This document shows positions 1 to 64,000 of a stretch of DNA of 64,000 bases, one piece after another. The stretch's first letter is position 1, and every line of letters begins with the position of its first letter. Source of the stretch: Eledone cirrhosa (lineage: Eukaryota); contig OZ024743.1 of NCBI GenBank assembly GCA_964016885.1, positions 167,524,001-167,588,000 of the forward strand. The letters run 5' to 3'. Both the position numbers and the translations under genes were made by a program. The notes under the pieces were generated by a model. That model ran no database searches and had not been told where the DNA came from. It saw nothing but the letters and a program-made list of their open reading frames with translations.

Positions 1-930
1 TGTAAGGTTGAAACACCCACGTCCCGTAGGGCCTACATAGGGTTAACCGCCAATAGATTCAAGCAGCGTCTTTACATGCATACCCATTCTTTTCTTTACA
101 CTCTAAGAAGGAATATGAGGTCACTTTCAGCTTATATCTGGAGTCTAAAAGACAACCACACCCTATATAAGTTACACTGGCAGATTCTAGCTAGGGCTAG
201 ATCGTATAACGGAAATAAAAGACCATGTGACCTCTGCGCCGCTGAGGCCCTGGAACTACTCTACGCCACAGACCACATCTTAAACAAAAAATCTGAGGCA
301 ATTTCGGCTTGTAAACATAAATTGCACAAAACTTTCCTGTATTACAGCCACACATTATACCCTAACGGATAGTACGATCTATACGCGGATATTTTACGTC
401 TTGATGAGGTAGCTAAGTATATGTTATGTTTATACCACTACTTATTTGCATAGGTAAGTATATATTACCTGTATGTTTTGTGAAGGTACGTATACTTTCT
501 CGCACGTATATTTGATTGTATATCTTATGGCGCATATTTTATATATTCTAGTACATATGCTTTTGGTTATGTGTATACGTGAGTTTTGCGTCTGTGTGAG
601 TATGCGGGTTCGTACGTATGTAGAGTGTGTGTATTTGTGTACTTCGTGTTTTGGTTGACGTACGTCTCCGAACATATGTGTATTTACATGTAGGTATGTG
701 TGTGCGCTTGTTATATACGTATTTATTTATTTATATACGTTTATTTAATTATTTGTATACACACACACACACACACACATATTTATATACCTTTGGCGAG
801 TGTTTTCGCGTATGCTTGTGTATGTATGTACGTATATGGATGCGTGTATGTATTTATTTAATTTCAATTACCTCTGTATTTTATTTACTTTATTCTTAAC
901 TCTGAAGCCGAGAATCATTCGGTTTCCTAG

Positions 931-1163
931 TTAGAATTTTAGTCTACGACTTCAGTTATACCATTTACGTGGTTTTGTCTTTGTGTTCTCCACGCACCAA
1001 ATATGACGTATTATCTTCGTTTTTTCCGTTCATTGCCAGAGAACGTCTCTATGAACCGCCTAATAGAATATTAGTCTACGTGTAATTGTTTTTCACCGTT
1101 CCAAATAATGACGTATTATATTCGTTTTTTCCCGTTCTTTGCCAGGGAACGTTTCCACGAACC
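931..1163 (+). repeat. ~130-bp tandem duplication in PLE 3' region
   Basis: The unit tagaat(t/a)ttagtctacg...atgacgtattat..tcgtttttt..ccgttc.ttgccag.gaacgt occurs twice (from ~931 and ~1063). Confidence 0.7.
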
Positions 1164-1242
1164 AAAGTATCGTCTTCCTGTCTTCTTCCGGTTGCAACCT
1201 TTTTTTGAAATATTTACTTCTGCGTTCACAGATTGACTTTAT

Positions 1243-1295
1243 TAGTTTCAGAAGATCCCGTTAAGGGTGAAAGCAGCGATTCTTTGCTTAAACTA
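1243..1295 (+). ncRNA. Degenerate type I hammerhead ribozyme motif (PLE-associated)
   Basis: Stem I tagttt/aaacta; core CAGAAGA (U4 changed to A); stem II ccc-gttaa-ggg; GAAA; stem III gca...tgc; then UU. Confidence 0.5.
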
Positions 1296-1401
1296 TAATC
1301 TGTTATTTTAATAAATATTTGCTCTACGATTTTTATATATTTGATATATATTTATCCTTATCGAGCCCTCTTTGGATTTTAGTCTTCAAATTTATTATTA
1401 T

Positions 1402-1404
<3 letters not shown>

Positions 1405-1463
<59 letters not shown>
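1405..1463. repeat. (TA)n microsatellite
   Basis: Direct reading. Confidence 0.95.
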
Positions 1464-1467
<4 letters not shown>

Positions 1468-1746
1468 TTTCAAACGAATCATTGACTTGATTTTCTCATT
1501 TTTCCTCTCTTTACGTTGCCTCACCATTCATGTTTGTTTACCTGTCTCTCTTTCTCAACCCAATTCTTTTTATCCCAATAACTTATTTCAGTTATTGTTC
1601 GCGCTAGCCTGAGGTATCTGGTCTTTAATGCGAAGAAATACCTATGATGGCTTGTAGACCACTGATGATGGATAGTCCTATTTCTAATTCTTGATTTTAA
1701 TTTGTATATCACAATTGAAACAACACAGCACGTCATTTTTCATTCC

Positions 1747-1932
<186 letters not shown>

Positions 1933-1938
1933 GGAACG

Positions 1939-2038
1939 AGTAGGACCCCGACGGCTGAGCTCAAGCCGTTTTGACGGCTAATTCTGGACGCAGAATTAGC
2001 CATCGAAACGGCTTGAGCTCACCCGTCGGGGTCCTACT
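1939..2038. repeat. GC-rich 100-nt near-perfect palindrome (48-bp arms, 4-nt loop)
   Basis: agtaggaccccgacgg...ggctaattctg-gacg-cagaattagcc...ccgtcggggtcctact; 3 non-Watson-Crick positions between the arms. Confidence 0.9.
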
Positions 2039-2123
2039 AGTTTCTATTACCCACTCTACTACCCAAAGTATTGAGTACTTTGGTGCGTTATGGTCCATCT
2101 GGTTCCTTACAACATTTCCTTCG

Positions 2124-3860
<1,737 letters not shown>

Positions 3861-4164
3861 ACGGGTAAAAATCTAGGCCAGAAGAAGTAGGCGAAAAAGA
3901 GTTCTGGAGAAAATAGAGAAGGAACGTTATAGAATAGGTAAATCGGTGGAACTGGGATGTTCTTGGTGGAGAAGTCGATATTGTGTTTTCGCATGGTGGG
4001 TAATGAAACTTGAGTTGGGTGGAAAAGTCAGGATATGGCGTGGTAGGGTTGGAAAGTGCTCTACTACGGAGGTAGGAGCTAGATAACGAAGGCGTTGTGG
4101 TAAGGAACCAGATGGACCTTAACGCACCAGAGTACTCAATACTTAGGGTAGTAGAGTGGGTAAT

Positions 4165-6200
4165 ATGAAAATACGGGATACCAAATTCATCCAGTTTGAC
4201 ATAGAGAGTTACTATGCATCTATTACCTTACCGCTCCTTACGGCCGCTTTGGACTTTGCCAAAACACTCACACACATCACTGACCAGGAAAGAAATATCA
4301 TACTCCACGCCAGGAAGACAGTCCTACTTTTCGACAACTCCAAGTGGATAAAGAGAGCTCCCGACTCCCTCTTCGACGTCAGTATGGGCGTGACCGATTC
4401 GGCCGAGGTGACCGATCTTAAAGGATTATTCCTACTAAGGATTAACTCACTGAAATGTTTCCTGCATTCGGCGGTGGATATTACCGAGACGATGGGCTCC
4501 TTACCCTCAATGTGTACAACCCCAGTATTACCGACCGGGTCCGTAAACAACTAATCAACTTCTTCCGGGACTGGGGATTTAAAATCACAGTACAAACGTC
4601 CCTAACCAGAGTCAATTTCCTGGACGTTACCCTCAACCTCGAAAATGATCTGTACTACCCATACAGGAAACCAAACGACAAACTTCACTACATCCGCCAC
4701 CGCTCCAGCCATCCTAGAAACATCACCAATAACCTGGTTAAAAACATCTCCCTCCGCATATCTCGTTTGTCCGTTAATGAGCAGATATTCAACGAACTTG
4801 CGCCTCATTACAATCAGGCCCTCAAGCAAAGCGGCTTCCGGGAGGAAATATCCTTTTATCCAGATTCCCTTAGCGAAATCAGCAGGCGACACCGCCGCGC
4901 ACTCCCGTGACATGGTTCAACCCTCCCCACAATGCCGAGATGGCAACACCTATCGGGAAAATCTTCTTTAGGCTCCTCGAAAAACACTTCCCACTACAAC
5001 ACCGCTACCACAACATAATCAACAAAAACTATCAAACTCTCTTACAGCACCACACCCAACTTCGCACAAAACATCGCCTCCTCAAACAACAAAAAACTCA
5101 ACCCCTATGGAAGAAACAACCTAGACATTAGTGGAGAGCCGACCAGGAGGTGTAACTACTCTGATAGATCTACGTGCCCCCTCAACAACAGATGCCGAGA
5201 ACGTAACGTGATCTTCCAGTGCAACGTGAGGACGGACACCTCCAACAAAGCTTATATAAGATTAACCGCTTGTAACTTTAAGACCCGGATCTACCAACAC
5301 CGACATATGTTCCGAAACTCGGCCCGGCGACATGCCACTACACTTTCGGGCCACATCTGGGACCTCCAAGATAATAACATAACATAAATCTTACTTGGAG
5401 CTTACTGTCCAGGGGTAACTCCTACACGGGAGGACGCCGTCCGTGTAACTTATGCACGGAGGAAACATTACAAATGATGTTTACGAAGGACCAACTCCTA
5501 AACAAAAAAGACGAACTGGTAACTGCATGCAAACACCGATTGTGTAGGACTTACCTCGCCCTCAAACCCTCTAATGACCCGGTGGGTAGACAATGGCTGC
5601 AACATCCCACTTACCGAATAAGATAGGGGAAACCCCAGCTTACATAGTTAGATGTACCTCTTTTCTTTTCCTTTCTGTTTTCTTCTTCCCTCTGTCTCTT
5701 CCTATCACTTCCTTCCACTCCCTATCTTCTTCCTCTTCCTTTTCCCCCTTTCGCCTACCCCAAGACAGCCTATCGGGCCTTTGTAGCCTCAGTATCCCCA
5801 CCCCAGTAAAGATAGCATTGGCCGAAAACGCAATATAAACTAATTATAGCAGCTGTTTTAGACCCCAGAGATTTTTTTACTAGCCAATTCTATAATTTCA
5901 AAACTTTTCATTTATTTAGTATCTTCTATTCTCAAATTATTAACCTATTCTATAGCATTGGCCGAAAACGCAACACCAACTTAATATAGCAGCTGTTTTA
6001 GACTCTACAGTTTTTTTTATCACTTCTTACTATCTAATTTTATATTTTTATATATTTTTCTCTTATTTATTTATTATCACCTAATCTCAATTGATTTACC
6101 TATTCTATAACGTCCCTTCTCTATTTTCTCCAGAATCCTTTTTTCGCCTACTTCCTCTGGCCTCGAAATCACGAAACGCCTCCCTACCCTATTTTTCCAT
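4165..6200 (+). mobile_element. Penelope-like element, 5'-truncated and frameshifted, with pyrimidine-rich 3' region
   Basis: FIQFDIESYYASI, FDVSMGVTDSAEV, GYYRDDGL, VNFLDVTLNL, YRKPND, TWFNPPHN, then a degenerate GIY-YIG to ~5575. The 3' boundary is approximate. Confidence 0.85.
5812..6003 (+). repeat. Tandem duplication (~140-bp period) in PLE 3' region
   Basis: atagcattggccgaaaacgcaa...tagcagctgttttagac at 5812 and 5952. Confidence 0.75.
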
Positions 6201-6675
6201 TTTTCAATATACTACTGATTTTGATATCAGTAGATTACTGGGCCAAATCAAGTTATGTTATAATCTTTAAAAAATACTCGCACGAATTAAATACAAAAAA
6301 GTTTCAGTCCAAAACAAAAGCACGCTATTTCAAATTATATATTTTTGAAAAATAGTCTTGAATGTTCTCAAAGATTTGATCTTAATCGAAAAAGCTTTTT
6401 TGTTTTAAATTCTATATTTCACTGTTAGCTGTTGTAGTATTTTGAGTGGATAGACAATTCTACAATTCAAACTGTAAAGTCAAAATACAAAAGATGCAAA
6501 ATATGAAGAATTTCTTATCTTTTTCTGAAATCACAAACTCAGGGGAAAAATAGTACCTTTTAAAATAAAATACCTCGTAACAAAATAAAATACTTAGTAG
6601 CAACGAAGGAATTGAGAAGCTTGGTGACAGTGAGAAAGCATTATCTGTATCCCTTATATATATACATAGATAGAT

Positions 6676-6856
<181 letters not shown>

Positions 6857-7299
6857 TGTGTGTGTGTGCCTTGGTTTTGGTACAGAAAGAATTTTGTCTC
6901 CAGTTTTTATTGCCAGGTCAACGGCCACTGCTCTTTTCAACAACGCCAAATAAAAACGCCAAATATATATATTTATACCACTGGCCCGTCCGGCTGGCGT
7001 CTGGCTAGGTATACCGGCATTTTATCTTTTCAGGAATCCCCCCTACACTCCAGTGCAAAGATACCGCACGCCCTCTCTAGTCAGCGAGGGGGGAGGGGGG
7101 GGGGGTTAACGTGCTCTGATGTTGGGTTTGAATAGTTTTTAGGATTCCCCAGTTCAGCAGCAAGTACGTTAAAGAAAATTGATAGTTACAACAGTAAAGG
7201 CTGAACAGAGAACATCATTTTTTAACAAACAATAATTTGTACAACCATAATGAACATTCCAAGTAACAGAAAATATTTAAATTACATAATAAGTAATTG

Positions 7300-7490
7300 T
7301 GCGGCAGACAGGCTTTGCGGCATATAGCTACGCCCCTTTAGGTTCTAAATTCAAATTCCGCTAAGGTTAGCCTTTCATTCTTATGGCGTCGATAAAATAA
7401 AGCTCTAGTAACAACTTGCAGTTGATTTAATCGACTTTCCCGACCCACCACAAATTGTTGGCCTTGTGCCTAAATCAAAAACCAATTAAT
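7300..7490 (+). mobile_element. Degenerate SINE related to the neighbouring copies
   Basis: gcctttcattcttatggcgtcgataaaata core and tail ggccttgtgcctaaa shared with the SINEs at 7696 and 7878. Confidence 0.6.
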
Positions 7491-7695
7491 TTCTAAGTGA
7501 ATATAATCAACAATTTTTGTAAAAAAAAAAAAATTTTACTATGGATGGTATAGCATAATGAAATATACTTTTACACGAATCTTAGTAAAGGGAAATAATA
7601 TAGTACTTGAAGACACTGCCTGTACGACCTTCCCAAGAAGAAGAAGAAGAAGAAGAAGGCCAATAGAATTTTATATCTGTGAAGTAATAAAATCT

Positions 7696-7847
7696 TGGCA
7701 GTATCGGTTGAGGGTCGGACGCCTTGGCATTCGGAGTTCAAATCCCGCCGAGGTTAACTTTGCCTTTCATTCTTACGGGGTCGATAAAATAAAGCACCAG
7801 TAATGTACTGGGTAATTGCTGGCCTTGTGCCTAAAGTAGAAACAATG
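7696..7847 (+). mobile_element. tRNA-derived SINE
   Basis: A box tggcagtatcgg, B box gagttcaaatccc, conserved core tttgcctttcat.cttacggggtcgataaaat (resembles the Meta-SINE domain as I recall it), tail ggccttgtgcctaaagtagaaacaat. Confidence 0.8.
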
Positions 7848-7877
7848 GAATAGTTTCTGTAGATGCTAACATGGATA

Positions 7878-8067
7878 CGGCGTGGATTGGCATTATCGGT
7901 AGAGGGTCGGAGGCTATGCATTGACGCATAGAGTTACGGCCCTTGCCATTCTGAGTTCGAATCCCGCCGAGGTTAACTTTGCCTTTCATCCTTACGGGGT
8001 CGATAAAATTAAGTGCCAGTGATGCACTGGTGCATTGCTGGCCTTGTGCCAAAAAGTAGAAACAATT
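7878..8067 (+). mobile_element. tRNA-derived SINE (full length)
   Basis: A box tggcattatcgg, B box gagttcgaatccc, same core and tail as the copies at 28522 and 42455. Confidence 0.85.
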
Positions 8068-8349
8068 AATTTAGAAGAAAATTATTACTTTTTTAGGTTA
8101 TTCTGCTTTACTTTTCTCGGCGGGAATATATTTTAAGGGAAATAATGCAGTAGTTTGTAATTTGAATTGTTTCCCTTTTCAAAGAATACTGGATTTTCAA
8201 ATGTAAAAGGTAATTACACACACACTACACACACACACACACACACAGACCACACCACACCACACACACACAAACACACACACACGCAGACGCTCGCACA
8301 CACACACACACGCACACACGCATGCGTGCGCACACACACACACATATAA

Positions 8350-8640
8350 ATCGTTGGATGAGCAATGTAAATGTGAGAGTTCAAGAGGAATCATATGTGG
8401 TGTGTAAGAGAAGACTGCGATGGTATGGAGATGTGATGCACATGGATGATGAGCGATGGACGAAGTGCTAGGAAGTGCCAGAGGAAGGAAGTCACAGTAG
8501 AGGTACATCAAGAAAGACCTTGGCAGAAGTGGTGAAAGGTGACCTCAAATCGCTGAGACTCAAAGAGGAAATGACGAAGCAACGTGGTAAGTGGAAAGAT
8601 GCTGTGTGGAGAAGGACCCGCCCAACCCATGCAAGTGTTG
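8350..8640 (+). mobile_element. RTE-clade LINE 3' fragment
   Basis: Translates RRLRWYGDVMHMDDE...RGTSRKTLAEVVKGDLKSLRLKEEMTKQRGKWKDAV, typical of the RTE ORF C-terminus; sits between (CA)n and (TA)n. Confidence 0.65.
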
Positions 8641-8845
8641 TATATATATAAATATAAATCACATGAATACACCAATTTCGCAATTGAGGGATGAATATTT
8701 ATTGTGTAACTGACACGTGTTTCGTTAATAAGCAAGTGAGTGTATCTAGAACCGTTAATCCGATGTATGTTTTCGGGGAATTCGAATTCCAATATTCTGT
8801 TTCAACAGTTTTACATATCAGCTTGTCGAAGTCTGACGATTTACA

Positions 8846-10330
8846 CAGTTTGTTGGTGTGCCTGTTGACTGATCTCCTTCTGTACTGTCTCAATCCACAC
8901 TGCCTGGATGTTTAACATCCTGCTCCCATATTCCTCTCCAGAATGTTTTAGTTTGTTCCGCCCCAGGGATCAAGACGTTGCCTCTTTCTTTCCCCTCAAG
9001 CTGTCCAAACAGCATCTTCTGGTTGTTGTCGAACATGCGGTTCTGTCTATACTGGCTGACCCTGTTCTCGTATCGACTGATGCGTTGCTTCAGTTCCTCT
9101 ATGATAATATTTAGCTTTTTCCTCCTAGTTTTGTACTTTATTTCCAGTCTATTTTTAGTGTCTATGTTTTTTAGTGTCCCATTCAGTAGGGACTCAAGCT
9201 TTCCAATGTCATTTCTCATTTCCCTGATTTGACCACTCAGTCGTTTCTTCCACCAAGGCTCTGCTCTTTCTTGTCTGTTGTTTCCTCTCGCTTTTATACC
9301 AAGTAGTTTCCTCACCGTATTAGCTGTTGCTTTGAGGATATTGTTGCACTGGTGAAGGCTCCTCGCCTCAAGGTATGGGATGACTTTGTTTACTTTAGCT
9401 GTTGTTTCTTTTAACTTTTTCCTGTCTACAAATCTTAGGTTCATAGGTCTCCCACTATCATTGTTCAATTCATCTACCACTAAGTTTAGGATATCTACTA
9501 AATCTTGTCCTAGCCCGTCAGCATTCATCTCCTCAGTGGCCGTATCTCTGTTCCAGGTATTATTTATCTCAGCATTCAGATCATTGTCTGTTTCGGGTGG
9601 TTCCTCCGTTCTCTCGACCTCTTCACCTTCATTTCCCACTGGCTCGTTTGCCTGGCATACTCCACCCTCCATCTCCAAGCTAATCTCTCTGCTCAGTTCT
9701 TCCAGTTCCAGCTCGCTTGTCCACCCATTAGTTCTTATTACCCGAGCCTGCCCGGCCAATTTTTGTTCATCTAATTTAAATGGACCAATCTCGTTCCAGA
9801 TGTTATGCATCCTTTTCCTATAGCCTTTCTCCTTGGGGTTACTCTTCAGGTAACATTGCATAACAGTTCTATTCAATTCTTTCGTCCAGTTGGTTCTGGT
9901 CCCTTTCCTTCTTCTTCTTCCTCCTCCGACACCAGCAGTATTTGGTTGACAGCCAGGTCCCTGCTGCTGAGCCAGGGAGCACCTGTTGGGTGAGAGTCTG
10001 TCACATGACATTCTAGTCTCCATTTCACCGTTCGAACTGTTTAGGTTCGACATTTAAACACTCTTATCGAGGATTGGCGAATGTATGGTTACATAACCAC
10101 CGGTGATTTCATCACCTCCGGTGATTTCGTCGCTCCACGTGACTTTTGTGTGGCATTACCACGCTGTAGACGAACCCAAATAAACAAACAAACAAACAGG
10201 TAGAAAAAACCCCCAAAATGAATAAGCATAAGTTTCATTGTAATGTAGTGTCTGAATGTCTGACTTAGTTTTTCCCTTCCCTTCTCTGTCCGTCCGTTTG
10301 TTTTTCTCTTTTTATTTCCTTTACGTTTTT
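8846..10330 (-). mobile_element. R4/Dong-like non-LTR element family A: 5' UTR plus N-terminal ORF fragment
   Basis: ORF 8890-10053 (WTKELNRTVMQCY, GYRKRMHNIW, EPWWKKRL, QNRMFDNNQK, FWRGIW) is nearly identical to 19250-20483. Confidence 0.85.
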
Positions 10331-10890
10331 CAGGCCACATCCACAATCAGGCACGATCTTTTTTCCTTGTCCCAAACCACCAGGTCAGGTCTATTGTGTT
10401 CCAGTTTCTTGTCCGTCTGTATCCTAAAATCCCATAGCACCTTCACCTGATCGTTTTCTATCACCGACTCTGGCTTATGCTCATACCACTTCTCAGAATG
10501 TGATAAATTGTTTACTTTGCATAGGTGCCAGTGGATCACCCTGCCCATCACATCATGTCTCAAGCCTTTATAGTGAGTTTTTACACTCGGATACAATGTG
10601 AGCCACAGTCTCCTCTCTCCACAGATCCTGCACAGTGGGCTAGCCTCCTCCTTGCCAATATGGTGTTTCAGCCACTTCGTTTTGAGGGCCTGCTCTTGCG
10701 CAGCCATTAGCATTCTTTCTGTAGCCTTTTTAAGGTCTCCTCTTCTCAACCAGTTCCATGTCTGTGGATCTCTGAATTCCGTTTTCTCAAAGAAGGTACT
10801 ATAAAGGGATTTTTCATGAAGGTTGCTCTTTCTCCTCGTTGTTATTTCCTCCTTGGACATCCTCTGGTCTATTGTCCTCTCCTTCAGTAC
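10331..10890 (-). mobile_element. R4/Dong-like family A internal fragment (CCHC knuckle and start of RLE)
   Basis: WLRRGDLKKATE..LMAAQEQAL, CRICG, WDFRIQTDKKLEHNRPDLVV...LIVDVA. Confidence 0.85.
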
Positions 10891-10891
10891 A

Positions 10892-10985
<94 letters not shown>
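10891..10985. repeat. (ATT)n/(TAA)n microsatellite
   Basis: Direct reading; separates two Dong-like fragments. Confidence 0.95.
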
Positions 10986-10986
<1 letters not shown>

Positions 10987-11403
10987 AGTTGCATTTATCT
11001 TGCTTTATGTTCATACGAGTTATCACCAAGTCACAACCAGTGACCTCAAGAGACAACAAGGTCCGCCATGTTCAAGAAAGAACATACATACTCACACATG
11101 CATCTTTAGTGTTTAGAATTGTGATGTACTTATATTGACAGAATCTTCCTTAGTATATGGGCAGTTCCCATTAGTACTAACTTTTGTATTTCTCCTATAC
11201 GCGGGTTTCCTGGGATTTGCGATAAGTAATCATTAGACCCCTTAGGTATCATTCCCAGAGCGCCTACAACCACTGGTATTGTTTTAGTTCTCAATTTCCA
11301 CATTTTTCCAATTTCTATCTCCAGGTCCTTATACTTGCTCAATTTTTCAAATGTTTTTATAGATACATTCTTGTCTATTGGAACAGACATATCAATTAGC
11401 AGG
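10986..11403 (-). mobile_element. R4/Dong-like family B 3' fragment
   Basis: IDMSVPIDKNVSIKTFEKLSKYKDLEIEIGKMWKL...IPVVVGALG (RLE C-terminus); its 3' UTR recurs at 23687, 26281 and 50590. Confidence 0.85.
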
Positions 11404-11636
11404 TATTATTATTATTATTATTATTATTGGCGACCTACGTAGGAAATCGTATTATCGTGAGCTCCGCAAAGGTTTGTTATTTCCGTTTGTTTAAAAATTG
11501 CCATTTATGGAAAATTTTATTGTAAACTGTTTATAAGCACACATACATTGTTTTCCGAAAAGGACACCCAAAAGATTGGGGCCTTGTGCCCAAAATTTTA
11601 ACTTTTATTATTATCCAAACATTTCTTTGAAAAAAA

Positions 11637-13136
11637 ATGGCTAATTCCCCTCTGCACGAAGCAGCTGAAAGCCTTCCTCACAAAATAACACCTCACACCG
11701 ACACCACCATTGTAAATGTTACTACGTTTGCCAACACAAAAAAAAATATAAGCAGTAGCAATATTTTAAATTTGTCTCAGGCAGACATTCATTTCCCGCC
11801 ATTACCAATGACTGCAGGTGTTAAACCCTCCACCACCACCACCACCGCGACAACCACCACCACCACCACCACCGCGACAACAGAAACAAAAGAAGAAAAA
11901 AATAAATTAACTCGTGACGTCGAAATGAAATCAAGCAAAATGGACTCTTCCCCACCAAAGACGACTGACGTCACCACCACCACAACTGAAAATAAAATTA
12001 ATATTAACGATAGCAACAACAACAACAATGACATTATAAAACCGACCCTCAGTTTCGCCATCGTAGCAAAACAATTCGAAGCGTTCACGGTAACTCAAGA
12101 AGATTTAGAAAATGCCAAACAAATGGTAAAGAAAGATGGGTACAGGGTCAGCCTCACCCCCCCACCTAATAAAATGGAGCATCGGCGCCTGTGCACCGTG
12201 TCGTATAGAACAATAAATGTAAAATCGCGCCGAGTGGAACGGGCATCCGAGTCCCAAATCCAAAAAGCTTTGGGACATGTGTGGGCAAGAAAAACCCACA
12301 TCAGACGTGGGCAAAAGTATGGAACCGTGGATGTGTTCTTTGAAACACCAGAGGAGGCTAGAGAACACTCCATGGCCCCATTAAAAAGTGACGACCTCAC
12401 ACTCGTCCCAAGCTATTGTGGCCAGAGACTCGTAAAGGTCAGGGTAACCCACGTTCCACCGGCCATCGAAATTCCCTGGCTAATAGCGGCTGTCCTCGCC
12501 GGCATCGAAGCCAACACGAAAATAATAGCAGTAGCAAAAGAAAAGCAGGAAAACTGGTCCGGATCTGGAATGGAGCTCCTGATCCAAGCGGACCAAAAAA
12601 GCATTGAGGAGATCCCAGAGGTAATAGACCTCACTGACGGCAGCCACCTCACGGTAATTGTCGAGGGCAGAAGACCTAGGTGTGTCGTTTGTGGTGAAGG
12701 AACCCACCTAAGGGCTTTCTGCCCTCAGGCTAAAAGGTTGAGGCCACCTCTCCTACCCACCCCAGTGACACAACCATCAACACCACCAGTAGCAGAGATG
12801 GCAGCAACAACTGTAGCAGCAACAACAGAAGCAACTATAACAGCAACAACCCCAGCAACAGTAGCAAAACGAACACCACTACCACCACCAGCAAAACCAA
12901 CACCACCACCACCCAACGCTTCAGAACTAGCACCAGCGCCTACACCATCCACCACACCACAACCAAAACTAACGGCTGTGGAGGATTTTCCACTCCCCGG
13001 CCTATCACAACTGGAGACAGATTGTGACGACGAGGAGTGGGAAACGATATCCGGAAAAAAAAAAGAAACCAAAAAAGAAAAAATTCTCTTCCTTCCCCCT
13101 CCAAAAACAAAATACAGAAGGAAACAAATAAACTAA
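11637..13136 (+). CDS. Tx1-like ORF1 (nucleic-acid-binding protein with CCHC zinc knuckle)
   Basis: 499-aa ORF with CVVCGEGTHLRAFC (CX2CX4HX4C), an RRM-like segment (YGTVDVFFETPEEA) and a Pro/Thr-rich region. Confidence 0.8.
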   Translation: MANSPLHEAAESLPHKITPHTDTTIVNVTTFANTKKNISSSNILNLSQADIHFPPLPMTAGVKPSTTTTTATTTTTTTTATTETKEEKNKLTRDVEMKSSKMDSSPPKTTDVTTTTTENKININDSNNNNNDIIKPTLSFAIVAKQFEAFTVTQEDLENAKQMVKKDGYRVSLTPPPNKMEHRRLCTVSYRTINVKSRRVERASESQIQKALGHVWARKTHIRRGQKYGTVDVFFETPEEAREHSMAPLKSDDLTLVPSYCGQRLVKVRVTHVPPAIEIPWLIAAVLAGIEANTKIIAVAKEKQENWSGSGMELLIQADQKSIEEIPEVIDLTDGSHLTVIVEGRRPRCVVCGEGTHLRAFCPQAKRLRPPLLPTPVTQPSTPPVAEMAATTVAATTEATITATTPATVAKRTPLPPPAKPTPPPPNASELAPAPTPSTTPQPKLTAVEDFPLPGLSQLETDCDDEEWETISGKKKETKKEKILFLPPPKTKYRRKQIN

Positions 13137-13621
13137 GAAACAAAAAAGTTAGGACAGATATGCCACCATCCACACCAGCATCACCAACCCCATCAACCCA
13201 AACACCAACACCATCACCATCATTAACTCCAACACCACCATCACCTACACCACAAAAGTCACCAAAATGCGAAACAGAAACAAACCCACAACAAACGCAA
13301 ACAAAACAAAACAACCAGAACGATACACACTACACAGCATTAAATTTGAACAACAAGCAATTATTACACTACATCCAACACAACACCAGCATCACAGAAA
13401 AAGACTACACAACAACCCCAAAATTCACACCACCTCCACACATACAAATCACTCGCATCACACAGAAAACGTACATGACACTAAAACAAAAATTCCCCAA
13501 AGACATCGGAGACTTCCGACAAGCACTCTCCAGGAGGATTTATAAGGACATCCTTCCTGAGGAGGCCACAAGCAGTGAAAAGGATGGAAAAGCCGTCCTT
13601 CCCCTACGAGAAGTAAGGTAA
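13055..13621 (+). CDS. ORF1 C-terminal extension in the -1 frame (ORF1b)
   Basis: Open -1 frame KKKRNQKRKNSLPSPSK...KFPKDIGDFRQALSRRIYKD. Conserved at 48051-48635, and homologous to the family 2 segment 54483-54773 (SFPRDVG...SRLLK). Confidence 0.65.
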   Translation, partial: KKKRNQKRKNSLPSPSKNKIQKETNKLRNKKVRTDMPPSTPASPTPSTQTPTPSPSLTPTPPSPTPQKSPKCETETNPQQTQTKQNNQNDTHYTALNLNNKQLLHYIQHNTSITEKDYTTTPKFTPPPHIQITRITQKTYMTLKQKFPKDIGDFRQALSRRIYKDILPEEATSSEKDGKAVLPLREVR

Positions 13622-13655
13622 GTGGTCTTTCCCATCTTTTCCACTCCTTTTCAAC

Positions 13656-16600
13656 ATGACCTCACTCAGAATAGGTAGCATAAATGCACGTGGCTTGGGG
13701 TCGTCATGGAAGCAGGGCCACCTGCTCAACGACCTCAGGTCACTAAACATAGATGTAGTGGCCATCAGCGAGACCAGAATCTCCGAGGCACAGGCTTTCG
13801 CACCGATCTTCGGCGGCTACGATGTGTACGCATCTCCCAGCCGTCCGGGATCGGGGGGAGGAGTTGCTGTGCTTTTTCGGAGAGGTTTGGATCTTGCCAT
13901 ACGGGCCATCTTCATGGACCCAGAAGGTAAGTTGGTGGTGCTGGACGTGACCAGCGGAGACGGGCAAGCTTTCAGGTTAGTGGCCGTCTATGCCCCGACA
14001 GGAGCAGGGCGGCCTGATTTCTTCCGGCGTCTGGAGACCTTTCTTGGAACGTCCCGCTCTTTAGTGTTAGTGGGCGACTGGAACGGGATCTTAGATGCAC
14101 GCTGGGATTGTGTGGGATTAGTGGATAGGGAAGGAGGGTGCAAGAGTCTCACCAACCTGCTCAGACGTTTTGAACTGTCTGACAGGTACCGAATGGATTT
14201 CCCGAATGTACCAATGTGGACTTGGACAAATCGTATAGGGTCATCCAGATCATATCTAGATAGAGTATTTTGTAGGGAAATAGATAGGTCTAGCATAGGC
14301 TGTCCACAATTCAAAATAGTCAGCTACACGGACCACAAATTCGTGATCTGTGTGCTTGACTTAGATAGGCTTCATAGACAAGGACCCGGCTACTGGAAGC
14401 TAAACGCGTCCTTACCAGCGCGCAAGGCCTACAGAGACCGGATTAGCGAACTAGTTAAGCGGGCGTTGACGGGGGCCATCGTCAACAACAAGTGGTGGTT
14501 TGCTCTGAAAAGAGCAATTAGAATAGAGTCCATTAGGTTTAGTAAGACTTTAGCAATAGAGAAAAATAGAGCAGAGGGAGAATTAGTTAGAAAATTAGAT
14601 GAGGCGCTTAGCAAAGGCATCGCGACCGACGTACTTGCGGCGAAATTGGCCCTTGACCAATTCTTCAATGCAAAGCACGAAGGCTGCGTTGTCAGAGCTA
14701 GGGTGCGTGCTCTCAGACACGAGGGGACGAAAGCCGTTCAATGGGCCCGAGTGGCGGAGGCGCGTCGTGGCAACAAAGCCACAATCCGGTCTTTGGTGGA
14801 CCACGACGGGCGCATGCTACTCGATCCCGGGCAAATGTGTGAAGCTTTTCAGCGACACTTCGCTCAACTGTTCGGGCGCAGTGGCGGGCCGGATCGAGGG
14901 ATGGACTTTAGTGTCTACCTCGACGGACTGCCGCGGCTTTCGTCCACTGAGGCGGAGTGTTGCGAAAAGCCGATAACAACCGCTGAAGTACGGGATGCAA
15001 TGAATAGTTGCACAAGGGGTAAATCGCCTGGTTTGGATGGTCTGCCCTATGAACTTTACGTACAAATGCCAAACTTGTTCGGAGGCCTCTTGGCGGACGT
15101 CTACTGCAACTGGCAACAGAACGGGAGTATTCCCAGCTCTGTGAGCCGAGGAGCGGTGGCGCTGCTGAGAAAGGATCCGAACAAGGGGGATAACATAGAT
15201 AATTTTAGGCCCATAACTCTGCTAAACACAGAGTTCAAGATTTTGGCCAAGGTGCTAGCAAAGAGGTTGGCGCTTGTCGTTGGTGGTCTGGTGGGAGAGG
15301 CACAGACATGCGCCATTCCCGACAGATCCATCCACGACAACCTCCACCTCATGCGATACATCGTAGAGAGGGTAGCTAAGGAACCTGGCACGGGTGGGTC
15401 TTTGATCAATTTAGATCAGTCGAAAGCCTTCGATAGGGTCGACCATCGTTACCTAGCGGTAGTCCTGAGGGCGGCTGGCTTTGGGCCCGTCTTCAGAGGC
15501 TGGATCGCTGCCATGCACAGCGACATCTGCTCTGTAGTGAGAGTGAACGGTCACCTTTCGGAACATCATCCGCTCGGTCCGCCAAGGATGTCCCCTCTCG
15601 TCCCTATTGTACGTATTGACTCTCGAGCCATTACTGCACAAACTGGAGACGTTGAGGGGGGTCCCGCGCGAACTAGGATGCGGAAGATCCGTGTCAGCAT
15701 ATGCCGACGATGTCACCGTAGTGGTGTCGAACGCCAAACACATCGAGGCGATCGGCACTACACTAAGAGAATACGAAGCGGTGACAGGAGCAATGATCAA
15801 CCAGGAAAAGTCAGTGGGCCTGCAGCTCGGCACCTGGAGAGGCAGGTCCATGCCGTCCAACAGCGTCGTCGGGCGCTGGACGGACGGACCGGTTAAATTG
15901 CTAGGGGTCTGGTTCGGTCCAGACCTCCAGACGGACAAAAAATGGGACGAGGTGACGAGCAGGGTGGCTTCTCTCACCCAGAAATGGGCCGAGAGAAAGC
16001 TATCCCTGAAAGGTCGAGCGGAGGTGGTGAATGCGTACATCGCATCCGTCATCTACTACCGCCTGACCGTCGTACCTTGTCCTAAGCCCCGCCTGACTGC
16101 GCTGGAGCGTTTGCTCTTTCGCTTCTTGTGGAAGGGACGCGCTCCGATGGTCAGGCGGTCCATCTGTTGTCAACACCCGCTACGTGGAGGGCTGGGCATG
16201 CCGTGGCTGATGATGCGCAGACACGCGCTCAGGCTACGACATCTCCACCTCTTCCTCGACGGTGATCAGGTGTGGTCGCCGTTTGCAAGACACGTTTTTC
16301 CCCAGCTCGTCTCCTTGACGGAGCTGCAGTCCTGGGTTAAGCGAAGACCGAGAGGGAGCGTTTGGAGACTGGAATGTCTTCAGGCGCTCACAGCCCTCGA
16401 CCAATCGGGCAATGTGATCGGTGGAAACTCCACCTTGGCGTTCTATAGGGGATTAGTGGAGGGGAAGAGCGACGACGTACTTGGAGAAACTCTAGGCGTC
16501 GACGAAAATCAACTAGCCAATCTCTTCGGAAGGACTTTCGGGCCGGGGCCTATGGACAACTTCCAGAAATCCCTGGCCTGGCAGTGCTACCGAGGAGCTT

Positions 16601-17066
16601 TGCCAGTTCGGGATAAACTCTACAGGCATGGAGGTGCCGTCAGCCGGGCATGTCCGAGATGCGCGCAGGGCGACGAAACCGTCCTGCACGCACTCGTCCA
16701 GTGTCCGAGCATTGCTGACTTGTGGGTTTATGTCGAACACCTGCTGTCACGTGTAGGACGGATCCAGCTATCAGCTGAGTCCATCGTGAGGATTGCCCCG
16801 CCCCTTCCTTTAGCCTGGAAGGGCAGGCAGTTTTTATCTGTCTGGTGGCCATGGCGAAAGAGATAGTATGGTGGACACGTTTGAAAGGGCTGAAGACGAG
16901 CACTTACCTCTTCGGTGATGCCCTGATTAACTTTTTCAAATTTCATTTGAAAAGGAAAATCAGGGTAGAGAGGGAAGTGCTCTCTTCCCAGCATTTTGTT
17001 GAAAGATGGGTGAGAGAAGCAAGTATGGCCCGAATGAATGGGCCTTCTCTGAGTATGTGTCTGTAA
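13656..17066 (+). pseudogene. Tx1-like ORF2 (APE endonuclease, RT, C-terminal Zn finger), 2 frameshifts
   Basis: SINARGL, AISET, VGDWN, SYLDRV, YTDH; KSPGLDGLP, FRPITLLN, LDQSKAFDRV, AYADD; CPRC..DETVLHALVQC. Frame breaks near 15565 and 16815. Confidence 0.9.
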
Positions 17067-17324
17067 ATTAAAGGTGGAAAACTGGGAGAGGGCACTTGCC
17101 CTGGTGGTCAGGGCCACTGTGGTCTTTTAATGGGCTTTCTCCACAAATGTCCCTTGGAAGTCTCCCCCCTATTGGGGAATTTTTCTTTGTTATTTTATTT
17201 CAACCTCTGTTTTTTTACACGCAGAAATGCCCATTTGTACCGTCCTGTATTGTCCTGTACTGTCCTTAATGTCTACTTTATGTGAACCCTTGTGGTTAAT
17301 AAAGAAAACATTATTATTATTATT

Positions 17325-20300
17325 GTTCTTTGAGTCTCAGTCTGTTAGTTAACTGGAAAGTTTGTTGAAATGAATATCAAGCCACTACCTGCAGCCTCAG
17401 ATATTCAGGACGTATCGGAGGGTTCTTGCTGTTCCCAGCAAGCATGCCTTTTGAAGCGTTCCAAAAAGCGTGGCGGGACCAATTTTCTTTAACCATCCCT
17501 GGAAACCTTTTGAGATAGTACCTAGTGCGCCTATGACAATCGGGATCACTTTGACTTCATGGCAGTTCCAAATCCTTTTTACCTCCCACTTTAAGTCCGG
17601 GTATCGGTTAATTTTCTCCCTCTCCTTCTCTTGCACTCTCGTGACGAATGGGCAGGCCACATCCACAATCAGACAATATCTTTTTTCCTTGTCCAAAACC
17701 ACCAGGTCAGGTCTATTGTGTTCCAGTTTCTTGTCCGTCTGTATCCTAAAATCCCACAGCACCTTCACCTATTCGTTTCTATCACCGACTCTGGCTTAGC
17801 TCATACCACTTCTCAGAATGTGATAAATTGTTTACTTTGCATAGGTGGATCACCCTGCCCATCACATCATGTGATCTGAGGGTGATCTGAGCATTGACTT
17901 CTTACTATCAGTCACGTATTTGTGTAGGTTGTTTTTCTCCATCTGAACACAGTCCTCTATGCTGATAAGACCTCTTCCACCTTCAGATCTCCTTAAGTAG
18001 AGTCTATCGACATCACTCCTCTTGTGGAACATGTTGTAGATAGTCAATAGCTTCCTAGTCTTCCTATCCATTTCTTTTTGTTCAGCAACATTCCATCTCA
18101 GAATTCCCGCACTGTACCTAATAATAGACACAGCTCGGGAATTTACTGCACTTATGGCATTCCTACTGTTCAGATGTGACTTTAATATGCTCCTTACTCT
18201 CTGAGTGTATTCAGATCTTATCAATTCCTTCATTTTTTTTTGTTCTTGATGTCATCAACCTCCAGAACACCCAAATACTTGTATCCCTCTTCAGTGTCAA
18301 TTTCCTTTATCATCTCACCCGTTGGTACCTGGATTCCGTTGCTTCTGCTCAATTTACCCCTCTTCATCACAAGGACTCCACACTTACGAATACCAAATTG
18401 CATACATATATCATTGCTGAAAATACGGACAGTGTCAACAAGCACATCCAACTCCTTCTCACTCTTCCCGAAGAGCTTAAGATCGTCCATGAGGAGGAGG
18501 TGATTGATGGTAAGCTCTCCCTTTCCTAACTTGTATCCTGATCTCACTTTTCGCAGTATAATGGTCAGGGGCATCAGGGCAAGGACAAACAACAGAGGGG
18601 ACAGACTATCTCCCTGGAAGATACCTCTCTTGATCTTCACGCCTCCCAAGGATTCTCCAGCTGATGTTAACTCTGTTTTCCAAGACCTCATACTTTTGCC
18701 CAACAACTGTCAGATGTTATCTGCCACCTTCAAGATCTCTAGGCTTTTGGTGATCCAAGAATGAGGCACCATGTCACATGCCTTTTTGTAGTCTATCCAT
18801 CCCATGGCAAGACCAGTGTGTCTCCTCTTGCAATTCATCATTACCATCTTATCAATAAGTAACTGGTCCTTTGTACCACGGGACTTCTTTCGGCATCGTT
18901 TCTGTTCGTCCGGTAACAAGTTGTTTGTGTGGAGGTGATGGTAGATTTCCTCAGACATAATGCTTGTCAACAGTTTCCACATTACGGACAGACATGTGAT
19001 AGGTCTATAGTTGGTAACATCATTACCTTTGATTCGGTCTTTCATTACCAGAACTGTGGTACCTTTTGTCAACCACTCTGGTACCTCACCTGACCTCAAG
19101 CAGTCATTGAACATGGCCGTCAGTTTCGGGTGGAGGGATGTTATATTTTTAATCCAATACCCCTGCACACCATCTGGGCCTGGTGATTTCCAGTTGGTTA
19201 GTTTTTTTGGCCTGCCCCTTAAGAGTTTCAACTGTGATACTCAAGTCAGTTTGTTGGTGTGCTTGTTCACTAATCTCCTTTTGTACTGTCTCAATCCACA
19301 CTGCCTGGTCATTATGTTTAACATCCTGCTCCCATATTCCTCTCCAGAATGTCTTAGTTTGTTCTGCCTCAGGGATCAAGTCGTTGCCTCTTTCTTTCCC
19401 TTCAAGCTATCCAAACAACATCTTCTGGTTGTTGTCAAACATGCGGTTCTGTCTATACTGACTGACTCTGCTCTCGTATCGCCTAATTTTTGCACTCTTT
19501 GCTACAATGCGTTGCTTCAGTTCGTCTATGATAATATTCAGCTTTTTCCTCCTAGTTTTGTACATTATTTCCAGTCTATTTTTAGTGTCTATGTTTTTTA
19601 GTGTCCCATTCAGTAGGGACTCAAGCTTTCCAATGTCATTTCTCATTTCCTTGATTTGACCATTCAGTCGTTTCTTCCACCAAGGTTCTGATCTTTCTTG
19701 TTTGTTGTTTCCTCTCGCTTTTATGACAAGTAATTTCCTCACCGCATTTGATGTTGCTTTGAGGATATTGTTGCACTGGTGAAGGCTCCTCGCCTCAAGG
19801 TATGGGATGACTTTGTTTACCTTAGCTGTTGTTTCTTTTAACTTTTTCCTGTCTACAAATCTTAGGTTCATAGGTTTCCCACTATCATTGTTCAATTCAT
19901 CTACCACTAAGTTTAGGATATCAACCAAATCTTGTCCTAGCCCGTCAGCATTCATCTCCTCAATGGCCGTATCTTTGTTCCAGGTATTATTTATTTCAGC
20001 ATTCAGATCATTGTCTGCTTCGGATGGCTCCTCCATTCTCTCAACCTCTTAACCTTCATTTCCCACTGGCTCGTTTGCCTGGCATACTCCACTCTCCATC
20101 TCCAAGCTAATCTCTCTGCTCAGTTCCTTCAGTTCTAGCTCGCTTATCCACCCATTAGTTCTTATTACCCGAACCTGCCCGGCCAATTTTTGTTCATCTA
20201 ATTTAAATGGACCAATCTCGTTCCAGATGTTATGCATCCGTTTCCTATAGCCTATTTCCTTGGGGTTACTCTTCAGGTAACATTGCATAACAGTTCTATT

Positions 20301-21216
20301 CACTTCTTTCGTCCAGTTGGTTCTGGTCCCTTTCCTTCTTCTTCTTCCTCCTCCGACACCAGCAGTATTTGGTTGACAGCCAGGTCCCTGCTGCTGAGCC
20401 AGGGAGCACCTGCTGGGCGAGAGTCTGTCACATGACATTCCAGTCTCCACTTTACCGTTATTCGAACTGTTTAGGTTCGACATTTAAACACTCTTATCGA
20501 GGATTGGTGAATGTATGGTTGCATAACCACCGGTGATTTCATCACCCCCGGTGATTTTAGTGTGGCACTATCACGCTGTAGACGAACATAAATAAACAAA
20601 CAAATAGGTAAACCCCCCCCAAAAAAGAATAAGCATAAGTTTCATTGTAATGTAATGTTTGAATGTCTGACTTAGTTTTTTTTTTTTTTTCCCCCCTTCT
20701 CTGTCTGTTTGTTTTTCTTTTCATTTTCCTTTTCTTTACGTTTTTCGTTGTTGCTGTGCTGTTTTGATTTTGATTTTTGTTTTTTTGATCTGTTGACCGG
20801 CTCAGCAAATCAGTCTATTTATATCTTTTGATGCCTTCCTCTTTTAGTGGGTACACTACGATGCATGTCTTAGCAGGAGGTAGTGGGAGAGAATAGCGTA
20901 GGTAGCGATAATGAGGTAGTGGTGGTGGTGGTGGTGGTGGTGGTGGTGTGCTAGTAGTACTTAGCAGGAGGTAGTGGCAGAGAATAGCGGCGGTAGCGAT
21001 AATGAGGCAGTGGTGGTGGTGATGTGGTCGTAGTACTGTAGTGATGGTGTTGAAGTTGAAGTAGAAATAGAAGTTGAGGTAACTTGACTAGAGTTTTCGG
21101 CGTGGTAGTGGTGATGGTGGCGGTGGTGGTGTTGGTGGTGAAATTATTTGCCTCTCTGTCCACTTAGCCATTTTGCCATTTTTCGCTTTTTCGACTATAA
21201 CATTTCTGATCCAAAA
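17325..21216 (-). mobile_element. R4/Dong-like family A, near full length with frameshifts and internal deletions
   Basis: ORF pieces 20483 to 17397: N-terminal domain, KSPGPDGV, YRPITCL, GIFQGDSLSPLLF, LMDDLKLF, YKYLG, RLE NRPDLVV..IVDVACP..EKINRY. (TAA)n at both ends; the 5' boundary is inferred from the (AAT)n at ~21217. Confidence 0.88.
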
Positions 21217-21228
21217 TTATTATTATTA

Positions 21229-23626
21229 TTGCGAAAAGCCAATAACAGCCGGTGAAATACGGGAAGCGATGGCTAACTGCACAAGGGGTAAATCGCCAGG
21301 TTTAGATGGTCTTCCCTACGAGCTTTATGCATTTATGCCAGACTTGTTCGGTGACCTCTTGGCAGACGTCTACTGCAACTGGCAGCAGAACGGGAGAATT
21401 CCCAGTTTTGTGAGCCGGGGAGCAGTGGCGCTGCTGAGAAAAGACCCGAACAATGGGGATGTTATCGATAATTTCAGGCCCATAACCCTGCTAAACGCAG
21501 AGTTCAAGATTTTGGCCAAGGTGTTAGCAACGAGGTTGGCGCTTGTCGTCAAAGGTCTGGTGGGAGAGGCGCAGACATGCGCCATTCCGGACAGATCCAT
21601 ACACGACAACCACCAGCTCATGCGATACATCATAGAGAGGGTGGTTAAGGAACCTGGCACGGTTGGGGCCCTGGTCAACTTGGATCAATCCAAAGCATTC
21701 GATAGGGTCGACCATCGGTACCTGGCGGCGGTCCTCGAGGCAGCCGGTTTCGGGCCCGTTTTCAGGGGTTGGATCGCAGCAATGTACAGCGACATCTGCT
21801 CAGTTGTGAGGGTGAACGGTCACCTGTCACAGCCGTTTAGCATCATGCGATCAGTCCGCCAGGGTTGTCCCCTCTCGTCCCTCTTGTACGTATTGGCTCT
21901 CAAGCCGTTACTGCACAAACTGGGGGCGATGAGGGGCGTCCCACGCGAACTAGGATGCGGGAAATCCGAGTCGGCTTATGCTGACGACGTCACCGTGGTG
22001 GTGTCGAGCACCAGACACGTCCAGATGCTCGGCACCGCTCTCAAGGAATACGAAGCGGTGACAGGAGCAAAGATAAACCAGGAAAAGTCGGTGGGCTTGC
22101 AGCTAGGCACCTGGAGAGGCAAGTCCATGCTGTCCGACAGTGTCGTGGGGCGTTGGACGGACGGACCGGTTAAATTGCTCAGGGTCTGGTTCGGACCGGA
22201 CCTCCAGATGGAGAAAAACTGGAACGAGGTGACGAGCAGGGTGGCCTCCATCACCCAGAAATGGGCTGAGAGGAAGCTGTCCCTGAAAGGTCGGGCGGAG
22301 GTGGCGAATGCGTACATCGCATCCGTCATCTGCTACCCCTCACCGTCGTCCCTTGCTCCAGCCCAATTCTCACCAAAATGGAGCGCCTCCTCTTCCGCTT
22401 TTTGTGGAAGGGACGCGCTCCCATGGTCAGACGATCCATCTTCTGTCAACACCCGTTGCGTGGAGGACTGGGCATGCCATGGCTGATGATGCGCAAACAT
22501 GCGCTGAGGCTGCGACATCTCTGGTGCTTCCTTGATGGTGAACGGGTGTGGTCGCCGTTCGCCAGGCACGTTTTCCCACCGCTCGTCTCCTTGACGGAGC
22601 TGCAGTCCTGGGTCAGAAAAAGACCGAGGGATAGCGCTTGGAAACTGGAATGTCACCAGGCGCTCACTGCCCTCTCCCAGCTGGGCAACAGTATCGGTGG
22701 AACATCCACCTTGGCGTTCTATAGTCGACTAGTGGAGGGGAAGAGCGACGACATTCTCGTAGAGATATTGGGCGTAGAAGAAGATCAGCTGTTTGCTCTC
22801 TTCCGGAGAACTTTCAGCCCGGGGCCTATGGATAACTTCCAAAAATCCCTGGCCTGGTAGTGCTACCGGGGAGCGCTGCCGGTTCGAGATAACCTCTACA
22901 GGCATGGAAGTGCCGTCAGCCGAGCCTGTCCGAGATGCGCGCAGAGCGCCGAAACCGTTGTGCACGCACTCGTTCAGTGCCCGCGCATTGCTGACTTGTG
23001 GAGCTATGTCGAACATTGCTGTCGCGTGTGGGACTGATGCGGTTGTCGACTGAGTCCATTGTGCAGATGGTCTCGCCGTCTTCCTTCGAGGAGGAAGGGC
23101 AGGCGGTTTTCATCTGCCTGGTGGCCATGGCGAAAGAGATTGTGTGGTGGACAAGGTTAAAAGGGTTAAAGACAGACACTTTCCTCTTCGGCGAATCCCT
23201 AATTAACTTTTTCAAGTTTCACTTGAAGAGGAAATTCAGAGTGGAGAAAGAAGTTTGTTAAAAGGTGGGTGAATGTAGCGAGAATGGTCCGAGTGAACGG
23301 GACCACTCTGAATATACGTCTGTAGTTTGAGAGATGGAAAAATTGAGAGAGGGCGCTTGCCCTGGTGGTCAGGGTGGCCGTGGTCTTTTATGTGGTTTTC
23401 GCCACGAGTAACCCTCGGAGGTTTCCCCCCTATTGGGGAATTTTTCATTGTTTCAATTTTCATTTTTATTGTTTATATATATATATGTTTCTATGTCCTT
23501 TTTTTCTTTTCTTATATAAATAATAACAATATTTACACGCACAAAACCCACATCGAACCGTCCTGTACCGTCCTGTGCCGTCTGTAATGTTTTTCTTGAT
23601 GTCAGCCCTTATGGCCTATAAACAAA

Positions 23627-23628
<2 letters not shown>
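21229..23628 (+). mobile_element. Tx1/L1-clade LINE, 5'-truncated sister subfamily (copy T2)
   Basis: Starts at CEKPITAGE immediately after (ATT)n; full RT (QGCPLS, AYADD), Zn finger and 3' UTR; ends at (ATT)n. Confidence 0.9.

Positions 23629-23686
<58 letters not shown>
23629..23686. repeat. (ATT)n microsatellite
   Basis: Direct reading; tail-to-tail junction between T2 and a Dong family B element. Confidence 0.95.
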
Positions 23687-23687
<1 letters not shown>

Positions 23688-26264
23688 TGCTGCAATTATC
23701 TTGCTTTATGTTCATACGAGTTAACACCAAGTCACAACCAGTGACCTCAAGAGACAACAAGGTCCGCCATGTTCAAGAAAGAACATACATACTCACACAT
23801 GCATCTTTAGTGTTTAGACTTGTGATGTACTTATATTGACAGAATCTTCCTTAGTATATGGGCAGTTCCCATTAGTACTATCTTTTGTATTTCTCCTATA
23901 CGCGGGTTTCCTGGGATTTGCGATAAGTAATCATTAGACCCCTTAGGTATCATTCCTAGAGCGCCTACAACCACTGGTATTATTTTAGTTCTCAATTTCC
24001 ACATTTTTCCAATTTCTATCTCCAGGTCCTTATACTTGCTCAATTTTTCAAATGTTTTTATAGATACATTCTTTTCCAATAGGAACGGACATATCAATTA
24101 GCAGGCATACCCTCTTTTTAAAGTCCTTCAATATTATATCAGGTCTATTTGCATCTATTTTTCGGTCTGTTTGGATGCTAAAGTTCCACAAGATTGAGAT
24201 GTGATCTTTTTCAAGTATGGGAGGTGGTTGATGCTCCCACCAATTCTTTTGATGGGGCAGGTCAAAATGCTTACACATTATCCAATGTATGTATTGTGCA
24301 GCTCTGTCATGCCTGTTTAGGTATTCGGTTGGAGCTATAGGACTGCACATTGAAATTATATGGTCAATGGTCTCTGGTTGTTTTTTACATACACGGCATA
24401 ATGGGCTGCATCCATTTTTTATTATGTTGGCTTGATAATTTTTTGTAGGCAGACACTGATCTTGTGCTGATATAATCAGTCCTTCAGTCTCCGATTTCAG
24501 TCCACAGGATGCCAACCACTGATGGGTTAAAGTTTTGTCAACATCAGGATTGTTAGCTCGTTCTGGGTATTTTCCATACAGAGGCTTTTCTTGCCATTTC
24601 TTAGCCAGTTTCTGTAGCAGTTCTTTCTTTGCAGTTACCTTTACCTGCTTTGCTTTTTCTGTGTTTTCCATTTCAGCAGTAAATGGGACTTCTGAAATGT
24701 GTAGTCCATTACTGTATCTTTGTGCATCTTTTGTAATGGAGTATGATCTTTTGGTGCTTTCGTGTTTCAAAACGAGTTTGATCATCCAATCATGTGATTC
24801 CCTTAGATATGTAGATAATCCAATTGTTGCAGTTTTCAACGCAATGTCTAACTGGATTAACCCACGTCCTCCTTCTTTCCTAGGGAGATATATTCTATTT
24901 GTATCTGCCTTAGGGTGATGCATTCTGTGCATGGTTAAGAATTTTCGAATTTTTGTATCGAGCCTACGGATCTCTGTGCTTAACCAATTGATGACATTGT
25001 AACTGTAGGTTACTACTGGTATGGCAAGCGTGTTTATGGCATCGATCCTATTCCTTGCATTCAATTCCGTTCTTAAGATTGCTCTTACTCTGCAGTAACA
25101 TTCCTACCTTATCCTTTCCCTCATTGTCGAGTGCTTGATTCCGTCTCCTTCACAAACACCTAGATATTTGTAAGTTTCCTCTTGATCAAGTTCTCTTATC
25201 ACATTCCCTCGATCAAGATTAATGTCTGAACTTTCCAGCAGCTTTCCTCTGGTGAACGTTGCTTTGGCGCATTTATTTAGTCCAAACTCCATTTTAATGT
25301 CATCACTGAACTGCTCCACGGTGGATAATAGCTCTTGCAATTGTTCATCATTTTTTGCAAATAGTTTCAGGTCATCCATGTAGAACAAGTGATTAATGCT
25401 TTTGTCATAGACTTTATATCCATGTTTTGTTTCATTGAGCATTTTACTTAATGGTATAAGTGCGATGCAGAATAAAAGCGGTGATAAAGAGTCACCCTGA
25501 AAAATTCCACAATTAATATTAACTTCTCCAGCTTCCATTGATTTTGTTTCACTATTCAAAAGGAGTGTCGTTTTCCATGTCTCCATACTGAATAACAAAA
25601 ACCTCCTGACAACGGGGGATATTTTGAAAATCTCTAAACATATTTCAATCCAACTGTGTGGCAAACTATCGAATGCTTTTTTATAATCTATCCAAGCAAT
25701 TTATAGATTTTTGTGTCTATTATGACAATCTTCCAGTATCATTTTGTTAACCAAAAGCTGATCCTTACAGCCATATGAGCCTCGTTTACACCCTTTCTGC
25801 TCAATGGGAAATAGGTCATTTGTTATCAGGTGGTCATATCTATATTCAGTTAGGACTGATGTTAAAATTTTATACATTGTGGTCAAGCAAGTTATCGGTC
25901 TGTAATTTTTGGGATTGTTTGTCTCATCATTCTTCGGAAGCAGGAATGTAATGCCGTTAACTAGCCATGATGGTATCTTTTCTGGCTCCTTAACTATTTC
26001 ATTGTAAAGTTGGGCTAACAGCTCATGAGATTCTGTGAAGGCATTTAACCAAAAATTTTGTATTTTGTCTTTTCCTGGGGATTTCCATTTGCTGGTTTTT
26101 CTTAGAGCCAAACGCAACTGTTCAACTGTTATATTTTCCCATATTTGTTCCTCAAGGTGAGCTGTATCTTTCATTTGTCTGTCTATCCATTGGGCATGTA
26201 TATTATGAACTTTTTCTTCGGCCCAGATCTTTTCCCAGAATTCTTGCACTTCCTCCTTGGGTGG
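23687..26264 (-). mobile_element. R4/Dong-like family B, 5'-truncated
   Basis: KSPGKDKI, YRPITCL, GIFQGDSLSPLLF, FYMDDLKLF, YKYLG, CRVCKKQPETIDHIISMC, NRPDIILKD..LLIDMSVP; (TAA)n at both ends. Confidence 0.9.
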
Positions 26265-26280
26265 TATTATTATTATTATT

Positions 26281-28430
26281 ACAGTTGCATTTATCTTGCT
26301 TTATGTTCATACGAGTTATCACCAAGTCACAACCAGTGACCTCAAGAGACAACAAGGTCCGCCATGTTCAAGAAAGAACATACATATTCACACATGCATC
26401 TTTAGTGTTTAGACTTGTGATGTACTTATATTGACAGAATCTTCCTTAGTACTATCTTCCATTAGTACTATCTTCCATTAGTACTATCTTCCATTAGTAC
26501 TATCTTTTGTATTTCTATCTTCCATTAGTACTATCTTTTGTATTTCTATCTTCCATTAGTACTATCTTTTGTATTTCTATCTTCCATTAGTACTATCTTT
26601 TGTATTTCTATCTTCCATTAGTACTATCTTCCATTAGTACTATCTTCCATTAGTACTATCTTTTGTATTTCTATCTTCCATTAGTACTATCTTTTGTATT
26701 TCTATCTTCCATTAGTACTATTTTCCATTAGTACTATCTTTTGTATTTCTTCTATACGCGGGTTTCCTGGGATTTGGGATATGTAATCATTAGACCCCTT
26801 AGGTATCATTCCTAGAGCGCCTACAACCACTGGTATTGTTTTAGTTCTCAACTTCCACATTTTTCCAATTTCTATCTCCAGGTCTTTACACTTGCTCAAC
26901 TTTTCAAATGTTTTTATAGATACATTCTTGTCTATTGGAACGGACATATCAATTAGCAGGCATACTCTCATTTTAAAGTCCTTCAATATTATATCAGGTC
27001 TATTTGCATCTATTTTTCGGTCTGTTTGGATGCTAAAGTTCCACAAGATTTAGATGTGATCTTTTTCTAGTATGGGAGGTGGTTGATGCTCCCGCCAATT
27101 CTTTTGATGGGGCAGGTCAAAATGCTTACACATTACCCAATGTATGTATTGTGCAGCTCTGTCATGCCTGTTTAGTTATTCGGTTGGAGCTATAGGACTG
27201 CACATTGAAATTATATGATCAATGGTCTCTGTTTGTTTTTTACATACACGGCATAATGGGTTGCATCCATTTTTTATTATGTTGGCTTGATAATTTTTTG
27301 TAGGCAGACACTGATCTTGTGCTGATATAATCAGTGCTTCAGTCTCCGATTTCAGTCCAGAGGATGCCAACCACTGATGGGTTAAAGTTTTGTCAACATC
27401 AGGATTGTTAGTTCTGGGTATTTTCCATACAGAGGCTTTTCTTGCCATTTCTTAGCCAGTTTCTGTAGCAGTTCTTTCTTTGCAGTTACTTTTACCTGCT
27501 ATGCTTTTTCTGTGTTTTTTCAGCAGCAAAGGAAACTTCTGAAATTTGTAGTTCATTACTGTATCTTTGTGCATCTTTTGCAATGGGGTATGATCTTTTT
27601 ATACTTTCATGTTTCAAAACGAGTTTGATTATCCAATCATGTGCCTCCCTTAGATATGTAGATAGTCCAATTGTTGCAGTTTTCAAAGCAATATCTAACT
27701 GGATTAATCCATGTCCTCCTTCTTTCATAGGGAGATATTTTCTATCTGTATCTGCCTTAGGGTGATGCATTCTGTGCATGGTTAAGAATTTTCTAATTTG
27801 TATCGAGCCTACGAATCTCTGTGCTTGACCAGTTGATGACATTGAAACTGTAAGTTACTACTGGAATGGCAAGCGTGTTTATTGCATCGATCCTTGCATT
27901 CAACTATGTTCTTAAGATTGCTCCTACTCTGCGGTAACATTTCTTCCTTATCCTTTCCCTCATTGATGAGTGCTTGATTCCGTCTCCTTCACAAACAAAT
28001 AGATATTTGTATGTTTCCTTTTGATCAAGTTCTTTTATCGCATTACCCCGATCAAGATTAACGTCTGAACTTCTTAGAGGCTTTTCTCTGGTGAACATGG
28101 TTTTTGCGCATTTATCTAGTTCAAACTCTATTTTGATATCATCACTGAATTGCTTCACAGTGGATAATAGCCCTTGCAACTGCTCATAATTTTTTGAAAA
28201 TATTTTCAGGTTATTCATGTAGAATAAGTGATTAATGGTTTTGTCATCGACTTTATAGCCATGTTTTGTTTCATTGAGCATTTTACTTAATGGTATAAGC
28301 GCGATGCAGAATAATAAAGAGACACCATGAAAAATTCCACAATTAATATTAACTTCTCAACTTCCAAATTTTTCCAATTTCTGTCTCCAGGTCTTTATAC
28401 TTGCTCAATTTTTCAAATGTTTTTATACAG
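26281..28430 (-). mobile_element. R4/Dong-like family B, second, more degenerate copy
   Basis: Same motifs with stops and frameshifts (27904-28281, 27176-27448, 26702-27046); 3' UTR matches 10986-11130. Confidence 0.85.
26447..26750. repeat. Minisatellite of 16-bp and 31-bp units within the Dong 3' coding end
   Basis: Mixed tandem units tagtactatcttccat and tagtactatcttttgtatttctatcttccat. Confidence 0.9.
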
Positions 28431-28521
28431 GCAGTAGTAAATCATTTTGTCATCTTAATGTCCCTATTGATAAGGCGTGACAGTGCCAAGTATTCTCTGT
28501 CGCCATTAATATGCAAATAAT

Positions 28522-28710
28522 TGTTTCTACATTTGGCATAAGGCCAGCAATTATCCCAGTGTATTACTGGTGCTTTATTTTATCGACCCCATAAGGATGA
28601 AAGGCAAAGTTAACCTCGGCGAGATTTGAACTCAGACCATAAAGGGACGTAACTCTTTGCTGCAAAGAATGGCGTCCGACTCTCTACCGATACTGACAAT
28701 CCACCACCCC
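28522..28710 (-). mobile_element. tRNA-derived SINE with 16-bp TSD
   Basis: Same family as 7878; TSD ttaatatgcaaataat at 28506-28521 and 28711-28726. Confidence 0.88.
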
Positions 28711-28859
28711 TTAATATGCAAATAATGATAAAAGGACGGAATTGAGGTCAATCCTTATTTTTATTTATATGACTAAATGGTCTGGTTGTGGAATCGGATT
28801 CTATGTTAGTCAGGATTATAATAGGAGAAAGTGTTAAAGTGTTTATGTCTACAATTGAA

Positions 28860-30550
28860 AACTCGTTCTAATCTATTATTATTAATTTTTTAAAGTAATT
28901 ATATAGTACAATTCTTGTATACAAATATTGCAACTACCTGTATCTTGTTTGTACTAAACGGTGCATCCCAGGACAGACCAACATATCTCGTATCTAGTTC
29001 CTTTTTCCCTAGTTCCCATATTTTGTTGGCTAAAGTTGTAGAATTCCTGTTACAGTTTTTAAAAGAATGTGTATTGACATACCAACGTTTCTTAAATACA
29101 TTAGAAGTAGCCCTTATATATTTTACTTTTTGTTTGTTTGTATTGATTTCACATTGGTATACCAGGTTACTGCACATACGCATTTTGTATGGTTGTGGGT
29201 AATTGCATCTTATCTCTTTTCTGTGGGATGGTTCATTATTATTGTTGTTGTTGTTGTTAGATGTGGTAGGTATGAGACTAGGTAGTGATAGATATAATCT
29301 CCTACTTCTAGTTTTTACTGTCTCGGTACCGTTTAAGGGTGCCGGTTGAGAACATCTAATGGGATTCTCTTTAATATGAGAACCCTGTTCACTACTACAG
29401 GTGCTTAAGCGTCTCTTATTCACTTTGTTATATAACCATCCATATTCATTGATGTTGAATACGATAACCTAATAGTATTTCTGTTTAATATCTTATGGTA
29501 TTTATGTGACTGTGTGAAATGTTTGTCGATCAGGTTAAAGAATATGGAGGGTAGTCTTTAGTGTTGAACATTGGGTTATACCACAGGTATGTTCTGTTTA
29601 TATTTTTTTGTGATGTTATTCATTCAAGGGGATTAAGAGAAATCTTACCTTCTTGCTGTTCTCTATTATTGGGATTTTGCCTGTAGTACGATGGTGTTTA
29701 ACATATCTACCTCTCCCACTTCTATCCATGTATTTTAGCTTATTCATATGCCCTGATTTTCGTAATGCTTCATTATAATACTCGACGTGTTCATCAAATA
29801 TTTCTAAAGAGGATGATAGGCGAGATACTTTAAGTGATACGTTATTAACTATAGAGTCAATTATAGATTTAGGATGGTTATATTGATAGTTAATATACGA
29901 CAGGTTCTGGTTAATTTTATGGTAGAGTTCGACTACACCTGAGTTAAAGTTGAGAGTCACAGCCAAAAGGTTAGCTGTTTTAAAATTATATTCAAATGTT
30001 ATTTTTAGGCTTATTCTATCGAAAAAGATCTTACTTCTTTACGTATTCTCTCTAATTTCTGACCATTAGGGTTTTTAATTAACAGAAGAGCGTCATCTCT
30101 ATAAATCCTCCTAAGAAATTATTAAATTGCCTATGGCGATTATGGGCTATGTGCATGCCTACTACATCCATCACCTGCGCTGAGTCCCTAGAGCCCATAG
30201 TGACATCAAAGCCATCTAACACATCCCTACGTACCCACTATTCATCCTCTAACTCAATAATTGACCGTCTAGATATTTTTGCTATATTAATTTCATCTCT
30301 AGTTAGGTCCGAGTTCTTTTTAGCGAAAGCGAGAGCCTTATTAAGGGGAACATGAGTAGTAGTACTCATTTATATCAAATTGCATAAATTTAGAAACCCC
30401 CCTATTCTCTATCCTATCAAACAAATCTATGACCTCACCTGTATTGTCCCATAATTTAATCAATAATATACTTTTCATTTAAGCTATAATTCTATCTAGA
30501 ATATGCTTACTTATTCGGCCTACATCGGATTTCGATGGGCATATTAGGGT
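28860..30550 (-). mobile_element. Degenerate Penelope-like element (same type as 2224-3860 and 4165-6200)
   Basis: Minus-strand remnants: PSKSDVGRISKHILD, FDVTMGSRDSAQVMDVVG, YRDDAL, WYNP, NLVYQCEI...KYI...FKKRWYVNTHSF...TTLANKIWEL. Confidence 0.75.
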
Positions 30551-30704
30551 TAGGGATTGCAACGTCAAGTTACAGTAGGTTCACCAAAGTGAGCGCTCGA
30601 TGCGTAGTCTCCAGTGTGTACTTTGCGGTTGTACTAAGAAAAGTGAAATAATAGTAATAATATGGACGAGGCGTCAATTTTTTTAATTTTAATTATGTTT
30701 ATTG

Positions 30705-30794
30705 AAGTCTGACGCGTGTTTCGCGATTGATCAGCTCAAGGTTCAATCTGTATCGATCAAGCCAGACTCTGGAATCAAAAGATCATCAGACTTC
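30705..30794 (-). ncRNA. Hammerhead-like motif with enlarged stem II region
   Basis: Minus strand gaagt-CTGATGA-(~60 nt containing hairpins)-GAAA-cacgcg-TC-agacttc; stem I register is ambiguous. Confidence 0.45.
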
Positions 30795-31889
30795 TGTCAA
30801 CGCAATGACGGAATGATTCCCGTGCAGCGTTAAAAGATATATATCCGTTCTCCTGCATTTGTGGTGGTCAATTTTATTTTGTTTTGATTGGTGGTTTTGG
30901 GGAAAAAATGTGTGAAGATGTGAGAGAGGGGAGCGGAAGAAGTAGAAGGTAGAAAGGGATTGAGAAGATGAAAGAATGATGGTGGGGTACATCTAGGGGT
31001 AGAGGTGGGGATGGAGTAAGGCATTGACCGTTTAGTAATGGACAGGTTATCGCTTATGTGATGACATGAGGGTGTGGGGGTAAGATTTAAGGGATGATGA
31101 GATGCGATAACGAAAGAGAGGAAGGGGCTGAAAGGAAAAGAAAAAGACAAAGAAAAAGAAAAAGACAGTCCAGTATTTCGGTGTCCTTGAGGTGGTAGGG
31201 AATAAAGATAAGAGTAAGACTATTTGGGAATGCATAAGATGAGAGATAAATGGTAGAAGTTAAAGATTGACAAGTAAATTAAGTAAACAAATAAATAAAT
31301 AATGAAATTATAGTATAATGGGATGGAGTAAGTGGTATACAGTGTGATATAAAATATAATATGTAAAACGTAGTATCAAAAAAAAGATGTGATGTAAAAA
31401 TATAATACAATATTATGTGGCGAAATTATAGTGTGATTGCTGTGTTAGATATAAGTGTATGTCAGACGAGAGGTAATAATACTATGAAGAACGTATGGAG
31501 TGTTATCATATATATGGAGTGTTATCATATATATACACAAGGGAAGAAAAAACATTTCCCAGGTAAGAAAAATTTGCTTGGAAAAAATAAAGCGATGAAA
31601 TATTGTGAGGTACTAATAATGATAGTATTACTATCAGTAATTGGATTAGTATAAATAGCGGTAGGCAAGTCAGATAACAGGGGCTCTCTCGCTCACGCAC
31701 GCTCATACTATGTGATCCGGGATCGCCCAGACACACATGTATCGAAGTACGTCTATATACAAATACACATAAGTATTATCAATCAGACAATGCTGTATTT
31801 ATATATAGGTACACACATATAGACATCCCAGATCAGTACACACCCATTTGCACACATATATACAGAGACCTTTATCCATGTGTATGTAT

Positions 31890-32040
<151 letters not shown>

Positions 32041-32210
32041 CAATTATTTATGTACACAGATATTGATACATAGACGCATACTAATATACACATACATACA
32101 TATATATATATAAACGGAAAAAATGAAACGAAATTTCATTTCTCACTCTTAGTACGGCTGTTACTTAAATATAAGTATGTACACGTACATACATATATGT
32201 ATACATGCGT

Positions 32211-32590
32211 ACAGTAGTATGTATATATATATACATACATGCACACATATATATATGTACGTATGGATTCACCGAACATTTATTATAATGCTCGGTGTGT
32301 TTGTAAACAAACATCCCGTATTAAGCCGTAGTGTCTAGCAACCATTGTTGCTCGTTTGTTCAACACTGACAAAGGAACGCTGTACTAGTTTCAAGCTTAT
32401 TAGCTATCGTCAGCAACGTATACCTTCCTGCCAGATTGTGGAACGTATATACTTACCTTATGCATATTAACGGCTTATTACGGGATGTTTGTTTACAAAC
32501 ACACCGAGCATTATAATAAATGTTCGGTGAATCCATACGTACATATATATATGTGTGCATGTATGTATATATATATATACATACTACTGT
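32211..32590. repeat. Inverted repeat, ~120-bp arms around a 140-bp spacer
   Basis: 32211-32329 (acagtagtat...ggattcaccgaacatt...cccgtattaagccgt) is the near-perfect reverse complement of 32470-32590. Confidence 0.9.
32377..32419 (-). ncRNA. Minimal type I hammerhead ribozyme, intact core
   Basis: Minus strand acgttg-CTGACGA-t-agct-aata-agct-t-GAAA-CTAG-TA-cagcgt: 6-bp stem I, 4-bp stem II and a palindromic ACTAGT stem III as in PLE minimal hammerheads. Confidence 0.8.
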
Positions 32591-32602
32591 GTACATACGT
32601 GA

Positions 32603-32638
<36 letters not shown>

Positions 32639-33244
32639 TATATAAATAGAGAGAGAGAGATAAGAATATATATAAAGAGATAAGAAGAAACAGGGCTGTG
32701 TAGTTGCTGGATAAGGTGTATTTATAAATAAGAGGAAAGCAGGAACGGGAACAAATTTTCCTTCATCAGTTGTCTGCTGGGGATCATGGATATTTCTACG
32801 CATTAAAGACAAGATATCTAACCCCAGTGCGTCACTAACTAAATGAAGTTATTGGGAAAAAAAGGGAGAGAGAGAAAAATATATATAACAGAAGGGAAAA
32901 GGGAAGAAAAAGGAAAAAAAACGGAAAACAACAACCCGAAGAGGGAATCCCGAAGCACATGTGTGTGAGCAGCTCGAAGGGAGAGAAAAGATTAAACTCG
33001 ACATCAACTACTGAACTTAAGTCCGAGGTTGTGTGGACGAGAAAAAAAAACACGTCTTCGCAAGAGTAAGTGAGAAAGAGACAGCGAGAGGAACAGGCGA
33101 GACAGAGAGTGAAGTGGTAGCAGAGAGAGGAAGAGTAAAAGTGAGAGGGACAAAGGGAAAGAAAGAAAGGGGAAGAGTTGATAGCAACAAAATAGATAGG
33201 GAGAAAGAGAGAACAGGTCACAGCAAAACTTGATAAAAATATGA

Positions 33245-33285
<41 letters not shown>

Positions 33286-33288
<3 letters not shown>

Positions 33289-35793
33289 TATTTCACCGTT
33301 ATTGTTGTTGTTGTTACTGTTATTTCTACCATTGTGGTTGTTACTTTTATTATGTTTCTTGTTTTTGTTGTGTCTATCATTGATGTTGCTACATGTACTA
33401 TTTCCATTATTACCACTGTGGTTATTGTTGTTGTTGTTCGTATTGTTACCGTTATTACTACTGTGGTCGCTGTTACTGTGTCTGTGGTTAATGTTTCTAT
33501 TATTATTATTATTGTGGTTGTTGTTGTTCTGTCTATCGCTAGTATTATTACCATTATCACTATTTCTCACTTTCCTGCTATTGTTATAGTTATGGCTGTT
33601 ATTTCTATACTCAGAGTTATTGTTTATATTACTACTACCGTTATTATTGTTGTTGTTGTTTACCTTTGCATTCCAGCGTATTTTTGTGAAACACTTTTCC
33701 AGCTCCGTTAGGTTAATCTTTTTGTAGATGGCAAATTTTGGTGGTAGCCGTAGGATTTGTTGTTCTTGTTCACTGATTAAAGTGTTCCCATAGATATTTA
33801 CTGTGTGGTCATTGGTAAATTCTTCCGGTAGTTTTACATCAGTCATACGGATATTGTCGATGTTATCTGGGTATTTTTGAGAATATTCGATTTTCCTTTC
33901 TTGTAGTTTTTTCTTATTCATCCATTCTAATTTCTTATTGAAATGCCTATTGCATTCGTTTCGAGCGTATTCCGTTTCACGTCGGATGGCGCTCTTGAAG
34001 TTATCTCTCTCGTTTGCTGTGATGAGATTTCGGATTTCCTTCCTGTTAATGCGTTTCTGTCTGTAGAGTGCGTTGACTTTTGTGTATGTTGTTCTTTTCA
34101 TATTAACTGTTATTGTGTGTTTTATTTGTTTTAGTCGTTCGGCTTGTGTTTTGTTCAATAATAAATTATTTACTTGTTTTGATATGTTTGTTGTGTATGT
34201 TTTGGAGGAAACACAGTGTTTTAAGAAGCGGATTTGTTCTGTTGTTATTGTAGTTTTTATATAACAGAAAACAGTGTCTTTCAAGAACCTTTCAGCTTGG
34301 CACAAGCTAATGCCGTAGCGGCGATGAATTAGTTTTGCGAGGTTTTTTAGATGAAATCGTGTGTCGAAACAAATATTGTTATACTTGGGGAGGGTCATAT
34401 TTGTGTAATATTGCCAGAATTAATAACAGAACACACTCACTGTTTGGTTGGTTTTCGCTTCTCGCTGTCTTTTATATCGGTAATCTAACTTACTCGGTCC
34501 TCAATGTTGCCATTGACTGACCGACGGTCAAAAATAATACAGATACATATAGACACAAACACATATATATAGTTTATCATAAATCTTTCGTTGCACATCT
34601 GCAACATCGTCAGTGGTGTTATATTTTCCTCCTGTTGTGTTGTATGTCTACGCCATTTTTATTCAGTCTGTCTATATATATATTTATTTATTTGCTTGTT
34701 TGTTTATTTTATTTTGTCTTCTTTGCGCATGCGTTTGCGTGTGTGTATAGTGTTATGTTTGCTGTGTGATGGGTGACTAGTGTGTGTTTATGTGCTTGTT
34801 GTTATTGTGCTTGTGTATGTATTTATTTATTTATTTATCTTATTTTATTTACTTATTTATACTTCTCTTAGGTCAGTGTTGTTTGTTTGGGTGTTGTTGT
34901 TATTCCATTCATTCTTTCTGTTTAGCTTTGGTCTTCTAATTTCTATTTCACTGGCCTCTCTGATTTGCCTATCTGCTGGGTCATTTCTATGTTTAGATAT
35001 TATTCTAATTTCTATGTTGTCTATGTTACCCTTATGTTGTTGTCTAACATGTTCGTATAGTACTGACCCGTTTTTTCGTCCTTTTAGTTCCCCCCAGTGT
35101 TGGTCTATCCATTCACCTATGCTAAGAGCTGTCTCACCTATGTATGTTGTTGTCATGTTTCTGCAAGTACCCTCTGTACATCTTATGCTATAGACTACGT
35201 TTCTAGTTTTACAGTTTATCCGGGGGTCACCTTACATATGATACATTTCCTATTGGTACAGTGGGTTTTCTTAAAAGGGTAGGTTTTGCTGATCAGGGAT
35301 TTTATGGTGGTTCCTGGCTTTTCTACCACCTTTATTTTTAAGTGGGTCTTTCTCAGGGCCTTTCTACACTGGTTAGCTAATTTTCCTCCAGGGGTGCGTC
35401 CACAAACATGACACTCTTGTATCTCTGGTTGTCGTACCATGAGGTGGCTTTCCCTATCTTATGTCTAGCCCTATCTAAGCTATTCCATGATTTGCTCCTG
35501 TATAATGGGCAAATTCCTTTCATGTCCAGTTCTATGAGGGTCTTATACTTTTCCATGGCTCCTTCGTATACTCTGACTCTGTCTCTTTGATTGTAGCCAG
35601 AGAACTGCATGCGGTTGATGAAGTGTTGGATGTGTCTTTCCATTTCTGTTGGGTCGCACATGCGGGACACATTCTTCATCGCTCGTACCAAATCTGCGAT
35701 CAGAATATTAAACTTAGCACTACTGGACATTGCTGAGTTTTGAGTATCAGGTATTTGGAGGCCATGGGTTTAGTATAGTGTGAGTGGAGAATT
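33286..35793 (-). mobile_element. Penelope-like element, inverted arm: ORF 3' part, pseudo-LTR, then ORF N-terminus
   Basis: 34373-35793 is the reverse complement of 37672-39098. It continues into the ORF starting at 34398 (MTLPKYNNICFD...QILRLPPKFAIY...EKCFTKIRW, then Asn-rich) until (TA)n at ~33285. Confidence 0.88.
34576..34617 (-). ncRNA. Minimal hammerhead ribozyme in PLE pseudo-LTR (inverted copy)
   Basis: Reverse complement of the motif at 38854-38895. Confidence 0.7.
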
Positions 35794-36109
35794 CAGCAAA
35801 ACCTACCCTTTTAAGAAAACCCACTGTACCAATAGGAAATGTATCATATGTAAGGTGAACCCCCGGATAAACTGTAAAACTAGAAACGTAGTCTATAGCA
35901 TAAGATGTACAGAGGGTACTTGCAGAAACATGACAACAACATACATAGGTGAGACAGCTCTTAGCATAGGTGAAAGGATAGACCAACACTGGGGGGAACT
36001 AAAAGGACGAAAAAACGGGTCAGTACTATACGAACATGCTAGACAACAACATGACGGTAACATAGACAACATAGAAATTAGAATAATATCTAAACATAGA
36101 AATGACCCA
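35794..36109 (+). mobile_element. Extra PLE GIY-YIG fragment at the inversion junction
   Basis: Duplicates 38176-38491 (SKTYPFKKTHCTNRKCIIC...YIGETALSIGERIDQH); ends in (TA)n. Confidence 0.85.
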
Positions 36110-36189
36110 GTATATATATATGCATATATATATGCATATATAGTTAGTTTTACGAGGTTTTTTATATGAAATCGTGTGTCGAAACAACA

Positions 36190-39098
36190 CAACTATGACG
36201 ATAGATATAATGACAACCCCTTGGAGAAACTATTTTTCAACCCAGCTGACAAAACATATAAGATGGGTAATATCTATCCTACGAGGTTACCCTTTAATAA
36301 AAGAGTTTGCATACCACAACAAATAGATGACGAGACAGAGGCACAGTTCACCATAGCTAGAAATAAGATTAGACAAATAGTAAGAGACAGAGCAGACCAG
36401 AGGCCCAACAACTTGGGAGGAAACCTGTAGAAGGCTTGGTTAGCCTCAAGCAGCGCACAAGAGATGGTGAGGTAGTATGTCTAGCCACGGATAAGTCTGG
36501 TAGGATGTCAATAGATAGCATGCCGAACTACATCAAGGCTATGCAACCCAACATCACCAACACGAGCGAAATTGCACAACAAACACACGATGGGAGAGAG
36601 AAAATCCTCAACGCTCACATGATGATGTGGACTGACATCCTAAAGCCAAGCAGACGCACTGCCAACAACTTCCAGGCGTCTAACAATGGCATACCACCCT
36701 TGTATGGGCTCCGCAAAACCACAAGACAGTCGACGACCCGACAACAGGACCACCAACAAGACCCGTATGCGGAGCTAATATAGCTAGCAACTACAGGATC
36801 TCCTACTTCCTCTCAATGGTTATACGCCCCATAATCAAGATGTCCCCAGATGTATCTGACAGTACAGAGGACCTCCTCAGCAGAATCAGTGAGTGCAACA
36901 AAAACAGGAACCTAATCCAACTGCATAATAGGCAGCATGGATGTGGTGTCACTGTACCCATCCATTAACATTGATTTTGCTGTGAAAAGATGTGTGGAGA
37001 TGATCATTGAGAGTGAGGTGGAGTTCTGCGACGTCGACACAGACGAACTGGGCCTCCTACTTAGACTTACCTACGACACTGACTACCTAGACAGCCATGA
37101 CCTTAGACGTTTCTGCCCTAGTAGACCTATAAGAGGTAGACCCCCCCACCATAACCTCAATGGCAAAAAAGACTCCCATGGGAAGGTGGATTGGGTGGAC
37201 CAAAGCTATACGGACCCTCCAAAACAATGATCAGGTAAGAAAAATGGTCGCACATGCAATAGGGGCTAGTATCAAAACTACCCTAAAGGGCCACATATTT
37301 AAGTTCAACGAGAAGATCTACACCCAAAATGAGGGAGCAGCCATCAGCGTCAACATAGCTGGTGATGTTGCCAACCTTTTCATGGTATGGTGGGAAAGGA
37401 GTCTTAAAGATCTCCTTAATGAGAGCTCCATAGACCTCATCATGTACTCTCGTTATGTAGACGATATCAATATAGTTATAAGAACACCCCCACTAGAGAG
37501 CACTAACAAGTTTGATTTAGAACGTAGCACGATGGAAAGCATCCAGCAGATAGCTAATTCCATACACCAGAGTATAACTGTAACTATCGACTTCCCTTCC
37601 AAACACCCTAACAATAGACTACCCGTATTAGACACAGAACTCTGGATTAACACTATAGACGAGAGAGCCCAAATTCTCCACTCACACTATGCTAAACCCA
37701 TGGACTCCAAATACCTGATACTAAAAAACTCAGCAATGTCCAGTAGTGCTAAGTTTAATATTCTGATCGCAGATTTGGTACGAGTGATGAAGAATGTGTC
37801 CCGCATGTGCGACCCAACAGAAATGGAAAGACACATCCAACACTTCATCAACCGCATGCAGTTCTCTGGCTACAACCAAAGAGACAGAGTCAGAGTATAC
37901 GAAGGAGCCATGGAAAAGTATAAGACCCTCATAGAACTGGACATGAAAGGAATTTGCCCATTATACAGGAGCAAATCATGGAATAGCTTAGACAGGGCTA
38001 GACATAAGATAGGGAAAGCCACCTCATGGTACGACAACCAGAGATACCAGAGTGTCATGTTTGTGGACGCTACCCCTGGAGGGAAATTAGCTAACCAGTG
38101 TAGAAAGGCCCTGAGAAAGACCCACTTAAAAATAAAGGTGGTAGAAAAGCCAGGAACCACCATAAAATCCCTGATCAGCAAAACCTACCCTTTTAAGAAA
38201 ACCCACTGTACCAATAGGAAATGTATCATATCTAAGGTGAACCCCCGGATAAACTGTAAAACTAGAAACGTAGTCTATAGCATAAGATGTACAGAGGGTA
38301 CTTGCAGAAACATGACAACAACATACATTTGTGAGACAGCTCGTAGCATAGGTGAAAGGATAGACCAACACTGGGGGGAACTAAAAGGACGAAAAAACGG
38401 GTCAGTACTATACGAACATGCTAGACAACAACACGACGGTAACATAGACAACATAGCAATTAGAATAATATCTAAACATAGAAATGACCCAGCAGATAGG
38501 CAAATCAGAGAGGCCAGTGAAATAGAAATTAGAAGACCAAGGCTAAACAGAAAGAATGAATGGAATAACAACAACACCCAAACAAACAACACTGACCTAA
38601 GAGAAGTATAAATAAGTAAATAAAATAAATAAATAAATAAATAAATAAATACATACACAAGCACAATAACAACAAGCACATAAACACACACTAGTCACCC
38701 ATCACACAGCAAACATAACACTATACACACACGCAAACGCATGCGCAAAGAAGACAAAATAAAATAAACAAACAAGCAAATAAATAAATAAATATATAGA
38801 CAGAGTGAATAAAAATGGCGTAGACATACAACACAACAGGAGGAAAATATAACACCACTGACGATGTTGCAGATGTGCAACGAAAGATTTATGATAAACT
38901 ATATATATGTGTTTGTGTCTATATGTATCTGTATTATTTTTGACCGTCGGTCAGTCAATGGCAACATTGAGGACCGAGTAAGTTAGATTACCGATATAAA
39001 AGACAGCGAGAAGCGAAAACCAACCAAACAGTGAGTGTGTTCTGTTATTAATTCTGGCAATATTACACAAATATGACCCTCCCCAAGTATAACAATAT
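36190..39098 (+). mobile_element. Penelope-like element (RT, Zn-finger linker, C-terminal GIY-YIG), frameshifted, with 3' pseudo-LTR
   Basis: ATDKSGR, PPLYGLRK, SMDVVSLYPSI, YSRYVDDINIV, LPVLDTELW, NVVYSIRC...TTYI.ET.RSIGERIDQH, REASEI; stop at 38611. The pseudo-LTR ends with the first codons of the ORF and then (TA)n. Confidence 0.9.
38854..38895 (+). ncRNA. Minimal hammerhead ribozyme in PLE pseudo-LTR
   Basis: acca-CTGACGA-t-gttgca-gatg-tgcaac-GAAA-gatt-TA-tgat: 6-bp stem II, self-complementary AGAUUU stem III, short stem I. Confidence 0.72.
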
Positions 39099-39126
39099 AT
39101 GCATATATATATATGTATATATACAA

Positions 39127-39162
<36 letters not shown>

Positions 39163-39344
39163 GCATGTATATACACTCTTACACATATATTAAAACATAT
39201 CTGTACATATTTAGACATTTAGATGATGATAGAGATAGTTGTAAGGTTAATGACTGTAAACATGATGATAGTAGGAAAAATGGTTAATAAAAATAATGAA
39301 AAATGGTTAATAATAATAATGATAATAATAATAAAAATAATAAT

Positions 39345-42300
39345 GGTTTCTTTATTGGCCACAAGGGCTAACATGAAGAGAAACATTACAGTCGGTACAG
39401 AACGGTACAGGACGATACAAAGTGGGTTTTGGCAGTGTAAAAAAGGTTATAACAAGAAGATAGAAATATCAAAAAAATTCAAACAACAAAAATTCCTCAA
39501 TATGGGGGAAACTTCCGAGAGTCACTCGTGGCGAAAACCACACAAAAGACCACGGCCACCCTGACCAGCAGGGCAACGCCCTCTCTCAGTTTTCCAATCC
39601 TCAGTCTACAGGCGCATACTCAGAGCGGTCCCGTTCACTCGGACCAGACTCGCCACTTTCACCCACCTTTCAACAAACTTATTTGAAGACAGCACTTGTC
39701 TCTCCACCCTGATTTTCCTCTTCAAGTGAAATTTGAAAAAGTTAATCAGGGATTCGCCGAAGAGGAAAGTGTCCGTCTTCAATCCTTTCAACCTTGTCCA
39801 CTATACAATCTCTTTCGGCATGGCCACCAGGCAGATGAAAACTGTCTGCCCTTCCTCCTCCTTAAAGGAGGACGGTGGGGCTATCTGCACAATGGACTCA
39901 GTCGATAACCGGTTCCGTCCTACACGTGACAGCAAATATTCGACATAGCTCCACAAGTCAGCAATACTCGGGCACTGAACGAGTGCGTGCACAACGGTTT
40001 CGTCGCTCTGTGCGCATCTCGGACAGGTTCGGCTGACGGCACTTCCGTGCCTATAGAGCTTATCCCGAACCAGCAACGCTCCCCGGTAGCACTGCCAGGC
40101 CAGGGATTTCTGGAAGTTATCCATAGGCCTCTGGCTGAAAGTTCTCTTGAAGAGAGTGAACAGCTGATCGTCTTCGACTCCCAGGGTCTCCCCGAGAATG
40201 TCGTCACTCTTCCCCTCCACTAGTCCTCTATAGAACGCCGAGGTGGATGTTCCACCGATACTAGTGCCCAGCTGGTAGAAGGCTGTGAGCGCTTGGAGAC
40301 ATTCCAGCTTCCAAGCGCTATCCCTCGTTCTTTTCATGATCCAGGACTGCAGCTCCGTTAATGAGACGAACTGGGAAAAAAAAATGTCTGGCAAACGGTG
40401 ACCACACCTGTTCACCGCCAAGGAAGCACCAGAGATATCGCAGCCTCAGCGCGTGTTTGCGCATCATCAGCTACGGCATGCCCAGCTCTCCACGCAACGG
40501 GTGTTGACAGCACATGGATTGTCTGACCATGGGAGCACGTCTCTTCCATAAAAAGAGGAAGAGGGGGCGCTCCATTTTTGTCAGAGTGCGTCACCTCGTC
40601 CCAGTTTTTGTCCGTCTGGAGGTCCGGACTGAACCAAACCCCCAGCAATTTAACCGGTCAGTCCGTCCAGTGCCCGACGACGCTGTTGGGCGGCATGGAC
40701 CTGCCTCTACAGGTGCCGAACTGCAGGCCCACCGACTTTTCCTGGTTGATCATTGCTCCTGTAACCGCCTCTTATTCGCTTAGTGTAGTGCCGATCGCCT
40801 CGATGCGTTTGGCGTTCGACACCACTACAGTGACATAGTCTGCATATGCTGACACGGGTCTTCCGGGACCCGCCCTCAACGTCTCCAGTTTGTGCAGTAA
40901 TGGCTCGAGAGTCAATACGTACAACAGGGACGAGAGGGGACATCCTTGGTGGACCGAGCGCATAATGTTGAACGGTTCCGAAAGGTGACCGTTCACTCTC
41001 ACTACAGAGCATATGTCGCTGTGCATGGCAGCGATCCAGCCTCTGAAGACCGAATCTTGGCTTTGTTGCCACGACGCGCCTCCGCCACCCGGGCCCATTG
41101 AACGGCTTTCCTCCCCTCGTGCCTGAGAGCACACACCCTATCTCTGACAACGCAGACTGGGTGCTTTGCATTGAAGAATTGGTCGAGGGCCAATTTTGCC
41201 GCAAGCGCCTCGTCTAGTTTTCTAACCAGTTCTCCGTCTGCTCTATTTTTCTCTATTGCTAACGCCTTACTAAACCTAATGGACTCTATTCTAATCACAC
41301 TTTTCAGGGCAAACCACCATTTGTTGTTGACTGTGGCCCCCGTCAATGCCCGCTTAACTAGTTCGCTAATCCGGTCTCTGTAGACTTTGCGCACTGTTAA
41401 CAACGCGTTTAGTTTCCAGTAGCCGGGTCCCTGTCTATGAAGCCTATCTAACTCAACGACACAGATCACGAATTTGTGGTCCGTGTAGTCGACTATCTTC
41501 AATTGTGGACAGCCTATGCTAGACCTATCTATTTCCCTACAAAATACCCTACCTAGATATGATCTGGATGACCCGATGCGGTTTGTCCATGTCCACATTG
41601 GCACATTCGGGAAATCCAAGCGGTACCTGTCAGACAGTTGAAACCGTCTGAGCAGGTTTGCGAGGCTTTTACACACTCCCCCCTATCCGCTAATCCCACA
41701 CAGTCCCAGCGTGCATCTAAGATCCCGTTCCAGTTGCCCACTAACACTAAAGAGCGGGACGTTCCAAGAAATTCCAGACGCCGGAAGAAATCAGGCCGCC
41801 CTACTTCTGTCGGGGCCTAGACGTCACTAGCCTGAAAGTTTGCCCGTCTCTGCTGGTCACGTCCAGTACCATCAACTTACCTTGAAGATGGCCAGTATGG
41901 CGAGATCCAAGCCTCTCCGAAAAAGCACAGCAACTCCTCCCCCCGATCCTGTACGGCTGGGAGATGCGTATACATCGTAACCGCGGAATATCGGTGCGAA
42001 GGCTTGTGCTTCGGAGATTCTGGTCTCGTTAATGGTCACCACATCTATGTTTAATGACCTGATGTCGTTGAGCAGGTGGCCCTGCTTCCATTACGACCCC
42101 AGGCCACGCACATTTATGCTGCCTATTCTGAGTAAGGTCATGTTGAAAAGGAGTGGAAAAAGATGGGAAAGACCACTTACCTCACTTCTTGTGGAGGAAG
42201 GATGGTTTTTCCGTCCTTCTCACTGTTTGTGGCCCCCTCGGGAAGGTTGTCTTTATAAATCCTCCTGGAAAGTGTTTATCGGAAGTCTCCGATGTCATTG

Positions 42301-43543
42301 GGGAACTTTAATTTTAGTGTCGTGTATGTTTTCTGTGTAATGTGAGTGATTTGTATGTGTGGGTGGTGTGAATTTTTGGGGTGTTGTATAGTCTTTTTCT
42401 GAGATGCTGGTGTTGAGTTGGATGTAGTGTAATAATTGGTTGTTCAAATTTAATTGTTTCTACTTTAGGCACAAGGCCAGCAATTACCCAGTACATTACT
42501 GGTACTTTATTTTATCGACCCCGTAAGGATGAAAGGCAAAGTTAACCTCGACGGGATTTGAACTCAGACCGTAAAGGGACGTAACTATGCTGGAAAGCAT
42601 GGCGTCCGACTCTCTACCGATACTGCCAATCCACCGCCCTTTGTTCAAATTTAATGCTGTGTAGTGTGTATCGTTTTGGTTGTTTTGTTTTGTTTGCGTT
42701 TGTTGTGGGTTTGTTTCTGTTTCGCTTGTGATTTTTGTGGTGTTGGTGATGGTGGTATTGAGGTTAATGATGGTGATGGTGTTGGTGTTTGTGGTGATGG
42801 GGTTGCTGATGCTGGTGTGGATGGTGGCATAGCTATCTTAACTTTTTTGTTAGTTTATTTGTTTGTTTCGCCCTGCATTTTGTTTTTGGAGGGCGAAGGA
42901 AGATTATTTTTTTCTCTTTTGGTTTCTTTTTTTTTCTTTTTTTCAGATACAGTTTCCCACTCCTCCTTGTCGTCACAGTCTGTCTCCAGTTGTGAAAGGT
43001 CGGGGAGAGGAAAATCCTCCACATGCGTGTGGCGTGGTGGATAGTGGAGGCGCTGGTGCTAATTCTGGCGCAGTGGGTAGGGGAGGTGCTGGTGGTATCA
43101 GTGGTGTTGGTTTTTCTTTTTGACATTGTGGTGGTGGGGATGGCGGCTTTAACACCTGTAGACATTGGTAATGGTGTGAAATCCATGTTTGTATGTGACA
43201 AATCTAAATAATTGCCACTGCTATTATTTATATTTTCAGTGTTGGCAACCGTAACAAGGTTTACAATGGTGGTGATGTTGGGAGATGTTAGTCTGTGAAA
43301 AACGCTGTCAGCAGATTTGGGTGGCTGAATGCCGTCCATGTTTTTTTGTCAAAGAAATTTTTATTTGATAAAATAAAGTTTAGATATTGGGCTCAAGGCC
43401 CCAATATTATTGTGTCCTTTTCAGAAAGCAAAATATATGAACTTATAAACACTTAACAACAAATGTTTTCCATAACTGGCAATTTGAAATAACTGAAAAC
43501 AACAAACATTGGTGGAGTTCACGATAATACGATTTCCTACGTA
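39345..43543 (-). mobile_element. Tx1/L1-clade LINE, degenerate with internal deletions (copy T3)
   Basis: 5' UTR homologous to 11429 (tacgtaggaaatcgtattatcgtg), partial ORF1, APE, partial RT, Zn finger; 3' end at a TAA-rich tract. Confidence 0.88.
42455..42640 (-). mobile_element. tRNA-derived SINE nested in T3 ORF1, 15-bp TSD
   Basis: TSD ttgttcaaatttaat at 42440-42454 and 42641-42655; A box, B box and core as in the other copies. Confidence 0.92.
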
Positions 43544-43548
43544 TATAA

Positions 43549-44320
43549 TATGGAACTGGTTAAAAAGAGGAGCCCTTAAAAGGGCTACAGAAGGAATGCT
43601 AATGGCTGCGCAAGAGCAGGCCCTCAGAACGAAGTGGGTGTAACACCATATTTACAAGGAGGAGGCTAGCCCACTGTGTAGGATCTGTGGAGAGAGAGAG
43701 GAGACTGTAGCTCACATTGTATCCGAGTGTAAACACCTAGCCCAGACTCACTATAAAGGCTGGAGACATGATGTGATGGGCAGGGTGATCCACTGGCACC
43801 TATGCAAAGTAAACAATTTACCACATTCTGAGAAGTGGTATGAGCATAAGCCAGAGTCGGTGATAGAAAACGATCAGGTGAAGGCGCTATGGGATTTTAG
43901 GATACAGACGGATAAGAAACTGGAACTCAATAGGCCTGACCTGTTGCTTTTGGACAAGGAAAAAAGATCGTGCCTGATTGTGGATGTAGCCTGCCCATTT
44001 GACACGAGAGTGCAAGAAAAGGAGAGGGAGAAAATTAACCGATACCAGGACTTAAAGTGGGAGGTAAAAAGATTTGGAACTGCCATGAAGTCAGAGTCGT
44101 CCCGATTGTCATAGGCGCACGAGGTACTATCTCAAAGAGTTTCCAAGGATGGTAAAGAAAATTAGTCCATCCCCGCATTTTGGAACACTTCAATAGGCAT
44201 GCTTGCTGGGAATAGCAAGAACCCTCCGATACGTCCTGAATATCTGAGGCTGTAGGTAGCTGCTTGATATTCATTTCAACAAATTTTCCAATTAAATTAC
44301 ATCAATGACTGAGACTCAAA

Positions 44321-44322
<2 letters not shown>
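43549..44322 (+). mobile_element. R4/Dong-like family A 3' fragment
   Basis: CRICGEREETVAHIVSEC, NRPDL..IVDVACPFD; 3' end ctgagactcaaag followed by (AAT)n. Confidence 0.88.
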
Positions 44323-44365
<43 letters not shown>

Positions 44366-44367
<2 letters not shown>

Positions 44368-47300
44368 TTTTCTTTATTAACCACAAGGGTTTACATGAAG
44401 TAGACATTAAGGACAGTACAGGACAATACAGGACGGTACAAATGGGCATTTCTGCGTGTAAAAAAAACGGAGGTTGAAATAAAATAACAAAGAAAAATTC
44501 CCCAATAGGGGGGAGACTTCCGAGGGACATTTGTGGAGAAAGCCCATTAAAAGACCACAGTGGCCCTGACCACCAGGGCAAGTGCCCTCTCCCAGTTTTC
44601 CACCTTTAATTTACAGACACATACTAAGAGAAGGCCCATTCATTCGGGCCATACTTGCTTCTCTCACCCATCTTTCAACAAAATGCTGGGAAGAGAGCAC
44701 TTCCCTCTCTACCCTGATTTTCCTTTTCAAATGAAATTTGAAAAAGTTAATCAGGGCATCACGGAAGAGGTAAGTGCTCGTCTTCAGCCCTTTCAAACGT
44801 GTCCACCATACTATCTCTTTCGCCATGGCCACCAGACAGATAAAAACTGCCTGCTCTTCCCGGCTAAAGGAAGGGGGCGGGGCAATCCTCACGATGGACT
44901 CAGCTGATAGCTGGATCCGTCCTACACGTGACAGCAGGTGTTCGACATAAACCCACAAGTCAGCAATGCTCGGACACTGGACGAGTGCGTGCAGGACGGT
45001 TTCGTCGCCCTGCGCGCATCTCGGACATGCCCGGCTGACGGCACCTCCATGCCTGTAGAGTTTATCCCGAACTGGCAAAGCTCCTCGGTAGCACTGCCAG
45101 GCCAGGGAATTCTGGAAGTTGTCCATAGGCCCCGACCCGAAAGTCCTTCCGAAGAGATTGGCCAGTTGATTTTCGTCGACGCCTAGAGTTTCTCCAAGTA
45201 CGTCGTCGCTCTTCCCCTCCACTAATCCCCTATTGAACGCCAAGGTGGAGTTTCCACCGATCACATTGCCCGATTGGTCGAGGGCTGTGAGCGCCTGAAG
45301 ACATTCCAGTCTCCAAGCGCTCCCTATCGGTCTTCGCTTGACCCAGGACTGCAGCTCCGTCAAGGAAAAACGTGTCTAGCAAACGGCGACCACACCTGAT
45401 CACCGTCGAGGAAGAGGTGGAGATGTCGTAGCCTGAGCGCGTGTCTGCGCATCATCAGCCACGGCATGACCAGCCCTCCACGTAGCGGGTGTTGACAGCA
45501 GATGGACCGCCTGACCATCGGAGCGCGTCCCTTCCACAAGAAGCGAAAGAGCAAACGCTCCAGCGCAGTCAGGCGGGGCTTAGGACAAGGTACGACGGTC
45601 AGGCGGTAGTAGATGACGGACGCGATGTACGCGTTAGCCACCTCCGCTCGACCTTTCAGGGATAGCTTCCTCTCGGCCCATTTCTAGGTGAGAGAAGCCA
45701 CCCTGCTCGTCACCTCGTCCCAGTTTTTGTCCGTCTGGAGGTCTGGACTGAACCAGACCCCTAGCAATTTAACCGGTCCGTCCGTCCAGCGCCCGACGAC
45801 GCTGTTGGACGGCATGGACCTGCCTCTCCAGGTGCCGAGCTGCAGGCCCACTGACTTTTCCTGGTTGATCATTGCTCCTGTCACCGCTTCGTATTCTCTT
45901 AGTGTAGTGCCGATCGCCTCGATGTGTTTGGCGTTCGACACCACTACGGTGACATCGTCGGCATATGCTGACACGGATCTTCCGCATCCTAGTTCGCGCG
46001 GGACCCCCTCAACGTCTCCAGTTTGTGCAGTAATGGCTCGAGAGTCAATACGTACAATAGGGACGAGAGGGGACATCCTTGGCGGACCGAGCGCATGATG
46101 TTGAACGGTTCCGAAAGGTGACCGTTCACTCTCACTACAGAGCAGATGTCGCTGTGCATGGCAGCGATCCAGCCTCTGAAGACGGGCCCAAAGCCAGCCG
46201 CCCTCAGGACTGCCGCTAAGTAACGATGGTCGACCCTATCGAAAGCTTTCGACTGATCTAAATTGATCAAAGACCCACCCGTGCCAGGTTCCCTAGCTAC
46301 CCTCTCTACGATGTATCGCATGAGGTGGAGGTTGTCGTGAATGGATCTGTCGGGAATGGCGCATGTCTGTGCCTCTCCCACCAGACCACCAACGACAAGC
46401 GCCAACCTCTTTGCTAGCACCTTGGCCAAAATCTTGAACTCTGTGTTTAGCAGAGTTATGGGCCTAAAATTATCTATGTTATCCCCCTTGTTCGGATCCT
46501 TTCTCAGCAGTGCCACCGCTCCTCGGCTCACAGAGCTGGGAATTCTCCCGTTCTGTTGCCAGTTGCAGTAGACGTCCGCCAAGAGGCCTCCGAACAAGTT
46601 TGGCATTTGTACGTAAAGTTCATAGGGCAGACCATCTAAACCAGGCGATTTACCCCCTGTGCAACTAGTCATTGCATCCCGTACTTCAGCGGTTGTTATC
46701 GGCTTTTCGCAACACTCCGCCTCAGTGGCCGAAAGCCGCAGCAGTCCGTCGAGGTAGACACTAAAGTCCATCCCTCGATCCGGCCCGCCACTGCCCCCGA
46801 ACAGTTGAGCGAAGTGTCGCTGATAAGCTTCACACATTTGCCCGGGATCGAGTAGCATGCGCCCGTCGTGGTCCACCAAAGACCGGATCGTGGCTTTGTT
46901 GCCATGACGCGCCTCCGCCACTCGGGCCCATTTAACGGCTTTCGTCCCCTCGTGTCTGAGAGCACGCACCCTAGCTCTGACAACGCAGCCTTCGTGCTTT
47001 GCATTGAAGAATTGGTCAAGGGCCAATTTCGCCCCAAGTACGTCGGTCGCGATGCCTTTGCTAAGCGCCTCATCTAATTTTCTAACTAGTTCTCCCTCTG
47101 CTCTATTTTTCTCTATTGCTAAAGTCTTACTAAACCTAATGGACTCTATTCTAATTGCTCTTTTCAGAGCAAACCACCACTTGTTGTTGACGATAGCCCC
47201 CGTCAACGCCCGCTTAACTAGTTCGCTAATCCGGTCTCTGTAGGCCTTGCGCGCTGGTAAGGACGCGTTTAGCTTCCAGTAGCCGGGTCCTCGTCTATGA

Positions 47301-50250
47301 AGCCTATCTAAGTCAAGCACACAGATCACGAATTTGTGGTCCGTGTAGCTGACTATCTTGAATTGTGGACAGCCTATGCTAGACCTATCTATTTCCCTAC
47401 AAAATACTCTATCTAGATATGATCTGGATGACCCTATGCGATTTGTCCAAGTCCACATTGGTACATTCGGGAAATCCATTCGGTACCTGTCAGACAGTTC
47501 AAAACGTCTGAGCAGGTTGGTGAGACTCTTGCACCCTCCTTCCCTATCCACTAATCCCACACAATCCCAGCGTGCATCTAAGATCCCGTTCCAGTCGCCC
47601 ACTAACACTAAAGAGCGGGACGTTCCAAGAAAGGTCTCCAGACGCCGGAAGAAATCAGGCCGCCCTGCTCCTGTCGGGGCATAGACGGCCTCTAACCTGA
47701 AAGCTTGCCCGTCTCCGCTGGTCACGTCTAGCACCACCAACTTACCTTCTGGGTCCAGGAAGATGGCCTGTATGGCAAGATCCAAACCTCTCCGAAAAAG
47801 CACAGCAACTCCTCCCCCCGATCCCGGACGGCTGGGAGATGCGTACACATCGTAGCCGCCGAAGATCGGTGCGAAAGCCTGTGCTTCGGAGATTCTGGTC
47901 TCGCTGATGGCCACTACATCTATGTTTAGTAACCTGAGGTCATTGAGCAGGTGGCCCTGCTTCCATGACGACCCCAAGCCACGCGCATTTATGCTGCCTA
48001 TTCTGAGTGAGGTCATGTTGAAAAGGAGTGGAAAAGATAGGAAAGACCACTTACCTTACTTCCCCTACGAGAAGTAAGGTTTTTCCATCCTTTTCACTGC
48101 TTGTGGCCTCCTCAGGAAGGATGTCCTTATAAATCCTCCTGGAGAGTGCTTGTCGGAAGTCTCCGATGTCTGTGGGGAATTTTTGTTTTAGTGTCATGTA
48201 CGTTTTCTGTGTGATGCGAGTGATTTGTATGTGTGGAGGTGGTGTGAATTTTGGGGTTGTTGTGTAGTCTTTTTCTGTGATGCTGGTGTTGTGTTGGATG
48301 TAGTGTAATAATTGCTTGTTGTTCAAATTTAATGCTGTGTAGTGTGTATCGTTTTGGTTGTTTTGTTTTGTTTGCGTTTGTTGTGGGTATGTTTCTGTTT
48401 CGCATTTTGGTGACTTTTGTGGTGTAGGTGATGGTCGTGTTGGGGTTAATGATGGTGATGGTGTTGGTGTTTGGGTTGATGGGGTTGGTGATGCTGGTGT
48501 GAATGGTGGCATATCTGTCCTAACTTTTTTGTTTGTTAATTTATTTGTTTCCCTCTGTATTTTGTTTTTGGAGGGGGAAGGAAGAGAATTTTTTCTTTTT
48601 TGGTTTCTTTTTTTTTTCCTGATACCATTTCCCACTCATCGTCGTCACAATCTGTCTCCAGTTGTTATAGGCCGGGGAGTGGAAAATCCTCCACAGCCGT
48701 TAGTTTTGGTTGTGGCATGGTGGATGGTGTAGGCGCTGGTGCTAGTTCTGAAGCGTTGGGTGGTGGTGGTGTTGGTTTTGCTGGTGGTGGTGGTGGTGTT
48801 GGTTTTGCTACTGTTGCTGGGGTTGTTGCTGTTATAGTTGCTTCTGTTGTTGCTGCTACAGTTGTTGCTGCCATCTCTACTACTGGTGGTGTTGATGGTT
48901 GTGTCACTGGGGTGGGTAGGAGAGGTGGCCTCAACCTTTTAGCCTGAGGGCAGAAAGCCCTTAGGTGGGTTCCTTCACCACAAACGACACACCTAGGTCT
49001 TCTGCCCTCGACAATTACCGTGAGGTGGCTGCCGTTAGTGAGGTCTATTACCTCTGGGATCTCCTCAATGCTTTTTTGGTCCGCTTGGATCAGGAGCTCC
49101 ATCCCAGATCCGGACCAGTTCTCCTGCTTTTCTTTTGCTATTGTTATTATTTTCGTGTTGGCTTCGATGCCGGCGAGGACAGCCGCTATTAGCCAGGGAA
49201 TTTCGATGGCCGGTGGAACGTGGGTCACCCTGATCTTTACGAGTCTCTGGCCACAATAGCTTGGGACGAGTGTGAAGTCGTCACTTCTTAATGGGGCCAT
49301 GGAGTGTTCTCTAGCCTCCTCTGGTGTTTCAAAGAACACGTCCACGGTTCCATACTTTTGCCCACGTCTGATGTGGGTTTTTCTTGCCCACACATGTCCC
49401 AAAGCTTTTTGGATTTGGGACTCGGATGCCCGTTCCACTCTGCGCGATTTTACATTTATTGTTCTATACGACACGGTGCATAGGCGCCGATGCTCCATTT
49501 TATTAGCTGGGGGGGGGGGGGGGTGAGGCTGACCCTGTACCCATCTTTCTTTACCATTTGTTTGGCATTTTCTAAATCCTCCTGAGTTACCGTAAATGCT
49601 TCGAACTGTTTTGCTACTCTGGCGAAACTGAGGGGGGTTTTTATAATGTCATTGTTGTTGTTGTTGCTATCGTTAATATTAATTTTAGTTTCAGTTGTGG
49701 TGGTGGTGACGTCAGTCGTCTTTGGTGGGGAAGAGTCCATTTTGCTTGATTTCATTTCGACATCACGAGTTAATTTATTTTTTCTTCTTTTGTTTCTGTT
49801 GTAGCGGTGGTGGTGGTGGTGGTGGTTGTCGTGGTGGTGGTGGTGGTGCAGGCTTTAACACCTGCAGTCATTGGTAATGGCGGGAAATGAATGTCTCCCT
49901 GAGACAAATTTAAAATATTGCTAGTGCTTATATTTTTTTTTGCGTTGGCAAACGTAGTAACATTTACAATGGTGGTGTCGGTGTGAGGTGTTAATTTGTG
50001 AGGAAGGCTTTCAGCTGCTTTGTGCAGAGGTGAATTAGCCATTTTTTTCAAAGAAATTTTTTTGATAATAATAAAAGTTTAAATTTTGGGCACAAGGCCC
50101 CAATCTTTTTGGGTGTCCTTTTCGGAAAACAATGTATGTGCGCTTATAAACAGTTAACAATAAAATTTTCCATAAATGACAATTTTTAACAAACGGAAAT
50201 AACAAACCTTTGCGGAGCTCACGATGATACGATTTACTACGTAGGTCGCC
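44366..50250 (-). mobile_element. Tx1/L1-clade LINE family 1, full length (copy T4)
   Basis: Near-identical inverted copy of T1. ORF1 ~50042-48051 is broken at homopolymers and by one stop; ORF2 48016-44611 has frameshifts; (TAA)n on both sides. Confidence 0.92.
44611..48016 (-). pseudogene. Tx1-like ORF2 of T4 (APE-RT-Zn finger), frameshifted
   Basis: 675-aa open segment 45989-48016 plus downstream pieces carrying AYADD and CPRC...HALVQC. Confidence 0.9.
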
Positions 50251-50733
<483 letters not shown>

Positions 50734-50756
50734 ATAATAATAATAATAATAATAAT

Positions 50757-53700
50757 GATTTCCTTTATTGGCCACAAGGGCCGACATATAGGGGACAATA
50801 CAAAAGACTGGGACAGTGGGGTTTTACAGAAAAATCGAGTAAACAATATGAATAAAAAAAGTTACAATAACAAAGTAACAATAAAGTAACAATAAAATTA
50901 CGAGAAAAAATTCCCCAAAACGGGGGATGACCACCTAGGGTTCGCTCAGGAACCTCACCAGTCCTGAACGACCCGACGCTTCGAGAGCACCCTGGAAGGG
51001 CACCCCTCTCCTCTTCAAATTTACCTACCTACAGCCGCATGACCAGAGTAGGCCCACTCACACGGGCCATTCTCGCCACATTCACCCACCTTTCAGCAAA
51101 TGTACTGGGGGGCAGCACTTCTCTCTCCACCCTCACCTTCCTTTCCAAGTGAAACTTGAAAAAGTTGATGAGGGATTGGCTGAAGAGAAAAGTGTCTGTC
51201 TTCAGTCCTTTCAACCTGGTCCACCATACAACCTTTTTCACTACTACCACCAGACAGAGGAAAATTGCCTGCCCTTCCTGGCCAAAAGAAGGCGGCGGGT
51301 CGATCTTCACTATGGACTCGGCCGATAGCTGGATCCGTTCTACACGCGACAACAGCTGTTCAATATAACTCCACAAGTCAGTAATGCACGGACACTGGAC
51401 GAGTGCGTGCAGAACAGTTTCGTCGCTCTGCGCGCATCTCGGGCAGGTCCGTCTGATAGCACTTCCGTGCCTGTAGAGTTTATCTCGAACCGGCAGTGCC
51501 CCCCGGTAGCACTGCCAAGCGAGGGATTTTTGGAAATTATCCATCGTCCCCGGCTCGAAAGTCCTCCGGTACAGACTGGTTAGTTCGACTCCGTTGACTC
51601 CCAGAGCCTCTCCGAGTGCGTCGTCGCACTTGCCCACCACTAATCCTCTATAGAACTCGAGAGTGGAAGTTACACTGACCGCATTGCCCGCCTGGCAGAG
51701 AGCAGTGAGTGCCTGGCAACATTCCAGATGCCAGTCACCCAGTCTCGGTCTCTTCTTGACCCAGGACTGCAACTCAGTCAAAGAAACGAGCTGCGGAAAG
51801 GCCCATCTGACAAACGGCGACCACACCTGTTCACCGTTTAGGCAGAATATTTGGAGATGCCGCAGCCTCAGCGCGTGCCTGCGCATCATTAGCCACGGCA
51901 TGCCCAGCCCTCCACGTAGAGGGTGCTGGCAGCAGATGGACCGCCTCTCCAGCGGAACCTGACCCCTCCACAAGAATTTGAAGAGGAGCCGCTCCAAGAT
52001 GGCGAGGCGCGAACGGGGGTAAGGGACAACAGTCAGACGGTAGTAGATGACGGACGCGATGTACGCGTTCGCCACCTCCGCCCGACCTTTCAGTGATAGC
52101 TTCATCCCAGCCCATTTCTGGGTGAGACTGACTACCCTGCCCGTCACCTCGTCCCAATTCTTATCCACCTGGAGGTCTGGCCCGAACCAAACCCCTAGCA
52201 ACTTTACCGGTCCGTCTGTCCAGCGCCTAACGACGCTGTTGGACGGCATGGACTTGCCTCCCCAGGTGCCGTGTTGCAAGCCTACTGACTTTTCCGGGTT
52301 AAGTTTTGCTCCCGTCAACCTTTCATATTCCTCCAATAAGTTTCCGACCACCTCGATTTCTGAGGTGTCCGACACCATCACGGTGATGTCGTCCGCATAA
52401 GCCGACACAGCCTTTCCGCGTCCCGGTTCGAGCGGGATGCCCTGCAACAGCTCCAGCTTCCGCAGTAAAGGCTCGAGAGTCAATACGTACAGAAGGGAGG
52501 AGAGAGGGCACCCTTGACGGACCGATCGGGAGACCTGAAACGGTTCCGAGAGGTGGCCATTAATTTTGACCATCGACCAGATGCCGCTGTGCATTGCAGC
52601 GATCCAACTTCTGAAGACGGGGCCGAAGCCAGCCGCCTTGAGGACAGCCTCCAGGTACCGATGGTCGACCCTATCGAATGCTTTCGATTGATCTAAATTG
52701 ATCAGACCCCCACCGAAGCCAGGTTTACACCCTACCCTCTATATGATGTATCGCATTAGGTGGAGGTTGTCGTGTATGGACCTGGTTGGGATTGCGCAAG
52801 TTTGCGCCTCCCCAACCAAATCCCTGACGACAAGCGCCAACCTCTTCGCTAATACCCTGGCCAAAATCTTAAACTCTGTGTTGAGCAGAGTTATGGGCCT
52901 GAAATTGTCTAATGTGTCCCTCTTGTTCTCGTCTTTCCTTATCAGCGTCACTACGCCCCGGCTCACATAACTGGGAATACTCCCGTTTTGCTGCCAGTTG
53001 CAGTAGAGGGCTTCGAGGAGATTGGAGAACAAGTCTGGCATATTTACGGAAAGCTCATAGGGCAGACCATCCAAACCGGGTGACTTGCGCCTCATGCAGC
53101 CTACAAGGGCATCCTGAATCTCGGCTGAAGTAATTGGCCTTTCGCAGCGCCCAGCGTCAGCCGTCGAGAGTTGCGGCAAGCCATCGAGGTAGGGACTGAA
53201 GTCCGCCACCATCTCTGACCCGCCACTTCCCCCGAACAACCGAGCAAAATGTTGGCGAAAGGCCTCACACATCCTCTTGGAATCGCTCAGCTCGTGCCCG
53301 TCTCGGTCCGTCAAAGACCGAATCATGGTTTTATTACCACGCTGCGCCTCTGCCACGCGGGCCCATCGAACAGCTTTGGTGCCCTCGTTTCTCAGAGCAC
53401 GAGCCTTAACTCTGACAATGCAACCTTCGTGTTTCGCATTGAAGAAATGGTCTCATGCCATTCTCGCCGCGAGCACATCAGTTGCAATGCCACTACCAAT
53501 AGCCTCGTCTAACTTATCTACCAACTCCCCCTCCTTTCTATTTTTCTCTAATGCTACTTCTTTGCTCAACTCTATCGACATTACTCTAATCTCTCTTTTG
53601 AGAGCCCCCCACCATCTATTGTTGACGACTCCCCCTGTCAACTTTTTCTTAACTAAATTGTTGACCTGGTCCCTGTAAGCCTTACGTGCCGGAAATGACA

Positions 53701-56225
53701 TGTTTAGCTTCCAGTAACCAGGTCCTAACCTACGCGTCTTATCTAGGTCGACCATACAGATCACAAGCTTGTGATCTGAATAGGCGACCGTTTCAAAACG
53801 TGGACAGCTTACACCATTTCTGTCTATTTTCCTAATGAATATCCTGTCTATATACGATCTAGATGACCCTATGCGGTTAGCCCAGATCCACACTGGCGCA
53901 TTAGGGAAATCTAGTCGGTACCTGTCAGACAGTTGGAACTGGCTGATCAGGTTCTTGAGGCTTTTGCACCCCCCGCTCCTATCGGATACTCCCACACAGT
54001 CCCAGCGTGCGTCTAAGATGCCGTTCCAGTCCTCCGCTAACAGTAAAGGGCGAGACGTACCCAGAAAAGCTTCCAGGCGTCTAAAGAAGTCCGGCCGTCC
54101 TGCCCCAGTAGGAGCATAGACGGCCACCAGTCTAAAGGCACCACCTTCATTATTGTTCACGTCCAGGACCACCAACTTCCCGTCCGGGTCCCGGAAGATC
54201 GACCTTACCTCGAGATCCAGGCCTTTCCTAAACAGCACTGCCACCCCGCCTCCCATTCCCGGCCGGCTAACAGATGCAAAGATCTGATAGTCATCGAAAA
54301 TGGGGGCTAGTGCGCGCATGTCGGAAATCCTGGTCTCGTTGACTGCAATTACATCCATTTCTATAGACCTGAGGTCGTTGAGCAGGTGACCCTGCTTCCA
54401 GGACGATCCCAGGCCTCGAACATTTAAACATCCTACTCTTAATACGGCCATGTTGGTAGGTTAAACAGAGAGAGAGGAAGGTTTACTTACCTTCCGGGCT
54501 CTTGTGAAGGTCGGATTGTTCGACCTCCATAGTTAGTGGGGTTTCTTTTGGCAACCCCTTTAAAAGTCTTGAAGTGGGTTTTACGTTCGGGGTTCCCACG
54601 TCCCGAGGAAAGCTGTCTCGTATTTCTTTGAATATCTCGAGCGACATTCGCACCAGAACCAAATCTTCCGGCACGCGAAATGTGCTCGATTTAAAAATTT
54701 CCCACTCTTTTTGTATATTTTCACTTCGTGCTACGAGGGCCATCAGTTCCTTGTTGGCCCCCCTGACGATCACGAAGTTTTGTATGTTTTGTAGGTGTGA
54801 TTTTATTTGTTTGCGTGGCTGTGGTGGTGATGGTTTTGGTGGTGTTGTTTCGGTTGTATCTGTGTTTTTTGTGAGTGCGGTGTCTGTGGTTTCAGATGTT
54901 TGTGTGTATATTTGTTCTTGCGTCTGTTTCGGTTGTTTGCGTTTGGGGGGATTCTGGTGATGGTGATGGTGGTGTTGATGTTGGTGTTATTGGAGAGATG
55001 TTTGCGTGGGTCGTGTCTGCGTTTTTTATTGTGGGTGCTTCTGTGCTTTGTTGAGTTTTTTTTTATTTTTGTGTTTCCTTTTTTGTATTTTGGGGAATTT
55101 TGGATTTCCCTCATTTTCACTACTGGTAGATGAGGGGTCTATGTCTGTAAGTGTGTCTGTATGCATGTTTAAGGTTTTATTGGTGTGTGTATTTGGGGGG
55201 GTGGGAGGGGGAATTTGACAGCCTTCCTCGTTTCCCTCCTGGGTGGTCAATGTTGGTGGTGGTCTTTCTATTGGTGTTGTTGTTGGTGGTTTTGCCGGTG
55301 CAGGTGTTGGTTGTGGACCTCGCCCCGGCGTCGGCAGCAGTGGAGCCTTTCGACCCCTTGTCTCTTTCAGCAGTTGAGGGCAGAAGGCTCGCAAATGGGT
55401 TTTTTCCCCACAAACAAAACACTGCGGCCTTTTGCCTTCGGTCATAATGTGAATGACAGTCCCATTCTGAAGGCGAATGTGGTCTGGGATTGTCTTCACA
55501 TTCTCGGGCCTGATCTGGAGAAGGATCTCCAGGTCAACCCCGGACCAGTCCTCTCTGACCGTTCTCGTCACTTCTATAGGGACTGTATCCGTGCCCTCCA
55601 CAATCACACATCCCAGAAGCCACCACATGTCAAGTCCTGGTGGGATTCTGGGAATGCGGAGACGGGCCGTTCTTTTTCCCATGTGGGAGGGGTACATTAT
55701 GAGCTTGCTGGTTTTGCAAGGAGTCATCGCGTGTTTCATAGCGAGGGCTTCTGACTTGAACAACACCGAAATGGTGCCGTACTGTCTGCCCCTCTCTATG
55801 TACTGGGTGTCTTCTCTGATGCACCTCAGCGCGACTTCGACATCTTCTTGTGGGATTAACGCTGCCTTTTTGGTTTGTGCTGAGATGCATCTATAATGCA
55901 CCGTTTTGCGCTCCACTGCCTCAATAGCTTCTACCTAGACAGTTAAGTTGGCCAAGTTTGCTCTTGCTTGATGAGCTTCCATGCCTGGGTCAACTTTTCA
56001 TTTTTGTTTGAGAGGTCCATGTTTTTTTTTTTCGTAAATTTTTTAACATGTAAAAAAAAGTTCAAATATTTGGGCCTTTTGGCCCAAATATTATACTTTC
56101 CCCTTCACGGGGCAAAGTTTAAGGGCTTATATCCCTTACACAACAAGAAATATTTAACAACAAATAATTTAAACAGGCAAATAAAGCGACTTACTGAGAG
56201 CGAGCAAAATACGTCCGCTTAGACC
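50757..56225 (-). mobile_element. Tx1/L1-clade LINE family 2, apparently full length (copy T5)
   Basis: ORF1 with CFVCGEKTHLRAFC (~56020-54483, disrupted); ORF2 54451-51029 (CLNVRGL, KSPGLDGLP, QGCPLS, AYADD, CPRC); (TAA)n on both sides. Confidence 0.9.
51029..54451 (-). pseudogene. Tx1-like ORF2 of T5, disrupted
   Basis: Pieces 53453-54451, 52739-53356 and 51029-52594. Confidence 0.88.
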
Positions 56226-56250
56226 AATAATAATAATAATAATAATAATA

Positions 56251-56555
56251 GACACACCCTCCCTAAGATCCAGAACTCCAAACAGAACCAAAAGATAATA
56301 CACAAGATTAACATAATTCTCAAAAACATTATCATCACAAACAAACTAAACATTACTGATTTAAGTCATCTCTATTATGCATCGGCTAAAGTCACCACTC
56401 ACCTATGTGGAGTGAAAATGACAAAACAAAGGAATTCCCACAAGAAGTCTACTTGGCAAGAGAACATCAATCGGCAAATAAACCTTCTCCGATCTGACAT
56501 AGAAATTTTAACAAACTACAAAGTAGGTGAACATGTTAAACAAACTAAACTAATG
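56251..56555 (+). mobile_element. N-terminal fragment of a third R4/Dong-like family
   Basis: Reads LPKIQNSK...ITDLSHLYYASAKV...TWQENINRQINLLRSDI, matching the Dong N-terminal region (family A: CNNILKATA...PWWKKRLSGQIREMRNDI). Confidence 0.55.
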
Positions 56556-57494
56556 TTCAGATGGAGAAAAACAACCTGCACAAATACGTGACCGACAGTA
56601 GGGAGCCAATGCTCAGAATTGTACTGAAAAAGAGAACAATAGACCAGGAGGAAATAACAAGGAGGAAGAGCAACCTTCAAGAAAAATCCCTTTATAGTAC
56701 CTTCTTTGAGAACACTGAATTTAGAGATCCACAGACATGGAACTGGTTAAAAAGAGGAGACCTTAAAAAGGCTACAGAAGGAATGCTAATGGCTGCACAA
56801 GAGCAGGCCCTCAGAATGAAGTGGGTGAAACACCATATTTACAAGGAGGAGGGTAGCCCACTGTGTAGGATCTGTGAAGAGAGAGAGAGGAGACTGTGGC
56901 TCACATTGTATCCGAGTGTAAACACCTAGCCCAGACTCACTATAAGGGCTGGAGACATGATGTGATGAGTAGGGTGATACACTGACACCTATGCAAAGTA
57001 AACAATTTACCACATTCTGAGAAGTGGTATGAGCATAAGCCAGAGTCGGTGATAGAAAACGACCAGGTGAAGGTGCTATGGGATTTTAGGATACAGACGG
57101 ATAAGAAACTGGAACTCAATAGGCCTGACCTGGTGGTTTTGGACAAGGAAAAAAGATCGTGCCTGATTGTAGATGTAGCCTGCCCATTTGACACGAGAGT
57201 GCAAGAAAAGGTGAGGGGGAAAATTAACCGATACCAGGACTTAAAGTGGGAGGTAAAAAGGATTTGGAACTGCCATGAAGTCAGAGTCGTACCGATTGTC
57301 ATAGGCGCACTAGGTACTATCTCAAAGAGTTTCCAAGGATGGTTAAAGAAAATTAGTCGATCCCCGCTTTTTGGAACACTTCAAAAGGCATGCTTGCTGG
57401 GAACAGCAAGAATCCTCCGATACGTCCTGAATATCTGAGGCTGCAGGTAACAAACTTTCCAGTTAAATTACATCAATGACTGAGACTCAAAGAA
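56556..57494 (+). mobile_element. R4/Dong-like family A 3' portion
   Basis: QMEKNNLHKYV...WLKRGDLKKATEG...NRPDLVV..DVACPFD...ILRYVLNI; 3' end followed by (AAT)n. Confidence 0.88.
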
Positions 57495-57507
57495 CAATAA
57501 TAATAAT

Positions 57508-59597
57508 TTCCTTATTGACCACAAAAGGTCCACACAAAGAAAAAATATTATGACAGTGCAGGACGAAAACATAGAGTGTGTGTGTGTGTGAATGTACACA
57601 CATATACACACACTCTACGTTTTAGTCCTGTACCGTCATAATATTTTTTCTTGGTGTGGACTCTTGTGTGTGGATTTTGCGTTTAAACAAATTTTAACAA
57701 TGTTAAAAAAAAGATAATAAAATTAAAACAAAGTAGGTTCCTCAATAGGGAAACGTTCGAGGGTCATTCGTGGAAAAACCCCCGTAAAACAACGTATGCT
57801 CTGATCTTTAGGTTACGTTCCCTGTCCCTCTTGTACTCCTCCAATCTACAGGCTTACACTCAGAGCGGGTCCATTCACTCGAGCCATGCTCGCTTCTCTC
57901 ACCCACCTTTCAACAAATTGCTTTGAAGGCAGCACTTCTCTGTGTACCCTTATTTTCCTCCTCAAGTGGAATCTGAAGAAGTTAATCAGGGCTTTGAAGG
58001 CAGTACTTCTTTCTGTACCCTTATTTTCGTCCTGAAGTGAAATCTGAAGAAGTTAATCAGGGCTTCTCCAAAGAACAAAGTGCTCGTCTTCAAACCTTTC
58101 AAGCGTGTCCACCATATAAACTCTTTTGCCATTGCCACAAGGCATATAAAACGACCTGCCCTTCTTGACTAAAAGAAGGCGGCTGGACAATATTCACAAT
58201 GAGCTCGGTTGATAGCTCAATTTGTCCTACACGTGACAGCAGGTGTTCGACATAAACCCACAGGTCAGCATTGCTCGGACACTTGACGTTGGCAGCAGCA
58301 CGGTTTCATCGTCTTGCGCGCATCTCGGACAGGGCCGGCTGACGGCACTGCCATGTCTGTAGAGTTTATCTCGAACTGGCAAAGATCCTCGGTAGCCAGT
58401 CCTTCTGAAGAGAGTAGCTAGTTGATTTTCGTTGATGTCTATAGTTTCCCAAAGTATGTCGTCGCTTTTATCTGCCACTAACCCTCTATAGAACGTTATG
58501 GTGGTGTTTCCACCGATCATATTGCCCGATTGTTGAAGAGCTGTATGCACCTGGGGACATTCCAGTTTCCAAGCGCTCTCCCTCGGTCTCCGCTTGACCC
58601 AGGACTATAGCTCCATTAAAGATACGAGCTGGAGGAACATGCCTCTGGTGAACGGTGACCACACCTGTTCACCGTTGAGGAAGAGATAGATATGTCGTAG
58701 CCCCAGTGCATGTCTGCGCATCATTAGCCACGGCATTCCCCATCCCCCACGCAGAGGCTGTTGACAGCAGACGGACCGCTTGATCATTGGAACGCGTCCT
58801 TTCCACAAGAATTGGAAGAACAAACGCTCAAGTGCAGCCAGACAGGGTTTGGGACAAGGCACGACGGTCAAGCGGAAGTAGATGACGGACGCGATGTATG
58901 TGTTCGCCACCTCTGCCCTACCTTTCAGGGACGGCTTTCTCTCGGCCCATTTATGGGTGAGATTGGCCACTCATCCCAATTTCTGTCCATCTGGAGGTCA
59001 GGACCAAACCAGACCCCGAATAATTTAACCGGCCCGTCTGTCCAGTGTCCGACGACACTGTTAGATGGCATGGACTTGCTCCTTCATGTACCGAGTTGGA
59101 GGCCCACGGATTTTTCCTGGTTGATTTTCGCTCCTGTCAGCGCTTCGTATTCCTTCAGAGCAGTGCCGATCACCTTAATGTGTTTTGTGTTCGGCAATAC
59201 GACTGTGACGTCGTCGGCATAAGCCGACACAGATCTTCCTTGTCCTAGTTCACGCGGGATGCCTCTCAACGTCTCTAATTTTTGTAGTAGTCGCTCGTGA
59301 GTCAATACATACAACAAGGACGAAAAGGGACAGCCCTGGCGGCCCGAACGCATGATGTTGAACGGTTCCGAGAGGTGACCGTTCAATCTGACCACAGAGA
59401 AGATGTCACTATGCAGAGCAGGTATCCATCCTCTGAAAACCGACCCCAAACCTGCTGCTTTGAGGATTGATCCAAGTTGATCAGTGCTCCATCCATGCCA
59501 GGTTCTTTAGCCACCCTCTCTATGATTATGTTGTCGTGGATGGATCTCTTAGGAATGGCACATGTCTGTGCCTCCCCTACCAGACAACCGACGTCAA
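57508..59597 (-). mobile_element. Tx1/L1-clade LINE, degenerate 3' half (copy T6)
   Basis: GEAQTCAIP, AYADDVTVV, LKGRAEVAN, CPRCAQDDETV; 3' end at (TAA)n. Confidence 0.85.
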
Positions 59598-62452
59598 GCA
59601 CCTGTTCACCGTTTAGGCACAATATCTAGAGATGCCGTAGCCTCACCGCATGTTTGTGCATCAATAGCCGCATTGAGGTTGCTGGCAGCAGATGGACCGC
59701 CTCACCAACGGAACCTGTCCCCTCAACAAGAGGTTGACAAGGAGCCGCTCCAATGTGGCGAAGCGCGGACGGGGGCAAGGCACGACAGTCAGGTGGTAGT
59801 AGATGACGGACGCAATGAATGCGTTCACCAGCTCCATCCGATATTTCATGGAAAGCTTCCTCTCGGCCCATTTCTGGGTGAGACTGGCTACCCTGAACGT
59901 CACCTCGTACCAATTCTCCTCCCCCTGGACGTCTGGTCCGAATCAAACCCGAGTAACTTTACCGCTCAATCTGTCCAGCGCCCGACGATGCAGTTAGACG
60001 ACATGAACTTGCCTCTCTATGTGCCGAGCTGCAAGCATACCGACATTTCCGGATTCAGTTTCGCTCCCGTCAACCTTTCATATTCCTCCAAGGGAGTGTC
60101 GACAACTTCGATTTCCGAGGTGTTTGACATCATCACCGTGATTTCCGCGTATGCCGACATAGCCCTTCCACATCCTGGTTCGAGCGGGATGCTCTGCAAC
60201 ATCTCCAGCTTCCGCAGTAAAGGCTCGAGAATCAATACGTACAGACGGGAGGAGTGAGGGCACCCTTGACGGACTGATCGGGAGATATGAAATGGTTCAT
60301 AAAAGTGGCCATTAACTTTGACTACTGAACAGGTGGCGCTGTGCATTGCAGTGATCCAGCATCTGAAGACGGGATCTTTTGCAGCACCTAGCTTCAGCCC
60401 GGAAGAGACGCAGTAGGCCATCGAGGTAGGGACTGAAGTCCGCCACTGTCTCCAACCCACTACTCCCCTCGAACTGCCGAGCAATGTGCTAGCGAAAGGC
60501 CTCACACATCCCCCTGGAATCAGTCAGCTCGCGTCCATCTCGATCCGTCAAAGACTGAATTGTGGTTTTGTTACTATGCTGCACTCCGCCACTCGGGCTC
60601 ATCGAACAGCTTTGGTTCCCCGAGCTCTGACAATGCAGCCTTCGTGTTTCGCATTGAAATAATTTTCTAATTTCATTCTCGCCGCTAGCACGTTAGTTGC
60701 AATGCCACTACAAATAGCCTTATCTAATTTAGCTACCAGCCCCCCCCCCCCCTTTTATTTCTCTCTAACGCTACTTATTTGCTAAAACCTATCAAAGTTA
60801 CTCTAATCTCTCTTTTGAGAGACCCCCCCCCCCCACGGATTGTTGATGACCTTCCCTGTCAACTTTTGCTTAAACTTTTACTTGACCCGGTCTCTGTAAG
60901 TCATACGTGCCGGAAACGACATATTCAGCTTCCAGTAACCAGGTCCTAACCTGCATGTCTTATTTAGGTCAACCTTACAGATCACAAACTTGTGGTCTGA
61001 ATAGGCGACCGTTTGAAAATCTAGACAACCTATACTATCCTTATCTATTAACTTAATGAAAAACCTATCGATATACGATATTGATGACCCTGTGCGGTTG
61101 GTCCAGATCCATACTGGTGCGTTAGGGAAATCTAGTCGGTACCTATCAGACAGTTGGAACTGGCTGATCATGTACTTAAGGCTTTTGAACCCCCTGCTGC
61201 TACCAGCTACTCCCACACAATCTCAGCGTGCGTCTAAGATGCCGGTCCAGTCCCCAGCTAACAGTAAAACGCGAGACGTTCCAAGAAAGGCTTCCACGTG
61301 CAAAAAGAGGTCCGGCCGTCTAACCCGGTCGGGGCAGAGATGGCCACTAGTCTAAAGGCACCAACTTACCGTCCAGGTCTAGGAAGATCCACCTTACCTC
61401 CAGATCCAGGCCTTTCCTAAACAACACTGCCAACCCCATCTCCCATTCCCTGTCGACTAAAAGAAGCGATTATCTGATAGTCGTCGAAATTGGGGGCTAG
61501 TGCGCGCATGTCGGCAATCTTGGTCTTGCTGACGACAATCACATCCATATTTAGCGACCTTCGGTCATTGAGCAGGCAACCCTGCTTCCAGGGCGAATCC
61601 AGGCCACGAACATTTAAATATCCTATTCTTAGGACGGCCTTGTAGGCAGGCTAAAGGAGCAGAAGAAAGGTTTACGTACCTCCCGGGGTCTTGTGGAGGT
61701 CGAGTTGTTCGACCTCCATGGTTGGTAGAGTTTCCATTGGGAACCCCTTTAAGAGTCTACTCGAGGCTTTCACATTCGGGGTCCCCACGTCGTCAGGGAA
61801 GTTCTCCCCAATGTTTTTGTACGTTTTTATTGGCATCCGCATCATCAGCAGTGTTTGGGGCACTTTTTTTTCTTTTTTGCTTTTTGTGGTCCTCCCTTAT
61901 CTTCACTCGGAGAAGTGGAGGAACTGGTGTCTGGGACCTCTGTGTCAGAGGGGAGTGGGAGTGTGTTTACGGATGGGTGAATGTTGCTCTGTGTGTGTTT
62001 AAAAGAGAAGGGGAGGTTGTTTGGGTGACTCCCTTGGTGGTTTGAATGGTCTCTATTGTTGTTTCTTTTGCTGTTGCTGCTGTTGGTGCTTGTGTTGTTT
62101 TTTGTCCCGGCATCGGTGTTGGCAGCAATGGAGATTTTTGACCCCTTACATTTTTGAGTTGAAGGCAGAAGGCTCTTAAGCCTCCACAGACGAAACAATA
62201 CGGCCTTTTGCCCCCAGTCATTATGTGTAGGACCATCCCGTTTTGGAGGCGGATATGGTCCGGGAATTTTATATCTTCCGGCCTGATCTGAAGAAGTATC
62301 TCCTGGTCAACCCCGGACCAGTCCTCCCTGGCTGTCTTCATTACCTCGACCGGGACAGTATCTGTCCTCTCAACGATCACGCATTCCAGGAGCCTCCACA
62401 TGTCTAGGCCTGGGGAAATCCCATGAATGCAGACTCTCACTGATCTTTGCAG
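59598..62452 (-). mobile_element. Tx1/L1-clade LINE family 2, degenerate with deletions (copy T7)
   Basis: ORF1 remnant (GLDMWRLL, CFVCG), FPDDVGTPNVK, APE and RT remnants similar to T5. Confidence 0.85.
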
Positions 62453-62454
62453 CA

Positions 62455-63680
62455 AACATTATCCTAGAACTTTTATTCGGGAAACTTCGACTACCCATTT
62501 ATCGTAGGTTTAAACCAGAACATGGAGGCAATACTGCAAACCCAACAGTTCAAGGAGAGGAGTTGACTATACCCACTATTCTGGGTAGTCCCACACAACA
62601 AATTGTTGTGTAAATTTCTAAAAGTTCATATCAATGTTGAGTATTGCAGCTCTGTCAAAGCAATACTATATGTCACAATATCATGGAAAACATTCAAAAT
62701 GAGAGGGGAGGAATTTTCTTTATCGATGCTGGCACAGGTAAGACATTCCCCATAAACCTCCTGCTTGTAAAAGTTCGCCAAAAGCAACATATTGCCTTTG
62801 CTGCGGCTTCAAGTGACATTTCAACAATTGAATCTTTGGACTGGACAATAAGGATCTGAGAGAAAATACTTGCATGATGGGAGGAGTGACAATGGTTCTT
62901 GCTGGTGATTTCAGACAAATTCAGCCTGTAATTCCCTGTGGGACCCGAGCTGATAAGGTCAATGTCTGTCTGAAAACATCCTGTCTCTGGCCCCACTTTC
63001 AACAGCTGAGCCTTACAACCAACATGCAAGTGCACTTGACTGGTGATGAAGATGTCAGTGAGTGTGTCATCCAACTACTTAAATGGGAAATAAGCTTCAA
63101 GATTCAGTATCAGATTGTGTGGAAGAATTCCTGCTAGTGGATAGTTTACAACCTGGTCTTGGGAAGTGATTGGGTCAACTGATTTGTTGAAAAGGACTCC
63201 AATGACCAGATTCAGTTGTCATTTGCCCATATCATTGAAACAGAACAAGAACTGATTGCCTGAGTGTTTCCAAACATTCAGATCAGACAATGTGATCCCA
63301 AATATCTCAGGGATCGAGCAATCTGAGCACCGAAAAGTGTTAATGTGAAAGAAATCAACAGGAAGCTGCTGGACATGTTACCGGGAGAGGAAAGATGCTA
63401 CAAATCAGTTGACCCAATCACTTCCCAAGACCAGGTTGTAAACTATCCACTAGCAGGAATTCTTCCACACAACCTGATACTGAATCTTGAAGCATCGGTT
63501 ATGCTACTTCATAATCTGGATCCTCCAAAGCTTTGCAATGCCACAAGACTCATCATCAAAAATATGATGCCCAATATCCTAGAAGTCACAATCATGCCAG
63601 GAAAGTTTGCTGGTGACAATTGTTTTATTGCCAGAATACCTCTGAAGCCAACTGATTTGCCATTTGAATTTCGAAGGAGC
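62455..63680 (+). mobile_element. Helitron RepHel remnant (Rep C-terminal motif plus PIF1-like helicase)
   Basis: WVVPHNK...HINVEYC; FFIDAGTGKTF (Walker A), AAASS, GGVTMVLAGDFRQIQPVI, LPHNLILN..SVMLLHNLDPPKLCNATRLII, FIARIPL; many stops and deletions. Confidence 0.85.
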
Positions 63681-64000
63681 GCGCACACACACACACTTGT
63701 GTGTGTTTGTATGTATGTATGTCATGAGAGCCACTATAATTGTTGGTATACCTAATAGAAATAGAAAACAAATCTCCCTCAAACACGATCCTACTGTCAG
63801 AGGCAGTGAAAGCTACAGTTTAAAAATGTTAAACGTACTTTCCTGAATTACAAAAATGAGTAAGTAAATGTTTCATTCATTTATAAACCAATACTAAATT
63901 TATTTTCTATTTTATTTTATTTATGGTTTTCAAAATAGCCTTCACGTGTTGTTTGAATTTCAGAGGTTCTGATTGTACGAAAAACAAAAGATAAATAAAA

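Follow-up and report, generated by a model that had tools for sequence, protein, structure and literature searches.

A family of young LINEs in the genome of Eledone cirrhosa carries, at the stop codon of ORF1, a 5' splice-site motif that is more than a chance occurrence and more conserved than had been claimed in a first-pass annotation of the same DNA, and comparison of the sequences argues that it is a real signal kept by selection. That annotation had proposed that the motif opens an intron of 52-58 nt whose removal fuses ORF1 to ORF2. The conserved donor at the ORF1 stop was upheld, but the fusion was not, in view of the layout of a distant family (family A), the reading frame in subfamily F4 and a count of 0 precisely spliced copies against 4011. 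The window analyzed is a stretch of 64,000 nt (contig OZ024743.1, positions 167,524,001 to 167,588,000 of the forward strand), and the genome searches covered the 3.0 Gb assembly.

The LINE family and its ORF1-ORF2 junctions

The copy named T1 has the following features in the window, where a slash marks the putative splice point of a donor:

11429..17309, + strand: T1, full-length Tx1-like LINE of family F1, about 5.88 kb, flanked on both sides by (ATT)n and inserted within another repeat
11637..13621, + strand: ORF1, a single gene with a CX2CX4HX4C knuckle; TAA stop at 13619-13621; in T1, a frameshift in an A-run near 13051-13083
13615..13623, + strand: conserved 5' splice-site motif AAG/GTAAGT; GT at 13618-13619; overlaps the ORF1 stop; phase 2
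13626..13651, + strand: pyrimidine tract directly 3' of the donor, found in all subfamilies seen in this genome and not at this place in family A
13656..17066, + strand: ORF2, with APE endonuclease, RT and zf-RVT; own ATG at 13656; two frameshifts in the T1 copy
13667..13669, + strand: CAG, the proposed acceptor, within ORF2 Leu-Arg codons; its frame fits in F1/F1b but not in F4/F4b, and F2/F3 have AAG instead
13924..13932, + strand: second AAG/GTAAGT, in Glu-Gly-Lys-Leu codons of the endonuclease region; GTRAG in five of seven aligned copies
17285..17303, + strand: 3'-terminal stem-loop with the loop CTTGT, followed by AATAAA

ORF2, which is 1139 aa long in intact copies, matches PF03372, PF00078 and PF13966 (an N-terminal APE endonuclease, an RT and a C-terminal cysteine-rich domain), and its best relative of solved structure is human L1 ORF2p (E 1e-51, residues 5-855). 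There is a separate upstream ORF1, there are no LTRs, and the 3' end has a polyadenylation signal and a simple tail, in such a way that both the ORF2 domains and the layout of ORF1 and tail identify the element as an L1-group non-LTR retrotransposon. The ends of T1 are identical to those of T4 and other copies; T1 and T4 have (ATT)n on either side, F1-F4 copies have it at the 3' end, and there are head-to-tail arrays. We class the element as an L1-group LINE with Tx1-like target specificity; the protein searches brought up no named Tx1 element, and the tree described below contains none. The end of ORF1 had been described as a separate frame, "ORF1b", but what breaks the frame is the A-run frameshift of T1, and a single open ORF1 of at least 460 aa with the same stop is found in 11 of 30 close copies. 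A programmed ORF1a/ORF1b frameshift was dropped, since close copies carry one open ORF1 to that stop.

The family is young and large, with thousands of copies, many of them intact. The T1 junction gave 1937 genomic candidates, the best 40 at 99-100%, and the family 2 junction gave 3133; many intact copies of subfamily F3 form head-to-tail arrays with a unit of about 5.84 kb. Only two more junctions were found in the 200 kb adjoining the window. Among named proteins the one close match, at 64% along a short segment, is from Octopus sinensis, and L1-Tx1 is counted as active in Octopus vulgaris in the available text of PMC13282606. Rfam gave no match in the window, in five loci or in the 3'/5' end region of family A, and no relative of this LINE was found among viral contigs.

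Four further junctions lie on the reverse strand of the window:

42128..42183, - strand: T3 junction, GAG/GTAAGT with GT at 42180; the segment 42180-42128 is 53 nt
48003..48057, - strand: T4 junction, donor and CAG as in T1, with GT at 48054
54433..54493, - strand: F2a junction, AAG/GTAAGT with GT at 54490, phase 1; ORF1 ends in Glu-Gly-Lys-stop; ORF2 ATG at 54451
61623..61682, - strand: F2b junction, decayed copy, GAG/GTACGT (61679); ORF2 ATG lost

The sequences read as the first-pass annotation had described them. Removal of 13618-13669 in T1 (52 nt, GT...CAG) joins AG to A as an Arg codon in the ORF2 frame, and the same arrangement is found in T4 (48054-48003) and T3 (42180-42128). The family 2 donors are GAAG/GTAAGT (54490) and GGAG/GTACGT (61679), and F2a has a phase-1 donor with an in-frame TAG 58 nt downstream, preceded by an out-of-frame AAG.

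Conservation of the donor motif

In shuffled elements GGTRAGT is expected 0.56-0.67 times per element and about 0.004-0.006 times per 45-nt window, and the actual figure is 1-3 sense-strand occurrences per 5-7 kb of element and flank. At the junction itself the donor is present in 90 of 93 distinct genomic contexts, and the remaining three differ by one base; the sample is not random, its loci having been selected for similarity to F1, F2 or distant proteins. G/GTAAGT is invariant in 9/9 subfamily representatives, against 2 of 43 other columns, and the invariant bases correspond to the donor consensus from -1 to +6, A-G being the favoured pair at -2/-1. Excess conservation, expected at both GT and AG if the proposed intron were real, is thus found at the donor and not at the acceptor, whose frame is not conserved: the AGs on that side are no more frequent than chance, being supplied in a varying frame by the ORF2-start codons Leu-Arg-Ile/Val-Gly.

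The copies seen in the genome fall into seven subfamilies (F1, F1b, F2, F2c, F3, F4 and F4b). ORF1 ends in Val-Arg-stop with a phase-2 donor in F1/F1b, and in Gly-Lys-stop with a phase-1 donor in F2, F3, F4 and F4b; compared with F4, F1b has 43 extra bases directly before the donor. These phases cover six of the seven subfamilies, the copies of F2c being broken. The ORF2 ATG is retained throughout (the decayed F2b excepted), mostly with A at -3, and it lies 13-40 nt downstream of the motif in every family having the motif.

More distant relatives came from a scan of prokaryote assemblies, in which eukaryote-like tandem arrays of this clade were found in record CAXXMW01 (69 matches in the assembly); its loci, taken from the best 80 of 137 matches, belong to family A in 37 of 40 cases, with one of family B and two distant. 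Family A, known from one assembly, has an ORF2 identity of 41-42% to the F subfamilies, with four-fold sites saturated (25-29%) and a homologous ORF1. At its junction the stop codon is followed by G/GTAAGT, which puts the GT one base past the stop; the ORF2 ATG comes 13 nt beyond that GT, and the pyrimidine tract is absent. The conserved motif claimed at the ORF1 stop therefore extends beyond the 90 contexts of the survey to a relative at 41% ORF2 identity. Judged from its reading contexts, the motif is not protein-coded, for it stands in phase 2 in F1/F1b, in phase 1 in F2/F3/F4 and 1 nt past the stop in family A.

At the junctions of family B (ORF2 identity of 41% to F and 48% to A) and of eleven loci still further removed (L181, together with ten from metagenomes at 25-30% identity), no ORF1-end donor was seen by inspection. 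A tree built with a quick method groups F with A and B in one clade (SH-aLRT 100), so that the donor is either ancestral and lost in B or was gained twice. In family B a strong donor lies within ORF2, 216 nt from its start, and could stand in for the absent one. Past the ORF2 stop, both families carry a second GTRAGT donor (14 nt on in A, 40 nt on in B) that varies A/G at +3, and beyond it a strong 3' UTR acceptor, 237-263 nt on in A (39 of 43 3' ends matched, overlapping loci being counted twice) and 144 nt on in B. These signals, kept in A and B, mean that the clade retains working-looking splice signals. The canonical-looking 3' UTR intron is kept in all 43 family A 3' ends examined; tandem arrays, for their part, may grow by DNA recombination. 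Both family A donors lie within 50 nt downstream of a stop, too close for a junction there to trigger nonsense-mediated decay.

Two readings deny the motif any role as a donor. According to the first, it has a function unrelated to U1, as a DNA-binding site, an internal ORF2 promoter element or a ribosome re-initiation signal at the ORF2 AUG, and its likeness to a donor is incidental. The steady distance to the ORF2 ATG would suit such a role, and in the available text of PMC5860796 a functional 5' UTR donor of human L1 is kept since it lies within a RUNX3 site; nevertheless, we consider this improbable, since the invariant bases are exactly those of the donor consensus, down to the preference at -2/-1, and the related donor after ORF2 varies between A and G at +3 as donors do. 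According to the second, the motif has no function, being inherited in young subfamilies and matched in family A by coincidence. The F subfamilies do share ancestry (four-fold identity of F1 and F3, 57%), the stop codon provides part of the motif, a second AAG/GTAAGT persists in coding sequence and family B lacks the motif. Seven contiguous bases that stay invariant in three reading contexts and across saturated divergence, with a chance of about 0.005 per 45-nt window, make this second reading highly improbable.

Possible splicing and U1 binding at the donor

The fusion proposed in the first-pass annotation, in which a 52-58 nt intron is spliced to give ORF1 and ORF2 in one protein while unspliced RNA transposes, is largely refuted as a general mechanism, and as the explanation of the donor it is barely credible. 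Some sequences do speak for it. The first YAG after the tract is in frame in F1, F1b and F2, and F3 and F4 have a more distal in-frame TAG, at 53 nt and 59 nt respectively; an in-frame AG is thus available in most subfamilies, a slight support that is explained by the conserved Arg-Ile/Val-Gly codons, which give AGs at several offsets. In family A, by contrast, the stop precedes the donor and fusion is impossible. F4 and F4b have the Leu-Arg codons and CAG of F1 with a phase-1 donor, in such a way that the CAG is out of frame and leads to a stop at the next codon. Earlier YAGs stand only 36 nt (F3), 39 nt (F4b) and 30 nt (F2c) from the donor, no in-frame donor-acceptor pair is kept across the families, and the retained ORF2 ATG also argues against fusion. 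A compensation between donor phase and acceptor frame looked real for F1 against F2 and was dropped, since F4 pairs the CAG with a phase-1 donor.

Genomic copies were also searched for this splicing. An RNA spliced for fusion would itself be the source of the RT, and by the mechanism of cis preference it should be copied. For F1, a pattern search with both flanks, covering the 52-nt and 57-nt acceptors but not the 61-nt one and with F1b and F4 outside, gave 0 copies with a gap of 0-8 against 2726 with a gap of 50-62. The F2/F3 screen gave one short-gap match against 1285 full ones and no precise loss among the 1286; the short-gap copy has a 54-nt loss, with ends GA at a GTA microhomology, and two other non-splice deletions. 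Copies lacking the segment precisely, predicted by the fusion, are therefore 0 against 4011 pattern-matched F1 and F2/F3 copies. Spliced RNAs make up about 2% of full-length L1 insertions in the available text of PMC5860796. The missing copies are no proof alone, since all family A copies keep their canonical-looking 3' UTR intron. As a weak test, ORF1 was searched for in proteins of 1156-3300 aa, and none was found. One loose contig end showed a variant ORF2 start, but the genome has no element that matches it.

What remains are the two side alternatives of the first-pass annotation, a distant acceptor and U1 binding. We tentatively favour the first, in which the border of ORF1 and ORF2 would carry a U1 site like that of copia and a minority of the RNA would be spliced from it to a distant acceptor downstream. 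U1 snRNP would bind this donor, and the transcripts that are spliced would lose ORF2 and give an ORF1-only mRNA. Most RNA would stay unspliced, yield ORF2 protein from the ORF2 AUG and be copied into new insertions. A donor placed just after the stop leaves ORF1 whole, and only the sequence that follows can be removed. A candidate acceptor is found in the 3' UTR:

17153..17224, + strand: U-rich tract ending in CAG (17222-17224), candidate distant acceptor of F1/F1b; tract kept and AG missing in F2, F2c, F3, F4 and F4b

The F1/F1b acceptor, with its CAG ending at 17224, lies 74 nt before AATAAA and is as strong as the 3' UTR acceptor of A and B. Against ORF1-only splicing, no AG follows the U-rich tract in the other five subfamilies, and the aligned copies contain no strong acceptor that every subfamily in this genome has; these missing AGs led us to drop the idea of a universal 3' UTR acceptor. 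The acceptor of A and B is fully explained as the partner of their second donor, family B and the relatives at 25-30% do without an ORF1-end donor, and family A amounts to one assembly. Copies joining the F1 ORF1 end to the 17224 acceptor number 0 in the genome; cis preference, as described in the available text of PMC5860796, would keep an RNA that does not produce ORF2p out of the genome.

The purpose of an ORF1-only mRNA may be to make more ORF1p than ORF2p. In LINEs the excess of ORF1p over ORF2p is attributed to inefficient ORF2 translation from one unspliced RNA. With somewhat more reserve, we suggest that the clade may have an exon-intron-like RNA programme of its own, made up of the ORF1-end donor, a second donor after ORF2 in some families and the 3' UTR acceptor, and yielding ORF1-only and bicistronic mRNA together with unspliced genomic RNA. 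If true, a non-LTR element would have evolved a copia- or retrovirus-style way of setting the ORF1p:ORF2p ratio and would have retained it through saturated divergence.

A close rival of ORF1-only splicing, somewhat unlikely in our estimate and not mutually exclusive with it, is that U1 snRNP binds without splicing and protects the complete bicistronic RNA against premature cleavage and polyadenylation, or else controls its retention, export or level. Needing no acceptor, it covers F2, F2c, F3, F4 and F4b. In U1 enhancers of the TIA-1 type a tract lies 3' of the donor, and the pyrimidine or U-rich tracts that follow the F donor and the second donor of A and B have this layout. The F tract seems to fit such an enhancer better than an acceptor tract, because it ends 16 nt before the CAG and because similar tracts follow the second donor of A and B. 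An AATAAA or ATTAAA stands at most 400 nt upstream of ORF2 in six of seven F representatives, and U1 blocks early termination of unspliced EVD RNA (available text of PMC5580714). On the other hand, neither signal occurs inside ORF2 of F1, F1b, F4, F4b or A, the upstream ones are often Asn-Lys codons, and the precise placement at the stop is left unexplained. Evasion of HUSH was dropped, since HUSH protection is independent of a 5' splice site in the available text of PMC8770142.

Assembled contigs were also inspected. Those from four runs over 13250-14250 had no joint from 13617 among 15 of 77 joints, and those from two runs over 12600-17300 had none among 15 of 31 (lowest depth 11); run type (RNA or DNA) is unrecorded and rare forms are lost in contigs, so these counts carry no evidential weight. 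The spacer is crossed unspliced by an X6 contig (517 nt, 13309-13825) and by an X5 contig of depth 78, again of unrecorded run type.

Comparison with known systems

The Ty1/copia elements that make a GAG subgenomic RNA (Drosophila copia, barley BARE1 and Arabidopsis EVD) are alike in having a U1-type donor at the border of structural and enzyme genes and in using the unspliced RNA as genome, according to the available text of PMC5580714. There, Drosophila copia splices out the whole POL, BARE1 and EVD have the donor at the GAG/POL border, and in EVD U1 has a second, splicing-independent role, the same site also protecting unspliced RNA from early termination (PMC5580714). The LINE described here has a conserved U1-type donor at its own structural/enzyme border, with a strong 3' UTR acceptor, its possible partner, in F1, F1b, A and B and none in F2, F2c, F3, F4 and F4b. 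Copia-type elements, however, are LTR retrotransposons that have a single long ORF and whose spliced RNA has been demonstrated (PMC5580714), whereas the present LINE has two ORFs, the first closed by a stop and the second opened by an ATG of its own, a candidate acceptor only in some subfamilies, and splicing that is predicted.

Human L1, with its SpIREs and SpORF2, is alike in that an L1-group element has splice sites within the RNA that transposes unspliced, and in its bicistronic RNA the inter-ORF spacer is 63 bp, against 35 nt from stop to ATG in T1 (available texts of PMC5860796 and PMC2896524). The donors described in human L1 are in the 5' UTR; splicing from them removes promoter or ORF1, and the products occur as genomic copies (same sources). 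Here, the donor is at the ORF1 stop, only ORF2-side sequence is removable and precise copies are 0/4011.

Microsatellite-targeting Tx1 families include Kibi and Koshi. The LINEs of this group share with the present family an ORF2 with APE, RT and zinc finger, a knuckle ORF1, insertion into short repeats, tandem arrays and a 3' stem-loop; their available description mentions no splice signal at the ORF junction (PMC3747384), and the target here is (ATT)n. DIRS elements, as described in the available text of PMC7192593, are not relevant.

In the open literature, as far as its available texts go and with subscription journals, Repbase reports and supplements outside the scope, we found no earlier description of a LINE with a conserved donor at its ORF1 stop. 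Splice sites in LINEs are regarded as harmful or incidental. The donor described here is a real selected signal and not a mini-intron fusion; it would represent a known strategy in a new setting and, if it is held by selection, it would mean that a LINE uses the spliceosome or U1 in its own cycle, as copia elements do.

The 3' ends of the LINEs

A 3'-terminal stem-loop with a CTYGT loop is found, with compensating stems, across the F1 and F2/F3 subfamilies of the window's genome and the distantly related families A and B. The same hairpin terminates a short repeat at window position 8039 and is also present within the 5' UTR of F1, which suggests a LINE-SINE pair together with a captured tail. 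In the window, hairpins of this kind lie at:

8039-8051, end of the short repeat
11579-11591, hairpin
17285-17297, hairpin
44379-44391, minus strand, hairpin
50770-50782, minus strand, hairpin

Families A and B carry a donor shortly 3' of the ORF2 stop and a strong acceptor 144-263 nt further on, and this canonical-looking 3' UTR intron is retained, unspliced, in all the copies of both families that were examined:

L148:8460-9300, L161, L164, L173, L145 and L144:4430-5200, canonical-looking 3' UTR intron

Downstream of the first poly(A) signal, A and B share a conserved stretch of around 250 nt (L148:8980-9230 and L144:4940-5170), despite an identity of 43% at four-fold sites; the stretch had no match in Rfam.

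Tandem arrays

In record CAXXMW01, labelled as a bacterial MAG, around 18 contigs contain head-to-tail LINEs, mostly intact, with 69 matches and a period of 6.4-6.8 kb (loci L144-L180, L183 and L226-L255). These contigs are likely host DNA. In array form they resemble telomeric retrotransposons. No simple-repeat target was seen between the LINE units. In the window's own genome, a direct tandem of ten F3 copies, with a period of around 5.84 kb, is found at G000:C1:423365218-423418069 (L106, L107), its units being linked by short (ATT)n. Many F3 copies have both ORF1 and ORF2 intact, and the subfamily looks recently active.

Further features of the window

At position 15561, in ORF2 of the full-length element T1, sequencing runs X5 and X6, from two studies with two organism labels, have one dominant variant in common, which carries the same 8-base insertion, as if a single broken copy were dominant in both. 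Elsewhere, around 33004-38611, there is an inverted pair (98% identity, arms of around 1.4 kb). It has two open frames, 471 and 492 aa long, with no match in Pfam:

34370-35793, first arm
37672-39101, second arm

Other splice-like signals

Several subfamilies show a donor-like GTAAGT or GTGAGT close to the 5' end, around 2.1-2.2 kb upstream of the ORF2 ATG:

L220, L215, L108, L148, L161 and L173, donor-like sites in the 5' UTR

Some family A subfamilies have a CAG immediately upstream of the ORF1 ATG, and the two signals together make a 5' UTR intron possible. At the ORF1-ORF2 junction of F3 (L108) and F4b (L215), the pyrimidine tract terminates in a CAG one base upstream of the ORF2 ATG, a position not conserved in F1, F2 and F4. 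This CAG could pair with an upstream donor and generate a putative ORF2-only RNA, similar to the human SpORF2.
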